A DNA stretch of 64,000 nt. It comes from Candidatus Eiseniibacteriota bacterium (GTDB taxonomy: Bacteria; Eisenbacteria; RBG-16-71-46). Where the stretch lies: positions 32,001 through 96,000 of the forward strand of contig JBBRLX010000008.1 of NCBI GenBank assembly GCA_038231135.1. The letters run 5' to 3'. The stretch's first letter is position 1, and every line of letters starts with the position of its first letter. Positions 1 to 64,000 of the stretch are shown piece by piece. The notes below the pieces were generated by a model. It saw only the letters and a program-made list of their open reading frames with translations, was not told the origin of the DNA and did no database searches. The position numbers were made by a program, and so were the translations under genes.

Positions 1-677
1 TCGGCCTGCCATTCGGAGCGCGGCAGCGCGAGATACACCAGCTCCGCGCCCGCCTGATCGACCACGCCCGGCAGGTCCTGCACCGTGCCGAGCACGCGCA
101 CGCCCGCCACCCGCTCGCGGCGCGCCTCGATCGGATCCGCGGCCAGCACGCCCCGCACCATGATGCCGAAGTCCGGATGCTCGTGGAACTTGTGGATCAG
201 CGCCGCGGCCAGGTCGCCGGTGCCGACCACGATTGCATGCCGCAGATTGCGCCCGCTGCGGCGCAGCGCCCGCAGCGCCGAGCGCAGCGCGAACCGGCTC
301 GCCGCCAGCAGCACCACCGCCGTCACCGCGAACACCGCCAGCAGCGAGCGGGACAGTTCGCCGCGCGCGAAGAACGACGCGATCGCAGCGATCGATGTGA
401 CGACGCCCACGCCCTGGACGAGCGTGAACAGCTCCTCACCGATCCGGGTGGTGCGGGCCGAGCGGTAGAGCCGCAGGGTGCGCAGCACCAGCAGCGCGAC
501 CGGCGTGAGCACGGCGCCCATCCACAGATGGAGCGTCCACGGCGGCACGCCGAGCGGCGTCGCGAGGCCGAGGCCGAAAAACCGCAGCCAGTATGCGGCG
601 AGCCAGGCACCGGCGATGAGCGTGCCGTCGAGCACGAACAACAGGGTGGCGAACAGGTCCTTGTGGCGGGCAAACAC
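1..677 (-). CDS. Undecaprenyl-phosphate glucose phosphotransferase (WcaJ/WbaP-like), N-terminal part; runs off the left edge
   Basis: Not in the ORF track. Hand translation from GTG 677 gives VFARHKDLFATLLFVLDGTLIAGAWLAAYWLRF..., four hydrophobic helices, then a CoA-binding-like domain (RHAIVVGTGDLA...VLGTVQDLPGVV...VYLALP). The catalytic domain lies outside the window. Confidence 0.85.
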   Translation of the reverse strand, partial: MFARHKDLFATLLFVLDGTLIAGAWLAAYWLRFFGLGLATPLGVPPWTLHLWMGAVLTPVALLVLRTLRLYRSARTTRIGEELFTLVQGVGVVTSIAAIASFFARGELSRSLLAVFAVTAVVLLAASRFALRSALRALRRSGRNLRHAIVVGTGDLAAALIHKFHEHPDFGIMVRGVLAADPIEARRERVAGVRVLGTVQDLPGVVDQAGAELVYLALPRSEWQA

Positions 678-728
678 CGGCCAACCGTAGCAGCCTGCGC
701 CGCGGAGGCGCCAACGGCCCGCGCGGGG

Positions 729-818
729 TCACTCCAGGCACACCACCTTGCGCACGATCATCTGGCTACCGTGCTTCCGTCGAACGAGATACACGCCCGG
801 CGGTAGCCCGCGCGACAA
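729..818 (-). pseudogene. Orphan 29-codon remnant resembling the end of a FlgD/T9SS-type C-terminal domain
   Basis: Hand translation LSRGLPPGVYLVRRKHGSQMIVRKVVCLE*, compared with the CTD ends GSGVYYLRFEAGGVVMARRVTLVR* (18458) and GSGVYYYRLDAGNRSQLQKCVLLR* (55781) in this window. Confidence 0.55.
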
Positions 819-1949
819 TCAGCGGTCCCGGCGGCCCGCGAGCACTGATTCGTACACGTCCATGATTCCGCGCATCATCGCGTCGGTGGTGAACAGGCGG
901 TGCGCGCGGGCGCGGGCGCCCTCCCCCAGCCGCTGCCGCAGCGCATCGTCATCGAGCAGCCGACGCATCGCGCCGGCCAGCGCTTCGGGGTCGTTGTTCG
1001 GCACCACGAGGCCCGATTCGCCATCCTGGTTCACGAACGACGTGCCGGTGCCGACCTCGGTGCACACCATTGGCAGGCCGTAGGCCATCATCTCGGCCAT
1101 CGCCAGCCCGAAGGTCTCCTGTTGTGTGATCGACGGGAGAACGCCGATGTCCGCGGCCGCGATGTAATGCACCACACGCGAAGGTTCGATGCGCCCGGCG
1201 AACGTCACGCGATCGGACAACCCGAGCGCCGCGGTCCTTGCCGTCAGCCGTTCGAGCTCGGGTCCGCCGCCCACGACCACGAGACGCGCGTCCAAGTTTC
1301 GCATCGCCTCGATCAGCACGTGTACACCTTTGTAGGCCACCAGTCGTCCGACGAACAGAACGAGCGGCGTGCCGCAGCGGCCGCGCAACTCGGCGCCGAA
1401 CGCTTCGAGTTCGGGCCGGCGCTCGAACGCGTCGATCTCGATGCCGAGCGGCACCACGTGGCACTTGTGCTCGAACGCCTTCAGGTAAGGCGACCTGCGC
1501 GCCTGGCGCTCGTACGTCGGCATCACGGCATCGGCGTTGCGGACGATCGAACGCACGAAGTGTCCATAGATCGGCATCGCCAGCTTCTGGCGCGTGATGT
1601 CGATGTGCCACGTCACGACCATCGCGCCGCGCGGCCGCACCGTGAGCCAGCTCACCTCGCCCGGCGGGCTCGGATAGTGGAGGTGGCAGATGTCGGCGTC
1701 GAGCTTCGCGAGCTGGCCGGGCATGTCGGGGCAGAACGGCGCGGACAGCGCCCGGCCCCACTCCGCGCAGCGGATCACGCGCACGCCGGCGATCGTCTCA
1801 TCGATGGTGCGCCGCACACCGGGATGCGAGGTCAGCACGGTGACCTCGGCGCCGTGCTTCACCATCTGCACGGCGATGCGTTCCACGGTCTGCTCGATGC
1901 CGCCGACGGTGGGCGGGAAATAGTCCTTGTAGAGCTGAACCAATTTCAC
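819..1949 (-). CDS. Glycosyltransferase family 4 (GT-B)
   Basis: KDYFPPTVGGIE N-terminus, FVGRLVAYKG, and the EX7E motif ETFGLAMAE. Confidence 0.92.
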   Translation of the reverse strand: MKLVQLYKDYFPPTVGGIEQTVERIAVQMVKHGAEVTVLTSHPGVRRTIDETIAGVRVIRCAEWGRALSAPFCPDMPGQLAKLDADICHLHYPSPPGEVSWLTVRPRGAMVVTWHIDITRQKLAMPIYGHFVRSIVRNADAVMPTYERQARRSPYLKAFEHKCHVVPLGIEIDAFERRPELEAFGAELRGRCGTPLVLFVGRLVAYKGVHVLIEAMRNLDARLVVVGGGPELERLTARTAALGLSDRVTFAGRIEPSRVVHYIAAADIGVLPSITQQETFGLAMAEMMAYGLPMVCTEVGTGTSFVNQDGESGLVVPNNDPEALAGAMRRLLDDDALRQRLGEGARARAHRLFTTDAMMRGIMDVYESVLAGRRDR

Positions 1950-2501
1950 GCGCGGGACCCTGCTTCGCGGAATCGACGGGATGCGAGTGCCATGGGCCTC
2001 TATTCGTCCAAAGTGATCGAGTTGTGTAGCGCCGGTATGCGGGTCCCGCCCACGCGTGCAAAATGCACGACCGGGTCAAGCCGGGTCCCCTAACTGCCGA
2101 TCATCCACTGGATTCGAGGTGATTCCGACCCGGTGCACTCTGCCCCGGTAGCGCCTCTCGTCCTAAACGGAGTACGATCGCAGACTACCCCTCAGATTCC
2201 CCAGGTCATTGCGCCGCGAGGGGTTCGACGCGGGCGCCAACGCCCATGACGGGCCGGCGCGATCGAGTCGAACATTTCGGGCAGCATAATGGAATTGTTC
2301 CGCGACCGTCGAACTCCCGGCCTGTTGGATCGTGTGACGGCCCGGACCAGGGCAGCGGATTGGGGCCGCTCGAAGCACGCCACGATCGGGTCGCCGCGAG
2401 TTCATTCGCCAGGGAGCATGCGGATTCATGCGCGTCATCGTTACCAGCAGGAACCACCGAGGCATGACCCGGGACGACCGGTGCGAGCGGACGTGGGCGC
2501 C

Positions 2502-3569
2502 ATGACCGCGGCGCAGACGCCGGACATGCTGCCCGAGCCGGCGATCACGATCGGTATTCCGGTGTGGAACCGCGAGACGCTGGTCCGCAAGTCCGTGGAA
2601 TCCGCGCTGCGCCAGCCCGGCGACGATATCGAGATCCTGGTCGTCGACAACGCCTCCACCGACCGCACGTGGGACGTGCTGTGTTCCTACCACGATCCGC
2701 GGCTGCGACTCGTGCGCAACGATCGCAACGTCGGCCTGTTCGGGAACTTCAATCGCTGCATCCGGCTGGCGCGCGGCCGCTACGTGGTGACGTTGTGCTC
2801 GGACGACGTGCTGCGCGACGGCTTTCTCGAGCCCGCGCGCCGGCTGCTCGACGCCGATCCCCAACTCACCGTGGTGTCGCCGCGCGGCCTGGCGATCGAC
2901 GAGAAGCGCGGCGGCACGTTCGTGCTCGGCGGCACGCTCCCCGCCGGCCGCTACGCCCCCGGGGACGCCATCGCCGCGATCCTGTGGGCGCACGCGCTCT
3001 ACTACAAGAATCCGCTCAACTATCCGTCCGGCATCCTGCTGCGACGCGACGCGGCACTCGAGCAGGGCGTAATGGACGAGTCGATGCGTTACGGCGCCGA
3101 CATGAAACTCTACCTGGGGATGCTCGATCGCGGCGCGCTCGCGATTCTGGATCGGACGAGCTGCGAGGTGCTGATCCACACCGGGCAGGAGAACGAGGCG
3201 ATCTTCCAGGACCTGCGGCACGTGCGCGAGTACGCGGATCACTACGTGCGCTACGCGTCCGTGATCGAGCAGCACGGGCTGGCGGGCCACGTGCGATCGC
3301 ATCTGGGCGGCTACCTGCTCGGCACGTACGCCCGGCTGCGCCGCATGGGCCGCTCCGAGGTCGCAGCGGAGTGCATGCAGCTGTTCCGCGACCGTGGTCA
3401 CACGCTGGCGCCGTCGGTGAACGGGCTGATGGACAGCCTGCGCCGCCGCGGACGGCTCAAGCGGGATGGACGCCTCACGAGCCCGGTGCCGGTGACCCCG
3501 TTGACCGATACCTCCGCCAGCTCCCCGCCCGCAGTCACGGCGGCGCCCGCGACACCGGTGCCGGCATGA
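2502..3569 (+). CDS. Glycosyltransferase family 2 (GT-A)
   Basis: ITIGIPVWNRE, ILVVDNASTD, NVGLFGNFN, LCSDD. Start moved from 2289 to ATG 2502; ATG 2526 is also possible. Confidence 0.88.
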   Translation: MTAAQTPDMLPEPAITIGIPVWNRETLVRKSVESALRQPGDDIEILVVDNASTDRTWDVLCSYHDPRLRLVRNDRNVGLFGNFNRCIRLARGRYVVTLCSDDVLRDGFLEPARRLLDADPQLTVVSPRGLAIDEKRGGTFVLGGTLPAGRYAPGDAIAAILWAHALYYKNPLNYPSGILLRRDAALEQGVMDESMRYGADMKLYLGMLDRGALAILDRTSCEVLIHTGQENEAIFQDLRHVREYADHYVRYASVIEQHGLAGHVRSHLGGYLLGTYARLRRMGRSEVAAECMQLFRDRGHTLAPSVNGLMDSLRRRGRLKRDGRLTSPVPVTPLTDTSASSPPAVTAAPATPVPA

Positions 3570-4999
3570 CGATGGGTCTGCGGCTGAGCCGGGCGCCTCG
3601 CTACGCGGACGTCACGCTGTTTGGGCTCGGACTCGTGGCCCTGATCGCCACGATCTGGGGTGTGCTGGTGTTCGGCTCTGCAGGTCTGCCGCGGACGCTC
3701 GCGCTCGGCGCCGCGCTGCTGGCCCTGGTGCTCACGATCCTGTGGCGCCGGCCGTTCGAAACGCTGGCTTGGCTCCCAATCCTCATGGTGTCGCCCGAGT
3801 TCCTGGAAGTGTTCGCCTACGAACTGGTGGTGATTCCCCTGATGGCGTTCATGCTGTTCTACGCCCACCGTAAGCGGCTGCGCTGGGCGTTCCAGCTCGA
3901 CCCGATCGAGGTCGTGCTGTTGATGTTCCTGGGCTGGTGCACGTTCTCGGTGTTCTGGGTGCGGGATTCGTGGTGGTGGGTGTTCGGTATCCGCAAGCTG
4001 GTGGTCGGCTTTATCGCGCTGTGGGTGGCGTGGCGCTGGAGCCGGTTCGTGCGTCCGGACATCATGCTCAACAGCATCGTCGCCACGTCGATACTCCTGT
4101 CGCTCGCGACGGTGCGTCAGGCCGGCAGCCAGGGCTGGTTCACCGGAGTGCAGCACGAACACATGCGCGTCCAGGCCTCGGACCTGGGCTGGGGCGCCGG
4201 GAACTACATCGCCGCGCTGCTCTCGATGTTGCTGCCCACCGTGATCAACCAGGCGATGATAGCGAGGAATCAAGGGGCCCGTATGCTCGGCATCCTCGGA
4301 ATCCCGCTGTCGGCCATGGTCGTGACGATTGCATCGTCCCGCGGCGGATTTCTGCTCACCCTGGGCATCGCGCTATTCATGGTGTTTCGCTCGCGCATCA
4401 AGTCGTGGGTGCTGTGGGTCACCACCCCGCTGGCGCTGTCCCTGCTGATATTCGGCCCTGGCGCCAAGCTGCTGCTGTCGCGGTTCCAGAACGTGGAGGG
4501 TGTGTATAGCGCCGTCGTCCGGCTCATGTTTTTCCGGGAGGCGTGGCGACGCGTGGTCGCGTTCTGGCCGCTCGGCATGGGCTGGAACCAGGGCTTCGGC
4601 GCTCCCGACCGCCTGTACAAATCGGATCCGCACAACGCCCTGCTCGTGATCGCGAGCGAGCTCGGACTGCTCGGCCTCGTGTTGTGGTTCACGTACCTCG
4701 TCTTGATCTACCGGCGCATCCTCAAGATCGCCCGGCACCCCGCCACCCGGGTCGAGGGTCAGGCGATTCAAATCACATTCTGGATCATCCAGGTGAATTC
4801 GATGTTCGAGCCCACGATCTTCGCGGCGCAGTATTTCTTCCTGATGAACTGGATCTTCGGGAGCTACATCGGGTGGGCCGAGCGCGTTTGGGCCGGGGTG
4901 GATCCCGCGACCGAGGCGATGCCGACGATGGCAGCGGCGAAGCCGGCGCCACGCATCGTGGCGCTGCCGCACGCCGGAGTCGAATCCGCGGGATCCTGA
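3566..4999 (+). CDS. O-antigen ligase / Wzy polymerase family membrane protein
   Basis: ATGA overlap with the GT2 stop; about 12 hydrophobic segments; SSRGG and DPHNALL...SELGLLG motifs typical of Wzy_C. Confidence 0.85.
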   Translation: MTMGLRLSRAPRYADVTLFGLGLVALIATIWGVLVFGSAGLPRTLALGAALLALVLTILWRRPFETLAWLPILMVSPEFLEVFAYELVVIPLMAFMLFYAHRKRLRWAFQLDPIEVVLLMFLGWCTFSVFWVRDSWWWVFGIRKLVVGFIALWVAWRWSRFVRPDIMLNSIVATSILLSLATVRQAGSQGWFTGVQHEHMRVQASDLGWGAGNYIAALLSMLLPTVINQAMIARNQGARMLGILGIPLSAMVVTIASSRGGFLLTLGIALFMVFRSRIKSWVLWVTTPLALSLLIFGPGAKLLLSRFQNVEGVYSAVVRLMFFREAWRRVVAFWPLGMGWNQGFGAPDRLYKSDPHNALLVIASELGLLGLVLWFTYLVLIYRRILKIARHPATRVEGQAIQITFWIIQVNSMFEPTIFAAQYFFLMNWIFGSYIGWAERVWAGVDPATEAMPTMAAAKPAPRIVALPHAGVESAGS

Positions 5000-5082
5000 C
5001 GGGGCGCTGCCGCCGCCGCGACTCCGACTACCGGGGTGCCGCAGTGCCCGCGGGTGCCGTCATTGGGCGCGAACGGCGACGA

Positions 5083-6165
5083 TCACGCCGCGGCGGGGCG
5101 CCTCGGCCATAATGCCACGTACAGCGAGGTCGCCATGAACGCGAGCAACGTCGTCATGATTGCGATCGTGGCGCGCCGGGGCCTAGCTTGATGCTCGGTG
5201 GGATAGGCGTGGTCGAGAATCTGCACGGTGGGTGTGTCCATCATCTCGCGAATCCGCGCCTGCTCGAGTTCCGCCGTGAGCAGCAGGAACACTTGTTCCT
5301 GGACCTTTTGATCGCGGATCATGCGCGTGAGGTCGCTCTGCATCGCGGGCAGCGTCGCGATCCGTTGCTCGAGCTGGTCGAGTTCGGTCTTCGCGGACTG
5401 GATCTCGTCGTTGTCCTCGCGCAGGTAGGTGCGCAGCACGCCGAGCCGCACTTCGAGGGCGATTTTGCGCGCCATGAGGTCGGCCGATGACTGCATGTCG
5501 CCCGAGTTGATCGAGGTGGGCACGACCGTGTGACGCTTCTCCTGGTAGGTCTTGATCGTGTTCTCGGTCACTCGCAGCGTCGAGTCGGTTTCACGGACGC
5601 GCTGCTCCAGGAACTCGCGGGTGCGCCTGGCCCGGGTGTTGCGAGTGCCGATGTTGTAGCGGTCGAGCTCCTGCAGGAAGGCCATTGCCATGTCCGCGGC
5701 ACGTTTGGAGTCGCGGTCCTCGACCGACACCGAGATGATGCCCTCGGGAGCCAGCTTCACGCTGTAATGGGTTTTCAGTTCCTTCAGGGTCTTCTCGCGA
5801 CTCTTGAGCTTGTAGACCTTCTGCAGGTTGAACCGGTCGATCACGGCGCCCTGGATCGTCTCGCTGGCGAGTTCCGCCTTGAACACATCCGCAGGCGTGA
5901 AGAAGTCTCCCAGCGATCCGAATTGCGGGAACTTGGACAGGGCCTTCTGTGCCAGTCCCATGTTCGTAAGCAGGTCGCTGTCGTCGGGTGGCAGGATCGT
6001 GGCCTGGGCGCGATACCAGTTCGGCAACAGGAACGCCAACCCCAGCGTGAGCAGCCCGGCCGCGAGCGAAACGATCGCGATCCGGAAACGATCCTGCCAG
6101 ATGCGCCCCACCAGCACCTGCAGATCGAGACGTGTCGGAAGCGGGGTGACGGGTTCGGTGGCCAT
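5083..6165 (-). CDS. Wzz/GumC-type polysaccharide chain-length regulator, no kinase domain
   Basis: N-terminal TM followed by PNWYRAQATILPP, a long coiled coil, then VQILDHAYP..RPRR and a C-terminal TM. Confidence 0.88.
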   Translation of the reverse strand: MATEPVTPLPTRLDLQVLVGRIWQDRFRIAIVSLAAGLLTLGLAFLLPNWYRAQATILPPDDSDLLTNMGLAQKALSKFPQFGSLGDFFTPADVFKAELASETIQGAVIDRFNLQKVYKLKSREKTLKELKTHYSVKLAPEGIISVSVEDRDSKRAADMAMAFLQELDRYNIGTRNTRARRTREFLEQRVRETDSTLRVTENTIKTYQEKRHTVVPTSINSGDMQSSADLMARKIALEVRLGVLRTYLREDNDEIQSAKTELDQLEQRIATLPAMQSDLTRMIRDQKVQEQVFLLLTAELEQARIREMMDTPTVQILDHAYPTEHQARPRRATIAIMTTLLAFMATSLYVALWPRRPAAA

Positions 6166-6172
6166 CAGGGTC

Positions 6173-7822
6173 CTATCGTATCGTGTGGAATGCGAGCACC
6201 ACGGTCGCAACCTGGGCCGCTGCCATCAGCACGGTGCTGGCCTGTTCCCAGAACGTCACGTCACGCTTCTCGGGAACCCAGATGAAGTCGCCCGGGTCGA
6301 GTTTCTGGAGGTCCTTGGCGAGGAACGTCTGTCCCGTCACCGAACGCGTGACCCGCACCTTCGCGCGCCACGCGCGCTCCGAGTAGCCGCCCGCGCCTCG
6401 CACGTAGTCTGCCACGCTCTCGCCCGGACGGTACGATACGATGCCCGGACGGCGCACCTGGCCGTCCACCCGGATCGAATTCACGAGCCGCTCCACCAGG
6501 ACGACGTCGCCACCCAGGAGCAGGACGTCGAGTGACGGCTCCGACTGGAGCCGGCTCCAGTCGATGCGATACTCCTCCCGCTGGCCCGCGAGCTTGGTGT
6601 TCAGCACTTCGTACTCCGAGTCGGTCAGTTCGCGGCGCGACAATCGCAGCAGGCGCTGCAACTCGGGATCCTCGGCGGGAAGGACACCGCTCGGGCGGCG
6701 CATGCGGATCGACGCCAGATCGGCGCCGGGCAGGAAGCCGCCGGCGGCGCGGATCGCGTCGGTCACGCGATCCCTCCCCACCGTGATGGGATAGGACCCC
6801 GGCCGCATCACCTGACCGTATACGGTCACGTCGTTCTGCTGCTGGTATTGCGAAATGAAATAGATATACAGCCGGTCGCCGTTGCGAAGGGGCGGATTCA
6901 CGGTCCCGTCCAGCACCTTCGTCACCTCGACCCACGATGTATCGGTATGCACGGCGTCCAGCCAGCGGACGAACAACGCCCGGGTCTCATCCGCCGACGG
7001 TACGAGGCCGCCGCCGAGCGCGAGCAGGGTACGCAGGCTGTCGCGCGGACCCATCTCGTAGCGCGACGGCCGGGCGACGGCGCCCTGGATGGTCACGAAG
7101 CTCGTGGCGGTGGGCACGTGCAGCACGTCGCCGTCGCGCACCCACGGGTTGAGCGACTGGCTCGACGTGCGAAGAAACAGTTCGAGGTCGGCGCGTTCGC
7201 GGGTCCCGTCCCGGTGCACGACCTCGATCTGGCGCAACGACGCGTTATCGAGCGGCTCCGACTGTAGGATCAGGTCCCCCACGCGGCTCGTACCGGTCGC
7301 GGGGTAGGGACCGGGAGTCTTGACGTTTCCGGTGACGTAAATGAGGAATGTGCGCGGCCGCATCAGGCGCACGTCCATCGCCACGCTCCGGAAATCGGGT
7401 TTCAAACGCGCCAGGATGCGGTTGCGCGCCTCCCGCAGCGTGAGCCCGTTGACGTCGAGGGTGCCCGAGCTCGGCAGCAGCACGGTGCCTTCGGGCCCGA
7501 CTTCGAGCGTGATCAGACGCGAAATCCCACCGGTGATGCTGAGCTGGAGCACGTCGCCGGGTCCCATGAGATAGGTGGCCGGGTCCACCGCGCCCGGCAG
7601 CTGGAGCTGCGCCGAGCTCGTGAGCTGGCGCCGCAACTCGTCGCGCCGGACCGCGGCCTCGCGGGTGGCTTCGGCGTCGCGACTGCCCTGGGTTTCCGTT
7701 GGGCTGGTCGAACGGGGCTGGGGTTCGGCCTGGTCCTGTTCGTCCTGCGCCAGCGCCGGCAGCGACGCCATCATGGCGATCACCGTAACCAGCAACCCGA
7801 TCCGTCGAGTCCCGTGCATCAT
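6173..7822 (-). CDS. Polysaccharide export protein with multiple SLBB domains (Wza/KpsD-like)
   Basis: Signal peptide, YLMGPGDVL Poly_export motif, repeated GxVxxPGxY SLBB units, C-terminal amphipathic helix; ATGA overlap with rmlB. Confidence 0.88.
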   Translation of the reverse strand: MMHGTRRIGLLVTVIAMMASLPALAQDEQDQAEPQPRSTSPTETQGSRDAEATREAAVRRDELRRQLTSSAQLQLPGAVDPATYLMGPGDVLQLSITGGISRLITLEVGPEGTVLLPSSGTLDVNGLTLREARNRILARLKPDFRSVAMDVRLMRPRTFLIYVTGNVKTPGPYPATGTSRVGDLILQSEPLDNASLRQIEVVHRDGTRERADLELFLRTSSQSLNPWVRDGDVLHVPTATSFVTIQGAVARPSRYEMGPRDSLRTLLALGGGLVPSADETRALFVRWLDAVHTDTSWVEVTKVLDGTVNPPLRNGDRLYIYFISQYQQQNDVTVYGQVMRPGSYPITVGRDRVTDAIRAAGGFLPGADLASIRMRRPSGVLPAEDPELQRLLRLSRRELTDSEYEVLNTKLAGQREEYRIDWSRLQSEPSLDVLLLGGDVVLVERLVNSIRVDGQVRRPGIVSYRPGESVADYVRGAGGYSERAWRAKVRVTRSVTGQTFLAKDLQKLDPGDFIWVPEKRDVTFWEQASTVLMAAAQVATVVLAFHTIR

Positions 7823-8871
7823 GCCTTCACCTCTTTGAGCACGCGTCGCTGACCGTACATGCGCTCGTAGTACTGGCGGAACTCGCCGTCCTTGATCGGC
7901 CGCCACCACGCCTCGTGCGCGCGATACCATTCGACCGTCTGCCGGATCCCCGTTTCGAATGCCACCCGCGGCCGCCAGCCCGTCGCGCTCGTCAGTCGCG
8001 ACGAATCCACGGCATAGCGGCGGTCGTGGCCCAGCCGGTCGTCGACGTGACGGATCAGCGTCTGCGGCTTACCCAGCAGCTCGAGAATCGTGCGGGTGAT
8101 CGTGAGCACGTCGAGCTCGTGCTGCGCGCCGATGTTGAACGTGGCGCCCTCGATGCCGGGCTGTTCGAGCAGCGCGATGAGCGCGTCGCAATGATCGTCC
8201 ACGTGGAGCCAGTCACGCTGGTTGAGGCCGGTGCCATAGACCGGCAGCGGCGTGTCGTCGATCGCGTTCGTGATGAACAGCGGGACGAGCTTCTCGGGAT
8301 ACTGGCGCGGACCGTAGTTGTTGGAACAGCGGCTCACAACCACCGGCAGGCCATAGGTGGCCCAGTAGGCGTACGCCAGACGGTCGCCGCCGGCCTTGCT
8401 GGCGGCGTACGGACTGCGCGGGTTGAGCGGCCAGTCCTCGGTGGAGTGCCCTTCGAGCACCTCGCCATAGACCTCGTCCGTCGAAACCTGCAGGAACCGC
8501 CGCACCTTGCGGCGGCGGGCCTCCTCGCACAGCACGAACACACCATAGACGTCCGTCTGGATGAAATCGCCGGGATGCTCGATCGAGCGGTCGACATGGG
8601 ACTCGGCGGCGAAATTCAGCACGTAATCGCACCCCGTCATGGCGCGCGCGACGGCTTCGGGGTCGCGGATGTCGCCGTGCTCGAATGTCAGCGAGCGGGC
8701 GGGAATTCCGTCGAGGTTCTCCCTGCGGCCCGCATACGTCAGTGAATCGAGCACCACGATGTGGCTGGCGGGAAACCGCCCGAGAAACCGCTGGACGAAG
8801 TTGGAACCGATGAATCCCGCGCCGCCGGTCACCAGCACACGACTGCCGCCGAGCGGAGATCGATCAGCCAT
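7819..8871 (-). CDS. rfbB: dTDP-glucose 4,6-dehydratase
   Basis: VTGGAGFIGSNF, FAAESHVDRSI, STDEVYG, YAASK, CSNNYGP, GHDRRYA. Confidence 0.96.
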   Translation of the reverse strand: MADRSPLGGSRVLVTGGAGFIGSNFVQRFLGRFPASHIVVLDSLTYAGRRENLDGIPARSLTFEHGDIRDPEAVARAMTGCDYVLNFAAESHVDRSIEHPGDFIQTDVYGVFVLCEEARRRKVRRFLQVSTDEVYGEVLEGHSTEDWPLNPRSPYAASKAGGDRLAYAYWATYGLPVVVSRCSNNYGPRQYPEKLVPLFITNAIDDTPLPVYGTGLNQRDWLHVDDHCDALIALLEQPGIEGATFNIGAQHELDVLTITRTILELLGKPQTLIRHVDDRLGHDRRYAVDSSRLTSATGWRPRVAFETGIRQTVEWYRAHEAWWRPIKDGEFRQYYERMYGQRRVLKEVKA

Positions 8872-9319
8872 CTACCCGGCTCCAGTCGTACGGCACACTC
8901 GGGTCGTGCGCCGGCACCCGGAACTCGTCGGGTTCGTCGTACACGTAGTGCTCGGTCGGCGTGTTGACGAGGTACGCGGCCTCGGTTCCGATGCCCTTCA
9001 TCCCGTGCATCACGAACGGAGGAATCACGAGCAGGATCGGATTGCGATCACCCATGAAGAACTCGTTGACTTCGCCCCGCGTGGCACCGGTCTCGCGGCT
9101 GTCATAGAGCACCACCTTGGCCATGCCCTTCACGAACACGAAGTGATCGGTCTGACGCTTGTGGAAATGCCAGCCCTTGACGACCCCCGGGTAAACGACC
9201 GACAGGTACACCTGCCCGAACTTCTGGTAGATGTCGTCGTCGTCCCTCAGCATTTCCATCAGCCAGCCACGCTCGTCCGGAATCACCTTGAGCCGCTTGA
9301 TGCGGACACCCTCGATCAT
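8864..9319 (-). CDS. rfbC: dTDP-4-dehydrorhamnose 3,5-epimerase family cupin (RmlC-like)
   Basis: DERGWLME, GVVKGWHFH, IPPFVMHG; adjacent to rmlB. Confidence 0.85.
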   Translation of the reverse strand: MIEGVRIKRLKVIPDERGWLMEMLRDDDDIYQKFGQVYLSVVYPGVVKGWHFHKRQTDHFVFVKGMAKVVLYDSRETGATRGEVNEFFMGDRNPILLVIPPFVMHGMKGIGTEAAYLVNTPTEHYVYDEPDEFRVPAHDPSVPYDWSRVDG

Positions 9320-10702
9320 TTAGGAGGCTTTCCGTGCGGCCAGCCGTGGACCCGGCCTGCGCCGGGCGCCCGCCTTCACGCCGGCACGCCCGCGTCCCAC
9401 GCCGACGTGCGTCCAGCCCGCGGCCTCGACTTCGATCGGATCGTAGAGGTTGCGAAGGTCGCACAGCACCGGCTTCTTCATCACGCGCTTGAGCCGGGCC
9501 AGATCCATGTTCCGGAACTCGTTCCACTCCGTGATGATCGCGATCGCATGCGCGCCACGGGCGCAGCCGAGCGCGTCATCGGCGAACTCGACGCCGCGCA
9601 TCGCCGGCAGCTTCTTGGCGCCGGGCATCGACACCGGATCGAACGCGCGAACCTTCACGCCGCGGCGCTTGAGTCCGGCGATGATCTGCAGCGCCGGCGC
9701 TTCGCGCAGGTCGTCGGTGTTGGGCTTGAACGCCAGGCCCAGCACGGCGACGGTCTTGCCACGCGGCGAACCGATCGAGGCGCAGATCTTGTCGACCATG
9801 AGCCGCATCTGGTTCTCGTTGGCCCGGATCACGGCGTCGACGATGTTCGATTCCACCTTCGCGTCGCCCGCGAACGCCGACAACGCGTGCGTGTCCTTCG
9901 GGAAGCACGAACCCCCGTAGCCGGGACCGGCGTGCAGGAACTTGGAGCCGATGCGGCGGTCCATGCCCACGCCCTTCGCGACCATCTGGACGTCGGCGCC
10001 GAGCACCTCGCACAGGTTCGCAATCTCGTTGATGAACGAGATCTTGGTGGCGAGGAAGCAGTTCGACGCGTACTTGATCAGCTCGGCGGTCTCGAGCGAC
10101 GTTACGACCATCGGCGTCTCGATCAGGAACAACGGATCGTGGATCTTGCGCAGCACCTCTTCGGCCTTGCGCGATTCGGCGCCGATGACGACGCGGTCGG
10201 GCCGCATGAACGTCTCGATCGCCGAGCCCTCGCGCAGGAATTCGGGATTCGACGCGACGTCGAACTCGCCGCCGCGCTTCGCGAACTTGCGCATCCAGCC
10301 ATACAGGCTGCGTGCGGTGCCTACGGGTGCGGTGCTCTTCTGCACCACGAGCTTGTAGCCGTCGAGGTTCTGGGCCACGATCTTGGCGACGGCGTAGATC
10401 GCGCTGGTATCCGCCGACCCGTCGGCGCGCGGCGGCGTCCCAACGGTGATGAACACGACTTTCGAACCCTTGAGCGCATCCTTGAGGTCGCTGCTGAACT
10501 TCAGCCGGCCCTCGACGACATTCCGCTCCACGAGCTCGGGCAGTCCGGGTTCGAAGAATGGCAACTCGCGATTGCGCAGGCGTTCGATCTTGCCCGCATC
10601 GGCGTCGACGCACGTGACGTGATTGCCGAAGTCGGCAAGGCAGGCGCCAGTCACGAGGCCGACGTAGCCGGTCCCCACCACAGTGATCGAGTACAGAGGC
10701 AT
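9320..10702 (-). CDS. ugd: UDP-glucose 6-dehydrogenase
   Basis: GTGYVGLV, SNPEFLREG, GYGGSCFPKD (catalytic Cys), GLAFKPNTDDLRE. Confidence 0.95.
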   Translation of the reverse strand: MPLYSITVVGTGYVGLVTGACLADFGNHVTCVDADAGKIERLRNRELPFFEPGLPELVERNVVEGRLKFSSDLKDALKGSKVVFITVGTPPRADGSADTSAIYAVAKIVAQNLDGYKLVVQKSTAPVGTARSLYGWMRKFAKRGGEFDVASNPEFLREGSAIETFMRPDRVVIGAESRKAEEVLRKIHDPLFLIETPMVVTSLETAELIKYASNCFLATKISFINEIANLCEVLGADVQMVAKGVGMDRRIGSKFLHAGPGYGGSCFPKDTHALSAFAGDAKVESNIVDAVIRANENQMRLMVDKICASIGSPRGKTVAVLGLAFKPNTDDLREAPALQIIAGLKRRGVKVRAFDPVSMPGAKKLPAMRGVEFADDALGCARGAHAIAIITEWNEFRNMDLARLKRVMKKPVLCDLRNLYDPIEVEAAGWTHVGVGRGRAGVKAGARRRPGPRLAARKAS

Positions 10703-10759
10703 GCCCTTTCGCTACGCGCCGGTGTCGACCGGCGCAGTCCGGCAGCTACAGAAGTGCCT

Positions 10760-10788
10760 AAGATAGGTTTCGCCGGAGTTCCGGTCAA
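10760..10788 (-). promoter_or_regulatory. Sigma70-type promoter of the ugd-rmlC-rmlB-wza-wzz operon
   Basis: TTGACC (10788-10783), N17, TATCTT (10765-10760) on the minus strand. Confidence 0.65.
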
Positions 10789-10924
10789 TTCGGAACCCCC
10801 TCCAGCCCATTTCCTTGCATCGACCGGCTCGGGCGAAAACCTGAGCGGATTTTCACCTCGACAAGCAGCTGATTCTTAGGCGCGGCGAGGTGATTGTCAT
10901 AGCGTTGACGGCCGGGCCTTGCGC

Positions 10925-11896
10925 TTACGCGCCCGCCCCGCGCACGCGGACACGCCAATCCTCGAGCACGTCCGCGAGCGTTTGGTCGAGCGGGATCGCG
11001 GGCGACCAGCCGGTGTCGCGCCCGATCGCGGTGCGATCGCCGACGAGCCACCGCACGTCCGCCGGCCGCATGCGCGCCGGGTCCACGCGCACCTCGACCG
11101 GCACCCGCGACGCCGCGGCCAGCCGGCGCACCACGTCCGTCAGCCGCACGCCTTCGCCGCTGCACACATTGTAGGCCGCGCCCGCCTTGCCACGCTCGAA
11201 CAGCGCGACGTAGGCGAGCGCGACATCGCGCACGTCGCACAGATCACGCACCACGTCGAGATTGCCGACTTCGAGCACCGGCGCTCCGCGGCCCGCCTCG
11301 GCGTTCGCGATCTGTTGCGCGAATGCCGGGATCGCGAAGCGTGGCTCCTGGCCGGGACCGGCGTGACCGAACGACCGCGCGCGCACCACGTACTGGCCGC
11401 GCTGCGACGCGATCGCGCCGAACGCGTCGGCCGCCGCCTTGGAGATGCCGTAGGGGCTCACCGGCCGCTGCGTGGCGTCCTCGGCCACGCGCACGCCGTC
11501 ACCGCCCGCGCCGTAGATCTCGCCGCTGGTGACGAGCACGATCCGCGCGTGCGGGGCGTAGATCCGCGCCGCCTCGAGCAGGTGCCAGGTGCCGAGACTG
11601 TTCACCTGGAACGTCTCGAGCGGATGCTCGAACGAGCGCGCGGCGCTGCTCTGCCCGGCGAGGTGCAGCAGGCAGTCCGGCTCGGCTTGCGCGACCGCGG
11701 TCGCGAGACTGTCGGGGTCCAGCAGGTCCGAGTCGTGCCATGCCGCGAGCGGCATGCCCTCCGGGCGCGGTCCGCCGGTGCCGTCGACGCTCGCCCCGAG
11801 CTCCGCGAGCGCCCGCACCACGTGGTGACCCACGAAGCCTCCGGCACCCGTCACCAGCACCCTGCGCCCCTGCCAGCCGCCGAACGCGTCCGCCAT
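10925..11896 (-). CDS. GDP-4-keto-6-deoxy-mannose reductase / GDP-mannose dehydratase-like extended SDR (Rmd-like)
   Basis: VTGAGGFVG, HLAGQSS, TSGEIYG, YGISK, VGNLDVVRDLCDVRD. Confidence 0.85.
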   Translation of the reverse strand: MADAFGGWQGRRVLVTGAGGFVGHHVVRALAELGASVDGTGGPRPEGMPLAAWHDSDLLDPDSLATAVAQAEPDCLLHLAGQSSAARSFEHPLETFQVNSLGTWHLLEAARIYAPHARIVLVTSGEIYGAGGDGVRVAEDATQRPVSPYGISKAAADAFGAIASQRGQYVVRARSFGHAGPGQEPRFAIPAFAQQIANAEAGRGAPVLEVGNLDVVRDLCDVRDVALAYVALFERGKAGAAYNVCSGEGVRLTDVVRRLAAASRVPVEVRVDPARMRPADVRWLVGDRTAIGRDTGWSPAIPLDQTLADVLEDWRVRVRGAGA

Positions 11897-11907
11897 ACGG
11901 GATCCCA

Positions 11908-12861
11908 CTAGCGGGTCCGCCAGTACTCCAGCATGTCCGCCAGCGTGGTTTCGAACGGAATCGTCGGCTGCCAGCCCGTGACCGCCGAGAACTTGGAATG
12001 GTCGCCGAGCAAAATGGGCACGTCGCTGGGACGCAGTCGTGCGGGATCCTGGCGCACTTCGATCTTCGTACGCGAGAGCCCGAGCAGGTGGTCCAGCATG
12101 TCGCCGATCCGCCACGCCTTGCCGCTGCAGATGTTGTAGACCTCGCCGGGCTCGCACTTCTCGAGCGCCAGCCAGTACGCCCGTACCATGTCGCGTACGT
12201 CGGTGAAGTCCCGCAGCGCGTCGAGGTTGCCGACGCGGACCACCGGTTCGCGGCGGCCGTTCTCGATATCCGCGATCTGCTTCGCGAAATCCGACGCGAC
12301 GAACACCGGACCGCGTCGCGGGCCTTCGTGATTGAAGCCGCGCGTACGCACGCTATCGACCTGCCACGACATCCAGTACTGGTAGCCGAGCATGTCCTGC
12401 GCCACCTTGCTCACGGCGTAGGGCGACAGCGGGCGCAGCGGGTTCGTCTCGCGGATCGGGGTCTCGTCGGGAAACACCATGCCGTATTCCTCGCTCGAAC
12501 ACGCGAGCTGGATCCGGCATTTCAGTCCGATGCGGCGCACCGCCTCGAACAGGTTCACCTGCCCGAGGATGTTGGTGGTGAGCGATTCGGTGGGTGCGCT
12601 CCACGACGTCGGGACGAATGACTGGGCCGCGAGGTGGAAGATCCAGTCGGGCCGCACCTTCTCGAGCGTGTCGCGGGTCGAGGACGAATCGCGCAGGTCG
12701 CACTCCAGCAGCGTGATGCGGTCGCGGACATGCTCGATGTTCTCGGTGCGGCTCCGCCACCGCAGGATGCCGTAGATCTCGGCGTCGCCGCGTTCCAGCA
12801 TATAGTCGACGAGGTGGCTGCCGGCGAAGCCGGTGACCCCGGTCACGAGCACTCGACGCAT
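11908..12861 (-). CDS. GDP-mannose 4,6-dehydratase / Rmd-like extended SDR
   Basis: VTGVTGFAGSHL, HLAAQSFVPTSW, SSEEYG, YAVSK, FNHEGPRR, RLRPSDV. Start is ATG 12861, behind a GGGGGA SD. Confidence 0.9.
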   Translation of the reverse strand: MRRVLVTGVTGFAGSHLVDYMLERGDAEIYGILRWRSRTENIEHVRDRITLLECDLRDSSSTRDTLEKVRPDWIFHLAAQSFVPTSWSAPTESLTTNILGQVNLFEAVRRIGLKCRIQLACSSEEYGMVFPDETPIRETNPLRPLSPYAVSKVAQDMLGYQYWMSWQVDSVRTRGFNHEGPRRGPVFVASDFAKQIADIENGRREPVVRVGNLDALRDFTDVRDMVRAYWLALEKCEPGEVYNICSGKAWRIGDMLDHLLGLSRTKIEVRQDPARLRPSDVPILLGDHSKFSAVTGWQPTIPFETTLADMLEYWRTR

Positions 12862-12905
12862 GAAGGTTCCCCCGAATCCGGTCTTGGTGAAGCGGGCAGC
12901 GGCGG

Positions 12906-12935
12906 ACGATAGGGTTCGCGGGACCCCGGGGTCAA
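12906..12935 (-). promoter_or_regulatory. Sigma70-type promoter of the two GDP-sugar SDR genes
   Basis: TTGACC (12935-12930), N18, TATCGT (12911-12906). Confidence 0.55.
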
Positions 12936-12995
12936 CGCGCGGGAGCAGCGTCCGGGGTCCGTCCCGGCATCGATCCGCGCCCCCGACCGCACCGA

Positions 12996-14255
12996 TCAGC
13001 GGCCGGTCTCGGCTCCGATCCGCGTCTCCGGCAGGCGGCTGCGACCATTGGTGCGTGGCATCTTGCGGTGCTCGATCGGCGGGGCGCTGTCCGGCGGCCG
13101 CACCGGGAACACCGGAGCGACGGCGGCGTCCAGGGCCAGCGCCCAATCGGCGTTGCCGAGCTTGGATTTGTCGATGTCCCTGGCGTACACCCGCCACACG
13201 GTCCGCGCGACGCCGAGGTACCGGGCATCCCCCGCGACGCTCGACAGCTCGCACAGGAACAGCGCGGCGCGCGCGTTCTCGACCGCATCGCGGCCGGGCA
13301 TCCGCGTGAACCGGCCCTTCTTGAGCGTCATCGCACTGCGGAATGCTCCCACCTTGTCGGTGTAGCGCCGGATCATCAGGTCGGCCACCCGGCGCGCGCG
13401 CACCAGATCGCCCGGCCGGCCGCCGAGTTTGGCGCTGAGCACCAGGGCGCGACCCATCTCGGTCTGGTCCGCGAGCTGCGGCAGCGCGAGCAACTCGCCG
13501 AACGAGTCGGTGCGCACGAACCCCAGGCTGTCGCGCCACGCGGAGGCCCACACGCGGTCGATGCTGCGATAGGCGAAGTCGCGGCAGCGCGAATCCCGCG
13601 CCGTGGCCCACCACCTCAGCCACGCGTGGACCGCGACACCGTTCACATCGGGCACCAGGTCCTGGTCGCCCACCGGATCCGACGTGAACCCGCCGCGGCC
13701 GTCGACGACGTTGCGGTCGGCGAATTCCAGCAAGCGCACGGCCGTCACCCAGTAGCGCGTGTCGTTCGTGGCCTCCCAGGCTTCGATCAGGTTCTCGAGC
13801 CGGCGCGCGTTGAGCCGCGTCGGGCGCTGGAACTGGTTCTGGCCGGCGACGCGCTCGGCATGCACGTAGAACCCGCCGCCCACGCTGTCCTCGAGCCCGA
13901 GCATCCACCGGGCCGTGAAGTCGCCACGGTCCTTCCAGCGCTCCTGCCCCGCACGGCGGCCGAGCAGGAACGCGAGATCGACCGCGCTCTCGCTCATCAC
14001 CCCGTGCGACACGAAGCCGCCCGCCGTGCTGTCGAACGAGTCCTCGACGCGATAGCACACCCGCTGCCACAGCGCCTGCTCGTCGGGATCGAGGCCGCCA
14101 AGCACCAGCGGCTCACGTGGCCTGGACTCGGATGCATGGTGGTGCGCCGCGAATGCGGCCGCGGGCGGCAGCGCCAGACTGCCGAGCACGAGCAGTGCGG
14201 CCAGCGGCGCGAAGCGCAGGGCACGACGGGCGCTGGCAGCAATGATCGGGTTCAA
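12996..14255 (-). CDS. Secreted (alpha/alpha)6-barrel protein, YyaL/SSP411- or AGE-epimerase-like
   Basis: TTG start 5 nt after GGAGGT; signal peptide; repeated DxxxGGF turns (FDSTAGGF, LEDSVGGGFY, VVDGRGGF, YTDKVGAF). Confidence 0.6.
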   Translation of the reverse strand: MNPIIAASARRALRFAPLAALLVLGSLALPPAAAFAAHHHASESRPREPLVLGGLDPDEQALWQRVCYRVEDSFDSTAGGFVSHGVMSESAVDLAFLLGRRAGQERWKDRGDFTARWMLGLEDSVGGGFYVHAERVAGQNQFQRPTRLNARRLENLIEAWEATNDTRYWVTAVRLLEFADRNVVDGRGGFTSDPVGDQDLVPDVNGVAVHAWLRWWATARDSRCRDFAYRSIDRVWASAWRDSLGFVRTDSFGELLALPQLADQTEMGRALVLSAKLGGRPGDLVRARRVADLMIRRYTDKVGAFRSAMTLKKGRFTRMPGRDAVENARAALFLCELSSVAGDARYLGVARTVWRVYARDIDKSKLGNADWALALDAAVAPVFPVRPPDSAPPIEHRKMPRTNGRSRLPETRIGAETGR

Positions 14256-14463
14256 GCGGCACCTCCAGGGTGGCGGCGCCGTCCGGTACCAGGAATGTTC
14301 AGGCCGCCGGGCGACGGAGCGAGTCCGGTATGGTTTCGGCACCCGGAAGCCGTCTCTTGATGCCTGTGAACCGGGGCCCGGACCGGGGCCCATGCGGAGG
14401 CATGGCGGTCGGTCGTGTTCGCATTGCCCGCGCGGCGCCGCGTATGGCGCAGGCCGAAGCCAG

Positions 14464-16452
14464 CTAGGGAATCAGCACCTTCGCCACCGCGAGCAGCGCG
14501 ATCGTCACGCCCATCAGGCTCTCGCCGGCGATGATGCCCGACGACACCGGCACCACGTACTCCTCTGCCATTTTCTTGTTCGCCTTGTGGAGTCCCCACG
14601 CCAGCACTGCGCCGATGAACATCGAGATCGAGTAGTACGCGGTGATCGTGAACGCGAGGCCGAGGCCGACCGGCGACGGGATGAAGTTGCGCTGCTTGGG
14701 GAACATCTTTTCGAGCACCGTCAGCACGATGCCGGCTACGGCGCCGATCACGAGGCCGACGCGGGCGCTCGCCTTCAGCGCCTCGACGCCGTGCGCCAGC
14801 AGCTCGGCGACGCCGCGCCACACCTGCGCCGCGGGCGCAGGCCACTGGTCGGTGCCGAGCAGCGACGCGTTGGGGATCAGCACGAAGAACACCGGGACCA
14901 CGACCAGCGTGCCCACGAGCACGCCAAAGAACTGCGCGATGAACTGCTGGCGCGGCTTGGCGCCCAGCAGGTAGCCGCTCTTGAGATCGGTGAGCAGGTC
15001 GCCCGCGTGGCTGCACGCGCCGGCGGTGACGGTCGCGGTCATGAGATTCGTGGTGATGTTGCCGGGCGCGAGCGCGCCGAACGTGAGCTGGGTGATCTTG
15101 CTCAGCGGCCCCGTCGGCGTGATGTCGGTCTCGCCGGTCGCGCGGCCCGCCACCACCACCAGCAGGAACGTCATCAGCACCGCGATGACGCCCATCCACC
15201 AGTGGATGTGGAAGTACTTGATGCCGAGCAGAATGGTCGCGATGCCGAACACCAGCATGCCGCCGATGAACCACGAGCCCGGCACCTCGATGCGATCCAT
15301 CGGGTCCTCGACCCGGGCGGTCTTGCGCGACCGGAAGATCGCGCCGATCGTGCTGAACGCGCGCACCACGGTCTTCCACTGCAGCACGAACAGCAGCAGG
15401 CCCGACGTCACCATCATCGGGACGCCGATCCACAGGCTCCAGCTCGAGATCCGGCGCAGCGCGCTGCCGCCGGTCTCCGCGATGTCGCCGCGCGCCATGA
15501 ACATCGGCGCCAGGATCGCGAAGTTGATCACGGTGCCGAGCATCAGGCTCCACGCCTGACGCATGCCCATGATCGCGCCCGCGGCGACGAACAGGAACGA
15601 GCCCTCGAACGACAGCGTGAGATCCTGGCGCATGCGATACTTGCCGATGTGCCACCAGCCAGGCAGCCAGTCGCCGGGCAGCCAGGTGCTCGGGATGTGC
15701 GGGTACTGGATCCACGACAGCGGCGTCGCGATAAATTTGGGCAGTGAAGCCGGCGGCGCGATGCGCGTCCAGCCGAAGCCGCTCTGACCCCAGTTCGTGG
15801 TGTTCATCCACGTCGCGTTCGCGTCGCGGAACCACGTGACGACCGAGCCGCACAGCACCGCGATCCCCAGCGATCGCGCCTGCCGCGCTGCGGCACCGCC
15901 TTTGTCGCTGTGCAGGGTCTTGAGCGTGGTCGCGGCCGCGATCCCCGACGGGAACCGGAGTTGCTCGATGTTGATCATCTGCCGCTTCGCCGGCACCGCG
16001 AGGAACACACCGAGCATCGAGATCACCCCGACCCACGCCATCAGCACCCACTGGCTCGGCACCGCGTTCGGCTGCATCATCATCAGCGCGGGGATCGAGT
16101 TCACGATGCCGGCGCCCGTCATGTAGCCCGCCGCCGACGCGCACGACGCCATCGCGTTGTTCTCGAGTATGCTGAACTCGGGGAAGCCCTTGGGGAACAG
16201 CCGGTGCAGCGTGGAGAACGCGGCGAACGCGAGGATGCTCGAGGTGATCGCGACGCCGAGTCCCCACCCCGCCTTGAGCCCGACGTACACGTTCGACAGC
16301 GACATGATCGCGCCGAGACCCATGCCCATGATGACCGCGCGGGTCGTGAGCTGCGGCATGCGGTCGCCCGCGTAGACGTTCTCGAACCAGTCGCGCTCGA
16401 TCTGTTCGGGGGTCAGCGGGGTTTCGTCGACGGGAACGGCTTCGGTGGCCAC
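14464..16452 (-). CDS. OPT/YSL family oligopeptide transporter
   Basis: QLTTRAV, NVYVGLKAG, SILENN, LRFPSGIAAA, DLLTDLKSGYLLGAKPRQQ, SGIIAGESLMG. GTG start after GAGGA. Confidence 0.92.
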   Translation of the reverse strand: MATEAVPVDETPLTPEQIERDWFENVYAGDRMPQLTTRAVIMGMGLGAIMSLSNVYVGLKAGWGLGVAITSSILAFAAFSTLHRLFPKGFPEFSILENNAMASCASAAGYMTGAGIVNSIPALMMMQPNAVPSQWVLMAWVGVISMLGVFLAVPAKRQMINIEQLRFPSGIAAATTLKTLHSDKGGAAARQARSLGIAVLCGSVVTWFRDANATWMNTTNWGQSGFGWTRIAPPASLPKFIATPLSWIQYPHIPSTWLPGDWLPGWWHIGKYRMRQDLTLSFEGSFLFVAAGAIMGMRQAWSLMLGTVINFAILAPMFMARGDIAETGGSALRRISSWSLWIGVPMMVTSGLLLFVLQWKTVVRAFSTIGAIFRSRKTARVEDPMDRIEVPGSWFIGGMLVFGIATILLGIKYFHIHWWMGVIAVLMTFLLVVVAGRATGETDITPTGPLSKITQLTFGALAPGNITTNLMTATVTAGACSHAGDLLTDLKSGYLLGAKPRQQFIAQFFGVLVGTLVVVPVFFVLIPNASLLGTDQWPAPAAQVWRGVAELLAHGVEALKASARVGLVIGAVAGIVLTVLEKMFPKQRNFIPSPVGLGLAFTITAYYSISMFIGAVLAWGLHKANKKMAEEYVVPVSSGIIAGESLMGVTIALLAVAKVLIP

Positions 16453-16571
16453 GAGACGATCCTCAAAGGTGAACTGCCCGATCTGGAACGGGGGAATGAC
16501 CCCAACAGGGTGGCCGATGGGCGAATGCAAATACAAGGGGAATCGGGAGCTACACTCCGGTGCCGGCGGGT

Positions 16572-16601
16572 TTGCCGCGGAGCGGGTCGCGGTTCTAGAG
16601 T
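16572..16601 (+). promoter_or_regulatory. Sigma70-type promoter, probably leaderless
   Basis: TTGCCG, N18, TAGAGT, with ATG 16608 six nt further on. Confidence 0.5.
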
Positions 16602-16607
16602 TAAGGT

Positions 16608-18458
16608 ATGCAGCCGTCGATCCGTTCCGGAACCCGGCGACTCGAGGCACCCCCACCCCGCGTTTGGCCCGCTCCCCTGGCTATCCTCGCGGTCGCGCGG
16701 TCATTCGTCCCCGCGCTCGCCGCGTTCGTGGTGTGCGCCGCGGCGCCGGTGTTCGCCGCCGACGAGATCCACTGGACGATCACCGGCCCCGCTTCGATCA
16801 CGTTCGACTGGCGCGGCCCCGAGACCGCGATCGCGTTCGGTGAGACACCGGCCTACGGCCGCTCCTCCGCCGCCTACACTCCGTCTCCGCTGCCGTTCTC
16901 GTCCGCCGGCCCGTTCCGGGAGGCGCGGCTCACGGGACTCTCGCCGAACACGCTCTATCACTACGACCTCGGCCGCGGCGATCACACGTTCCGCACGGCG
17001 CCCGCACGAGGCAGCTCGGATTTCGTGATCTGCGTCGAGGGCGACATCGGCGACTCGACTTCCTACCCTGCCGGCGTGCCGGGGGTGCAGCATCTGATCG
17101 CCACGCAATTGCCGCGCTTCGCGCTGCTCGTCGGCGATCTCACCTACGCCAACGACCACGGCCAGTCCCATGTGGACCAGCACTACAACGACGTGATGCC
17201 GTGGTCCGAGGATGCCGCCTACATGCCGGCATGGGGCAACCACGAATGGGACAGCTCCGGCGACGACTTCCGCAACTACAAAGGCCGGTTCGACCTGCCG
17301 AACCCGCGCAGCGCCGTCGGCGCACCGACTGCGGGCGGCCCGGGCGAGGACTGGTACTGGTTCGACTACGGCAACGTGCGGTTCATCGCCTACCCCGAGC
17401 CGTTCAGCGGCGCCTGGCAGGCATGGGCCGCGAGCGCGGAGTCGCTGATGACCGAGGTCGACGCCGATCCCCAGATCGCGTTCATCGTCACGATGGGACA
17501 CCGGCCCGCGTATTCATCGGGCCATCATCCGGGCGCGGCGGATCTGCGGGCCATCCTCGACGCGCTAGGCGCGGGCCATCCCAAGTACCAGCTCGATCTG
17601 TGCGGACACAGCCATGGCTACGAACGCACGCACCCGCAGCACGGCGTGGTCCACACCACCGTCGGCACCGGAGGGGCGTCGTTGGAGGAGGAGAGCGGCT
17701 CCTGCCCGTGGCTGGGCGGCTGCCCGGCGCCCGCGTACACGGCGTATCGCGCGTTCCATCTGGGGACGCTGCGACTGCACTTCACCGCGAGCGCCATCGA
17801 AGGCACCGCACTGTGCGGGCCGCCCACCGCCAACGCCGACATCTCGTGCGTGCCCGGCGACGCGTTGGACACGTTCACGATCGTGCCCGGTAGCACGAAG
17901 GGACAGGTGCCGGTCATCGACTGTCCGCCGCCGCACACCGCGGTGGAAGGCGTGCCGGTGGCGTTCGACGTGATCGCGTCCGATCCCGACGGCCAGCCGG
18001 TGACGATCGTCGCGAACGGCCTGCCGCGCGGCGCGAAGTTCGACGGCACGCGCTTCGAATGGACGCCCGACTCGACCCAGGCCGGCGGCTACACCGTGAA
18101 CTTCCAGGCCAGCGACGGTGTGGAGGCCAGCGAGTGCGGCGTGCCCATCGAGGTGCGCGACGCAACGGTCCTGCTGCCCGCGCGCGTGGCGTTCGCCCCG
18201 CCGCGGCCGAATCCCGCGCCGGGCGCGATGACGCTGGCGTTCGAGCTGCCGGCAGCGGCGCGCGTGAGCGTGACGCTCTACGGCCTCGACGGCCGGTTCG
18301 TGGCGCGGATCGCGAACGACACGTACGGCCCCGGCCATCACGAGCTGCAATGGAACGGCCGCGGCGACGATGGCCGCCGCACCGGCTCGGGGGTGTACTA
18401 CCTGAGGTTCGAAGCGGGGGGTGTGGTGATGGCGCGGAGAGTCACGCTGGTGAGGTAG
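16608..18458 (+). CDS. Secreted purple-acid-phosphatase-like metallophosphoesterase with Ig-like domain and FlgD/T9SS-type CTD
   Basis: FN3-like N-terminus; GDIG, GDLTYA, GNHE, GHRP and GHSHGYER metal motifs; ASDPDG/FEWTP Ig domain; PNP...SGVYYLRF...RRVTLVR C-terminus. Confidence 0.85.
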   Translation: MQPSIRSGTRRLEAPPPRVWPAPLAILAVARSFVPALAAFVVCAAAPVFAADEIHWTITGPASITFDWRGPETAIAFGETPAYGRSSAAYTPSPLPFSSAGPFREARLTGLSPNTLYHYDLGRGDHTFRTAPARGSSDFVICVEGDIGDSTSYPAGVPGVQHLIATQLPRFALLVGDLTYANDHGQSHVDQHYNDVMPWSEDAAYMPAWGNHEWDSSGDDFRNYKGRFDLPNPRSAVGAPTAGGPGEDWYWFDYGNVRFIAYPEPFSGAWQAWAASAESLMTEVDADPQIAFIVTMGHRPAYSSGHHPGAADLRAILDALGAGHPKYQLDLCGHSHGYERTHPQHGVVHTTVGTGGASLEEESGSCPWLGGCPAPAYTAYRAFHLGTLRLHFTASAIEGTALCGPPTANADISCVPGDALDTFTIVPGSTKGQVPVIDCPPPHTAVEGVPVAFDVIASDPDGQPVTIVANGLPRGAKFDGTRFEWTPDSTQAGGYTVNFQASDGVEASECGVPIEVRDATVLLPARVAFAPPRPNPAPGAMTLAFELPAAARVSVTLYGLDGRFVARIANDTYGPGHHELQWNGRGDDGRRTGSGVYYLRFEAGGVVMARRVTLVR

Positions 18459-18518
18459 GTGCGATCGCGACGCTGCGCGAAGCAGCAAGATTGCTACGAT
18501 TCGCAGCAAATCCGTTGA

Positions 18519-19460
18519 TCATTGGCTGGGATCGACAACCGTCCGCGCAGTGAACCCTTGCCGCGAGAACGCACTCGCGTCCTTCGCCGTGCGGTACTCG
18601 CTGTCACTCGTGCGGATGCGCAGCGCACGTTCCGATTCCCAGTCCACGCCGGATATGTAGACGCCATGAGCATGAGCCTGCCAGAGCAGGAGGCCGCGGT
18701 GGCGAGCGGACCAGGTCTCGGTTGCTGGGAGCACATCGACTTGGGCGTCGATGCCGCCCAGGACTCCGCCCGGCTCGAAGAATGACACGGTGCATGCTCG
18801 CATCGTCTTCCCGGGAGAATCCTGCGTTGACTCCAATCGGTACTCTCCGTCGCCGCCGAAATCCATGACCATGCCGCCTGCGAAGCCCAGCATCGCGGTC
18901 CAGGCGATCGCTGCGACCAGAGCAATCGCCTCCGCGAATCTCTGCCGCCCGCTCCGCTGCGATGCGGTTGGCGGGTCTCCTTCCACGAGAGGGTCCGGAA
19001 TTCCAGCGGTGGCCTGAGGCGAGAGCCTGTCGAAGAGCGTGAACCAGACCAGGATGAACGATATACCTTCGATCGCGCTTGGGACTCTGCGCAGCCAATC
19101 GGCCGTGGAGGGCGGCCATGCCGCCAGGATCAGAAGGAACGGCAACAGCGTCCCGCACGCAAGAAGCGAAGCGAGAATCGCGACGCGAAGCGCCGCCTTG
19201 CCGCCGCGAACCTGCCGGCGCGCCATGACCCACTGAACCAGGATGCAGCCGGGCAATAGCCAGATCGCGAACAGGATCGACATTGCAACCAGGTAAACGG
19301 TAGCCAGGAATACGAGACTCTCTGCCGTGAAAGGCGGGCTCGATGGTGACAACTTGTCAGGTAAGCTGTGGAGTACGTCGATGGCGAACGCCACGAGCAG
19401 AGCCGCGAGAGTGGCGACCAGCCCTCGGAGCCTGGGATCGTCGACAGGGCGTGCGCGCAT
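18519..19460 (-). CDS. Hypothetical multi-pass membrane protein with a small C-terminal extracytoplasmic domain
   Basis: About five TM helices, then SPGKT...VDWESERALRI (DUF5412-like pattern, weak); lower GC than its neighbours; start uncertain. Confidence 0.6.
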   Translation of the reverse strand: MRARPVDDPRLRGLVATLAALLVAFAIDVLHSLPDKLSPSSPPFTAESLVFLATVYLVAMSILFAIWLLPGCILVQWVMARRQVRGGKAALRVAILASLLACGTLLPFLLILAAWPPSTADWLRRVPSAIEGISFILVWFTLFDRLSPQATAGIPDPLVEGDPPTASQRSGRQRFAEAIALVAAIAWTAMLGFAGGMVMDFGGDGEYRLESTQDSPGKTMRACTVSFFEPGGVLGGIDAQVDVLPATETWSARHRGLLLWQAHAHGVYISGVDWESERALRIRTSDSEYRTAKDASAFSRQGFTARTVVDPSQ

Positions 19461-19527
19461 GCCTACATCATCGGCTGGCGGTTCCTGCGCCTGCAGGCCG
19501 TGACCACGCGCTCGACCGACTTGTTCG

Positions 19528-20319
19528 TCAACCAACGACCTCGTCGCCGACCCGCGGCCCGAACCGCTCCCGGAACCTCGCCACCACCGCCGCCAGCGGC
19601 GGGTCCAGTCGTGTCAGCGTCTCGCGTTCGATCGCTGCCGGCACGCCGAAATGGGCTCCGGCCACTGCGCCTGCGATGCACGCCATGGTGTCGGCGTCGC
19701 CGCCGAGCGAGATCGCGTTGCGGAGCGCATCCTCGAAGTCGTTCGCCTCGAGGAACGACACCAGCGCCGGCGGCACCGAGCCCTGGCACGACACGTCGAA
19801 CGTGTGCGCCGCGCGGATCGCGTCGAGCGGCGTCGACAGGTCGTAGCCGAACCGCGATTCCACGAACCGGCGGATCGCGGGCTTGTCCGCGCCCGTGCGC
19901 GCGAGGAACACGGCTGCCGCCGTGGCCTGGGCGCCGCGAATCCCCTCGGGATGATCGTGCGTGACCGCCGCGCTGCGTTCGGCCGCCGCCAGCACCGGTT
20001 CCATGCTATCGAACGCATACGCGACCGGGCTCACCCGCATGGCGGAGCCGTTGCCCCAGCTGCCATACGGTTTGCGATCGCGAGTGAGCGCCCAGTTGAG
20101 AAACGTCCCGCCGTAGCCGGCGCGCGGATAACGGTGAACGTAGTCGTGGAGCGTATCCACCAGGTCCGAGCCATCGAGGATCCACTCCGCGACCGCGACG
20201 GTGAGCACGGTGTCGTCCGTGAACCGGTGCCGCGCGCCGAACAACTCGAAGTCCTTCGACTTGCGCGGCGAGCCTTCGTGGATCGAGCCGGCGACGTCGC
20301 CGGCGATCGCGCCGATCAC
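19528..20319 (-). CDS. ADP-ribosylglycohydrolase family protein
   Basis: GAIAGDVAGS, FTDDT, SWGNGSAMR, THDHPEG, GGDADT; GTGA overlap with the anti-sigma stop. Confidence 0.93.
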   Translation of the reverse strand: MIGAIAGDVAGSIHEGSPRKSKDFELFGARHRFTDDTVLTVAVAEWILDGSDLVDTLHDYVHRYPRAGYGGTFLNWALTRDRKPYGSWGNGSAMRVSPVAYAFDSMEPVLAAAERSAAVTHDHPEGIRGAQATAAAVFLARTGADKPAIRRFVESRFGYDLSTPLDAIRAAHTFDVSCQGSVPPALVSFLEANDFEDALRNAISLGGDADTMACIAGAVAGAHFGVPAAIERETLTRLDPPLAAVVARFRERFGPRVGDEVVG

Positions 20320-22007
20320 TTCGCCCGGATCGTCTGCACCCGCGCTTCGATCGCGTGGCGCTCGACTGGAGTCGCGAGCTTCGCCTGCGCGTCGAGCGCC
20401 TGCACCGCCGCCGTCGCGCGCGCCGCGTTCGGCTCGAGCTCCCACGCCCGCGTGCGCGCCGCGGCGTCACGGGCAACAGCGGCTCGCGCGGCGGCCGGAC
20501 TGCCCTTCACCCGTGCGGCCACGCGTCCCCACGCTTCGCCGGCGTGGTCGAATGCCGCCGGGCTCGGATGCCGCGCGGCCGCGGTGTCGGCGCGCTCTGC
20601 CAGCATCACCCACGGCTGGGCGGCCAGCGGCCAGTGCACCGCGGGGTGTGTCGCCGTCGCAGTCTTCATCGCCAGCGAGCTCCAGCCGGTAACGGGCGGA
20701 TTGCCGGCGGGCCCGGGCGGGCCCTGCAGGCTCAGTCGCCCGTTCGACGCGGCCGGTCCGCCCATCACCGAGATCGCGGCCAGCGTCACCACTTCATCGC
20801 GCGCGTCCGGCGTCACGGTGAGCGTCTGGCGCGACTCGCGGAATCCGACCGCCATCACAGACAGCGTGCGGTCGCCGGCGGGGACGTCGAGGCACCAGCG
20901 GCCGCCGTCGTCGGTGGAGGTCGTGAGCGCCTGGTCCACCATCGTCACCTGCGCCCCGGCCACGGGCCGGCCGTGATCGTCACGCACCACGCCGCACGTG
21001 TGATGAACGGCCCCGCCGGCATCGCGCGCCTCGGTCTGCGGCGCCGGCGCGCCGGCGTCGTTCGACTTCACGAGCGAACCGGCGAGCGGTGTCGCGGTCG
21101 CGAACTCCTTCACCCTCCGGCCGCGCAATGTCAGGGCTCCCGGCGAGGGAGCCGGCGCCGGCGCGGGTGCGGGAGCCGCCTGCCGGCGGAGCGCGTCGGC
21201 GGCATTCGGCACCGGCACATCCTCACCCCCGTCACCGCGGCGCACCTGGCGCATGCGATTGGGCGGCGGCGCCGCCTGGTTCATCGGCGCGGACCGCCCC
21301 GTCGCGGGTGCGTTGGTTCGTTCATCGGCGGGTGCAGACGCGGCGCCGGGCTCGGCGGCGAAGCCCTGCGCGGGAGCGGCGGACGATTTCGCCAGGCCCT
21401 GCGGCTGCGCATCCTTCGCCGACATCGCCGCCGGTGAGCGAGCGCCCTGCGAATTCATATTCGAACGCGTGCGCGTGGGTTCATCCTTCGCGGAATTCCT
21501 CGCGACCGGTCCCGACGCCCCCGCCAAAGGCGCCGCGGGCGTCGCCTGATGCCCGGCGTCCGAGGACTGCGCAGCCGGCGGCAGTTCGCGCAACTGCTCG
21601 ACGGGCATCTCGTGCGAAGTGACGAGCACCACGCCCACTCCGACCACCAGCGCCGCGGCCGCGCTGACCATGGCGAGCCTGCGTCCCGAGAGCCAGCGCC
21701 CCAGCGCCAGGAACGGCTTCCCGGCCACTTCCGGCACGGCCCGCACCGTCTGGCCGTCGACGGGCTCCATCGACACGCCGCGGGTGCGGATCCGTTCCGC
21801 GACGCGGTCGGCGAACGTGGCGAAGTAGGCATCGCCGGGCTCGCGCGTGAGAGCGGCCGCAAGCGCCCGGTCGTTCGCCACCAGCGCTGCGAGCCGGTCG
21901 CGGCACTCCGCGCACTCTCCGACGTGCCGGTCGGCGGCCGTCCGCGGCTGCGCGTCCATTGCTCCATCGGCCAGCGCGCTCAGCTCGGCATCGTCCAGGT
22001 GCTTCAT
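20316..22007 (-). CDS. Zinc-binding anti-sigma factor (zf-HC2) with TM helix and carboxypeptidase-regulatory-like domain
   Basis: HVGECAEC (HxxxCxxC), one TM helix, Ala/Pro linker, GVVRDDHGRPVAGAQV...TDDGGRW...AVGF; ATGA overlap with the sigma gene. Confidence 0.82.
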   Translation of the reverse strand: MKHLDDAELSALADGAMDAQPRTAADRHVGECAECRDRLAALVANDRALAAALTREPGDAYFATFADRVAERIRTRGVSMEPVDGQTVRAVPEVAGKPFLALGRWLSGRRLAMVSAAAALVVGVGVVLVTSHEMPVEQLRELPPAAQSSDAGHQATPAAPLAGASGPVARNSAKDEPTRTRSNMNSQGARSPAAMSAKDAQPQGLAKSSAAPAQGFAAEPGAASAPADERTNAPATGRSAPMNQAAPPPNRMRQVRRGDGGEDVPVPNAADALRRQAAPAPAPAPAPSPGALTLRGRRVKEFATATPLAGSLVKSNDAGAPAPQTEARDAGGAVHHTCGVVRDDHGRPVAGAQVTMVDQALTTSTDDGGRWCLDVPAGDRTLSVMAVGFRESRQTLTVTPDARDEVVTLAAISVMGGPAASNGRLSLQGPPGPAGNPPVTGWSSLAMKTATATHPAVHWPLAAQPWVMLAERADTAAARHPSPAAFDHAGEAWGRVAARVKGSPAAARAAVARDAAARTRAWELEPNAARATAAVQALDAQAKLATPVERHAIEARVQTIRAK

Positions 22008-22600
22008 GGCTTCTCCCCGGTGCGCGCCGCGAGGCGCGACTTGAGTTCCGCGCGCGCCCGCGACAACCGCGACATCACCGTGCCCGCTGGAATGTGCAGC
22101 GCCACGGCGATCTCCTCGTACGACAGTTCCTGCACCGCGCGCAGCACCAGCACCGCCTGATGCTCGGGCGACAACTCCGCGAATACCTCGTTCAGATGCC
22201 CGGCGTGCTCGGTCTCCGCCAGCTCCTCCGCGGGATCCGTCCCGCCCTCCCACTGCTTCCCGGCCTCCACGAGCGATTCGATCGACGTCTCCGGCCGGCG
22301 CTTGCGGTGGCGGAACAGCGAATACGCCAGATTCACAGCGATCCGCGACAGCCACGGCTGGAGCGGCTCGCCCACGCGGAACCTGCCAAGCGCCTGGTAG
22401 GCGCGCACGAAGGTCTCCTGGGCGAGGTCGTCAGCGTCGCTGGCGTTGCGGGTGAGCCCGTAGGCAACGCGGTACACCGCACGCTGATGGCGCCGCACCA
22501 GACTGCCGAACGCGGCCTGGTCGCCGGCCTGAGCCGCCGTCACCAGGCTGGCGTCGTCGCCCGCCTCCACATCTTCCTTACGCCGCGGCTCGGGGTTCAT
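22004..22600 (-). CDS. ECF sigma-70 factor
   Basis: DADDLAQETFVRAY, WLSRIAVN, LSYEEIA, GTVMSRLSRAR. TTGACA at 22638-22633 upstream. Alternative start GTG 22570. Confidence 0.95.
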   Translation of the reverse strand: MNPEPRRKEDVEAGDDASLVTAAQAGDQAAFGSLVRRHQRAVYRVAYGLTRNASDADDLAQETFVRAYQALGRFRVGEPLQPWLSRIAVNLAYSLFRHRKRRPETSIESLVEAGKQWEGGTDPAEELAETEHAGHLNEVFAELSPEHQAVLVLRAVQELSYEEIAVALHIPAGTVMSRLSRARAELKSRLAARTGEKP

Positions 22601-22662
22601 TCCAGGGAACGGGTACGGCGGCCGGGGGTGGGTGTCAAGACTTTAAGACTCCGGCGGTCCGG

Positions 22663-23385
22663 TCAGACTCGTGGCGCGGCGGCCGCGTCGCGCTCGCGGC
22701 GAGCGTCCGCCAGCGCGACCGCGGGGTCGGGCGCGTCGGTGATCGCGCGCCCCAGCACCAGCAGGCCGGCCCCGGCGGCCGTCGCGTCGGCGATCGTGGC
22801 GACGCGCTTCTGGTCCTGCGCCCCGGCGCCGGCGGGCCTGATCCCGGGGGTCACGGCGAAGAACGGCGCGGGATGCCGGGCACGCAGGCCCGGCAGATCG
22901 GACGCCGAGCACACGATGCCGTGGGCTCCGGCCCGCTCGGCGTCGGCGAGCATCGCGGTCTGCACCGCGGCGAGGTCGAATGGCTGCTGGTAGCCGGGCG
23001 GCATAGCCGCCGGGTCGAGGCTCGTGAGCACCGTCACCGAAACGACGCGCGTCGCGCCGCCCGCGCCCCGGATCGCGTCCACGGCGGCGGCGATCATGTC
23101 CCGGCCGCCCGCGGCGTGAACGGTGAGCAGGTCGGCGCCGAGCCTCGCCGCCGCCGCCGCGGCGCCCGCGACGGTGTTGGGAATGTCGTGCAGCTTGAGA
23201 TCGAGGAACACCCGGCGGCCACGACGCGTCAGCGCCCGCACCGCCTCGGGGCCCGCGGTCGCGAACAACTGCAGGCCGACCTTCGCCAGTTCCGGCCCGG
23301 CGCCGAGCGTCCGATCGAGCGCCAGTGCCTGCTCGAGCGTGTCGACGTCGAATGCGATCGCGAACTCGGGCTGGCCCAGGATCAC
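22663..23385 (-). CDS. pyrF: Orotidine-5'-phosphate decarboxylase
   Basis: FLDLKLHDIPNTV, VTVLTS, TPGIRP, DQKRVAT, GRAIT. Confidence 0.96.
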   Translation of the reverse strand: MILGQPEFAIAFDVDTLEQALALDRTLGAGPELAKVGLQLFATAGPEAVRALTRRGRRVFLDLKLHDIPNTVAGAAAAAARLGADLLTVHAAGGRDMIAAAVDAIRGAGGATRVVSVTVLTSLDPAAMPPGYQQPFDLAAVQTAMLADAERAGAHGIVCSASDLPGLRARHPAPFFAVTPGIRPAGAGAQDQKRVATIADATAAGAGLLVLGRAITDAPDPAVALADARRERDAAAAPRV

Positions 23386-24548
23386 GCCGGCCCCCGGTCG
23401 CGGTCCGGAACCAGCGACGGACCGCCGTCGTGGGCGCCGCCATCGGCGCCCTGCGCCGCGAGCCGCGCGCGCCACGCCGCAATCGAGCGCACGCCCGCGC
23501 CGGCGAGGAACGCCTGCAACTCGCCCAGCACGTCGAGCGCGGCGCGCGGCCTGAGGAACGACGCGGTGCCGACCTGCACCGCGGTCGCGCCGACCGCCAG
23601 GAATTCCAGCGCGTCGCGCCCGCTCACGATGCCGCCGGATCCGATCACCGGGATCGTCACCGCCCGCACGCACTCGGCGCAGCGCGCGAGCGCGAGCGGC
23701 TTGATCGCGGGCCCCGACAGGCCGCCCGTCGCGCGGTTCAGCTTCGAGCGCCCGGTGCCGAGATCGACCGTCATGCCGACGAACGTGTTCACGGCCGTGA
23801 TCGCATCCGCCCCGCCCTGTTCGCAGGCGCGCGCCAGCTCGCCGATCGCGGTGACGTCGGGCGACAGCTTGGCGATCAGCGGCCGCGATGTCCGTGCGCG
23901 CAGCCGCCGCAGCGTGGCTTCGAGCCGCCGCGCCACGGTCCAGTAGCGCGCGCCCCCGCGGGCCACGTTCGGGCACGAGAAATTGATCTCGAACGCCGCG
24001 ATCGCGGGCTCGCCGGCGAGCGCCGCAAGCAGCCGCTCGAGGTCGCGCGCGGTGTCGCCGCCGACCGACGCAACGATCGCGGCGCCGAGCCCGGCGAGCT
24101 TCGGCACCTTCTCGGCGCGGAACTTCGCGAGCCCGACGTTCTCGAGCCCGATGGAATTCAGCATGCCGGCCGCGGTCTCGACGATGCGCTGCGGCGGATT
24201 GCCGGCGCGCGGCTCGAGCGTGACGGTCTTGGTGATCACGGCGCCGAGCCGCGCGGGGTCGGCGACGTGCGCGTATTCGTCGCCGTAGCCGAACGTGCCC
24301 GACGCGACGAGGATCGGGTTCGCTAGCACGAGCGAGCCGATGTGCACCGTCAGATCGAGCGGCGCGAGCCCGGGACCGCCGCTGGCCGGTGGCGCGGGCC
24401 GCGTGGCCCTGCCGCCGGCGGGCGGCGCCGGGCGCGCGCCGGCGCCATTCGCCGCGGGACGCCGCGCCGCGGGTGGAGCCGTGCGCGTTCTGCGCGTTCC
24501 ACGCGTCGTACGCGCGGCGGCGTGCCGCGCGAGCGCCGGGCGCTTCAC
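23382..24548 (-). CDS. pyrD: Dihydroorotate dehydrogenase family 1B catalytic subunit
   Basis: ASGTFGYG, MLNSIGLEN, NFSCPN, KLSP, GGLSGPAIKP. The GTG start overlaps the pyrK stop and gives a long N-terminal extension. Confidence 0.93.
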   Translation of the reverse strand: MKRPALARHAAARTTRGTRRTRTAPPAARRPAANGAGARPAPPAGGRATRPAPPASGGPGLAPLDLTVHIGSLVLANPILVASGTFGYGDEYAHVADPARLGAVITKTVTLEPRAGNPPQRIVETAAGMLNSIGLENVGLAKFRAEKVPKLAGLGAAIVASVGGDTARDLERLLAALAGEPAIAAFEINFSCPNVARGGARYWTVARRLEATLRRLRARTSRPLIAKLSPDVTAIGELARACEQGGADAITAVNTFVGMTVDLGTGRSKLNRATGGLSGPAIKPLALARCAECVRAVTIPVIGSGGIVSGRDALEFLAVGATAVQVGTASFLRPRAALDVLGELQAFLAGAGVRSIAAWRARLAAQGADGGAHDGGPSLVPDRDRGPA

Positions 24549-25420
24549 GACACGCGCTCCCAGTCGAGCTCGCGCGCCTCGAACACCGGGCCCTCGGTGC
24601 AGCACATCGCGTACTCCCGGTTGCCGAACAGCGACGGCAGGCTCGACTCCCAGCCGGCGCGGCCACCAACGCTGCGCGGCAGCGGGCAGCCGCGGCACAC
24701 GCCGGTGCCGCACGCCATCACCGATTCCATCGCGAGCCACGCGCGCACGTCCCTGGCGAGCGCCCAGCGCGCGATCGCGCGCAGCATGCCGTGCGGGCCG
24801 CAGGCGTGGATCACGAGCGGCTGCGGAAATCCGGGCGCCAGGCGGTCGAGTAGCTCCACCACGTTGCCGCGCGCGCCGCGGCTGCCGTCGTCGGTGCACA
24901 GGTGCAACCCGCCGCGGACGCGCGCGAGCCGCCGCCGCGCCTCGGCGAGGCCGACGAGCTGGTCCTTGCTGCGCGCGCCGAACAGGAACTCCGGCCGCCG
25001 CGCCAGCGCGTCCGCCGCGAACAGCAGCGGCGCCACGCCGCGGCCCCCCGCGATCAGCACCGGGGTGCCGGGGGCGGCGAGCGAGAAGCCAGCCCCGAGC
25101 GGCCCCAGCACCTGCACCGCGTCGCCGGTACGCAGCGCGGCCAGCGCGCGCGTGCCGGTGCCGACCGGCGCATAGAGGAAGCTCACGTGCCAGCGGCGCC
25201 CGTGGCGCTCGGCGCCCGCCACGCTCATCGGCCGCGGCAGGAACGTGGCCGCGGCGGGGGTGGCCGACAGCAGCTGCATGAACTGGCCCGGCAAAGGCGC
25301 GGTGAACGGCTCGGGCAGCTCGAGCTCGAGCCACAGGTACCCGTCGCCGTAGTCGGAATGCTGCTGCACCACGCGGGCCGTCACCTGCCGCCACGCGCTC
25401 GCGAGCGTGGCCACGGTCAT
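24545..25420 (-). CDS. pyrK: Dihydroorotate dehydrogenase electron transfer subunit
   Basis: PGQF, RPMS, GPLG, GGRGVAP, ACGP, MACGTGVCRGC...CTEGPVF (2Fe-2S ligands). Confidence 0.93.
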   Translation of the reverse strand: MTVATLASAWRQVTARVVQQHSDYGDGYLWLELELPEPFTAPLPGQFMQLLSATPAAATFLPRPMSVAGAERHGRRWHVSFLYAPVGTGTRALAALRTGDAVQVLGPLGAGFSLAAPGTPVLIAGGRGVAPLLFAADALARRPEFLFGARSKDQLVGLAEARRRLARVRGGLHLCTDDGSRGARGNVVELLDRLAPGFPQPLVIHACGPHGMLRAIARWALARDVRAWLAMESVMACGTGVCRGCPLPRSVGGRAGWESSLPSLFGNREYAMCCTEGPVFEARELDWERVS

Positions 25421-27396
25421 CGACGGTTGCCCGTGGTATCGGAAGGCGCGGGCCCCATCGGGCCCGGCGGCGGCGCGGCGGCGGTGTCGGGACTCGCGGT
25501 ATGCACGGGATTCGGGGGCACGGACGTGGTGTCGGCGGGCGTCGGGCGCACCGGGCTCGGCGGCGGCGCCGCTGTGGTGTCGCGGGGCGCGAACGCGGGA
25601 TCGCCGGCGTGCCGAGATCGCGACCGCGGCGGCTCGACCCGTCCCGGCGACGTCGAGCTGCCGGACTTGGGCGTGCTCGGCGTGTCGCCCGCGAACCCGG
25701 GCGCCGCGTCACCGGGCACCGGCGGCCGTTCGAGCGACTGCGGCAGCAGCGACAGGCGGCGCGGCGCCATGCGGCCCAGCAGCGAATCCGGCCCGGCGAC
25801 GCCCGGCCCAAGCGTGCCCAGCGCCGGTGTCGAATCCGGCGGCGCGGTCAGCGACATGGTGTCGATCGCCGCCACCTGCTCCGGGATCGGCATCTTGATC
25901 AGGTCGGCCGGCACCTGCTTGCCCGACATCTCGAGGTAGTCGCGCGCCGCGAGCTGCGCCTCGGTCGCGGGATAGTCGTGCACAACGGTCCAGAACAGCG
26001 AGTCCGCCTCCGCCTTGCGATCGAGCCTGCGGCTCAGCACCCAGGCTTCGGCATTCAGCGCCTTCGCCGCCGACGGCGTGCCGGGATACTTGGACGCGAT
26101 CGCGCGATATTCCTCGAGCGCGCGGTCGGGCTTGTCGAGCTCGAACAGGTATTGCTCCGCGACGAGGAACGCGGCCTCCTGCTGGCGGGCCGCGCTGTCG
26201 CCGCCGGCGCTGCGGAACTTCGCGATGCGGTCGAGATTGTGCAGCCGGTCCTGGGCCTGGATTCCGAAGCCGGCCTGCCCGACCTGGGCCTGAACGAGCT
26301 GGTATTCGTTCCGGGCCTTCTCGAAGTCGTCGCCGACGGTCTCGTACGCGTAACCGGTGCGATACTGCGCCTCGCCCGCCAGCGCATCCTTGGGATAATC
26401 CAGCACCACGCGGTGATAGTCCGTGAGCGCGTCCTGCATGCGGCCGGAGCGCAGCTTCACGGTGCCCATGCGGGTGAGCAGCCGTCCATAGCGGTCGTAG
26501 CCCGGCGTCGCCTGCACCACTGCGGGCCGGCCGCCGGTGGTGTCGGGCGGCAGCGGCTCGTGCTCGTGTGCGATGGCGTTGCGCAGCAATCCCAGCGCCA
26601 CGTCGTACGAGTGGCTGGCTTCGAGGCAGTCGATTTCACTCAGCAGATACTTGAGCCGGTCGTCGTCGGTCGTCGCGCGATGGCCGAGCTCCTGGTAGTC
26701 GAGGCGCGCCGACTCGAACTGCCGGGCGGCGAACAGCGCGTCGGCGCGGGCGATGCGCGCGCGGTCGGCGAGGCGGCTCTTCGGGAACTTCTCGATCACC
26801 TTGCTCGCGGACGCCGCGGCGCCCTCGGGGTCCTTGAGCGACATCAGCGCCCGCGCGCGTTCGAGATAGGCGTAGGGCGCGAGCTTGTTCCGGGGCGACT
26901 TCTGGAGGAACTCGTCCAGCGTGCGCACGGCTTGCCGGTACTTGCGTCCCTGGCGGTACGCGACGCCCAGGTAGAAGTGCGCCTCGTCCTTGAGCGGACT
27001 CTTCGGAAACCGCGTCGGGAACTCGTCGAGCATCTTCGCGGTCTGGAGCGGATCGTTCTGTCCGAGCAGCGCGCACGCCCACATCAGATAGGCGTCGTCG
27101 ACCCATTTGGACTTGGGATAGTTCGACAGCACCTTCTTCGAGTAGGTGACCGCGTGGTCGAAGTTCTGCTGGTCGCCGCCGACGACGGGATCGATCGGGT
27201 ACGGTTCGTTCCCGGTGCCGCGCTGGTAATACTTCTTCGCAGAATAGAACGTGTTGTAGTAGGCGCACGACGACGCCAGCGACACCAGCGCCAGGATCAG
27301 CCCGGCGGCGGCGAGGCGGCGGCGGGCGCGGCCGGGCCGCCTGCCCGGGGTGCCGGGTGCAGGGCTGCGGACGACGTCGGCGGACCGCGGGCTCAA
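25417..27396 (-). CDS. TPR lipoprotein (BamD/YfiO-type repeats) with a Pro/Thr-rich tail
   Basis: TTG after AGGAGG, lipobox-like LASSC, repeated (Y/F)PKS..A TPR ends, low-complexity C-terminus. Confidence 0.85.
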
Positions 27397-30300
27397 CGGC
27401 CCTCCTGCAACGCCGAGACGCCGAGCGGGCCGCGGCGCAACGCCTCCATCCCCGACACCGCGGCGAGCGCCCCGGCGACGGTCGTGATCACGGGCACACC
27501 CATGGCGATCGCGCGCTCGCGAATCGCCTTCTCGTCGTATTCGGACACGCGTCCGAGCGGCGTGTTCAACACCAGCTGGATCTCCCCGTTCTCGATGAGA
27601 TCCACGACGTGTGGCCGGCCCTCGTGGACCTTGAACACCTCGCGGCAGCGTACCCCGTTGCGGGCCAGGAACCGGGCGGTTCCACGGGTCGCCACCAGTC
27701 CATACCCCAGTTCGACCAGTTTCTTCGCCATGAAAGTGATGGCGCGCTTGTCGTCGTCCCGGACGCTCAGGAACACTGCACCTTCGCGCGGAAGTGGCTC
27801 TCCCGAACCGAGATGCGCCTTCGCCAGCGCCCGCCCGAAGTCCAGGTCCCGGCCCATGACTTCACCGGTCGATTTCATTTCGGGCCCGAGCAGCGAGTCC
27901 TCGCCCGGGAACCGGTTGAAGGGTAGCACCGGTTTCTTGACGCATACGAACTCGGGCTCGGGGATGCTGGTCGGCACCAGGTCGGCGAGCCGGTCGCCCG
28001 CCATGATCCGCGCCGCGAGCCGCGCCAGCGGCACGCCGATCGCCTTGCTCACGAACGGCACGGTGCGGGACGCGCGCGGGTTCGCCTCGAGCACGTACAC
28101 GAGGTCGTTGCGCACCGCATACTGCACGTTGAGCAGCCCACGCACGCCCAGCGCCTGCGCCAGCTTCACCGTGATCTCGCGCACCTTGCGCACGGTCTCG
28201 TCGCCGAGCGTGAACGGCGGGATCACGCACGTGGAATCGCCGGAATGGATCCCGGCCTCCTCGATGTGCTCCATCACCGCCGCGACCAGCACCGACTCGC
28301 CGTCCGCGAGCGCATCGACGTCGACTTCGAGCGCCGCCTCGAGGAACTTGTCGATCAGCACCGGCTCGTTCTCCGACACCAGCGCCTCGCGCTGCAGCCA
28401 GTCCTCGAGCTCCGCGACCGTGTACACCACGCGCATGCCGCGGCCGCCAAGCACGTAGGACGGCCGCACCAGCACCGGGAACCCGAGCTGTTGTGCGCAG
28501 TGGATCGCCTGCGCGCTCGACGTCGCGGTCAGGCTCTCCGGCTGGAGCAACCCCATTGTGTCGAGCAGCTGGTGGAACCGCGCGCGGTTCTCGGCCAGGT
28601 CGAGCCCGTCCCAGGGCGTGCCCCACAGCGGCACGCCGGCCTCGTGCAGCGCCCGCGAGAGCTTGAGCGGAGTCTGGCCGCCGAGCTGCACGATCACTCC
28701 CACCGGCTGCTCGGCGTCCACCACGTTGAGCACGTCCTCGACGGTCAGCGGCTCGAAGTACAGCCGGCTCGACACGTCGTAGTCGGTGCTCACCGTCTCG
28801 GGGTTCGAGTTCACGATCAGCACGTCGTAGCCGCGCTGCTTGAGCTCGAGCGCCGCCTGCACGCAGCAGTAGTCGAACTCGAGGCCCTGGCCGATGCGGT
28901 TGGGGCCGCTGCCGAGGATCACGACGCGCGGCCGGTCGCTCGCCGGCACCTCGTCCTCCTCTTCATAGCTGGAATAGAAATACGGGGTCTCGGCCACGAA
29001 TTCGGCACCGCAGGTGTCGACCGCCTTCATGACCGGGCGGATGTCGTGCGCCAGCCGCTGCCGGCGGAACTCGGTCTCGCCCAGACCGAGCCGCACCGCC
29101 AGATGCGCGTCCGAGAATCCCATGCGCTTCGCATCGCGGACCACGCCCTCGCGCCACGGCGCGTGCGGGCCGGACGCCGCCGCGCGCACCAGCTCCTGGT
29201 CGAGCGCCACGATGCGTGCCATCTGGTTCAGGAACCAGGGATCGATGCCGGTGAGCCGCGACAGCGCCAGCGGTTCCTCCCCGGCCGCGAGCGCGCGGAA
29301 CAGGTCGACGAACCGTTCGGGGCTCGGCTCCCGCAGCGAATCGCGCAGCGCGTCGAGGTGATCGGGGTCGGGCGCCCCGGGCAGCACGTCGGCGCCGCCC
29401 TCGAGCGCGCGCAGGCCCTTGAGCATCGCCTCCGGCATCGTGCGGCCGATCGCCATCACCTCGCCCACCGACTTCATACGTGTGCCCAGCCGCCGCTCGG
29501 TGTCGCGGAACTTGTCGAACGCCCAGCGCGGAATCTTGACCACGCAGTAGTCGAGCGACGGCTCGAAACACGCCGGCGTGACGCGCGTGATGTCGTTCGG
29601 GATCTCGTCGAGCGTCATGCCGACCGCCAGCAGCGCCGAGATCTTGGCAATCGGGAACCCGGTGGCCTTGCTGGCGAGCGCCGAGCTGCGCGACACGCGC
29701 GGGTTCATCTCGATGATGCGCATCTCGCCGGTGTCGGGGTGGACCGCGAACTGGATGTTCGAGCCGCCGGCCTCGACCTTGATCGCGCGCATCACGCGGA
29801 ACGCCGCGTCGCGCATGTTCTGGTAGCACGCGTCGGTGAGCGTCTGCGCCGGCGCCACGGTGATGCTGTCGCCGGTGTGGACGCCGAGCGGATCGAAGTT
29901 TTCGATCGAGCACACGACCACGCAGTTGTCCTTGCGGTCGCGCATCACCTCGAGCTCGAATTCCTTCCAGCCGAGCAGGCACTCCTCGATCAGGATCGTG
30001 CCGTTGGGGCTGGCACTGATGCCGTAGCGGGCCGCCTCGCGGAGCTGGCGCATGTTCGACACCAGCGCCGATCCCGCGCCGCCGAGCGTGAACGACGCGC
30101 GCAGCACCAGCGGATAGCCCAGCTCCTCGCCGAGCGCCACCGCGTCCGCGACGCTCGCCGCGTAGCCGCTGCGCGGCAGCAGCAGCCCCGCCTTGAGCAT
30201 CGCCTGCTTGAACCGGTCGCGGTCCTCCGCGGTCTCGATCGCCTCGAGCGACGCGCCGATCAACTCGACGCCGTGGCGCTCGAGCGCTCCCGAGTGCGCC

Positions 30301-30605
30301 AGCGCCACCGCGAGATTGAGCGCCGTCTGGCCGCCCAGTGTCGGCAGGATCGCGTCCGGTTTCTCGCGCTCGAGGATGCGCTCGGCGACGTCGGGCAGCA
30401 GCGGCTCGATGTACGTGCGGTCGGCGAACTCCGGGTCGGTCATGATCGTCGCCGGATTCGAGTTGAGCAGCACCACCTCGATGCCCAGCGACCGCAACGC
30501 CCGGCACGCCTGGGTGCCCGAGTAGTCGAACTCGCACGCCTGCCCGATCACGATCGGCCCCGCGCCCAGCACCATCACCTTCTTGAGATCGGTGCGCGCC
30601 GGCAT
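27393..30605 (-). CDS. carB: Carbamoyl-phosphate synthase large subunit
   Basis: [47 protein letters not shown]-terminal MGS domain. Confidence 0.98.
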
Positions 30606-30709
30606 CAGTGGACCCCTTCCGGCGCCGGCTCGAGGCTCGCGAGCGCCGCCACGCCGAATGCCATCGAGAGCCCGATCGCGAGGCCTTTGACGAAGATCGT
30701 TGGCGTCAT
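30605..30709 (-). CDS. 34-aa hydrophobic mini-ORF, probable internally deleted LysE-family remnant
   Basis: [38 protein letters not shown] overlap upstream and TGATG overlap with carB; absent from the ORF track. Confidence 0.7.
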
Positions 30710-31206
30710 AGCCAGCGCCTCACCTGGCCGCGATAGTCCCGGTACGCCTGACCGAACTTCGCCTCCATGTAGCGCTCCTCGCGCCCGATCACGACCACGT
30801 TCAGCACCAGGATGACGAGCGGCAGCAGCACCAGCATCCAGACGATGCCGAACAGGATCGCGGCGGCGGCGAACATCAGCACCATCGACAGGTACATCGG
30901 GTTGCGCGAGAACTTGAACGGCCCTTCGATCACTAGCGCGTTCACGGGCCGGTAGGGACTGGGGCTCGTATGCGCCTTCCGCATCACCATGAGCGCGGGC
31001 GGGCCGATGCCGGCAGCGGCAACGAGCAGCAGGATCGCGATCGTGAGCCCGACCATGCCCCAGACTCCCGGCAGCGCCGGCTTCAAGGGCACCGCCCGCT
31101 GGAGCACGGCAGCGACGATGAACGCGAGCAGGAACACCAGCGGCGCCGGGAAGCCGCGCGTCGCGGCGGCTTCAGGCATGGGAGTGATCGGCGCGGTCGT
31201 GCTCAT
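30706..31206 (-). CDS. Isoprenylcysteine carboxyl methyltransferase (ICMT/PEMT/Ste14) family membrane protein
   Basis: [16 protein letters not shown] and [16 protein letters not shown]...VRRWL; ATGA overlap with carA. Confidence 0.9.
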
Positions 31207-32366
31207 CGCGGGTTGGCCACGAGCGCCGGATTGCGCTTCGCGCGCCTGGGCTTGCGGACGACGAGGTCCGCGAACGCGCGGAACCACGGCCGCGAGTCGT
31301 GCGGGCCGGCGCTGGCCTCGGGATGGTACTGGCACGACAGCACCGGCAGCGTCTTGTGGCGCATGCCTTCGAGCGTCCCGTCGTTGGCGCTGAAGTGCGT
31401 GAGCTCGAATTCGTCGGGCAGTGTCGCCGGATCGACCATGAAGCCGTGGTTCTGCGACGTGATCTCGATCACGCCGGTGCGCCGGTCGATCACCGGGTGG
31501 TTGATGCCGCGGTGGCCGAACTTGAGCTTGCCCGACACGCCGCCGAACGCGAGCCCCAGCAGCTGGTGACCGAGGCAGATGCCGAGCGTGGGCAGCTTGT
31601 GCGCCAGCTCGCGCGTGGTGGCGATCGCGAAATCGAGCGGCTCGGGGTCGCCGGGGCCGTTCGACAGGATGACGCCCGCCGGATCCAGCGCCAGCACCTC
31701 GGCGGCCGTCGTGCGGGCCGGGAACACCTGCACGCGAAACCCCTCGGCGTGCGCCCGCCGCAGGATGCCGTACTTGGCGCCGTAGTCCATCACCGCGATC
31801 AGCGGCTTGTCGGCGTCGCGAGGATCCGGCGTCTCGGACCGCCCGGCGGCGGTCCACCACCAGGCTTCCGTGCAGGTGACGAGATCGGCGAGCGCCAGCC
31901 CCAGCATCGACGGGCTGTTGCGCGCCTTGTCGACCAGCACGTCGGCATCGTCCTCGATCGCCGACAGGCAGCCACGCATCACACCCTGGTCGCGCAGGTG
32001 GCGCGTGAGCGCGCGCGTGTCGATGTTGCAGATGCCGGGCACGCCGCGCTCCGCCAGCAGATCGCCGAGCCGGCCCTCCGAGCGGTAGTTGCTCGGAAAC
32101 TCGCACAGCTCACGGCAGATCATGCCCTGCGCGCGCACCTGGTCGCTCTCCCAGTCCTCGGAGTTCACGCCATAGTTGCCGAGCAGGGGATAGGTGAACG
32201 CCACGATCTGGCCGCAATAGGACGGATCGGTCAGCACCTCCTGGTAACCGGTCATCGAGGTGTTGAACACCACCTCGCCGGTCGTCTCGGCCGGCGCACC
32301 GACGGACTCGCCGCGGAACACGCGGCCGTCCTCGAGCGCCAGGATCGCGGGCGGGCGGCGGATCAT
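31203..32366 (-). CDS. carA: Carbamoyl-phosphate synthase small subunit
   Basis: GEVVFNTSMTGYQEVLTDPSY, LSNGPGDP, GICLGHQ, QYHPEASAGPHD. Confidence 0.98.
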   Translation of the reverse strand: MIRRPPAILALEDGRVFRGESVGAPAETTGEVVFNTSMTGYQEVLTDPSYCGQIVAFTYPLLGNYGVNSEDWESDQVRAQGMICRELCEFPSNYRSEGRLGDLLAERGVPGICNIDTRALTRHLRDQGVMRGCLSAIEDDADVLVDKARNSPSMLGLALADLVTCTEAWWWTAAGRSETPDPRDADKPLIAVMDYGAKYGILRRAHAEGFRVQVFPARTTAAEVLALDPAGVILSNGPGDPEPLDFAIATTRELAHKLPTLGICLGHQLLGLAFGGVSGKLKFGHRGINHPVIDRRTGVIEITSQNHGFMVDPATLPDEFELTHFSANDGTLEGMRHKTLPVLSCQYHPEASAGPHDSRPWFRAFADLVVRKPRRAKRNPALVANPR

Positions 32367-33742
32367 CGGCCGCTGTCCGCGAACGACGGCTGCCCGGCGA
32401 ACGCGCCGGACCTGGCACCGGCGGGCTCGACGCCCAGCGCCACCAGGTCGGGGTGGGCGTGCGTGACGCGTCCGGCGCACACCGTGGCGAACACCGCGCC
32501 CTTCAGCCGCCAGCCGGCGAACGGGGTGTTGCGCCCCTGTGAATGAAACGTCTCAGGGTTCACGGTCCACTCCTCATCGGGCCGGATCAGTACGAGGTCG
32601 GCCGGGGATCCCGCCGCCAGTTCCACGCGCGGCAGGCCAAACACGCGTCGCGGCGCGTCGGTCCACAGCTCGAGCGCGCGGACCCTCTCGATGTGCCCAG
32701 GGCCGACGAGATGCGTGATCGTTTGAGCCAGCGCCGTCTCGAGCCCCACGATGCCGAACGGCGCCTGCTCGAACGGCAGGTCCTTGTCGGCCGCGCGGTG
32801 CGGAGCATGGTCGGTGGCGAGGCAGTCGATCGTGCCGTCGGCGATCGCGTCGATCACCGCCCGGCGGTCGCGCTCGGTGCGCAGCGGCGGATTCATCTTG
32901 GCCCGCGTGTCGGCCCGACCGTCCGAGACCACGGCCGCGTCGGTGAGCGTCCAGTAGTGCGGGCATGTCTCGCCCGACACCTTGAGCCCGCGCCGCTTGC
33001 CATCGCGCAGCGCGTCGAGCGATGGCGCGCACGACAGGTGCGCGAAGTGGACCCGGCCGCGCGTCAGCTCGGCGAGGTCGCAGTCGCGGCGCACCATCAC
33101 GCTCTCGGCGGCGTTCGGGATGCCGGCGATGCCGAGCCGCGTGGCCACGGCGCCTTCGTTCAGGTGCCCGTCGCCGCGCAGCGTCAGGTCCTCCTCGTGG
33201 ACGATCACCGGCAGCTTCGTCTGCGCCGCATACTCGAGCGCGCGGCGCATCACCGCCGCCGACATCACCGGCCGGCCATCGTCGCTGAACGCCGCCGCTC
33301 CGGCGTGCGCCAGCGCGACCATGTCGGTGAGCTGCTCGCCGTTCTGGCCCTGGGTGACGGCGGCGATCGGCAGCACCCGGCAGTGCCCCGCCGTCTCCGC
33401 GCGCCTAAGCACCCATTCGATCCACTCCGGCGTGTCGAGCACCGGCTCGGTGTTCGGCATACACAGCACGCTCGTGAATCCGCCGGCGGCGGCCGCGCGC
33501 GTGCCCGACTCGATCGTCTCGCGCGCCGACCCGCCCGGCTCCCGCAGATGCACGTGCACGTCGACCAACCCTGGCGCCAGCACGGCGCCCGCGGCGTCGA
33601 TCACCGTGGCCTCGGCGCCCGCGGGCGGCTCGATCGGCACGCCGCCGATCGCCACGATCACGCCGTCGGCGCACAGCGCCTCGACGTCGCGGCCGGTGCG
33701 CCAGTGGACCGCGTTGCGGATGCGCAGCATCGGGCCGCTCAC
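32363..33742 (-). CDS. pyrC: Dihydroorotase (type I)
   Basis: DVHVHLREPG, MPNT, KMNPPLR, ATDHAPH, NTPF. Confidence 0.96.
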   Translation of the reverse strand: MSGPMLRIRNAVHWRTGRDVEALCADGVIVAIGGVPIEPPAGAEATVIDAAGAVLAPGLVDVHVHLREPGGSARETIESGTRAAAAGGFTSVLCMPNTEPVLDTPEWIEWVLRRAETAGHCRVLPIAAVTQGQNGEQLTDMVALAHAGAAAFSDDGRPVMSAAVMRRALEYAAQTKLPVIVHEEDLTLRGDGHLNEGAVATRLGIAGIPNAAESVMVRRDCDLAELTRGRVHFAHLSCAPSLDALRDGKRRGLKVSGETCPHYWTLTDAAVVSDGRADTRAKMNPPLRTERDRRAVIDAIADGTIDCLATDHAPHRAADKDLPFEQAPFGIVGLETALAQTITHLVGPGHIERVRALELWTDAPRRVFGLPRVELAAGSPADLVLIRPDEEWTVNPETFHSQGRNTPFAGWRLKGAVFATVCAGRVTHAHPDLVALGVEPAGARSGAFAGQPSFADSGR

Positions 33743-34818
33743 GACGCCTCCCCTGCGGACGCGTGCACGGCGCCCGGGGCGCCCGGCGCGCTACGGGTGC
33801 CCCGCGTCGCGCGCGCGCCGCCCGCGCCGCGGGCACGGGCGCAGCGCTCGAGCACGGCGCAGCGCACGGCGGCGCCGTTTTCGACCTGCTGCCAGATGCG
33901 CGAGTGCGGCCCGTCGACCACAGCGGACGTCACTTCGACGTCGCGGTTGAACGGCCCCGGGTGCAGTACCACGGCGCCCGGCTTCATGAGCCCGACGCGC
34001 GCGTCGTTCACGCCCCACATCCGCGCGTATTCGGCGGACGACGGCACGAGGCCCTGTCCCATGCGTTCGTGCTGGATGCGCAGCGCCATCACGCCGTCGG
34101 CGTCGCGCATTGCGTCGGCGGTGGTGGGCGCGACCCCGCAGCCCAGCGCCTCGACGTCCTGCGGCATCAGTGTGGCCGGACCCGCCACCGTGACCGACGC
34201 GCCCATCGCGCGCAGGCCGTGGATCGCGGAGCGCGCCACCCGCGAGTGCGCGATGTCGCCGACGATCGCGAGCCGCCGGCCCTCGAACCGCCCGTGCCAC
34301 GCGTCGCGCAGGGTGAGCAGATCGAGCAGGCCCTGGGTCGGGTGCTCGTGAGCGCCGTCGCCGGCATTCACCACTCCCGCATCGAGACGCGCGGCCAGCC
34401 ACGCCGCAGCCCCCGCCGAGCGATGACGCACCACCACGAGATCCACCCCCATCGACACCACGGTCCGAAGCGTGTCGTGCAGCGTCTCGCCCTTCGACAT
34501 CGACGAGCCCTGCGGAAACAACGTCACCGGCATCCCGCCCAACCGGCGGGCGGCCAACTCGAACGACACCCGCGTACGGGTCGAATCCTCGAAGAACGCC
34601 AGGCACACGGCGATGCCGCGCAACGCGTCCGACACGCTGCGCGCCCGGGCCGCGGCCCGGAATTCGACGGCGCGATCCAGCAGGCTCTCGAGGCTCGCGC
34701 GGCTCATGCCCTCGAGACCGAGCAGGTGCGGTCCGGACTCGCGAATCGACGGGATACGAAAAACCCCCGCGTCGGTGAACAAAGACGCCGGGGCGTTCCG
34801 AAGCGCAGATCGGCTCAT
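33739..34818 (-). CDS. pyrB: Aspartate carbamoyltransferase catalytic subunit
   Basis: FFEDSTRTR, NAGDGAHEHPTQGLLD, GDIAHSRVARS, HPGP; ATG 34818 follows AGGGGGAG. Confidence 0.96.
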   Translation of the reverse strand: MSRSALRNAPASLFTDAGVFRIPSIRESGPHLLGLEGMSRASLESLLDRAVEFRAAARARSVSDALRGIAVCLAFFEDSTRTRVSFELAARRLGGMPVTLFPQGSSMSKGETLHDTLRTVVSMGVDLVVVRHRSAGAAAWLAARLDAGVVNAGDGAHEHPTQGLLDLLTLRDAWHGRFEGRRLAIVGDIAHSRVARSAIHGLRAMGASVTVAGPATLMPQDVEALGCGVAPTTADAMRDADGVMALRIQHERMGQGLVPSSAEYARMWGVNDARVGLMKPGAVVLHPGPFNRDVEVTSAVVDGPHSRIWQQVENGAAVRCAVLERCARARGAGGARATRGTRSAPGAPGAVHASAGEAS

Positions 34819-34827
34819 TCGACTCCC

Positions 34828-34860
34828 CCTTTTGCGGCCTCTCAGGGCCACGTTAAAAGG
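34828..34860 (-). promoter_or_regulatory. PyrR-binding RNA hairpin overlapping the pyrB Shine-Dalgarno
   Basis: mRNA CCUUUU-AAC-GUGGCC-CUGAGA-GGCCGC-AAAAGG: CNGNGA hexaloop, upper stem, A-rich bulge and CUUUU/AAAAG lower stem, as in the Bacillus pyr binding loops. Confidence 0.85.
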
Positions 34861-34886
34861 CACTCGCTCGGATGAAATCCACATCG

Positions 34887-34916
34887 AATCTATCGGACTT
34901 GGGACCCTGTTGGCAA
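34887..34916 (-). promoter_or_regulatory. Sigma70-type promoter of the pyrB operon
   Basis: TTGCCA (34916-34911), N18, TAGATT (34892-34887). Confidence 0.6.
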
Positions 34917-35001
34917 GGAGATCGCGATCCGCGATAAAATATTGCCATCGCTGAACCTGACCCACCCCCATCCCCCACGGAAAGCCCCTATGATTCCCCA
35001 A

Positions 35002-35928
35002 ATGACCGGCATGCTCACCCTGCTCGCCCTGGCCGTCGCCGCCCCGCTCCACCCGGCCCACCCGGTCATCCTGACCGCGGTCGCCACGGACACGCTGCGC
35101 GCCGCGATCCTCAAGGATCGCGAGGACACCAGGGACTGGCTCAAGACCAAGCCCACCTCCTACCTGGCCACGGTCCAGCGGCGGGATTTCGGCGACCGGC
35201 AGACGCTCACCGTGGGCCGCGACGCCGGCAACGACGTGCGGATCGACGATCCCGTGTTCGCGGCGCGTGCGCTGCGGGTGACCGTCGTCGGGGACTCCTT
35301 CCACGTCGAGGCGGTGGACCCGGACGCCCGCTTCACGGCGAAGCGCGGCGCCACCACGGACACTCTGCGCGACGCGACGCTCCCGCCCAGCAACATCGGC
35401 GTGGACCGGTTCACGATCCGGCTGTCGCACCAGCGGTTCCCGGCGCTGATCGTGTTCGATCCCCAGAGCCCCGGATTCTCGCGCTACAAGGGCCTCGACT
35501 GGTTTCCGGTCGATTTCGCCTACCGCTACGAGCTGCCGCTCATCCCCAATGCCAGCGCCGACACCGTGATCATCATGTCGACGCGCGGCAACGCCCGCCG
35601 TGCGCTGCGCGTGGGCTGGTTCGACTTCACGGTCGCCGGCAAGCCGTGCCGGCTCGAGGCCAACCGGCTGCTCGAACCGGGCGTGGACGAGAAGAGCGTG
35701 AGCGTGTTCTTTCGCGACGCCACCACCGGCAAGCAGACCTACAGCGTCGGCCGCTACGTCGATCCCGAGCTGCTGCCGAGCGGCCTGTGGCTGCTGGATT
35801 TCAACAACGCCTACAACCCGGCGTGCGCGGTGTCGGATCATTACAATTGCCCGATTCCCCGCAAAACGAATACGCTGGCGGTGGCGGTCGAAGCTGGCGA
35901 GAAGGACATGCACTACCACGAGAAGTAG
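35002..35928 (+). CDS. DUF1684 family exported protein
   Basis: Signal peptide; FRDATTGKQTYSVGRY and LDFNNAYNPACAVSDHYNCPIP. Start may be 34990, 35002 or 35011. Confidence 0.9.
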   Translation: MTGMLTLLALAVAAPLHPAHPVILTAVATDTLRAAILKDREDTRDWLKTKPTSYLATVQRRDFGDRQTLTVGRDAGNDVRIDDPVFAARALRVTVVGDSFHVEAVDPDARFTAKRGATTDTLRDATLPPSNIGVDRFTIRLSHQRFPALIVFDPQSPGFSRYKGLDWFPVDFAYRYELPLIPNASADTVIIMSTRGNARRALRVGWFDFTVAGKPCRLEANRLLEPGVDEKSVSVFFRDATTGKQTYSVGRYVDPELLPSGLWLLDFNNAYNPACAVSDHYNCPIPRKTNTLAVAVEAGEKDMHYHEK

Positions 35929-36000
35929 GTTCGTGCGGCCGCGGCGCCCGAAGCTCCGGTCGCGGCGCGAGTCATGTGGGAATCCGATGAGGTCGTCGAG

Positions 36001-36699
36001 ATGAGTCCAGCCAAGTCACGCACGGCGGCAGGCCGGCGGCGCACCGGAGATGTGCCGGTGGAGCCGCCCGAGACTCCCGCGACTCCGGATCCCGTGCGCC
36101 CGCGCCTGAGCATCGTTCCTCCGGCGCCCGCCGCCACCGGCGAGGAACCTGCCACCGAACGCCACGCGCGGATCGGTGACGACGCCGTGAAGGCCGCGAC
36201 CGGCCGCACGTGGAAGCAGTGGTTCAAGATCCTCGACGGCGAGGAGGCCGCCACCTGGTCGCATCGCCGGATCGCAAACTTCCTCTACCAGCAGCACGAG
36301 GTGCCGGGCTGGTGGGCGCAGATGGTGACGGTCGGGTTCGAGCAGGCGCGCGGCCTGCGTGCGCCGCACCAGACCGCGACCGGCTTCACCGCGAATCGGA
36401 GCGCCACGTTCGAGGCCCCGCTCGCCCGGCTGTACGAAGCGTGGGACGACCCCAAGGTGCGGGACCGGTGGCTCGACGAATCCGACATCGAGATCCGCAC
36501 GTCGACCCCGCAGAAATCGATGCGCATCACCTGGTCGGACGGCGCCACGCGCGTGGAGGTGAACTTCAACTCCAAGGGCGAGCAGCGCAGCATGGTGCAG
36601 GTCCAGCACCACAAGCTCGTCGACCACAACGCGCTCGAGCAGGCCAAGCGGTACTGGGAGGCGCGGCTCTCGAAGCTGAAGTCGATGCTCGAGAAGTGA
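36001..36699 (+). CDS. DUF4287-like plus SRPBCC/Aha1-like protein
   Basis: VKAATGRTWKQWF...GWWAQMVTV, then LYEAWDDP..RDRW and a C-terminal W...L..LK helix. Confidence 0.7.
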   Translation: MSPAKSRTAAGRRRTGDVPVEPPETPATPDPVRPRLSIVPPAPAATGEEPATERHARIGDDAVKAATGRTWKQWFKILDGEEAATWSHRRIANFLYQQHEVPGWWAQMVTVGFEQARGLRAPHQTATGFTANRSATFEAPLARLYEAWDDPKVRDRWLDESDIEIRTSTPQKSMRITWSDGATRVEVNFNSKGEQRSMVQVQHHKLVDHNALEQAKRYWEARLSKLKSMLEK

Positions 36700-36759
36700 C
36701 CGGGCTCAATCGGATCTGCTACGCGCCCGCCGCCGGGATCGTGCTGAGCCGCGACGCCC

Positions 36760-37308
<549 letters not shown>

Positions 37309-37782
37309 CGATCCTCCCGGGATGTGTGCCGCCGCCGCGCAGGGCCATGGAACGAAGCTGCCTAAAGGGCGGGTGAGTCTCGGCTCTGACGGGGTCACGA
37401 TAAGCTGCCCGGCGCGCGTGGCGCAACAGGAGCGGCCGCGTCGGAGCGCGCGTGGCGGCTGGGCTACGCACCGCGGCACAACGGTGTCCGGAAGCGGCCG
37501 GCTAACGCACGTTGTCCGCGGACAGGACGGGACGAAAATCCGCGCGGCAACAGTGTGATACCCCGGTGTGGCGCCCCCGTCCCTGCTCTACCCCCGGCCC
37601 GCCAACTTCCCCGCGCGATCGGGGTATTGCGAATACCAGGATCAGGCTCCTGGGGGGTGCGGCGCCGGCCGGGGTGGTCACTGGCTCCGGAAGGCCCGCG
37701 CCCTTAAGCTGAATGAGACAGAGCCCCACCATCGGTCCCCGGCTCGTTCCGGGGGCCGTAGGCGCGTCGAGAGGAGATCCCC

Positions 37783-38751
37783 TTGAGGAATGTGCTTCGA
37801 GCAACGCTCGTGCTGGTCGTGCTGCTGACGGCGGCGGTCGCCGCTGCCGATCCCGTCGCGTTTGTGGTCGCGATGAAGGGCTCGGTCACCGTGACACCCG
37901 CGAAGGCCACGGTCGCGGTGAAGGCCTCACTCGGCAAGCCACTCGAGCGCGGCGACAAGGTGAAAGTCGGTCCCGGCGGCAGCGCGTCGTTGTTTTTCAG
38001 CGACGGCAACGTCGTCGAGCTCGGCGCCGGCAGCAGCATGACCGTGGGCGGCAAGCTCGCGTCCGTGGGAGCCGACGCCAAACGTGTGGGCCCCGGCTCG
38101 GACGCGTCGGCCGAGGTGTTCAGCCGCGTGTCGAAGTTCATCACCAGCAAGAACCGGCAGTCCGGCGTCGTCGCGCTGTCGCCCATGCGCGGCGGCGGAG
38201 ACGAGCCGTCGCCGATCGCAGTGTCGCCACGCCGCAGCGCGCTGCTCACCGGCAAGCCCGCGTTCGTATGGCGCACGGTGCCGCAGGCCACGCGCTATCA
38301 GGTCACCATCTCCGCCGACGAAGGTCAGGCGTGGACGCGCGAGGTATCGGATACGAGCCTCGCCTATCCCGCGGACGCAGCCGAGCTGGCCGCGGGAGCC
38401 GACTACGTGTGGCAGGTGCGGGCACTGTCGGACACCGGCCCATTGCGTGACGACGAGTCCACGTTCCATGTATTGTCCACAGGCGAAGCCGACCAGGTGC
38501 GCGAGCATCTCGGCGGCATCCAGCAGGCCGCGGGCGACTCCACGGCGGCGGGGTATTACCTCGCCGGCTCCTACCTAGTGGGACGCGGCCTCTACGTTGA
38601 CGCCGCGCACGAGTTTCAAGTGCTGACCCGGCTCGATCCCGCGTCGCCGGGCCCGCACGAAGCGCTGGGCAACGTGTATCGGACCGTGGGGCTGACAGGA
38701 CAGGCCGAGGCCGAAGAGGCTCGCGCCAAGAACCTGGGCGGCGGCAACTGA
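37783..38751 (+). CDS. Secreted FecR-like / DUF928-like / TPR protein
   Basis: TTG after AGGAGA; signal peptide; LERGDKVKVGPGGSASLFFSDG (FecR-like); PAFVW...LAYP...LAAGADYVWQV; C-terminal TPR. Confidence 0.7.
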   Translation: MRNVLRATLVLVVLLTAAVAAADPVAFVVAMKGSVTVTPAKATVAVKASLGKPLERGDKVKVGPGGSASLFFSDGNVVELGAGSSMTVGGKLASVGADAKRVGPGSDASAEVFSRVSKFITSKNRQSGVVALSPMRGGGDEPSPIAVSPRRSALLTGKPAFVWRTVPQATRYQVTISADEGQAWTREVSDTSLAYPADAAELAAGADYVWQVRALSDTGPLRDDESTFHVLSTGEADQVREHLGGIQQAAGDSTAAGYYLAGSYLVGRGLYVDAAHEFQVLTRLDPASPGPHEALGNVYRTVGLTGQAEAEEARAKNLGGGN

Positions 38752-38923
38752 CGACTGGCTGAGGGCGGCGCGGGGACTGCAACCGCGCGGCGGGCACCGA
38801 AGACGGACCGAGTGTGGCGTGGGGACAGGGCCCTGCGCTCCCGTCCATCCCCCCGGCGCTCACGCGTGTCCCGCTCGCCCCGGCCGGGCCTTCCACAGGC
38901 GGTGTGCTAGGCTCCGAACGCCG

Positions 38924-40633
38924 ATGGAGCCCACCCGCGTTTCCCATTTCGAGCTCATCCGCCGCATCGGTCGCGGCGGCATGGGCGAGGTCTACGAGGC
39001 GACGGACCTCAAGCTGCGCCGCCGGGTGGCAATCAAGTTCCTGTCCTCGGAACTCGCGCTCGACCCCGCAGCACTCACGCGCTTCGAGCGCGAGGCGCTG
39101 GCCGCCGCCGAGCTGAACCACCCGCACATCGCGACCGTGTACGCGTTCGAGCAGGACGGCGACCGGCCGTTCATCGCTATGGAGTTGCTCGCCGGCCCGA
39201 GCCTGCGCGACCACATCGCAGCGGGCACTCTGCCGGTTGCCGAGGCGCTCGCGATCGCGCGCGACGTGGCCGCGGCGCTCGCCTACGCGCACCGGCGCGG
39301 TACCAGCCATCGCGACATCAAGCCCGAAAATCTGATGTTCGACGAGCACGGCGAGATCAAGATCATGGACTTCGGCCTTGCGCGCGCGTCGATGGCGTCG
39401 AAGCTCACGGTGACCGGCACGAGCCTCGGCACACCCGCCTATATGTCGCCCGAAGCGCTGCGCGGCGAGACCGGCCCTGCGGGCGACGTGTTCGCGCTCG
39501 GCCTCGTGCTGTACGAGATGCTCGCCGGGCACCGCGCCTATCCCGGTGACAACGCCATGGCCGTGATGTTCGCGATCGCGAACGAAGCGCCGCCGCCGTT
39601 GCGCGGCGTCCGGCCGGAAGTGACGGACGAAGTCGAATCGCTGGTAACGCGGCTGCTGGCGAAGGACCCCGCGCAGCGGCTCGAAGCGGCGGCAGCCGCG
39701 AAGGAGTTGGGAGCGCTGACCGGCGTGTCGATGACGGAAGTGCGGGGGCTGGATGCGGCTTTGCGAACCGGCGCGGGCGCCGGCGCTCATTCGGGTGTCG
39801 CGGCATCGGGCCTGCAAACCGTGCCGATCCGCGTCGCCGCGTCTGGCCTGCGCACCGTGCCGATCGGCAATGCCGGGCTCGCGACGTCGAGCGGCGTGCC
39901 GGCGGCGGCGCTCACGGATGTCGCGATCCCGGTGGCAGGGCGCGCGCGGCCACGGCGCTGGATGAGGGTGGGCGTGGCGATCGCGCTGTTCATCCTGATC
40001 GGGGCGGCGGGGCTGGCGATGGTGTCGATGGCGTCCAGGCGGCGCGACCAGGCTCTGGTGATCGAGCAGCGTGGCGAGGCTGCGCGCAAGGCCGGCCATG
40101 GCACGACCGCACGGGCGCTGTTCGAACAAGCGGTCAAGCTGGACCCCGGCCAGGCCGCGGCGCTCATCTACCTCGGTCTATTTGCGATGGACGATCATCG
40201 TTTCGCGGTCGCCGAATCGCTGTTCAACGCTGTGATCGACCATCACCCCAAGGATCCGCAGGTCCTGGCGGGAGCGTTTTATAACCGCGGCGACTGCCGT
40301 CTCGAGACGGATCAGTACGCGGCCGCCGTCGAAGACTTGCGATCGGCGATTGCGCTCGATTCGTCGACCTCCAATGTGTACAACAACCTGGGCTTCGCCC
40401 TGATTCAGAACGGCCAGCCCGACGAAGCGCTCACCGTGGTGAAGCGCGGCATCGCGCGCTTCCCCGGCGAGAAGTACCTGTTCAAGACCGCGGGGCAGGC
40501 CGCGATCCAGCTCGGGGATCCCGCGCAGGCCCTCACGTACCTCGATCACGCGCTGAAGATCGACCCCCATTTCTCGCAGGCCGATTCGCTGCGCGGGCGC
40601 GCGATCGCACTCGTCGCGCCGGGCGGGCAATGA
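38924..40633 (+). CDS. Hanks-type Ser/Thr protein kinase with TM helix and extracytoplasmic TPRs
   Basis: GRGGMGEVY, VAIK, HRDIKPEN, DFG, GTPAYMSPE; TM VGVAIALFILIGAAGLAMV; TPR repeats. Confidence 0.94.
   Translation: MEPTRVSHFELIRRIGRGGMGEVYEATDLKLRRRVAIKFLSSELALDPAALTRFEREALAAAELNHPHIATVYAFEQDGDRPFIAMELLAGPSLRDHIAAGTLPVAEALAIARDVAAALAYAHRRGTSHRDIKPENLMFDEHGEIKIMDFGLARASMASKLTVTGTSLGTPAYMSPEALRGETGPAGDVFALGLVLYEMLAGHRAYPGDNAMAVMFAIANEAPPPLRGVRPEVTDEVESLVTRLLAKDPAQRLEAAAAAKELGALTGVSMTEVRGLDAALRTGAGAGAHSGVAASGLQTVPIRVAASGLRTVPIGNAGLATSSGVPAAALTDVAIPVAGRARPRRWMRVGVAIALFILIGAAGLAMVSMASRRRDQALVIEQRGEAARKAGHGTTARALFEQAVKLDPGQAAALIYLGLFAMDDHRFAVAESLFNAVIDHHPKDPQVLAGAFYNRGDCRLETDQYAAAVEDLRSAIALDSSTSNVYNNLGFALIQNGQPDEALTVVKRGIARFPGEKYLFKTAGQAAIQLGDPAQALTYLDHALKIDPHFSQADSLRGRAIALVAPGGQ
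39797..39868 (+). repeat. Two imperfect 36-bp tandem units encoding VAASGL(Q/R)TVPI(R/G)
   Basis: gtcgcggcatcgggcctgcaaaccgtgccgatccgc followed by gtcgccgcgtctggcctgcgcaccgtgccgatcggc. Confidence 0.85.
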
Positions 40634-41985
40634 TGCCGTTTCCCGAGGGCTTCCTGTGGGGCGCCGCGACCGCGGCGTATCAGATCGAAGGCTCGCCGCT
40701 CGCCGACGGCGCCGGTTCCAACATCTGGCACCGGTTCTCGCATACCCCCGGCCGCGTGGCGAACGGCGACACCGGCGACGTGGCGTGCGATCACTACCGC
40801 CGCTGGGCCGAGGACATCGAGTGGGTGACGCGCCTCGGGCTGCGCTCCTATCGCCTGAGCATGGCGTGGGCGCGCGTGCTGCCCGACGGCCGCGGCCGCG
40901 TGAATCCCGCCGGCATCGACTTCTACTCGCGGCTCGTCGACGCGCTGCTCGCGAGCGGCATCCAGCCGTTGATCACGCTCTATCACTGGGACCTGCCGAG
41001 TGCCGTCGACGACCGCGGCGGCTGGCTGAATCCCGACGTCGCCCACTGGTTCGCCGACTACGCCGACGTCGCGTTCCGCGCACTCGGCGACCGCGTGCCC
41101 ATGTGGGCCACGCTCAACGAGCCGTGGGTGGTCGTCGACGGCGGCTACCTCTATGGCGTCCACGCCCCCGGCCACCGCAATCTGTACGAGGCGCCGATCG
41201 CGGCGCACAACCTGATGCGCGCGCACGGCGCCGCGGTGCAGCGCTATCGCGCCGGGGGCTGGCAGCATCGCATCGGTTACGTCGTGAACCTCGAGCCCAA
41301 GGACCCGGCGAGCGAGTCGGTGGAGGATGTCGCCGCGTGCGCGCGCTCGGACGCGTACATGAACCGCCAGTATCTCGATCCCGTATTCCTCGGCCGCCCC
41401 ACCGAGAATCTGCGTGAGATCTTCGGTGACGCGTGGGTTGAGTTCCCCGCGGCCGACTACGAATTGATCCGGCAGCCGATCGACTTTCTGGGGGTGAACT
41501 ACTACACGCGCGGCGTGATGCAGCACGACGCCACAATGTGGCCCATGCACGCGAGCAAGGCGCCGCAGCCCGGACTCCACACCGAGACGAACTGGGAGGT
41601 CTACCCCGAGGGCCTCACGCGCGCGCTGTGTTTCGTGAAGGAACGGTACGGGGACATTCCGCTGTACGTCACCGAGAACGGCGCCGCGTTTCCGGACCCG
41701 CCGACCGTTGCGGGCGAGTTACTGGAGGATCCCCTGCGGGTCGCGTACTACCGCGACCACCTGAACGCCGCGCTCGAAGCGATCCGCCGCGGCGTGAACC
41801 TGCGCGGCTACTACGCGTGGTCGCTGCTCGACAATTTCGAATGGGCGAGCGGGTTTTCGAAGCGGTTCGGGTTGCTGCACGTCGACTATGCGACGCAGAA
41901 GCGGATGCTGAAGGCGAGCGGAGAGTTTTACGCGAGGGTTGTGCGCTCGAATGGCGCCGAGCTGGCGACCCTGGGGTTGTCCTGA
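40630..41985 (+). CDS. GH1 beta-glucosidase (cytoplasmic)
   Basis: FLWGAATAAYQIEG, TLNEP (acid/base), YVTENG (nucleophile), WSLLDNFEW; no signal peptide. Confidence 0.96.
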   Translation: MMPFPEGFLWGAATAAYQIEGSPLADGAGSNIWHRFSHTPGRVANGDTGDVACDHYRRWAEDIEWVTRLGLRSYRLSMAWARVLPDGRGRVNPAGIDFYSRLVDALLASGIQPLITLYHWDLPSAVDDRGGWLNPDVAHWFADYADVAFRALGDRVPMWATLNEPWVVVDGGYLYGVHAPGHRNLYEAPIAAHNLMRAHGAAVQRYRAGGWQHRIGYVVNLEPKDPASESVEDVAACARSDAYMNRQYLDPVFLGRPTENLREIFGDAWVEFPAADYELIRQPIDFLGVNYYTRGVMQHDATMWPMHASKAPQPGLHTETNWEVYPEGLTRALCFVKERYGDIPLYVTENGAAFPDPPTVAGELLEDPLRVAYYRDHLNAALEAIRRGVNLRGYYAWSLLDNFEWASGFSKRFGLLHVDYATQKRMLKASGEFYARVVRSNGAELATLGLS

Positions 41986-42067
41986 CCTCATCCGGAGCAG
42001 CAAGAAAGGCTCTCGGCTAGGTTGCCAAGAGCCCATCTCCCAAGAACGACATCGCACGGCGAAGTTC

Positions 42068-43072
42068 CTACCGGTAACGATACTTGATCGTTCCCCAGCT
42101 GGACGTCTTGGCGGCAGTCGCCGCGTTACGGGCGAATTTCTGAATTCGGTGATTATTCAGGTCCGCGACAAAGATGTCGCCGGCGGCATCCACCGCGACC
42201 CCCGCGACAAAATCGAACTGGCCATCGCCGGTTCCATGGCTCCCGAACTCGTAGAGCGGGGTGCCGGCGCTCGAGAACACGTGGACCTTGTCGGTGGCGT
42301 CACCGGCAATGTAGACGTTGCCACCGGCATCCTTCGCCATCGAACCGGGATTTGAGCAACTCCATTGAGTCACCAGATCTCCGGTTGTCGTATATTCCCT
42401 TACGGCGTTGGTGTCGTAGTCTCCCACCAACAAATTCCCCGAATCGGTCATCAACAGCCCGCCCACCCTGATGTTGGGGCCGGTCCACTCTTCGCCCGGG
42501 TCGCATGTCGTCGACCAAGATCCCCACTTTGTGATGAACAGGCCGCTATCAGTGAACTTTTCGACGCGGCCGCCGTTGTTTGTGTTGTCTCCCACGTACG
42601 CGTTGCCCGAATTGTCCAAAGCAATCGCTGTCGGCGACATGAACTGACCATCGCAGGCTCCCCACGAGCCCCATAGTTGAATTAAGGATCCGCTCGGGGT
42701 GAATTTTCGAACCCGCTGATCCGTGAGGACGTAGATCGTTCCATCGCCGGCGATGGTCAATCCGAAAGGATGGGCTAAGGGGGTGTCCCCATAGACGCTC
42801 CACTCACCGAGGTACTTGCCGTCCGTGGTGAATTTTTGGACGCGGTTGTTGCCATGGTCGACCACGAGGAGATGGCCATCAGAATCGATCGCCATTTGCG
42901 CGGGCCAGTGGAATTGGCCGGGACCGGAGCCCAGGCTTCCCCATTGCGCGGCCAGGGCAACCGGCTCCACGGCGCTCGCCCGCTGCGGCGTTGACATGAC
43001 GACCCACACAGCCAGGAGAAGCCAGGACGTGCTTCGAACGCTCTTCACCACGGACACGGACAACCTCCTCAT
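42068..43072 (-). CDS. Secreted NHL-repeat beta-propeller with a C-terminal SWGxxKxxYR tail
   Basis: Signal peptide; repeated GxGxGQFxxPxxxAxDxxGxxxVxDxxNxRxQKF units; ends TAAKTSSWGTIKYRYR*. Confidence 0.88.
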   Translation of the reverse strand: MRRLSVSVVKSVRSTSWLLLAVWVVMSTPQRASAVEPVALAAQWGSLGSGPGQFHWPAQMAIDSDGHLLVVDHGNNRVQKFTTDGKYLGEWSVYGDTPLAHPFGLTIAGDGTIYVLTDQRVRKFTPSGSLIQLWGSWGACDGQFMSPTAIALDNSGNAYVGDNTNNGGRVEKFTDSGLFITKWGSWSTTCDPGEEWTGPNIRVGGLLMTDSGNLLVGDYDTNAVREYTTTGDLVTQWSCSNPGSMAKDAGGNVYIAGDATDKVHVFSSAGTPLYEFGSHGTGDGQFDFVAGVAVDAAGDIFVADLNNHRIQKFARNAATAAKTSSWGTIKYRYR

Positions 43073-43195
43073 GAGGGAATAAGTTGGCGGGTTGTTCTGA
43101 TTCTACCACTCTTGAAGCCGTCAACGATACCCCCCCCCGCATAACCTATTGTGCTGCATAGCACTATGCCGCCGCAAATCAGCTGGCTGGGTGAA

Positions 43196-43486
43196 TCATG
43201 AATGGCCTTTGAGTTTCGCGGCGAGTCGGTCCACAGACCCCTTGAGCGAGACCACTCCGGCATCGATCTCGGCTTTGATCTTCTCCGCCGTGGGTCCGAC
43301 CGCAGCCTGTAGCTCCTTTTGTTTTGCCTCGAGCTGCTGCTTGGTCGCCCTGAGCGTCTTGATCGCTTCGATCTCCGCCTCTGCGCTCTTCTCCCTGGCC
43401 CGCGCCTCAAATAACTCGAGCTGAGCCTTCACCTGCTGCAAATGCGAGTCGATCGCTTCGTGGTACCGCTTCAGATCCGCATCCAT
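43196..43486 (-). CDS. Small coiled-coil protein (sll1863-like)
   Basis: ATG after AGGAGGG; 96-aa charged amphipathic helices. Confidence 0.7.
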   Translation of the reverse strand: MDADLKRYHEAIDSHLQQVKAQLELFEARAREKSAEAEIEAIKTLRATKQQLEAKQKELQAAVGPTAEKIKAEIDAGVVSLKGSVDRLAAKLKGHS

Positions 43487-43521
43487 GATGTTGCCCTCCT
43501 GGATTGTGAGGCGTTCAAGTG

Positions 43522-44292
43522 TCAGTGACTCTTCCGCGCCGCCCGCTGCGGGAACACCAGCAGGCATGCCGCGACGAACACGAGCAACGCAGCCGACCCC
43601 CAGTAGCGGCTCAGTGCCAATCCTCCATGTGCGATGGGCTTGTCGATAAAGTCTCCCAGTACGGCGCCGAGTGGCCGGGTCAGAATGAACGCGGCCCAGA
43701 ACAGCGCGGTGCGGGAGATCTTCGTCCACAAGTACGCGGCGAGGATCAGGGCCAGCAGCCCGCCGAAGATGACCGCGGCGCCGGTGTAGCCCATCCCCAT
43801 GCTGTCGGCGGTCCAGTCACCCAGCGCCGTGCCCAGGGTCTGGGAGAACATGATCGTGACCCAATAGAACATCTCGGCCTTGGGCGAGCTCACGGTGTCC
43901 ACCGATACCGTGCCCATCGTTCGATACCAGATGAACAGGGACGACAGCAGCAGGGCGAGCAGGATCGAAGAGCCGCCGGCGTACCCGATGCCGAGCGAGC
44001 GGTCGGCGAAGTCGGCGAGCGTGGTGCCGACGGTGGTCGTGGCGATGATGGTCGTCCAGTACAGGAACGGATGGAAACGCTTGAATGTGATCTGTGCGCC
44101 GACAGCGGCCAGGAACACGACAGCGAAGATCGCCGTGGCGACGAGATAGCCCAGGTTCATCGACATCGAAACGGCGTCCCCGCCAATTTCGCCCAGCGTG
44201 GTGGCCGCGATCTTGAGGACCCAGAACAGCAGCGTCACCTCGGGCACCTTGCTCACTGCGTGCCGTGCCTGGCTGGCCAGATCGTTTTGCAA
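43522..44292 (-). CDS. COG4705 / DUF347-repeat membrane protein
   Basis: SKVPEVTLLFWVLKIAATTLGE, FSQTLGTALGDW, FWAAFILTRPLGA. Confidence 0.9.
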   Translation of the reverse strand: MQNDLASQARHAVSKVPEVTLLFWVLKIAATTLGEIGGDAVSMSMNLGYLVATAIFAVVFLAAVGAQITFKRFHPFLYWTTIIATTTVGTTLADFADRSLGIGYAGGSSILLALLLSSLFIWYRTMGTVSVDTVSSPKAEMFYWVTIMFSQTLGTALGDWTADSMGMGYTGAAVIFGGLLALILAAYLWTKISRTALFWAAFILTRPLGAVLGDFIDKPIAHGGLALSRYWGSAALLVFVAACLLVFPQRAARKSH

Positions 44293-44345
44293 TTCCGGAC
44301 CGATGCTCTCGGCCTGATGCAGTTTGGTATTCAGAACGCACCCCG

Positions 44346-47300
44346 CTATTTCAAGATGAGGACCGCGGGCACTCTCCGCACCGTCACCGCCCCCTGCGAC
44401 CCGACCGGAACGGTCACCACGCCGAGTACCGCCCGGCGGAACGCCTTTGCCGACGGGGCTTTCACAACGATCCCACCGCGCGGCACCCGCACTCCCTTAC
44501 CGATCCTCACCACCACGGAATCTCCCGATGCGTGCATCGAGTAGCTCAGGAGCCCGTGCGGCGTTGGCAAGTCTCGTACCGTGACGCCGGGTGATGTGTT
44601 CACCCACTCCAGCGGCACACCGGCGCCGATCACGAGCGCACTGTCCGCCTCGCGTTCGTAGGCGAACATGGTGAGCACCGAGCGCACGAAGTCCGAGCCC
44701 ACCCAGGTGTGTGGCATGTCGCCGATAAAGCGCGGGTGACGCGGATCGTGATCGACCACCTCGGCCCACTGGGCCCATCCCGCGGGGCGGCGGTACTTCA
44801 TGAACCAGTCGAGCGCCGCGTTCGCGCGATCGCGCCAGCCCAGCTCGACAAACGCGCCGATCGTCCTGACTTCATAGGGCGTGAAGGCGTCCCACGTGTC
44901 GGTCTTGCGGCGCGTTTCGAAAAACTCCCAGTACTTCTCGAACGTGCGTTGCAACGCTCCCGGGGGCAGCGCGGCCGCGGCGTCAACGGGGTCGAGCGCG
45001 ATCGTCGTCGACGTGGCGTCGAAGTCCCCGAGATCGGCGCAACCGGGGATGTAGTCGATGTGATGCTTCGCCATCGCGGCGCCGATCGACGCGCGCAGGT
45101 CACGCTGGAACTCGTCGCGGACGTTGCTCCAGCGCCTGCGCTCCGGCTCGCGGCCGGTGTACTGCGCGAGCCATGCGGCGTCCTTGAAGCCACGCAGCGC
45201 AAACAGGTCGTCCCAGTAGGAATGCATGGGCTTCGCCGAATAGCCCTCGTGGCTGATCGAGGGCGGCAGCAGGCCATGGAACTCGCGGTTCGCCGGAGTG
45301 CTCCATTCCCGCGTGAGGCGCTCGTGACGGAGAGAATCGAGGTACGTTGCCGCCCGCGCGACGACCGGCCACATCTTCACGGCGAATGCCCGGTCGCCGG
45401 TGTAGCGCACGTAGTCCGCGATCGCGAAGATCAGCTCGCCGCTGCTGTCGTGCTCGGGCACGGGATCGGCGCCGCGCGCGTCGACACAGCATGGCACCTT
45501 GCCGTTCGGGTACTGGTGCGCCGCGAACCACTCGACAAACTCGCGCACGGTCTTGGGGTCGCCGGTGCGCAGCAGCGCCGAGGACGTGAGTGCCCCGTCG
45601 CGAATCCACGACCGCTCGTAGGACCGCGAGCCGGGCTGGATCGCGGGGCCGTCGCGATTGACCTGAATCCAACCGATCTGGGCGTTCAGCGTACGCAGGA
45701 CTTCGGCGCCCGCCGGCGGCAACTCGATGTGCGGCAGGTGCAGTGCGGTATGCCAGTAGCTGGCGTCACCCAGCACGGGCTCCACCGACCGCAGGGACGA
45801 ATCCCGTGTCGCGCGGCTCCCGCCCATAGGTCTGATCGCCGCGATTCTCAGGAGGATCGTGCGGTCACCGTGCGCGGGCAACTCGAGGTCGTACGCCAGC
45901 GCACCCGACGCGTGGCCGAACGGATCGTCCACGCGCTGACTCTTCGGCAGCCTGTTTTCGCGCATGAACTCCACGATGTCGCCCTGATCGAACGTGGCCG
46001 CGCCGAATGCCGTGGGCGGCGTCAGGCTCGTGAGCACGCGATTGCCGTTCACGCGCACCATGCTGCCATTGCGCTCGAGGCTCATGATCGTCGCGACGCC
46101 GCCCGGGGTGTTGAGGAACTGGGTCGGCGGATTCACCTGGAACGGCCGCATCGCCAGATTCAGGGTCGCGCGTACGGGAACGTCGCTCAGGTTCCGCACG
46201 CGATAGCTCAGCGCGAACGCGGCTTCACCGTCGATGTGCGAACCCTCATTCAGACCGAAGGCGGTGGTCTCGAGCTCGAGACTGTCGACACGCCACGTCA
46301 CGATCGGAATCGGCAGGTCGCCATCCTCCAGCGACTGCCGCGACGTTACGTCCGCCCACGTCCTCAGCCTGCCGCCGACGCGCAGGAACGGCTCGATCGA
46401 GAACTGCGCCTTGCCCGTCTCGAACGCGCCGTCCTCGCCGAGCAGACCCTCGTCGCGATCGCCCATGAGCCCGACCACGGCCCAGTAGGATTGCTCGCCG
46501 CTCAGGCCGCGGGGGTAGCTGCCGCGCGGGGCATGCTTCGCGATCGCGGCGTAGAAGTTCTCGAGCGTCGCGCCGAACTCGAGCGGCTGGAGCGCCAACT
46601 CGGCGATACCGATGCCGCGGGCGGCCGGCGCCTCCAGGGTCCTCACGCTCAGGAAGCGGGCTTCGGACTCAGGCAGCCACAGCCAGTCGCGGCCGCCGTT
46701 GCCGTTCCTCACCGTGCGCAACTCCGTCCAGCGCCGGGCATCGGTCGAGCCCTCGACCCCGTAGTTCGAGGCCGAGAGATTCGGCCCCCAATCGATCACG
46801 AGGCCGCCGAACTCACGCCCCTCCCCCAGATCGAGCGTGAGCGCAGGCCGTGGATCGCCTGGGGCACTCCGCCACCACGTGGCGACCGCGCCGTCGGCAG
46901 CGAGCGCCGGTCTATGCGCGGGGGCGGACGACGACGCGCTGGCCCGCGGCTCGGGTGGCGTGCCACCGGCAGGGCGCAGCGTTTCGATCGACAGGTCGTC
47001 GAGCCACACGGTGCCCTTGCCGCCGGTGCCGGCGGTGACCGCGAATTCGATCGCCGCGACATGTCGCAGCTCGCCCGGGTTCGGGCCCCACGCGAACGAG
47101 ATCTGACGCTGCTTCGTGGCCAGCGTGTCCCAGTGGGCGGGGAACGCGAGCCGGCGGCGGTTGTACCACCACACGTCGTCGCCGCTCGCGTCGATCAGCT
47201 TGAATTCCAGATCGTTCGGCGTGCACGTGCCCTTCACCGTGAACCGGAACTTGTAGTTCTGGGGCACGTCGAATGACACCGCGCGATGCGCAACGGCGTA

Positions 47301-47573
47301 ACCACCGCCCCCGCCGAAGTCGAAGTCAAGCCGCAGCGCCTTGCCGTGTGCGCCGGCGTCGCTGCTCAACTTCAGCTTTACGCCATCCGCGGGGTGCGCG
47401 GACCAGGCGGAGATGTCTTCGAAGTCGTCGATCGTGGTGCGCGAGCCGATGGCCGTCGCGACGGGCGTGGTGACGGCGAAGGCGGGCGCGGCAGCGGCAC
47501 TCGCGGCGGCGGCGCTGGCGGCGGCGCACATCACCAGCGTCACGACAACTCCGCCGGTCACCGACAGCCTCAT
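44346..47573 (-). CDS. Exported discoidin (F5/8 type C) domain protein with a C-terminal (alpha/alpha)6 glycosidase-like domain
   Basis: Signal peptide, CBM-like IDDFED domain, ASASSS...LAADG...WWRS discoidin, QPGSRSYERSWIRDG, SISHEGYS...HSYWDD, GDMPHTWV; ATGA overlap with the permease. Confidence 0.8.
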   Translation of the reverse strand: MRLSVTGGVVVTLVMCAAASAAAASAAAAPAFAVTTPVATAIGSRTTIDDFEDISAWSAHPADGVKLKLSSDAGAHGKALRLDFDFGGGGGYAVAHRAVSFDVPQNYKFRFTVKGTCTPNDLEFKLIDASGDDVWWYNRRRLAFPAHWDTLATKQRQISFAWGPNPGELRHVAAIEFAVTAGTGGKGTVWLDDLSIETLRPAGGTPPEPRASASSSAPAHRPALAADGAVATWWRSAPGDPRPALTLDLGEGREFGGLVIDWGPNLSASNYGVEGSTDARRWTELRTVRNGNGGRDWLWLPESEARFLSVRTLEAPAARGIGIAELALQPLEFGATLENFYAAIAKHAPRGSYPRGLSGEQSYWAVVGLMGDRDEGLLGEDGAFETGKAQFSIEPFLRVGGRLRTWADVTSRQSLEDGDLPIPIVTWRVDSLELETTAFGLNEGSHIDGEAAFALSYRVRNLSDVPVRATLNLAMRPFQVNPPTQFLNTPGGVATIMSLERNGSMVRVNGNRVLTSLTPPTAFGAATFDQGDIVEFMRENRLPKSQRVDDPFGHASGALAYDLELPAHGDRTILLRIAAIRPMGGSRATRDSSLRSVEPVLGDASYWHTALHLPHIELPPAGAEVLRTLNAQIGWIQVNRDGPAIQPGSRSYERSWIRDGALTSSALLRTGDPKTVREFVEWFAAHQYPNGKVPCCVDARGADPVPEHDSSGELIFAIADYVRYTGDRAFAVKMWPVVARAATYLDSLRHERLTREWSTPANREFHGLLPPSISHEGYSAKPMHSYWDDLFALRGFKDAAWLAQYTGREPERRRWSNVRDEFQRDLRASIGAAMAKHHIDYIPGCADLGDFDATSTTIALDPVDAAAALPPGALQRTFEKYWEFFETRRKTDTWDAFTPYEVRTIGAFVELGWRDRANAALDWFMKYRRPAGWAQWAEVVDHDPRHPRFIGDMPHTWVGSDFVRSVLTMFAYEREADSALVIGAGVPLEWVNTSPGVTVRDLPTPHGLLSYSMHASGDSVVVRIGKGVRVPRGGIVVKAPSAKAFRRAVLGVVTVPVGSQGAVTVRRVPAVLILK

Positions 47574-48391
47574 CCCTTGACGCTCCCCAGCATCACGCCG
47601 CGGATGTACGCGCGCTGCAGCACCAGGAACACTGCCATGACCGGCAGCAGCGTGAGCACGCTGCCCGCCATCATGAGCTCGGTGTCCTGCACGTGCTCGC
47701 CGACGAGGTTGGCGAGCGCGACGGGCAGCGTGTACTTGCGGTCGTCGCTGAGGATGATCAGCGGCCACATGAAGTCGTTCCACATGCTGAGGAAGATGAA
47801 CGTGGCGAGCGTGACGAGGATCGGCTTGAGCAGCGGCATCACGATGGTCCAGAAGATCCGCAGCTCGCCGGCGCCGTCGATGCGCGCGGCGTCGAGCAGG
47901 TCGTCGGGGATCGACAGCGCGTACTGGCGCACCATGAAGATCGCGAAAATCGGCGCCAGCCCGGGGATCATGGCGCCCCACAGCGTGTTCACGAGTCCCA
48001 TTTTCTGCAGCATCAGGAACAGCGGCAGCATGCCGACCTGGCCGGGGATCACGAGCGCCGCGAGCAGCAGCCGGAACGTCGCCTCGCGGCCGGTGAACCG
48101 CAGCTTCGCGAACGCGTAGCCGGCCATGCTGTTCAGCAGCACGGCGATCGCCGTGGTGCCGACCGCGACGATCGTGCTGTTCAGCAAATGCCGCGCGAGG
48201 TCGAGCCGCGTGAACAGCGCAATGTAGTGGGCGAACGTGGCGTGGCTCGGCAGCAGCCGCGGCGGGAACGTGTTCGCCTCGCCCGCGGGCATGAACGACG
48301 CCGACAGCATCCACAGCAGCGGCGCCAGTGTGGCGACCACGCCGAGCGCCAGCAGCACGTGCAGTACGAACGACGGGGCGGCGCGCTTCAT
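47570..48391 (-). CDS. Carbohydrate ABC transporter permease (MalG-like)
   Basis: AGYAFAKLRF, IPDDLLDAARIDGA (EAA loop), WNDFMWPLI. Confidence 0.95.
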   Translation of the reverse strand: MKRAAPSFVLHVLLALGVVATLAPLLWMLSASFMPAGEANTFPPRLLPSHATFAHYIALFTRLDLARHLLNSTIVAVGTTAIAVLLNSMAGYAFAKLRFTGREATFRLLLAALVIPGQVGMLPLFLMLQKMGLVNTLWGAMIPGLAPIFAIFMVRQYALSIPDDLLDAARIDGAGELRIFWTIVMPLLKPILVTLATFIFLSMWNDFMWPLIILSDDRKYTLPVALANLVGEHVQDTELMMAGSVLTLLPVMAVFLVLQRAYIRGVMLGSVKG

Positions 48392-49279
48392 TCAGGCCTC
48401 GCTCCGGCGCTGGATCTGGAGCTGGATCATGGTGCCGATCAGCATGATCACGAACAGCACGAACGCGATCGCGGCGGCGACGCCCATGCGCCACCAGCGG
48501 AACCCCTCCTGGTACATCAGCAGCACGACGGTGGTGGTGCTCTTGAGCGGGCCGCCCTGAGTCATGACGTAGGGCTCGGAGAACAGCTGGAACTGGCCGA
48601 GCATCGTCAGCACGCACACGAACAGCAGCGTGGGTCCCAACCCGGGCAGCGTGATGTGGCGGAATCGCGCCCAGCCGCTGACGCCGTCGAGATCCGCGGC
48701 CTCGTACTGCTCGTCGGGAATGCTCTGCAGGCCGGCGATGAAGATCAGCATGTTGTAGCCGAAGTTCTTCCACACCGCCATCAGGATGATCGCGGGCATA
48801 GCCCAGTGCGGGTTGCCGAGCCAGTCGATCGGCTTGATGCCGAACTGCCCGAGCGCGAAGTCGATCAACCCGTACTGCGGGTGATAGAGGTAGCGCCACA
48901 CGATCGCCACGGCCACCAGCGTGGTGACGACGGGCACGAAGAACACCGAGCGGAAGAACGCCTGAAACCGTGTGAGGCGCGAGCTGACGGCCATGGCGGC
49001 GAGCAGCGACGCCAGCACCGACAGCGGCCCGCCCACCACCACGAAGTAGAACGTGTTGCCGAGCGCCTTCCAGAACTCCGGGTCCGACAGGATGCGCGCG
49101 TAGTTCCCGAGGCCCTGAAACCGCACGTTCGAGAGATCACCGATGGCGTAGAGGTCGAAGTCGGTGAGGCTCAGCACCAGCCCCGCGATCACCGGCAGGA
49201 AGAAGAATACGGTGATCAGGCCCAGCGAGGGCGCGACGAACGCCCAGCCGGCGCGGGTTTCCTGGCGCTCCCCTTTCAC
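48392..49279 (-). CDS. Carbohydrate ABC transporter permease (MalF-like)
   Basis: GLGNY, WKNFGYNMLIFIAGLQSIP, YEAADLDG, MTQGGP. Confidence 0.95.
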   Translation of the reverse strand: MKGERQETRAGWAFVAPSLGLITVFFFLPVIAGLVLSLTDFDLYAIGDLSNVRFQGLGNYARILSDPEFWKALGNTFYFVVVGGPLSVLASLLAAMAVSSRLTRFQAFFRSVFFVPVVTTLVAVAIVWRYLYHPQYGLIDFALGQFGIKPIDWLGNPHWAMPAIILMAVWKNFGYNMLIFIAGLQSIPDEQYEAADLDGVSGWARFRHITLPGLGPTLLFVCVLTMLGQFQLFSEPYVMTQGGPLKSTTTVVLLMYQEGFRWWRMGVAAAIAFVLFVIMLIGTMIQLQIQRRSEA

Positions 49280-50592
49280 GGCTGCCCCGCCGCCGTATGG
49301 CGCGCGCGCTCGAGCATCCAGCGGCGCTTCTCGAGCATCTGGTTCACGTCGCGATCGAGCGCCGCCAGCGCCGAATCGGGCGGCACGTGGCCCAGCACCA
49401 CCGACTCAACGCGGTCCTGCAGCTTCACCGAGATCTGCTCCCACTCGGGCACCTTGGGCGTCGACACGGTTCGGGTGAGCTGCTGCTCGAACGCACGCAG
49501 GTGCGGATCGTTGGTGAGCGCGGTGTCGCGCCACGCCTCGCGCCGCGCGGGCAGGTCGCCAGTGAGGGAACGGAACCGGAGCTGCTGCTCCGGCCGCGAC
49601 AGGAACTCCACCAGCTTCCACGCCTCAGCCTTGTGCTTCGAGGCGCGGAACAGCACGAGGCTCGAGCCGCCGGCCACCGACACGCCGGGGCCGTCGGGCC
49701 CGGGCAGGGCCGCCGTCTCCCACGACGACTGCATCGCGGGCGAGATGCGGTTGCGGAACTCGCCGACCTGCCATGGGCCGCTGATGTACATCGCGAACGT
49801 GCCCCGCTCGAATTCCTGGTAAAGGTTCGCGATCGCGGTACCCGGCACGCGCGGCGCCAGGTCACGCTGGAACAGGTCGATGTAGAACTGCATCGCGCGG
49901 CGGTACGCCGGCCCCTCGAAATCGCCGTGCGTGCCCGTCGAATCGAGCAGTGTCGATCCGGTCTGGAGGCCGAACACGATCCACGGCGTGTATTCATTGG
50001 TCGGCAGGAAGATCGCGTAATGATGCGGCCCACCCTGGCGTTTGATGACCTCCATCGCCTGGCGCCAGTCGGCCCAGTTGGAGGGCATCTCGCGATACCC
50101 GGCGCGGGCGAGCAGGTCCTTGCGATAGAACAGCAGGCGCGTGTCGACGTACCACGGAATGCCGTACGGCACGCCGTCGAGCACGTTGGTGTCCCAGATG
50201 CCGGCGAAATACGCGCTCTCGGGCACGGCGGTGGACGCGCGCAGATAGGCATCGAGCGGCTCGATCGCGTGGAGCGCGCCGAATTCCGCGATCCAGGTGT
50301 TGCCAAGCTGCGAGATGTCGGGCGTGGAGCCGCCGACGTGGGCCGTGAGCAGCTTCTCGTGTGCGGCGCCCCACGGAATCTGCTGGACGAGCACATGGAT
50401 ATTTGGATTCTCGCGCTCGAAGTCGTGCACCAGATCCTGCACCACCTCGCCCTCGCGGCCCATGGCCCAGAACCGCAGCGTGACGGGGCCGGGGCCGGAC
50501 TGCGGGTGGCAGCCGGCGAGCGCGGCGCAGGCGAGCAGCAGCATGATCGCCGCCGCGTGGGCCAGTCGCACGGTCGAATGGGGTCGCATCAT
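49276..50592 (-). CDS. Carbohydrate ABC transporter substrate-binding lipoprotein
   Basis: Lipobox LAGC, PDISQLG, YGIPWYVDTRLLFYRKDL, AMYISGPW. Confidence 0.94.
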   Translation of the reverse strand: MMRPHSTVRLAHAAAIMLLLACAALAGCHPQSGPGPVTLRFWAMGREGEVVQDLVHDFERENPNIHVLVQQIPWGAAHEKLLTAHVGGSTPDISQLGNTWIAEFGALHAIEPLDAYLRASTAVPESAYFAGIWDTNVLDGVPYGIPWYVDTRLLFYRKDLLARAGYREMPSNWADWRQAMEVIKRQGGPHHYAIFLPTNEYTPWIVFGLQTGSTLLDSTGTHGDFEGPAYRRAMQFYIDLFQRDLAPRVPGTAIANLYQEFERGTFAMYISGPWQVGEFRNRISPAMQSSWETAALPGPDGPGVSVAGGSSLVLFRASKHKAEAWKLVEFLSRPEQQLRFRSLTGDLPARREAWRDTALTNDPHLRAFEQQLTRTVSTPKVPEWEQISVKLQDRVESVVLGHVPPDSALAALDRDVNQMLEKRRWMLERARHTAAGQP

Positions 50593-50659
50593 GGGACCTG
50601 CACGCAACACCGGAGGGGCCGCATCGCCGGACCTTACCGCAACGCCGTCCGTGCCCGCA

Positions 50660-52150
50660 TCATCGCGGCGCCCGGTCCAGCCAGCCGCCCGTAAATCCCG
50701 CGGCGCGCAGGCCGCGGATGACGTGCGGGTTCTTCCGCATCGTGCGCCACACCAGGTCCGAACGATAGTTCTCGGTCATGGCGAGAATTGGACCCTCGTC
50801 GATGCCGAGGTAGTCGGTGTCGTACCAGCCGGCGCCCTGGACCACGTGGCCGGCGGAAACGCCGGCGGCGGAATCCCGCAGCGTAGGATTCACGGCGTCG
50901 ACGAACCCGTAGCGTGTGAAGCCGGCGTCGCCGAAGCGATCGCGCATCGCGACCAGCGTCGGCACCACGATCTCGGGCGCGAACGCGATCGAGCCGCCCG
51001 CGGCGCTCGGCGAGATCGTGCCGTCATCGCGCACCGTGTTGAACGTCGCGCCGCGCGGCCAGTAGGTGTGGAACTCGCGTGATCGGCCCGCGATCGTCCG
51101 GGTGCCGTCCAGCGGTCCGTCGCACGCGGTGAGTCCCCACATCCGATCCCCGTAGCCCGCCCAGTTGGCCGGGTTGTCGATCGCATAGGCATGCTGCGCC
51201 AGCGTCGCGCGCCGCGAGTTCTCGAAGTAGTCGAGCCCGCGCGCGCGCATGACGCTGTCGCGGATGCCGCGGAAGTCGACCCAGATGTGCGTGTACTGAT
51301 ATCCGAACAGCGGGGCGAACCCGAGGTAGTCCTGGCCGTGGAACGTGCCCCACTTGTAGCCCTCGGTGTAAGCCGTCCACGTCTTCGGGTGCACCCGGTG
51401 TGTCGTCGAGCCCAGCGCCAGGATCTGCACCAGCATGGTCTCGTTGTAGCCGCGCCAGTCGTACGGCAGGTGGCCGTGCTCCGGATCCCAGCCCAGCACG
51501 ATCGTGGGCGGCCGGATCTGGGTCCACGTCCAGTCGGCGCGGTCGTAGAGCGAATCGGCGATCGCGCGAATTCTCGCTTCCCGCGGATTCGCGCGATCGA
51601 AGTACGACTGGCAGAACAACGCACCCGCGAACAGCAGCGCCGAATCCATCGTCGACAACTCGACGTCCTTGAAGCGCGCGCCGGTCTCGGGCACCAGGAA
51701 GTGATAGAAGAATCCGCGGTAGCCGGTGCTGCCCGCCCGAGCGGTGTCCTCCCGCGCGGTCCAGAAGAACTCCAGCGTGCGGAGCACGCGCTCGGCGGCA
51801 GCCTCGCGCGTGACGTAGCCGCGCTCGGCACCGATCGGGTAGGCGGTGAGCGCGAACCCGACCGCGCCCACGCTGATGAACGATTGCGTCGGCCAGCGGT
51901 CGGGCGTGAGCCCGCGCAGCGAATCGCTCAGGTCCCAGAAGAATCCGAACGTGCGGCGCTCGAGCGTGTCGAGGAACGCGGTCTGGCGCGCGCTCGGAAC
52001 GAACTTGCGTGCGGGAGCCGTGGGCGTCGCGGTGGCGCCGCCGGCGTGGGCCATCGTCGCGGGCTGGCAGCCGGTGGTGATGAACAGCGCGGCCGCCATG
52101 GCGACTGCCAGCGCCCAGGCCGCGGGCGCGAGACTGGTCCGCACCGTCAT
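50660..52150 (-). CDS. GH144 (glucoamylase-like/DUF3131) beta-1,2-glucanase, lipoprotein
   Basis: Lipobox-like TTGC; GFFYHFL, ELSTMD, WRGYNE, PLFGYQYTHIWVDFR, YFENSRRAT, WGLTACD, GIDEGP. Confidence 0.85.
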   Translation of the reverse strand: MTVRTSLAPAAWALAVAMAAALFITTGCQPATMAHAGGATATPTAPARKFVPSARQTAFLDTLERRTFGFFWDLSDSLRGLTPDRWPTQSFISVGAVGFALTAYPIGAERGYVTREAAAERVLRTLEFFWTAREDTARAGSTGYRGFFYHFLVPETGARFKDVELSTMDSALLFAGALFCQSYFDRANPREARIRAIADSLYDRADWTWTQIRPPTIVLGWDPEHGHLPYDWRGYNETMLVQILALGSTTHRVHPKTWTAYTEGYKWGTFHGQDYLGFAPLFGYQYTHIWVDFRGIRDSVMRARGLDYFENSRRATLAQHAYAIDNPANWAGYGDRMWGLTACDGPLDGTRTIAGRSREFHTYWPRGATFNTVRDDGTISPSAAGGSIAFAPEIVVPTLVAMRDRFGDAGFTRYGFVDAVNPTLRDSAAGVSAGHVVQGAGWYDTDYLGIDEGPILAMTENYRSDLVWRTMRKNPHVIRGLRAAGFTGGWLDRAPR

Positions 52151-55100
52151 CCGAGCACCACGTCCACGCGATGCACTTCGCCGTCGCGCAGCACGGGAAC
52201 GCTCACGCCATCCTCCGCCACGTCGAGAGCCTCGCCGTCGAGGCTCGCCGACACCACGCGCCCCGCGCGCTTGCCGCGGCGCTCCACACGCACCTCGTAG
52301 CGTCCCGCGGTTCCCGGCACGCGCCAGTCGAGCTCATAGCCCGGCCAGTCGTCGGGGATCCGCGGCGCGATCACCAGCGTGTCGCCGCCGTGCCACGTGA
52401 CCCCCAGCACTGATTCGATCGTGACGCGCAGCATCCAGCCCGCCGAGCCCGTGTACCAGGTCCAGCCGCCGCGGCCGACGTGGGGAGCGGCGCCGTACAC
52501 GTCCGCCGCGATCACGTACGGCTCCACGCGATAGTTCGCGATGCGCGCGGGAGTGCGGGTGTGGGTGACGGGGCTCAGCATCTCGAGCAGTGGTGCCGCG
52601 CGGTCGCGGCGGCCCAGCTCGGCCAGCGCGCGCACCACCCACAGCGCGGCGTGCGTATACTGCCCGCCGTTCTCGCGCACGCCGGGCACGTAGCCCTTGA
52701 TGTAGCCCGGGTCGTGCGGAGTGTGCTCGAACGGCGGCGTGAGCAGCCGGATCAGCCCTTCCGCCTCCGACACCAGCAGTTTCTCGACCGCATCCATCGC
52801 CCGCCCGGCCCGCGCCGGCGGCACCGCACCGGAGATCACCGACCATGCCTGCGCCAGCGCGTCGATGCGGCATTCGTCGCCGGTCTTGGAACCGAGCGGC
52901 GTGCCGTCGTCGTAGTAGCCCCTGCGATACCAACCACCGTCCCAGCCGCCGGACTCGAGCGCGGCCACGAGTTTCGCGCGATGCTGCGCGTAGCGTGCGG
53001 CGCGGGCGGTGTCGCCGCGGCGTTCGCACGCCGGGATGAAGCCGCCGAGCACGGCGTGGAGGAAGAACCCCATCCACACGCTCTCGCCGCGGCCCTCGCG
53101 CCCCACGCGGTTCATGCCGTCGTTCCAGTCGCCGGTGCCGAACAACGGCAGACCGTGGGCGCCGGTCGCGAGCGAGCGGTCGATCGCGCGGCAGCAGTGT
53201 TCGTACACGATCCCCGCCCGGCCGGCGTCCGTCGGTTCGAGCAGCGCCTCGTCCTCGCCCGGCTCGAGCTGGCGCGCCCTTAGGAAGGGTGCAGACTCGT
53301 CGAGCACGCTCCAGTCGCCGGTCTGGTCCACGTAGTTCATCGCCAGATACGGCAGCCATAGCAGGTCGTCCACAAAGCGCGTGCGCAGCCCGCGATCCGA
53401 CGGCGGGTGCCACCAGTGGAGCACGTCGCCCTGCGCGAACTGGTGGCCGGCGTGCAGCAGCACCTGGCCGCGCGCGAGCTCGGGCGCCCACATCGTCAGC
53501 GACATCGCGTCCTGGAGCTGGTCGCGGAACCCGTACGCGCCGCCCGACTGGTAGAACGCCGACCGCGCCCAGATCCGGCACGCCAGCGTCTGGTAGGCGA
53601 GCCAGCCGTTCGCCATGAGATCGATCGCGGGCCGCGGCGTGGAGATTCGCACCCCCGACACGAGCTCCGCCCAGAACGCCCGCACCTCGGCGAGCGCCGC
53701 GTCGATCGCGCCCGGCGCGCGGTAACGGCGCGCGAGCGCCCACGCCGCGGCTGGATCGCGCGCCTCACCCAGCAGGAATGTCACGACGCCCGTGGCGCCC
53801 GCGGCCACGTCGAGCCGCGCGCGCAGCGCGAAGCACGGCTCGCGATCGGTGCCGGTCGCTCGGTCGAGATCGCGGCCCTCGGCGACCGCCCGGGGCGCGG
53901 CCACCGTGCCGCGCGTGCCCAGGAACGACGCGCGGTCGCCGGTGAAACCCGGCCGCGGCGCGCCGGCGGGCAGCACAGCCGCGGCGAACGCGGAGCTCGC
54001 GGGCAGCGTGTCGCGCTCGCGGCGCCGCGCGAGCAGCACACCCGCGTCGGTATCCCACGTCGTGATCAGGGTACGCGCCGCGGCCCTGGGATCGTCGCCC
54101 AGGACCAGGCGCTGATACGAATACACCGCGAGCCGCCGCGGCCTGGAACCCAGGTTCGTGATCGCGACCGACACCACCTTGAGCGGATCCTCGCGCGGCA
54201 CGAACAGCGTGGTGTCGTGTTCGAGCCCGTGGCTCGCGTGGGTGCAGCGGGTGTAGCCGAAGCCGTGGCGCACCTCGTAGCCGGCGGCCGCCGGAGCCGG
54301 ACCCGGCAACGGCGACCAGTATTCGCCGGTGTCCTCGTCGCGCACGTACCACGCCTCGCCGTGCGGATCGAGCAGCGGATCGTTGCTCCACGGCGTGAGC
54401 CGGTACTCGCGGCTGTTGCCGCTCCACGTCGAGCCCGCGCCGGTCTCGCTCACCAGGGTGCCGAACGATTCGTTCGCGAGCACGTTGATCCACGGCGCCG
54501 GCGGCCGCAGCAGCCCGGCGCGGGCACGGTGCGGCAGGCGGATCACATACTCGGAACCGTCTGCCGAGAACGCGCCGTGGGCATTCCGCTCGCGCAGCTG
54601 TTCCGGGCGCGCGGCGCGCCGCGGCGGCCGCGCCGGAGCCCGCGGCGCTTCCGGAGGCGACTCGTAGTTCCGGGGCAGGCTGTCGAGCAGCGAGGCATGG
54701 CGCCCGTGCGGCTTGCCGCCGACGGGCGTGGTGCCCTGGAGCTGCGCCACCGTCGCCGCGTCGCGCCGCGCGGCCTCGGCGGCGCTCACGCCCTCGAGCG
54801 CGTGCGCCTCACGCGCGTGGGCGGCGGCGCGCTCGAACGCGGCGTTCGCCGTGGCGACGGGCCGCCGCACCAGCGCCAGCGCCTCGTCGCGCCCGGCGGC
54901 GGCACCGAGCAGCAGCAGCACCCGCGCCGTACCGCCGGGCGCGAGCCGTACGACGCGGCGCAGACTCACCACCGGATCGAGCACGTTGCCCACGGTGCCC
55001 GACAACCGGCCGCTGCCGGTCAGCGCCCGCGGCGACTCGAGACTCCCACCGCGGCCCACGAACCGCTCGCGGTCGGTCTCGTGCTGAACGGCCCCCGGCC

Positions 55101-55698
55101 CCGGCATGGCGTGCACGAGCCAGGGATGCGTCTCATCGGGGCTGCGCGGGCGGCGGCGCACCAGCAGTGCGCGCTCGGCGGCGGCCCATTCGGTCTGTAG
55201 AAACAGCTTGGAGTACGCGGGGTGCGCGGCATCGGCCGCGGCGTCGTGCAGCACCACCTCGGCGTAGCTCGTGACTTCGATGCGGCGCGCGCGGCGCGAA
55301 CGGTTGTGCAACGTGACGCGGCGCACCTCGAGCGGCAGTCCCGGATCGACGCAGACTTCGAGTCGCGACTCGATGCCGTGATCGCGGCGCGCGATTTCGA
55401 ACACCCCCGGCCGCCAGATCGCGTCGTACGCCTCGGGCGCCGACCGCACGGGCTCGTGGCCCGCCGACCACACCTGGGCGCCGTCGAGATCCCGCAGATA
55501 CACGAGTGTGCCCTCGCGATCCTCGATCGGATCGCCGGCCCAGCGCGTGAGCGTGGTCGCCCCGCACGTCGTCACGCCGGTGCCGTAGGCGGTGATCACC
55601 GCCTGGAACGCGGCGTCGCCGAGCACCGCCGCGGGCGTCAGCGGCGTCCGGGGTCCGGTCACGCCCGGGCTAGGCGGCGCGACTTCGATCGTGGACAT
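52147..55698 (-). CDS. GH94 phosphorylase of the Cgs/NdvB C-terminal type (probable beta-1,2-oligoglucan phosphorylase)
   Basis: Two beta-sandwich units (HPAYSKLF; PAPWINVLAN, RLTPWSNDP), YQSGGAYGFRDQLQD, GDWNDGMN, RENGGQYTHAA, GRGGWTWYTGSAGW; no GT84 domain and no TM segments. Confidence 0.88.
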   Translation of the reverse strand: MSTIEVAPPSPGVTGPRTPLTPAAVLGDAAFQAVITAYGTGVTTCGATTLTRWAGDPIEDREGTLVYLRDLDGAQVWSAGHEPVRSAPEAYDAIWRPGVFEIARRDHGIESRLEVCVDPGLPLEVRRVTLHNRSRRARRIEVTSYAEVVLHDAAADAAHPAYSKLFLQTEWAAAERALLVRRRPRSPDETHPWLVHAMPGPGAVQHETDRERFVGRGGSLESPRALTGSGRLSGTVGNVLDPVVSLRRVVRLAPGGTARVLLLLGAAAGRDEALALVRRPVATANAAFERAAAHAREAHALEGVSAAEAARRDAATVAQLQGTTPVGGKPHGRHASLLDSLPRNYESPPEAPRAPARPPRRAARPEQLRERNAHGAFSADGSEYVIRLPHRARAGLLRPPAPWINVLANESFGTLVSETGAGSTWSGNSREYRLTPWSNDPLLDPHGEAWYVRDEDTGEYWSPLPGPAPAAAGYEVRHGFGYTRCTHASHGLEHDTTLFVPREDPLKVVSVAITNLGSRPRRLAVYSYQRLVLGDDPRAAARTLITTWDTDAGVLLARRRERDTLPASSAFAAAVLPAGAPRPGFTGDRASFLGTRGTVAAPRAVAEGRDLDRATGTDREPCFALRARLDVAAGATGVVTFLLGEARDPAAAWALARRYRAPGAIDAALAEVRAFWAELVSGVRISTPRPAIDLMANGWLAYQTLACRIWARSAFYQSGGAYGFRDQLQDAMSLTMWAPELARGQVLLHAGHQFAQGDVLHWWHPPSDRGLRTRFVDDLLWLPYLAMNYVDQTGDWSVLDESAPFLRARQLEPGEDEALLEPTDAGRAGIVYEHCCRAIDRSLATGAHGLPLFGTGDWNDGMNRVGREGRGESVWMGFFLHAVLGGFIPACERRGDTARAARYAQHRAKLVAALESGGWDGGWYRRGYYDDGTPLGSKTGDECRIDALAQAWSVISGAVPPARAGRAMDAVEKLLVSEAEGLIRLLTPPFEHTPHDPGYIKGYVPGVRENGGQYTHAALWVVRALAELGRRDRAAPLLEMLSPVTHTRTPARIANYRVEPYVIAADVYGAAPHVGRGGWTWYTGSAGWMLRVTIESVLGVTWHGGDTLVIAPRIPDDWPGYELDWRVPGTAGRYEVRVERRGKRAGRVVSASLDGEALDVAEDGVSVPVLRDGEVHRVDVVLG

Positions 55699-55780
55699 GA
55701 GGGGTGGACTCCGTCCCGCGGACCGCAACGGACCGTGGGACCGGCGAAATGGAACGGGCGGGCGTACGGCGCAACCGCGG

Positions 55781-57364
55781 TCAGCGCAGCAGCACGCACT
55801 TCTGGAGCTGGGAACGATTGCCGGCATCGAGCCGGTAGTAGTACACGCCACTCCCGAGCCCGCGGCCCCGGAGCGTCACCACCTGATTGCCTGCCGGCCG
55901 CACCCCGTCGACGAGCCGCGCGACTTCGCGTCCGGTCACGTCGTAGACGCGCAGCGTGACGTGCTCCGTAACCGGCAGCCGGAACCGGATCGAGGTCTCG
56001 TCGCGGAACGGATTCGGCTCGCTGCGCAGCAGCAGCAAGTCGCCCGCCACGGCGGGCCCCGGCACGTCCGTGGTGGTGCGCAGGAAGCCCGCCTTCGCGA
56101 GGCCAACCTGCACGTAGGAGTTCTGCATGAAGCGGTCCCAGATCGAGCTGTTGAGGTAGTTCTCGATCATCAGCACCATCGGGCCCTGATCGATGCCGAG
56201 GAAGTCGGAATCGTACCAGGGCGTGCCGGTGAGGTTGAACGCGTCGCGGAACCCGTACGTGCCCCATAGTTGGGGATACGCGTTCCGCATGTTGCGAATC
56301 GCGGGGATCGAGATCTCGGGCGCGAACGGCAGCGAGCTGGTCGCCGCGGTCGGAGAGATCGTGCCGTTGTCGGTCTGCGCCGGCGGCGCGCCGTGCGCGT
56401 TATAGCCGCCCGGGTCATCGCTGGCCGTGAGACCCCACAGGCTGTCGCTGTAGCCCGTGAAGTGGCCGGGGTTCGCGATGCAGTAAGCCCGCTGCGCGAG
56501 TGTGGCGCGGCGCGAGTTCTCGAAGTAGGTGATGCCCTTGCCGCGCATGTACGTGTCGGCAATGTAGCGGAAGTCCACCCAGCAGTGCGAATACTGATGA
56601 CCAAATAGCGGCGGGAAGATCACGTAGGTCTGGCCATACTGGGTTTGATAGTTATAGTTGCTGGTCCAGGTGTTCCACGGATTGCCGGAGCCTGCGGTTG
56701 CGGGATGGGTCGGGGAACCGAGCGCCAGGATGTAGATGATCATGCCCTCGTTGTAGCCAACCCATTGTCCGTAGCCGGCGAAGCCGGGGCCGCCCGGCTG
56801 AAAACCCATCAGGATGCCGGGGTTGAGGTTCTGCATGAACCGCCAGTCGGCCCGGCGGTAGATCGAATCCGCCCGCGCGCGAATCAGCGTCTCCAGCGAG
56901 TCGGTGCTCGAGAAGTACTGGCGCGCGTGCAGCATGCCCGCGAACAGTAGCGCGGTGTCGATCGTCGACAACTCCGAGTCGTAGGTGCGCCCACCCGTAT
57001 TCATGTCGAGGAAGTGCCAGAACAGGCCTTTGTACCCGATCGTCCCGCTCACGCTGTTGCCCTGCGGAAAGTTCCAGAACGTATTGAGCGTGGTGAGCAC
57101 GCGGTCGCGGCCCTGATCGCGCGTGATCCAGCCGTGATCGATGCCGACCGTGATCGCCGACAGGCCGAATCCGACCGCGGCGATGCTCGCCGGCGAGCCC
57201 GACGTGCTGCGGTCGCGGACCAGCCCGTTGCTGGGGTTGGCCTCGTTCCAGAAATACGAAAACGCCCGGTGCTGGACGCTGTCGAGCAGTGCTTCGGTGG
57301 TCTGGGCGCTCGCGGCCGTCGTGAACGTGAGCAAGGCTGCGAGTGCGAGGAGCGTGCGTATCAT
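55781..57364 (-). CDS. GH144 beta-1,2-glucanase with FlgD/T9SS-type CTD
   Basis: Signal peptide, ELSTID, WVGYNE, PLFGHQYSHCWVDFR, GIDQGP..MIENY, then PNPFRDETSIRF...SGVYYYRL...QKCVLLR. Confidence 0.88.
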   Translation of the reverse strand: MIRTLLALAALLTFTTAASAQTTEALLDSVQHRAFSYFWNEANPSNGLVRDRSTSGSPASIAAVGFGLSAITVGIDHGWITRDQGRDRVLTTLNTFWNFPQGNSVSGTIGYKGLFWHFLDMNTGGRTYDSELSTIDTALLFAGMLHARQYFSSTDSLETLIRARADSIYRRADWRFMQNLNPGILMGFQPGGPGFAGYGQWVGYNEGMIIYILALGSPTHPATAGSGNPWNTWTSNYNYQTQYGQTYVIFPPLFGHQYSHCWVDFRYIADTYMRGKGITYFENSRRATLAQRAYCIANPGHFTGYSDSLWGLTASDDPGGYNAHGAPPAQTDNGTISPTAATSSLPFAPEISIPAIRNMRNAYPQLWGTYGFRDAFNLTGTPWYDSDFLGIDQGPMVLMIENYLNSSIWDRFMQNSYVQVGLAKAGFLRTTTDVPGPAVAGDLLLLRSEPNPFRDETSIRFRLPVTEHVTLRVYDVTGREVARLVDGVRPAGNQVVTLRGRGLGSGVYYYRLDAGNRSQLQKCVLLR

Positions 57365-57417
57365 GAGTACCCCTGATGCGGCAGACCGGCGGGAACATTC
57401 CCAGCCGGCGAATTGGT

Positions 57418-58437
57418 TCAGAACGTCAAACCCACCGACACTCGATGGGTGCTGCCCAGCCGTCCCTGGTCGGCCCACGCGTAGTCGAGCCGGTATGCGT
57501 ACACGTCAATCTTACCCTGAACGCCGCCGCCAGCTGTCAGGCCGACCTCGGATTCGGGTAGAAACGCATTCTGATAGCCCAAACGCAGGGCAAACTGGTT
57601 GCGATAGGTCAATTCGGCGCCCGCGCTCATGCTCTCGGCGTTGTCGTTGGGGTGGAATGCGTCGACCGCAAGATTGAGCCGTGTCGCGGGATTGATCCGC
57701 ACCGGCAGGCCGAGCCCGACCCGGAACAGCAGCGGCACCGAGAACGGGTCGGTGAACTCCTCCGCCGGCAGCTGTCCGTTGTCGCCGAACACCGAGGGGT
57801 CCTGGTCGTACGTCACACGCAGGTCGCGCCCGCCGTAGCGTCCCTGGGTGCCGAAGTTCGACAGGCTGGCGCCCAGATGGAGGCCGTTCTCCGAGGTGCG
57901 GAACAGCGTCCCGATGTTGATCACCGAGGTCGTCAGCGAGGTGTGCCAGATCGTCTCCTGGACGTACGAGAACTGGATGCCGGCCGAGAACCTGTCGGTG
58001 ATCTCCTTGCCGTAACCCAGGCCGATCGCGACATCCGACACGCGGTACAGTTCGCCGGTGCCGAGCGGAGCGCTCACCGTCCGCACCTCGATGTCGCCCG
58101 AGTTGAGCGACGTCACCGAGGCGTAGCCGTTGCCCCACTTGCCGAGCGGCAGCGCCCCCGTGATGTGGTCGTAGGTGATGCCGGCGATCCACGCGCTGTG
58201 CGAGACCAGCAGCGCCGCGCCGCCCTCGCGTCCGATCGCCGCCGGGTTGTAGTACACGGCGTCGAGTCCGTAATCGAGCGACACGCCGGCGTTGCCCATC
58301 CCGGCGATGCGCGCGCTCGGCTCGATCAGCAGGAAGTCACCGACCGTCGTGCCCGACTTGCTCTGGGCCTCCGCCGTCCGGGCGGACAGCAGCGACGTCA
58401 GGATGGCCGCGATCCACAGGTGCCGGGTCGGCGTCAT
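57418..58437 (-). CDS. PorV/PorQ family outer-membrane beta-barrel
   Basis: FLLIEPSARIAGMG, YYNPAA, DVAIGLGYG, alternating beta-strands, ends HRVSVGLTF (terminal Phe). Confidence 0.88.
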   Translation of the reverse strand: MTPTRHLWIAAILTSLLSARTAEAQSKSGTTVGDFLLIEPSARIAGMGNAGVSLDYGLDAVYYNPAAIGREGGAALLVSHSAWIAGITYDHITGALPLGKWGNGYASVTSLNSGDIEVRTVSAPLGTGELYRVSDVAIGLGYGKEITDRFSAGIQFSYVQETIWHTSLTTSVINIGTLFRTSENGLHLGASLSNFGTQGRYGGRDLRVTYDQDPSVFGDNGQLPAEEFTDPFSVPLLFRVGLGLPVRINPATRLNLAVDAFHPNDNAESMSAGAELTYRNQFALRLGYQNAFLPESEVGLTAGGGVQGKIDVYAYRLDYAWADQGRLGSTHRVSVGLTF

Positions 58438-61400
58438 TTGATCACCGCGAACTTGCCCACATAGTCGCCGATGCCCGGCGCCGCCACATGATAGACGAAC
58501 AGCCCCGGTGCCACGTCCAGGTTGTCGCGTGTCCTCAGGTCCCACGCCACGAACCCGTTGTTCGAGCCGTCCTGGCGCAGCGTCTGCACCAGATCGCCGC
58601 GCACGGTGTAGATGCGGATCACCGAACCCTGCGGGATCGCGCGGAACTCCAGGCGCCGGTCGCCGCGGCCCGAGGTCGCGAACCGGGCCGGCTCGAACGA
58701 CGCCGCACCCGTGTACGGGTTCGGCACCACGTACGGCTTGTCCGCCCACGCCACCTTCGCCGCGGCGGGATCCACGTGCTGCGCCTGCGTCGAGAACGTG
58801 AACACGTCGTCCGAGCTGAGCGGACGCCTCAGCCTCAGGTCGAAGACGTCGCCGGCATGCGGCGCCACGATCGGCCCGCGGAGGCCCTGCCCCAGCGTGT
58901 CGAGCTGGACACGCCACGTCACCTGCGAGTCCCGCGTCGCCACGTTCGCGAACGTCATGATGTCGATCAGTTCGTCGGCCCGGCTGAGCGTGCCGTTGTT
59001 GTCGAAGTCACGGAACCGGAAGTCGAGCTGCCGGTCGCCCTGCGGCGTGTGCGCGACGATCAGGAACTTGGCGGGCTTGGCCTGGAACCCGATGCCGGCC
59101 ACGATCGCCGTGTCCTTCACCACGTCGTAGAACGTGATCGTGATGTCGTCGGGGTAGCCGGGCCGCCGGAAATTGCTCCCCAGCGTCTTGGAGTAGATCA
59201 CCGACAATCGCGTGTTCGTCCGCCCGACGTTGCTGTCCGGCTCGAACCCGGTGCGCGTCGGATCGACGGTGGTCTCGGGCGCGTTCACGATCACCGGCAG
59301 CAAGCCGTCTCCCACCGGGCCGATGCCCTCGCCGTTCAGGTCGGTCCCGGACCCGAACAGCCTGGTCCCCGCGGTGCTGTCGAACATCGCGTACGACGTG
59401 GCGCGGATGCTGTCGGAATCGGGCGTCGCGAATGTGATCTTGAATACGTGGTCCTGCGGAATCAGGTTCGAGTCCACGATCCGGAGCGCGACCTGCCCGC
59501 TGCCGCGGCCTGCGACGTGCGCGGCGGTGTCCACTGTGGCACCGACGAAGCCGGGCACCATGGGATTCGGCCGCACCGCGACCGCGTTCGGCGGCAGGAT
59601 CAAGCCGCCGCGCGGCGTGCGCGACACCGAGATCGAGTTCTCGGACGGGTAGAACGCCAGCGAATCGGGCACGCCGTCGGGCGAGCCGTAGTCGTAGGAG
59701 GTCACGGCGTAGTAGTACTGCTGCCCGTTCACGGCCGAGGTGTCGGTCCAGGTGTGCGTGATGCCGGTCTCGTTGCCGAGGAAGTACGCGACGCCATCCA
59801 CGGTCTTCTTCGAATAGCCCTGGCGCCCGTCCTTGAGGTCGAACTGGATGATCGGTTTGCCATTCACCGGCAGCGGATTGCCGCGGCCGCTGGTGAGCAC
59901 GTGCGCGTCGAGGAAATCGGGGTCGGTCGCGCGGTAGATGCGGTACCCCTCGAAGTCGTTGACGAACGACACCGGGTCGATCGAGCGCTCGGCGACGTCG
60001 TCCCACGACAACCGCACCTTCCCGTCGCCGGCCTCGGCGCGCAGCGTCGGCTGCTGCGGCGGCACCGCGAACTGGTAGTTCGCGGTGTAGATCTGCTGCA
60101 CGGTATGGATCGTCTCGCGCAGCTCCGACAGGTCCGCGGCATAGGACAGCGCGAGGCTGAACCGCTCGCGCTTGCCGGCCTCGAGCCGGAACGGGCCCGA
60201 CGCGAACAGGAATCCGATGTTGTAGTTCGCCGCGACCGCGGAATCGAATCGCGCCGCCGGGTTCAGGTCGGTGAAGTGCTCGTACAACCGCTGCGGCCAG
60301 TTGTTGTTGTCGGTGAAGAACAGGATGTCGTCGGTGCGCGTATCGGGATTGCCGACACCGGCCTTGATCCGGTTCATCTTGAAGCCGGTGAGGCCGATCT
60401 GGTCGGACTCGTTGAGGTCGGTGCGATCGAAGTTCGGCTCGCCCTCGGTGGGGATGCCGTCGCCCTCACCGGTGTCGTGCGTGTCGGGGATGCCGTCGGC
60501 GCCGACGTCGTTGAGGTCGGCGGTCCAGTCCAGGTCCTCGTCCCCCGTCCACCAGCGCCCGGCACGAAACGCCGGCCGGTTGTCGAGCAGCCCGTAGTAC
60601 GCCTCGAATTTCGCGAGATCGTAGTGCGCCTCGACGTAGGCGCGGATCGCCGGCTTGCCCTCGATCAGCGTGCCCGGACCGCCGTCGCGCTTCTCGTCGG
60701 TGATGCCGTCGCCGTCGTTGTCCACCCCGTCGAACGGATTGCCGGGGGTCTCGAGGTACGAGTAGCCCATGTAGCCGGTCGGCGAGCAGCGGCCCGCGAG
60801 ATCGACGCCGTGCCCGTAGGTGTCCCACGTGTACACCAGGTTCAACCCCAGCGACTTGTCGAAGAACGCATTGTCGTCGTCGGATTCGTAGACGCCGTCG
60901 CACGACAACGCCGAGCCGCCGACGCCCGAGTCCATGTAGAGCCCGAACACGACGTTGTCGTCGTAGGTCGTGGTGCCTTCGTTCGTGATGTCGTAGTGCC
61001 AGAAGATCACGTTGCCGGCCTGCGGATTCGACCACTGGAATCCACGCACCTCGACGCGCAGCCCGAGCCCGTGGCGACTGAGATCGGTGCTGTCGGGATT
61101 GAAGTCGAACGCGTCGTAGAAATCATCGTCCATCACCGTGAACGATTCCTGGTCCGCCGCCGGGCGTTTGCCGAAGTAGCCGTCCCACGAGCCGCTCCAG
61201 CCCGGATCGTCGGGGTCGATGAGCTTGTCGGGCCAGCGGTTCGGCCACGTGCGCGGGTCGTTGCTGATCGCGGGCGACCGGCCGCGGTTGATCGTGGGGT
61301 CGGCCTGGGAAAATCCGGGCCGCGGCTCGAAGCGCATCACGCGGTTGAAGTACGGGCTGATGCCCTGCCGCTCGCGGAAACCGGTCTCCATGATGTACGC

Positions 61401-61754
61401 GTCGAGGCCGCTGTTCTGCCGGACCTTGGCGAGCACGAACGGCGTGACGCCGTCCGAGTAGTTCATCCCGCTGCCCTTCGGCGCCTCGGCGGAGTGGAAC
61501 ACCGACAGGTCCACGTTGCCGGGATCCGCCGGGTAGTCGCCGACCATGCCGAAGTTCCAGAACACCGTGCGCAGGTTGTTCGCGTCGTGGGTGCCCGACC
61601 GCTCGGCATCGATGCGGCCACGCTCGGCGGGCGGCTGCGAGGTGGCGCCGGCGGGCCGCGGTGGCGCGGAGTGCTTCGCGGCGGCGGCCGGACCCGCCGC
61701 GGCGCACAGCGCCAGCGCCGCGGTGATCGCCGCCGCCCACCGCGCGCGCATCAC
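58434..61754 (-). CDS. Large secreted hypothetical protein with Asp/Gly Ca-binding-like loops, FN3-like domain and T9SS-like CTD
   Basis: Signal peptide; DNDGDG and DGIPD loops; AGDGKVRLSWD...FEGYRIYR...YYYAVTSYD; C-terminus VVPNPY...IRIYT..GDLV...WDL...GKFAVIK; ATGA overlaps on both sides. Confidence 0.85.
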   Translation of the reverse strand: MMRARWAAAITAALALCAAAGPAAAAKHSAPPRPAGATSQPPAERGRIDAERSGTHDANNLRTVFWNFGMVGDYPADPGNVDLSVFHSAEAPKGSGMNYSDGVTPFVLAKVRQNSGLDAYIMETGFRERQGISPYFNRVMRFEPRPGFSQADPTINRGRSPAISNDPRTWPNRWPDKLIDPDDPGWSGSWDGYFGKRPAADQESFTVMDDDFYDAFDFNPDSTDLSRHGLGLRVEVRGFQWSNPQAGNVIFWHYDITNEGTTTYDDNVVFGLYMDSGVGGSALSCDGVYESDDDNAFFDKSLGLNLVYTWDTYGHGVDLAGRCSPTGYMGYSYLETPGNPFDGVDNDGDGITDEKRDGGPGTLIEGKPAIRAYVEAHYDLAKFEAYYGLLDNRPAFRAGRWWTGDEDLDWTADLNDVGADGIPDTHDTGEGDGIPTEGEPNFDRTDLNESDQIGLTGFKMNRIKAGVGNPDTRTDDILFFTDNNNWPQRLYEHFTDLNPAARFDSAVAANYNIGFLFASGPFRLEAGKRERFSLALSYAADLSELRETIHTVQQIYTANYQFAVPPQQPTLRAEAGDGKVRLSWDDVAERSIDPVSFVNDFEGYRIYRATDPDFLDAHVLTSGRGNPLPVNGKPIIQFDLKDGRQGYSKKTVDGVAYFLGNETGITHTWTDTSAVNGQQYYYAVTSYDYGSPDGVPDSLAFYPSENSISVSRTPRGGLILPPNAVAVRPNPMVPGFVGATVDTAAHVAGRGSGQVALRIVDSNLIPQDHVFKITFATPDSDSIRATSYAMFDSTAGTRLFGSGTDLNGEGIGPVGDGLLPVIVNAPETTVDPTRTGFEPDSNVGRTNTRLSVIYSKTLGSNFRRPGYPDDITITFYDVVKDTAIVAGIGFQAKPAKFLIVAHTPQGDRQLDFRFRDFDNNGTLSRADELIDIMTFANVATRDSQVTWRVQLDTLGQGLRGPIVAPHAGDVFDLRLRRPLSSDDVFTFSTQAQHVDPAAAKVAWADKPYVVPNPYTGAASFEPARFATSGRGDRRLEFRAIPQGSVIRIYTVRGDLVQTLRQDGSNNGFVAWDLRTRDNLDVAPGLFVYHVAAPGIGDYVGKFAVIK

Positions 61755-64000
61755 TGCCCCACCTGCATGCTGACGCCGAGCTGGACCTTCCGCGGCGCGA
61801 AGAACCGGGTCGGATTCGCGAGCTGATCCGCGTCACGGACCAGGTCCGCCGTGGGCGCGTAGTACGGGCTGCCGGTGGTGTCGAACACGTAGCCGTTGAA
61901 GTACCGGGTGTCGAACACGTTGAACACGCGCGCGAACGCGCGGACGGCCCCCGGGCCGCGGCCGAACGTCTTCTCGCCCCGCAGGTCCACGGCCATCGAA
62001 GCCGGGTGGCGTCCGGAGTTGTCCTCGAGCCCGAAGCCGAACCCGACAGCACGCACCGGAGTGTAGGGCTGGCCGCTCGCCACGCGTACGACGGCGCTCA
62101 AAGAGAACCCGCTGTCGCGCGACGCCTCGACCGTCGCGTTGAGCGTATGACGCTGGTCCCAGTTGAACGGCACCTGCCGCGGCCGCGGATCCTCGCCCGC
62201 CGACGCGCGGGTCGCGGTCTCGCGCGGGTCGCTGGAGTTGCCCTGCGCGAGCTGCCAGGTGTAGTCGATCGAGCTGCTGAACAGGCCACGGCGGCGCTGC
62301 GACAGCGCGATCGTCACTCCGGTCACGCCCCCGAAGTCCACGTTCGTGAGCCGCGCGTACTCGGCGCCGTTGTAGGTGGTGACGAACTGGACGCCCAGCA
62401 GGTCACGGATGTCCTTGTAGAAGATGCCGGTGTCGAGCCCGAGCCAGTCCGTGAGCCGCTGTTTGTAGCCGAACTGATACTGCACGGTCTTCTCGGGCTT
62501 GATGTCGGGATTGCCCATCACGCTGAAGTTCGGGACATCCGCCTGCAGATCGCTCAGCACCCCGTAGTTGGAATTGGTGAACACGTCGCCGATCGACGGC
62601 ATCTGGTAGAAGTGGCCATAGGCGAAGAACAGCGACGCGTCGCTCGTGACGGGGTACGACACGCCGACGCGCGGCGAGATCGAGTACTTGGCGGACGTGC
62701 GGACCGGATGCGACAGCGGCGCGCCCTGGATCGAGTTCGCGGGATTTTCGAGGTCGCTCGGCAGGCTGGACCGGGCGTCGAAGAAGTCGAACCGGAATCC
62801 CGCGCGCACGCGCAGGTCGTTCCACTCGCCATCCTCCTGCGCGAACGCGGCGCCGATCAGCGGCGAGTTGAGCTGAACGCCCGGAAATTTCGGCGGGTCA
62901 TGGTCGTAACGCGCGAGGAACTGCCGCCCGGTGAGGGAATCCGTCACGTACGACAGCACTCCGGGACTGCCGAATTTCACCTGCGGCCACTGCATCTCGG
63001 CGCCGAGCTTGAGCGTCTGGTCGCGGTTCACCTGGTGCGTGAACGACGACTTCGCCACGATCGCGTCGGTGTTCTGCTTGAACCGGTTGAGGTCCACGCC
63101 CTGGACGAACGCGTCGTACAGGAACCCGGGCACGTTCTTCGGCGGACCCGCGAGGTCGTAGCGCGGGTCGTACAGGTTGTCGAACGCGAGGTCCTTGTAG
63201 TCGAAGTAGTTCTGCCGCAGGCTCACGTTGTAGAACGTGGCCTTGCTGACCGTGTGCGTGACGTCGACGCCGTGCGCGACCGAGAACGTGTGCTGCCGGG
63301 TGAGACCCTCGGGGTCGAACCGGTAGTTCCAGTCGGCGCGGCGCGAGTCGATGTAGTTGACGATGGCCTGATAGCCGATCTCGACGTTCGGGATCGACCG
63401 ATTGGTGACTTTGCCGATGCCCGACCACTCGCGCGAGAAGCCGAGCGGCTCCTGGCCCAGGTCGCCGTCCGGGTTGGTGGCCTTGGCGACCGGATTCCCG
63501 GTCGGGGTCAGCCACGGCGTGTAGACCCGCGTGCCGCGCACGTAGTCGTCGAACAGGTGGTAGCTGCCGCTCGTCAGATACGTGGTCTTCGGCACGAACA
63601 GCGGGCCGCTGGCGCTGAGCTGGTAGTTCTGCTCGCCCGCCGGCCAGAACGCGTAGCGCGGCTGCGGGATGAATGACCGGAAGAACACCGGAGTCGAGGA
63701 CGGATCCCGGCGCGCCACGTCGTACAGGAACCCGCCGCTCAGCACCTCGCCGTCCCAGCGGAACTTCTCCGAGCCCCGCCGCAGCACCGCGTTCACGACG
63801 CCGCTCATCGCCTGGCCGTACTCGGCGTCGAACGTGCCGCTGATGACCTGTACCTCCTCGAGCAGCGAGCGGTCGATGCGCAGGCTCGACTTGTTGTCGT
63901 AGGCGTTGTTCACCGACACGCCGTCGACCTGGAACTGCACCTCGCCGCCGCGGCCGCCGCGGAAGTGCAGATCACCGCCCTGCGACACCACGCCCGCCTG
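61751..64000 (-). CDS. TonB-dependent receptor (N-terminus beyond the right edge)
   Basis: Plug motifs LHFRGGR..EVQFQVDGV and SGTFDAEYGQAMSGVVN; barrel motifs SPRVGVSYP, GNPDIKPEKT, WDQRHT. Confidence 0.93.
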   Translation of the reverse strand, partial: QAGVVSQGGDLHFRGGRGGEVQFQVDGVSVNNAYDNKSSLRIDRSLLEEVQVISGTFDAEYGQAMSGVVNAVLRRGSEKFRWDGEVLSGGFLYDVARRDPSSTPVFFRSFIPQPRYAFWPAGEQNYQLSASGPLFVPKTTYLTSGSYHLFDDYVRGTRVYTPWLTPTGNPVAKATNPDGDLGQEPLGFSREWSGIGKVTNRSIPNVEIGYQAIVNYIDSRRADWNYRFDPEGLTRQHTFSVAHGVDVTHTVSKATFYNVSLRQNYFDYKDLAFDNLYDPRYDLAGPPKNVPGFLYDAFVQGVDLNRFKQNTDAIVAKSSFTHQVNRDQTLKLGAEMQWPQVKFGSPGVLSYVTDSLTGRQFLARYDHDPPKFPGVQLNSPLIGAAFAQEDGEWNDLRVRAGFRFDFFDARSSLPSDLENPANSIQGAPLSHPVRTSAKYSISPRVGVSYPVTSDASLFFAYGHFYQMPSIGDVFTNSNYGVLSDLQADVPNFSVMGNPDIKPEKTVQYQFGYKQRLTDWLGLDTGIFYKDIRDLLGVQFVTTYNGAEYARLTNVDFGGVTGVTIALSQRRRGLFSSSIDYTWQLAQGNSSDPRETATRASAGEDPRPRQVPFNWDQRHTLNATVEASRDSGFSLSAVVRVASGQPYTPVRAVGFGFGLEDNSGRHPASMAVDLRGEKTFGRGPGAVRAFARVFNVFDTRYFNGYVFDTTGSPYYAPTADLVRDADQLANPTRFFAPRKVQLGVSMQVGQ

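Follow-up and report, generated by a model that had tools for sequence, protein, structure and literature searches.

In Bacteroidia, SusC/SusD (RagA/RagB) and other systems of this kind consist of a TonB-dependent transporter (TBDT) that is capped by a substrate-capturing lipoprotein lid. The three-gene cassette described here (the trio) resembles SusC/SusD in that the gene directly after that of the TBDT is a nearly constant partner, and the two form the center of substrate-specific loci that also hold CAZymes, CBM proteins, and a LacI regulator. However, the trio TBDT falls below the SusC cut-off, its partner is a non-lipoprotein with an Fn3-like domain and a C-terminal sorting domain (CTD) and no SusD or TPR match, and a third gene, encoding an outer-membrane barrel, is almost always present.

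The partner and its barrel recall two arrangements found in type IX secretion systems (T9SS). In the attachment complex of Porphyromonas gingivalis, as covered by the relevant sections of PMC10947112, the tails of PorZ and PorU are uncleaved, and PorQ holds PorZ. The trio is like the PorZ-PorQ and PorU-PorV pairs in combining a cargo whose tail is, by a weak match, of the uncleaved class with a barrel of the PorV/PorQ family. In contrast to these pairs, the trio cargo resembles PorZ or PorU in its tail only, and the barrel scores below both equivalog cut-offs. Cargo and barrel are also linked to a TBDT in catabolic loci, a genome has more than one paralogous copy of the pair, and searches of trio carriers did not find GldM. 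In the second arrangement, outlined for SprB-SprF and PG1035-PorP in parts of PMC12618676 and PMC9143113, a cargo gene with a type B CTD is directly followed by that of a dedicated anchoring barrel. The trio shares this order, but its tail misses the type B model TIGR04131 in all 43 homologues, its barrel belongs to the PorV/PorQ family, and its third partner is a TBDT rather than PorE or the gliding track.

A beta-1,2-glucan cluster has also been described in Ignavibacterium album (the GH144 gene cluster of Kobayashi et al. 2022, PMC8861115); it contains GH144s, GH94, an ABC binding protein, and a TBDT. In the part of that paper that deals with the individual genes, the TBDT is proposed for import and other genes are left as unpredictable. 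In an I. album MAG, the large protein follows a TBDT at two loci (L031 and L037), which may or may not correspond to the published cluster. The initial annotation of our locus knew of no characterized example of the trio, and our literature search likewise turned up no description.

Gene content of the locus

The features of the locus are listed in Table 1, with positions in the window, i.e., the 64,000-nucleotide stretch of DNA that was analyzed. All three open reading frames lie where the initial annotation had placed them, on the minus strand.

Table 1. Features of the trio and its flanking genes (window coordinates)
Feature	Position	Strand	Basis or remark
TBDT, 3′ part, 749 codons	61751..64000	(-)	domain and family profile searches
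TBDT domain layout (protein residues): N-terminal CarboxypepD_reg; plug, 158-253; barrel, about 262-934			
Large CTD protein, 1105 aa, unnamed family	58434..61751	(-)	start ATG 61751 or GTG 61754
Sec-type signal peptide, about residues 1-26, no conserved lipobox	61674..61751	(-)	sequence
N-terminal domain, about residues 40-563	60063..61634	(-)	boundaries inferred from alignments
Fn3-like domain, about residues 564-730	59562..60062	(-)	profile match to 3mpc, E 0.014
Variable linker domains, about residues 731-1000	58752..59561	(-)	mean identity 23%
Putative CTD, PorZ/PorU-like class (VVPNPY...WDL...G.Y.Y.V...GKFAVIK)	58434..58751	(-)	
PorV/PorQ-family outer-membrane barrel, 339 aa	57418..58437	(-)	NF033709
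PF10091 glycoside hydrolase with type A CTD, downstream	55781..57364	(-)	context, outside the trio
Rest of locus: GH94, second PF10091 enzyme, ABC solute-binding protein, two permease-like genes	47570..55851	(-)	context

The TBDT gene runs past the window edge; the whole gene (G000:C8:93751-96555) encodes 934 aa from the first ATG. Its CarboxypepD_reg, Plug, and TonB barrel domains all score above the Pfam cut-offs, and EVVVSA at residues 145-150 is presumably a TonB-box-like motif. Against the SusC/RagA model TIGR04056, the protein reaches 61.8 bits (cut-off 368), with the N-terminal part alone matching. The genome has nine TonB_C matches, and the TBDTs of its four trios rank first to fourth against the trio TBDT profile. 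No TBDT-partner fusion was seen among proteins of 1993-5000 aa, which is weak evidence. The genes had been described as joined by two ATGA overlaps, suggestive of matched stoichiometry. Positions 58434-37 do read ATGA, but at 61751-54 the sequence is GTGA (or a TGATG overlap of one base). Overlap-compatible sequence occurs in only 28 of 55 homologous loci at the TBDT stop, and in 28 of 55 at the stop of the middle gene; matched stoichiometry is therefore not supported. A promoter and terminator scan gave nothing above chance.

The large protein has no Pfam match at E<=0.01, which bears out the view that it lacks SusD or TPR features. It is also not a lipoprotein, as had been proposed: Cys 17 lies within the signal peptide, there is no conserved lipobox, and positions 11-40 are free of Cys in 89 of 120 homologues. 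The N-terminal domain contains an acidic DxDxDG-rich insertion (about residues 336-460) that short paralogues lack. The Fn3-like domain is kept in all four trio paralogues of the genome, while the linker domains are missing from a 624-aa homologue in locus L139. The nearest ESM Atlas clusters are all unnamed, and the family comprises 906 clusters at 50% identity (E<=1e-30).

The tail was said to be distinct from that of the neighboring enzyme, and this holds: TIGR04183 passes on the enzyme (33.4 against a cut-off of 23) and misses the large protein, which has no TIGR04183 or PF18962 match and passes no curated CTD cut-off. Among 43 homologues, TIGR04183 is matched by 13 at E<=0.01 (best 3e-5), CHU_C by one, weakly, the NCBIfam PorZ model by 25 (best 4e-7), and PorU by 13. 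In the PDB, the family profile picks up only the tail of PorZ (5m11, E 0.0055), that of PorU (6za2, E 0.0074), and one Fn3 domain; with a second profile, the PorZ and PorU tails are matched more weakly (E 0.086 and 0.57), so that these matches are weak throughout (E 0.005-0.6). By this weak sequence match, the tail appears nearest to those of PorZ and PorU, an uncleaved class; this would agree with the protein being kept on its own barrel.

The barrel passes the PorV/PorQ family model NF033709 (180.8 bits, cut-off 90) and stays below the equivalog cut-offs for PorV (NF033710, 61 against 250) and PorQ (NF033711, 83 against 220). Its best PDB match is PorV (6h3i_F, E 8e-26), and it has no PorP/SprF match of the kind that a type B barrel would give. 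It is one of eight PorV/PorQ-family barrels in the genome. PorU and its own adjacent barrel lie elsewhere, on C30, and that barrel is 25% identical to the one in the trio. The idea of a dedicated PorV is thus right in that the genome has a housekeeping PorU-PorV pair besides the trio barrel, but the protein is a member of the PorV/PorQ family and not PorV proper. The backbone of a quick tree of the family is unresolved, and a single clade of trio barrels is not supported.

Upstream of the TBDT lie a 677-aa type A CTD protein and then LacI; as had been expected, there is no SusD. PF07980 and PF14322 have no match in this 93%-complete genome, whereas the Bacteroides thetaiotaomicron control was positive, and none was seen in the 73 trio neighbors scanned out of 125 candidate ORFs. 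SusD is present in 10 of 50 carrier genomes and unmatched in 39, and is present in 19 of 34 genomes of a further carrier set. In the close clade, 42 of 43 long loci encode a catalytic domain of the GH144 type, the family label that we take to apply to PF10091 glycoside hydrolases, and all 43 encode GH144 or GH94. The locus is of the beta-1,2-glucan type without SusD, and its substrate is likely to be beta-1,2-gluco-oligosaccharides. The upstream CBM9-like protein (hhalign 92%) is kept in 42 of the 43 close loci.

Conservation of the trio and its secretion background

The proposed conservation of the trio across many FCB-type phyla, beside varying CAZymes, was borne out. The TBDT gene is directly upstream of the large gene in 71 of 72 testable loci and the barrel gene directly downstream in 68 of 69. 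Both partners flank it in 63 of 64 testable named loci (16 of 80 loci were too short for testing both sides), and the single exception has all three genes, reordered. Further hand-picked loci contain all three genes in 39/40 and 19/20 cases (58/60), with both partners missing from the two exceptions. The neighbors vary: GH94, GH2, GH3, GH10, GH13, GH16, GH17, GH26, GH30, GH35/42, an amidase, and peptidases S51/M14. Four family members (C16, C24, L120, and L131) are orphans without either partner. Over 37 genomes, in which homologues were counted as orphans without per-genome confirmation, C16-type proteins and C14-type lone TBDTs did not co-occur preferentially (both in 18, protein only in 10, TBDT only in 6, neither in 3). 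The trio is a conserved cassette, apparently undescribed, that occurs in many poorly studied bacteria related to Bacteroides.

The genome holds four trios. For 89-94 of 113 paralogous trios, the nearest neighbor by one gene is within the three nearest by another; by this sequence comparison, the trios diverge as units. The co-phylogeny that had been suggested as a check proved not to discriminate. Tree distances of the middle protein correlate with those of the TBDT (r 0.93) and the barrel (0.86), and equally well with those of the upstream CBM9-like protein (0.93), so the co-divergence is no greater than expected from linkage. Inter-protein mutual information over 113 paired trios (Neff 93) gave top scores on a few recurring columns, at or below within-barrel noise, and so offered no usable signal.

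SprA, whose presence the initial annotation had asked to have confirmed, scores above its cut-off in this genome and in 47 of 50 carrier genomes. PorU is also found here (433.7 against a cut-off of 420), so that the genome has both markers of a canonical T9SS host, together with dozens of CTD-like proteins. Neither this genome nor any of the 50 carriers gave a GldM match, although divergent homologues are possible; with this model, 19 of 81 control genomes do pass. GldN and GldL were likewise not found in this genome, using models without a positive control and with the same proviso on divergence. In the sections of PMC10994853 on Flavobacterium johnsoniae, the motor is required for release of cargo from SprA. 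That GldM had no match in 51 carrier genomes leaves the energetics of export unaccounted for.

Proposed role of the large protein and competing explanations

We lean slightly towards the large protein being a barrel-tethered surface partner of the TBDT, i.e., a SusCD analogue made from T9SS parts. The protein would leave the cell through SprA, and its uncleaved tail would keep it on its own PorV/PorQ-family barrel, which would stand in for the lipid anchor of SusD. There, it would act as the surface partner, and predicted capture lid, of the adjacent TonB-dependent importer. The housekeeping PorU-PorV pair would deal with the type A CTD proteins, of which the GH144-type enzyme would be the surface enzyme of the locus and the CBM9-like protein its glycan-binding protein. 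By analogy with the PorZ-PorQ, PorU-PorV, and type B CTD-PorP/SprF pairs, export and tethering are likely. Gene linkage, the sole ground for the two remaining parts, makes a physical partnership of the large protein with the TBDT reasonably probable, and gives slightly less than even odds that the N-terminal domain captures substrate above the mouth of the barrel. The weakness of the PorZ/PorU matches, a co-divergence no greater than linkage, the orphan family members, the SusD found in some carriers, and the missing GldM count against this reading.

The upstream CBM9-like type A CTD protein could itself be a rival for substrate capture and a real glycan binder. If so, the large protein might be tethered on its own barrel as a scaffold, stabilizer, or assembly factor of the transporter complex rather than as its capture lid, which we consider unlikely. 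The CBM9-like protein is as persistent in the close loci, and co-diverges as well, as this explanation would have it; type A CTD proteins with CBM9_1, CBM4_9, or CBM20 flank many other trios, the large protein has no CBM match, and PPIase genes recur next to trios. However, the flanking CBM protein varies by locus while the large protein is nearly constant. Moreover, residues 40-335 are the most conserved part within the close (beta-1,2-glucan) clade (0.86), and the N-terminal domain diverges between paralogues, as expected of a specificity domain. Close-clade identity of 65-79% over 1100 aa (66% for a KSB1-labelled protein) and many invariant acidic and aromatic residues could also suit a surface-tethered hydrolase or transglycosylase of unknown family that feeds the transporter. 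This is improbable, given that no enzyme family is matched in Pfam, NCBIfam, PDB, or the Atlas, the large-protein family adjoins glycan, peptidoglycan, and peptide enzymes alike, most of the invariant acids fall within the insertion missing from short members, and the loci already carry their own hydrolases.

Two further explanations concern secretion itself. PorF, a listed T9SS component, is TBDT-like, and the trio might be an accessory of motor-less type IX secretion, in which a TonB-energized receptor replaces the pull of GldLM and helps the barrel and cargo off SprA. Carriers have SprA without a detectable GldM, this genome has three trios out of four with no obvious catabolic neighbor (on an unannotated look), and, in a set of 78 genomes from a single phylum, the large protein (E<=1e-50) occurs in 34 and GldM (above cut-off) in 19, never together. 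Yet this exclusion tracks class boundaries among non-independent kin, both proteins are missing from 25 of the 78, and many paralogous trios in substrate-specific, often LacI-linked loci would be needless for a general secretion motor; we regard the idea as quite doubtful. That the large protein stays in the periplasm, with its tail an Ig-like module that docks on the barrel or transporter from the periplasmic side, would agree with the failure to find GldM, GldN, and GldL (a positive control being available for GldM only) and with a tail below every curated CTD cut-off. It is very improbable in a genome with SprA, PorU, and dozens of CTD-like proteins, and PorV, in the parts of PMC10994853 that deal with it, binds CTDs through its extracellular loops.

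Returning to the surface partner, we tentatively suggest, at rather less than even chance, that the FCB group outside Bacteroidia uses a second, ancient architecture for lidded import, in which the TBDT is capped by a T9SS-exported protein, a private PorV-like barrel replaces the lipid, and SprA works without the GldLM motor. This raises the question of how cargo exits SprA in genomes where GldM was not found. Ignavibacteria, Calditrichota, KSB1, Marinimicrobia, Eisenbacteria, and their relatives are abundant polymer degraders, many of them without a SusD match, and in carriers the cassette probably does the job of the SusC/SusD sugar-capture pair. It would then serve as a marker rivalling susC/susD for utilization loci and new enzymes, and would give a testable role to an unannotated protein family and a function to the extra PorV-like barrels.

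Composition and conservation of the trio

The locus centers on three adjacent genes encoding a TonB-dependent transporter (TBDT), a large protein with a C-terminal sorting domain (CTD), and a barrel of the PorV/PorQ family (see table). The TBDT, which combines CarboxypepD_reg, plug, and barrel domains, scores far under the SusC model. The barrel, whose profile has F. johnsoniae PorV as its sole natural PDB match, passed the PorV/PorQ family model, but failed both the PorV and PorQ equivalogs; the "dedicated PorV" of the initial annotation is therefore a family member and not PorV proper. Of the ATGA overlaps read at both junctions, the second is indeed ATGA, whilst the first is GTGA/TGATG. Candidatus Eisenbacteria is the source of the closest named homologues, which suggests that the host belongs there too.

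Positions of the trio, related genes, and neighboring features (C, contigs of the host genome, with the window at C8:32001-96000; L, homologous loci, L001 being the extended locus around the trio)
Feature	Position	Strand	Length (aa)	Remark
TBDT	C8:93751-96555	minus	934	last 749 codons only inside window
Large protein	window 58434-61751	minus	1105
PorV/PorQ-family barrel	window 57418-58437	minus	339
CBM9-like type A CTD protein	C8:96578-98611 = L001:4578-6611		677	upstream of window
Type A CTD protein	C8:99946-102321 (L001:7946-10321)		791
Glycosidase-like ORF	window 44346-47573	minus
Beta-glucosidase-like gene	window 40630-41985	plus
Other trios	C35:6011-13247; C3:98206-105768; C2:89211-96265			no obvious catabolic neighbors
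Orphan full-length family members	C16:30411-32813; C24:49967-52402
Orphan protein	C2:176563-177867		434	mainly tail in common with large-protein family
Orphan triad-type TBDTs	C14:87466-90093; C4:199507-202014
TBDT of smallest trio	L139:3681-6032		784

The large protein matches no Pfam family; of 43 homologues, three matched FlgD_ig, one fn3, and one, weakly, CHU_C. As had been surmised, it is no lipoprotein: a signal peptide is present and a conserved lipobox absent. The family comprises 2144 of 8000 proteins scored, and 6645 (E ≤ 0.001) or 906 (E ≤ 1e-30) clusters at 50% identity. In alignments the protein seems to run from an N-terminal domain, which in some members carries an acidic DxDxDG insertion, through an Fn3-like domain and variable linker domains to a tail of 105 residues; N-domain, Fn3, and tail are all that remains in a homologue of 624 aa. 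The TBDT beside that homologue ends early, with its last strands seemingly missing, which seems to be a frameshift or assembly error.

Conservation of the triad was borne out in a sample of 80 GTDB loci (the best 80 of 592 found), labeled Eisenbacteria, Krumholzibacteriia, Ignavibacteria, Calditrichota, KSB1, Rhodothermales, Chlorobiales, Kryptonium, Marinimicrobia, Cloacimonetes, and others. Both partners flank the large gene in 63 of 64 testable loci, with the TBDT directly 5′ in 71/72 and the barrel directly 3′ in 68/69; the lone exception is L081, where the three genes are all present but their order is changed. The trio is complete in 39 of 40 hand-picked loci (in one the order differs, in another an extra gene intervenes) and in 19 of 20 further ones; in the two loci without it, both partners are absent within the stretch covered. 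Among the 73 of 125 candidate ORFs scanned, neighboring enzymes vary, as anticipated (GH94, GH2, GH10, GH13, GH16, and GH26, but also amidases and peptidases). PPIC-type peptidyl-prolyl isomerase genes account for 12 of these 73 neighbors (L084, L085, L087, L095, L100, L106, L110-L113, and L116), hinting at dedicated folding helpers.

Secretion background of the host genomes

The host genome encodes TonB, PorU, many CTD proteins, and, confirming the earlier expectation, SprA. It has eight PorV/PorQ-family genes, one directly after PorU on C30 and four in trios, which hold 4 of its 14 TBDTs. The four large proteins are homologous across N-domain, Fn3, and tail. The C35 and C3 trios are each preceded by an extra 470-545-aa protein of outer-membrane-like appearance, and in the C2 trio a gene that by eye resembles NHL-repeat genes separates the barrel from the large protein.

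Two SusD models gave no match in this genome, in keeping with the SusD-less module first proposed. Among 50 of the 80 carrier genomes, 47 have SprA and 10 SusD over cut-off, and SusD occurs in 19 of the 34 large-protein carriers of a 78-genome sample of one phylum; the cassette is thus often in genomes without SusD, but does not preclude it. GldL, GldM, and GldN were not found in the host, and GldM passed the cut-off in 0/50 carriers (51 genomes with the host). As a control, the GldM model clears its cut-off in 19 of the 81 genomes sampled from the phylum; in 78 of these, the large protein (34) and GldM (19) never overlap, which, the genomes being kin, is to be read as a lineage pattern and not as a statistical test. 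In F. johnsoniae the GldLM motor is required for release from SprA (PMC10994853), and the failure to find it here counts against the proposed export.

Probable substrate, proposed partnership, and working model

The trio is preceded by the CBM9-like CTD protein, LacI, and a further CTD protein, and followed by two PF10091 enzymes, which we take to be GH144-type, one GH94, and an ABC transporter. The last gene of the operon is the large glycosidase-like ORF, which has CBM11-like and F5/8 domains and weakly matches an oligosaccharide amylase; its 1517-aa version begins in the permeases' opposite frame context, so the true start is later than listed. The beta-glucosidase-like gene, presumably with GH1 motifs, is near the locus, and homologues of it adjoin the trio in several Eisenbacteria-like loci; the 791-aa CTD protein, in which a domain of no known family is duplicated internally, is linked in ~10 of 48 long loci. 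A GH144-type domain in 42 of 43 close-clade loci of ≥15 kb points to beta-1,2-glucan as the substrate there. A similar Ignavibacterium album cluster has had its enzymes studied, the available text mentioning, of the trio genes, the TBDT alone (PMC8861115).

Several results count against the working model set out below. Tree-distance correlations within the trio (r 0.86-0.93), proposed at first as a check, are matched by that between the large protein and the CBM9-like protein (0.93), and therefore reflect linkage. The upstream protein, CBM9-like by hhalign (92%) and directly 5′ of the TBDT in 42/43 close loci, could be the beta-1,2-glucan binder instead of the large protein. Two full-length family members in the host have neither partner. 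They are most similar to the C35 trio, and the orphans may serve as alternative partners that use its barrel, but the orphan protein type and lone TBDT type showed no association over 37 genomes, though in three genomes of other orders the former adjoins a triad-type TBDT. No fusion of TBDT and partner was found, and co-variation gave no usable signal. Linkage and near all-or-none co-occurrence suggest a partnership of large protein and TBDT.

The simplest account combines two known arrangements, cargo with anchoring barrel and TBDT with surface partner. In SusC/SusD, a TBDT is followed by an invariant surface partner, an order common to the trio. The trio also resembles PorZ-PorQ, where cargo is established to be anchored by a dedicated barrel. 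Likewise, cargo with type B tails is followed by a dedicated PorP/SprF barrel to which it is anchored (PMC12618676, PMC9143113). The best matches of the large-protein tail, weak but recurrent, are PorZ and PorU tails, which are described as uncleaved, with the PorQ barrel holding PorZ on the surface (PMC10947112, PMC11285876). K1100, in the last strand of the tail, is invariant in 116 close homologues and often Arg in distant ones; it is at most a candidate counterpart of the conserved Lys of type A tails that touches PorV (PMC10994853). The large protein would exit via SprA on its own barrel, to which its tethering is well supported by analogy, would keep its tail uncleaved, and would present its N-domain to the TBDT, on which we predict it acts as a lid.

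No description of trio or large protein was found in the literature searched, with subscription journals and bioRxiv supplements outside its coverage, and the available parts of PMC12635249, PMC12102758, and PMC5317091 contain nothing on the trio. The parts are of known kinds, but neither their combination nor the middle family appears to have been described. T9SS without a motor may be common outside Bacteroidia. More tentatively, and with some doubt on our side, the trio could represent a second ancient lidded-import architecture in FCB outside Bacteroidia, comprising a TBDT, a T9SS-exported cap, a private PorV-like barrel replacing the lipid, and SprA without GldLM.
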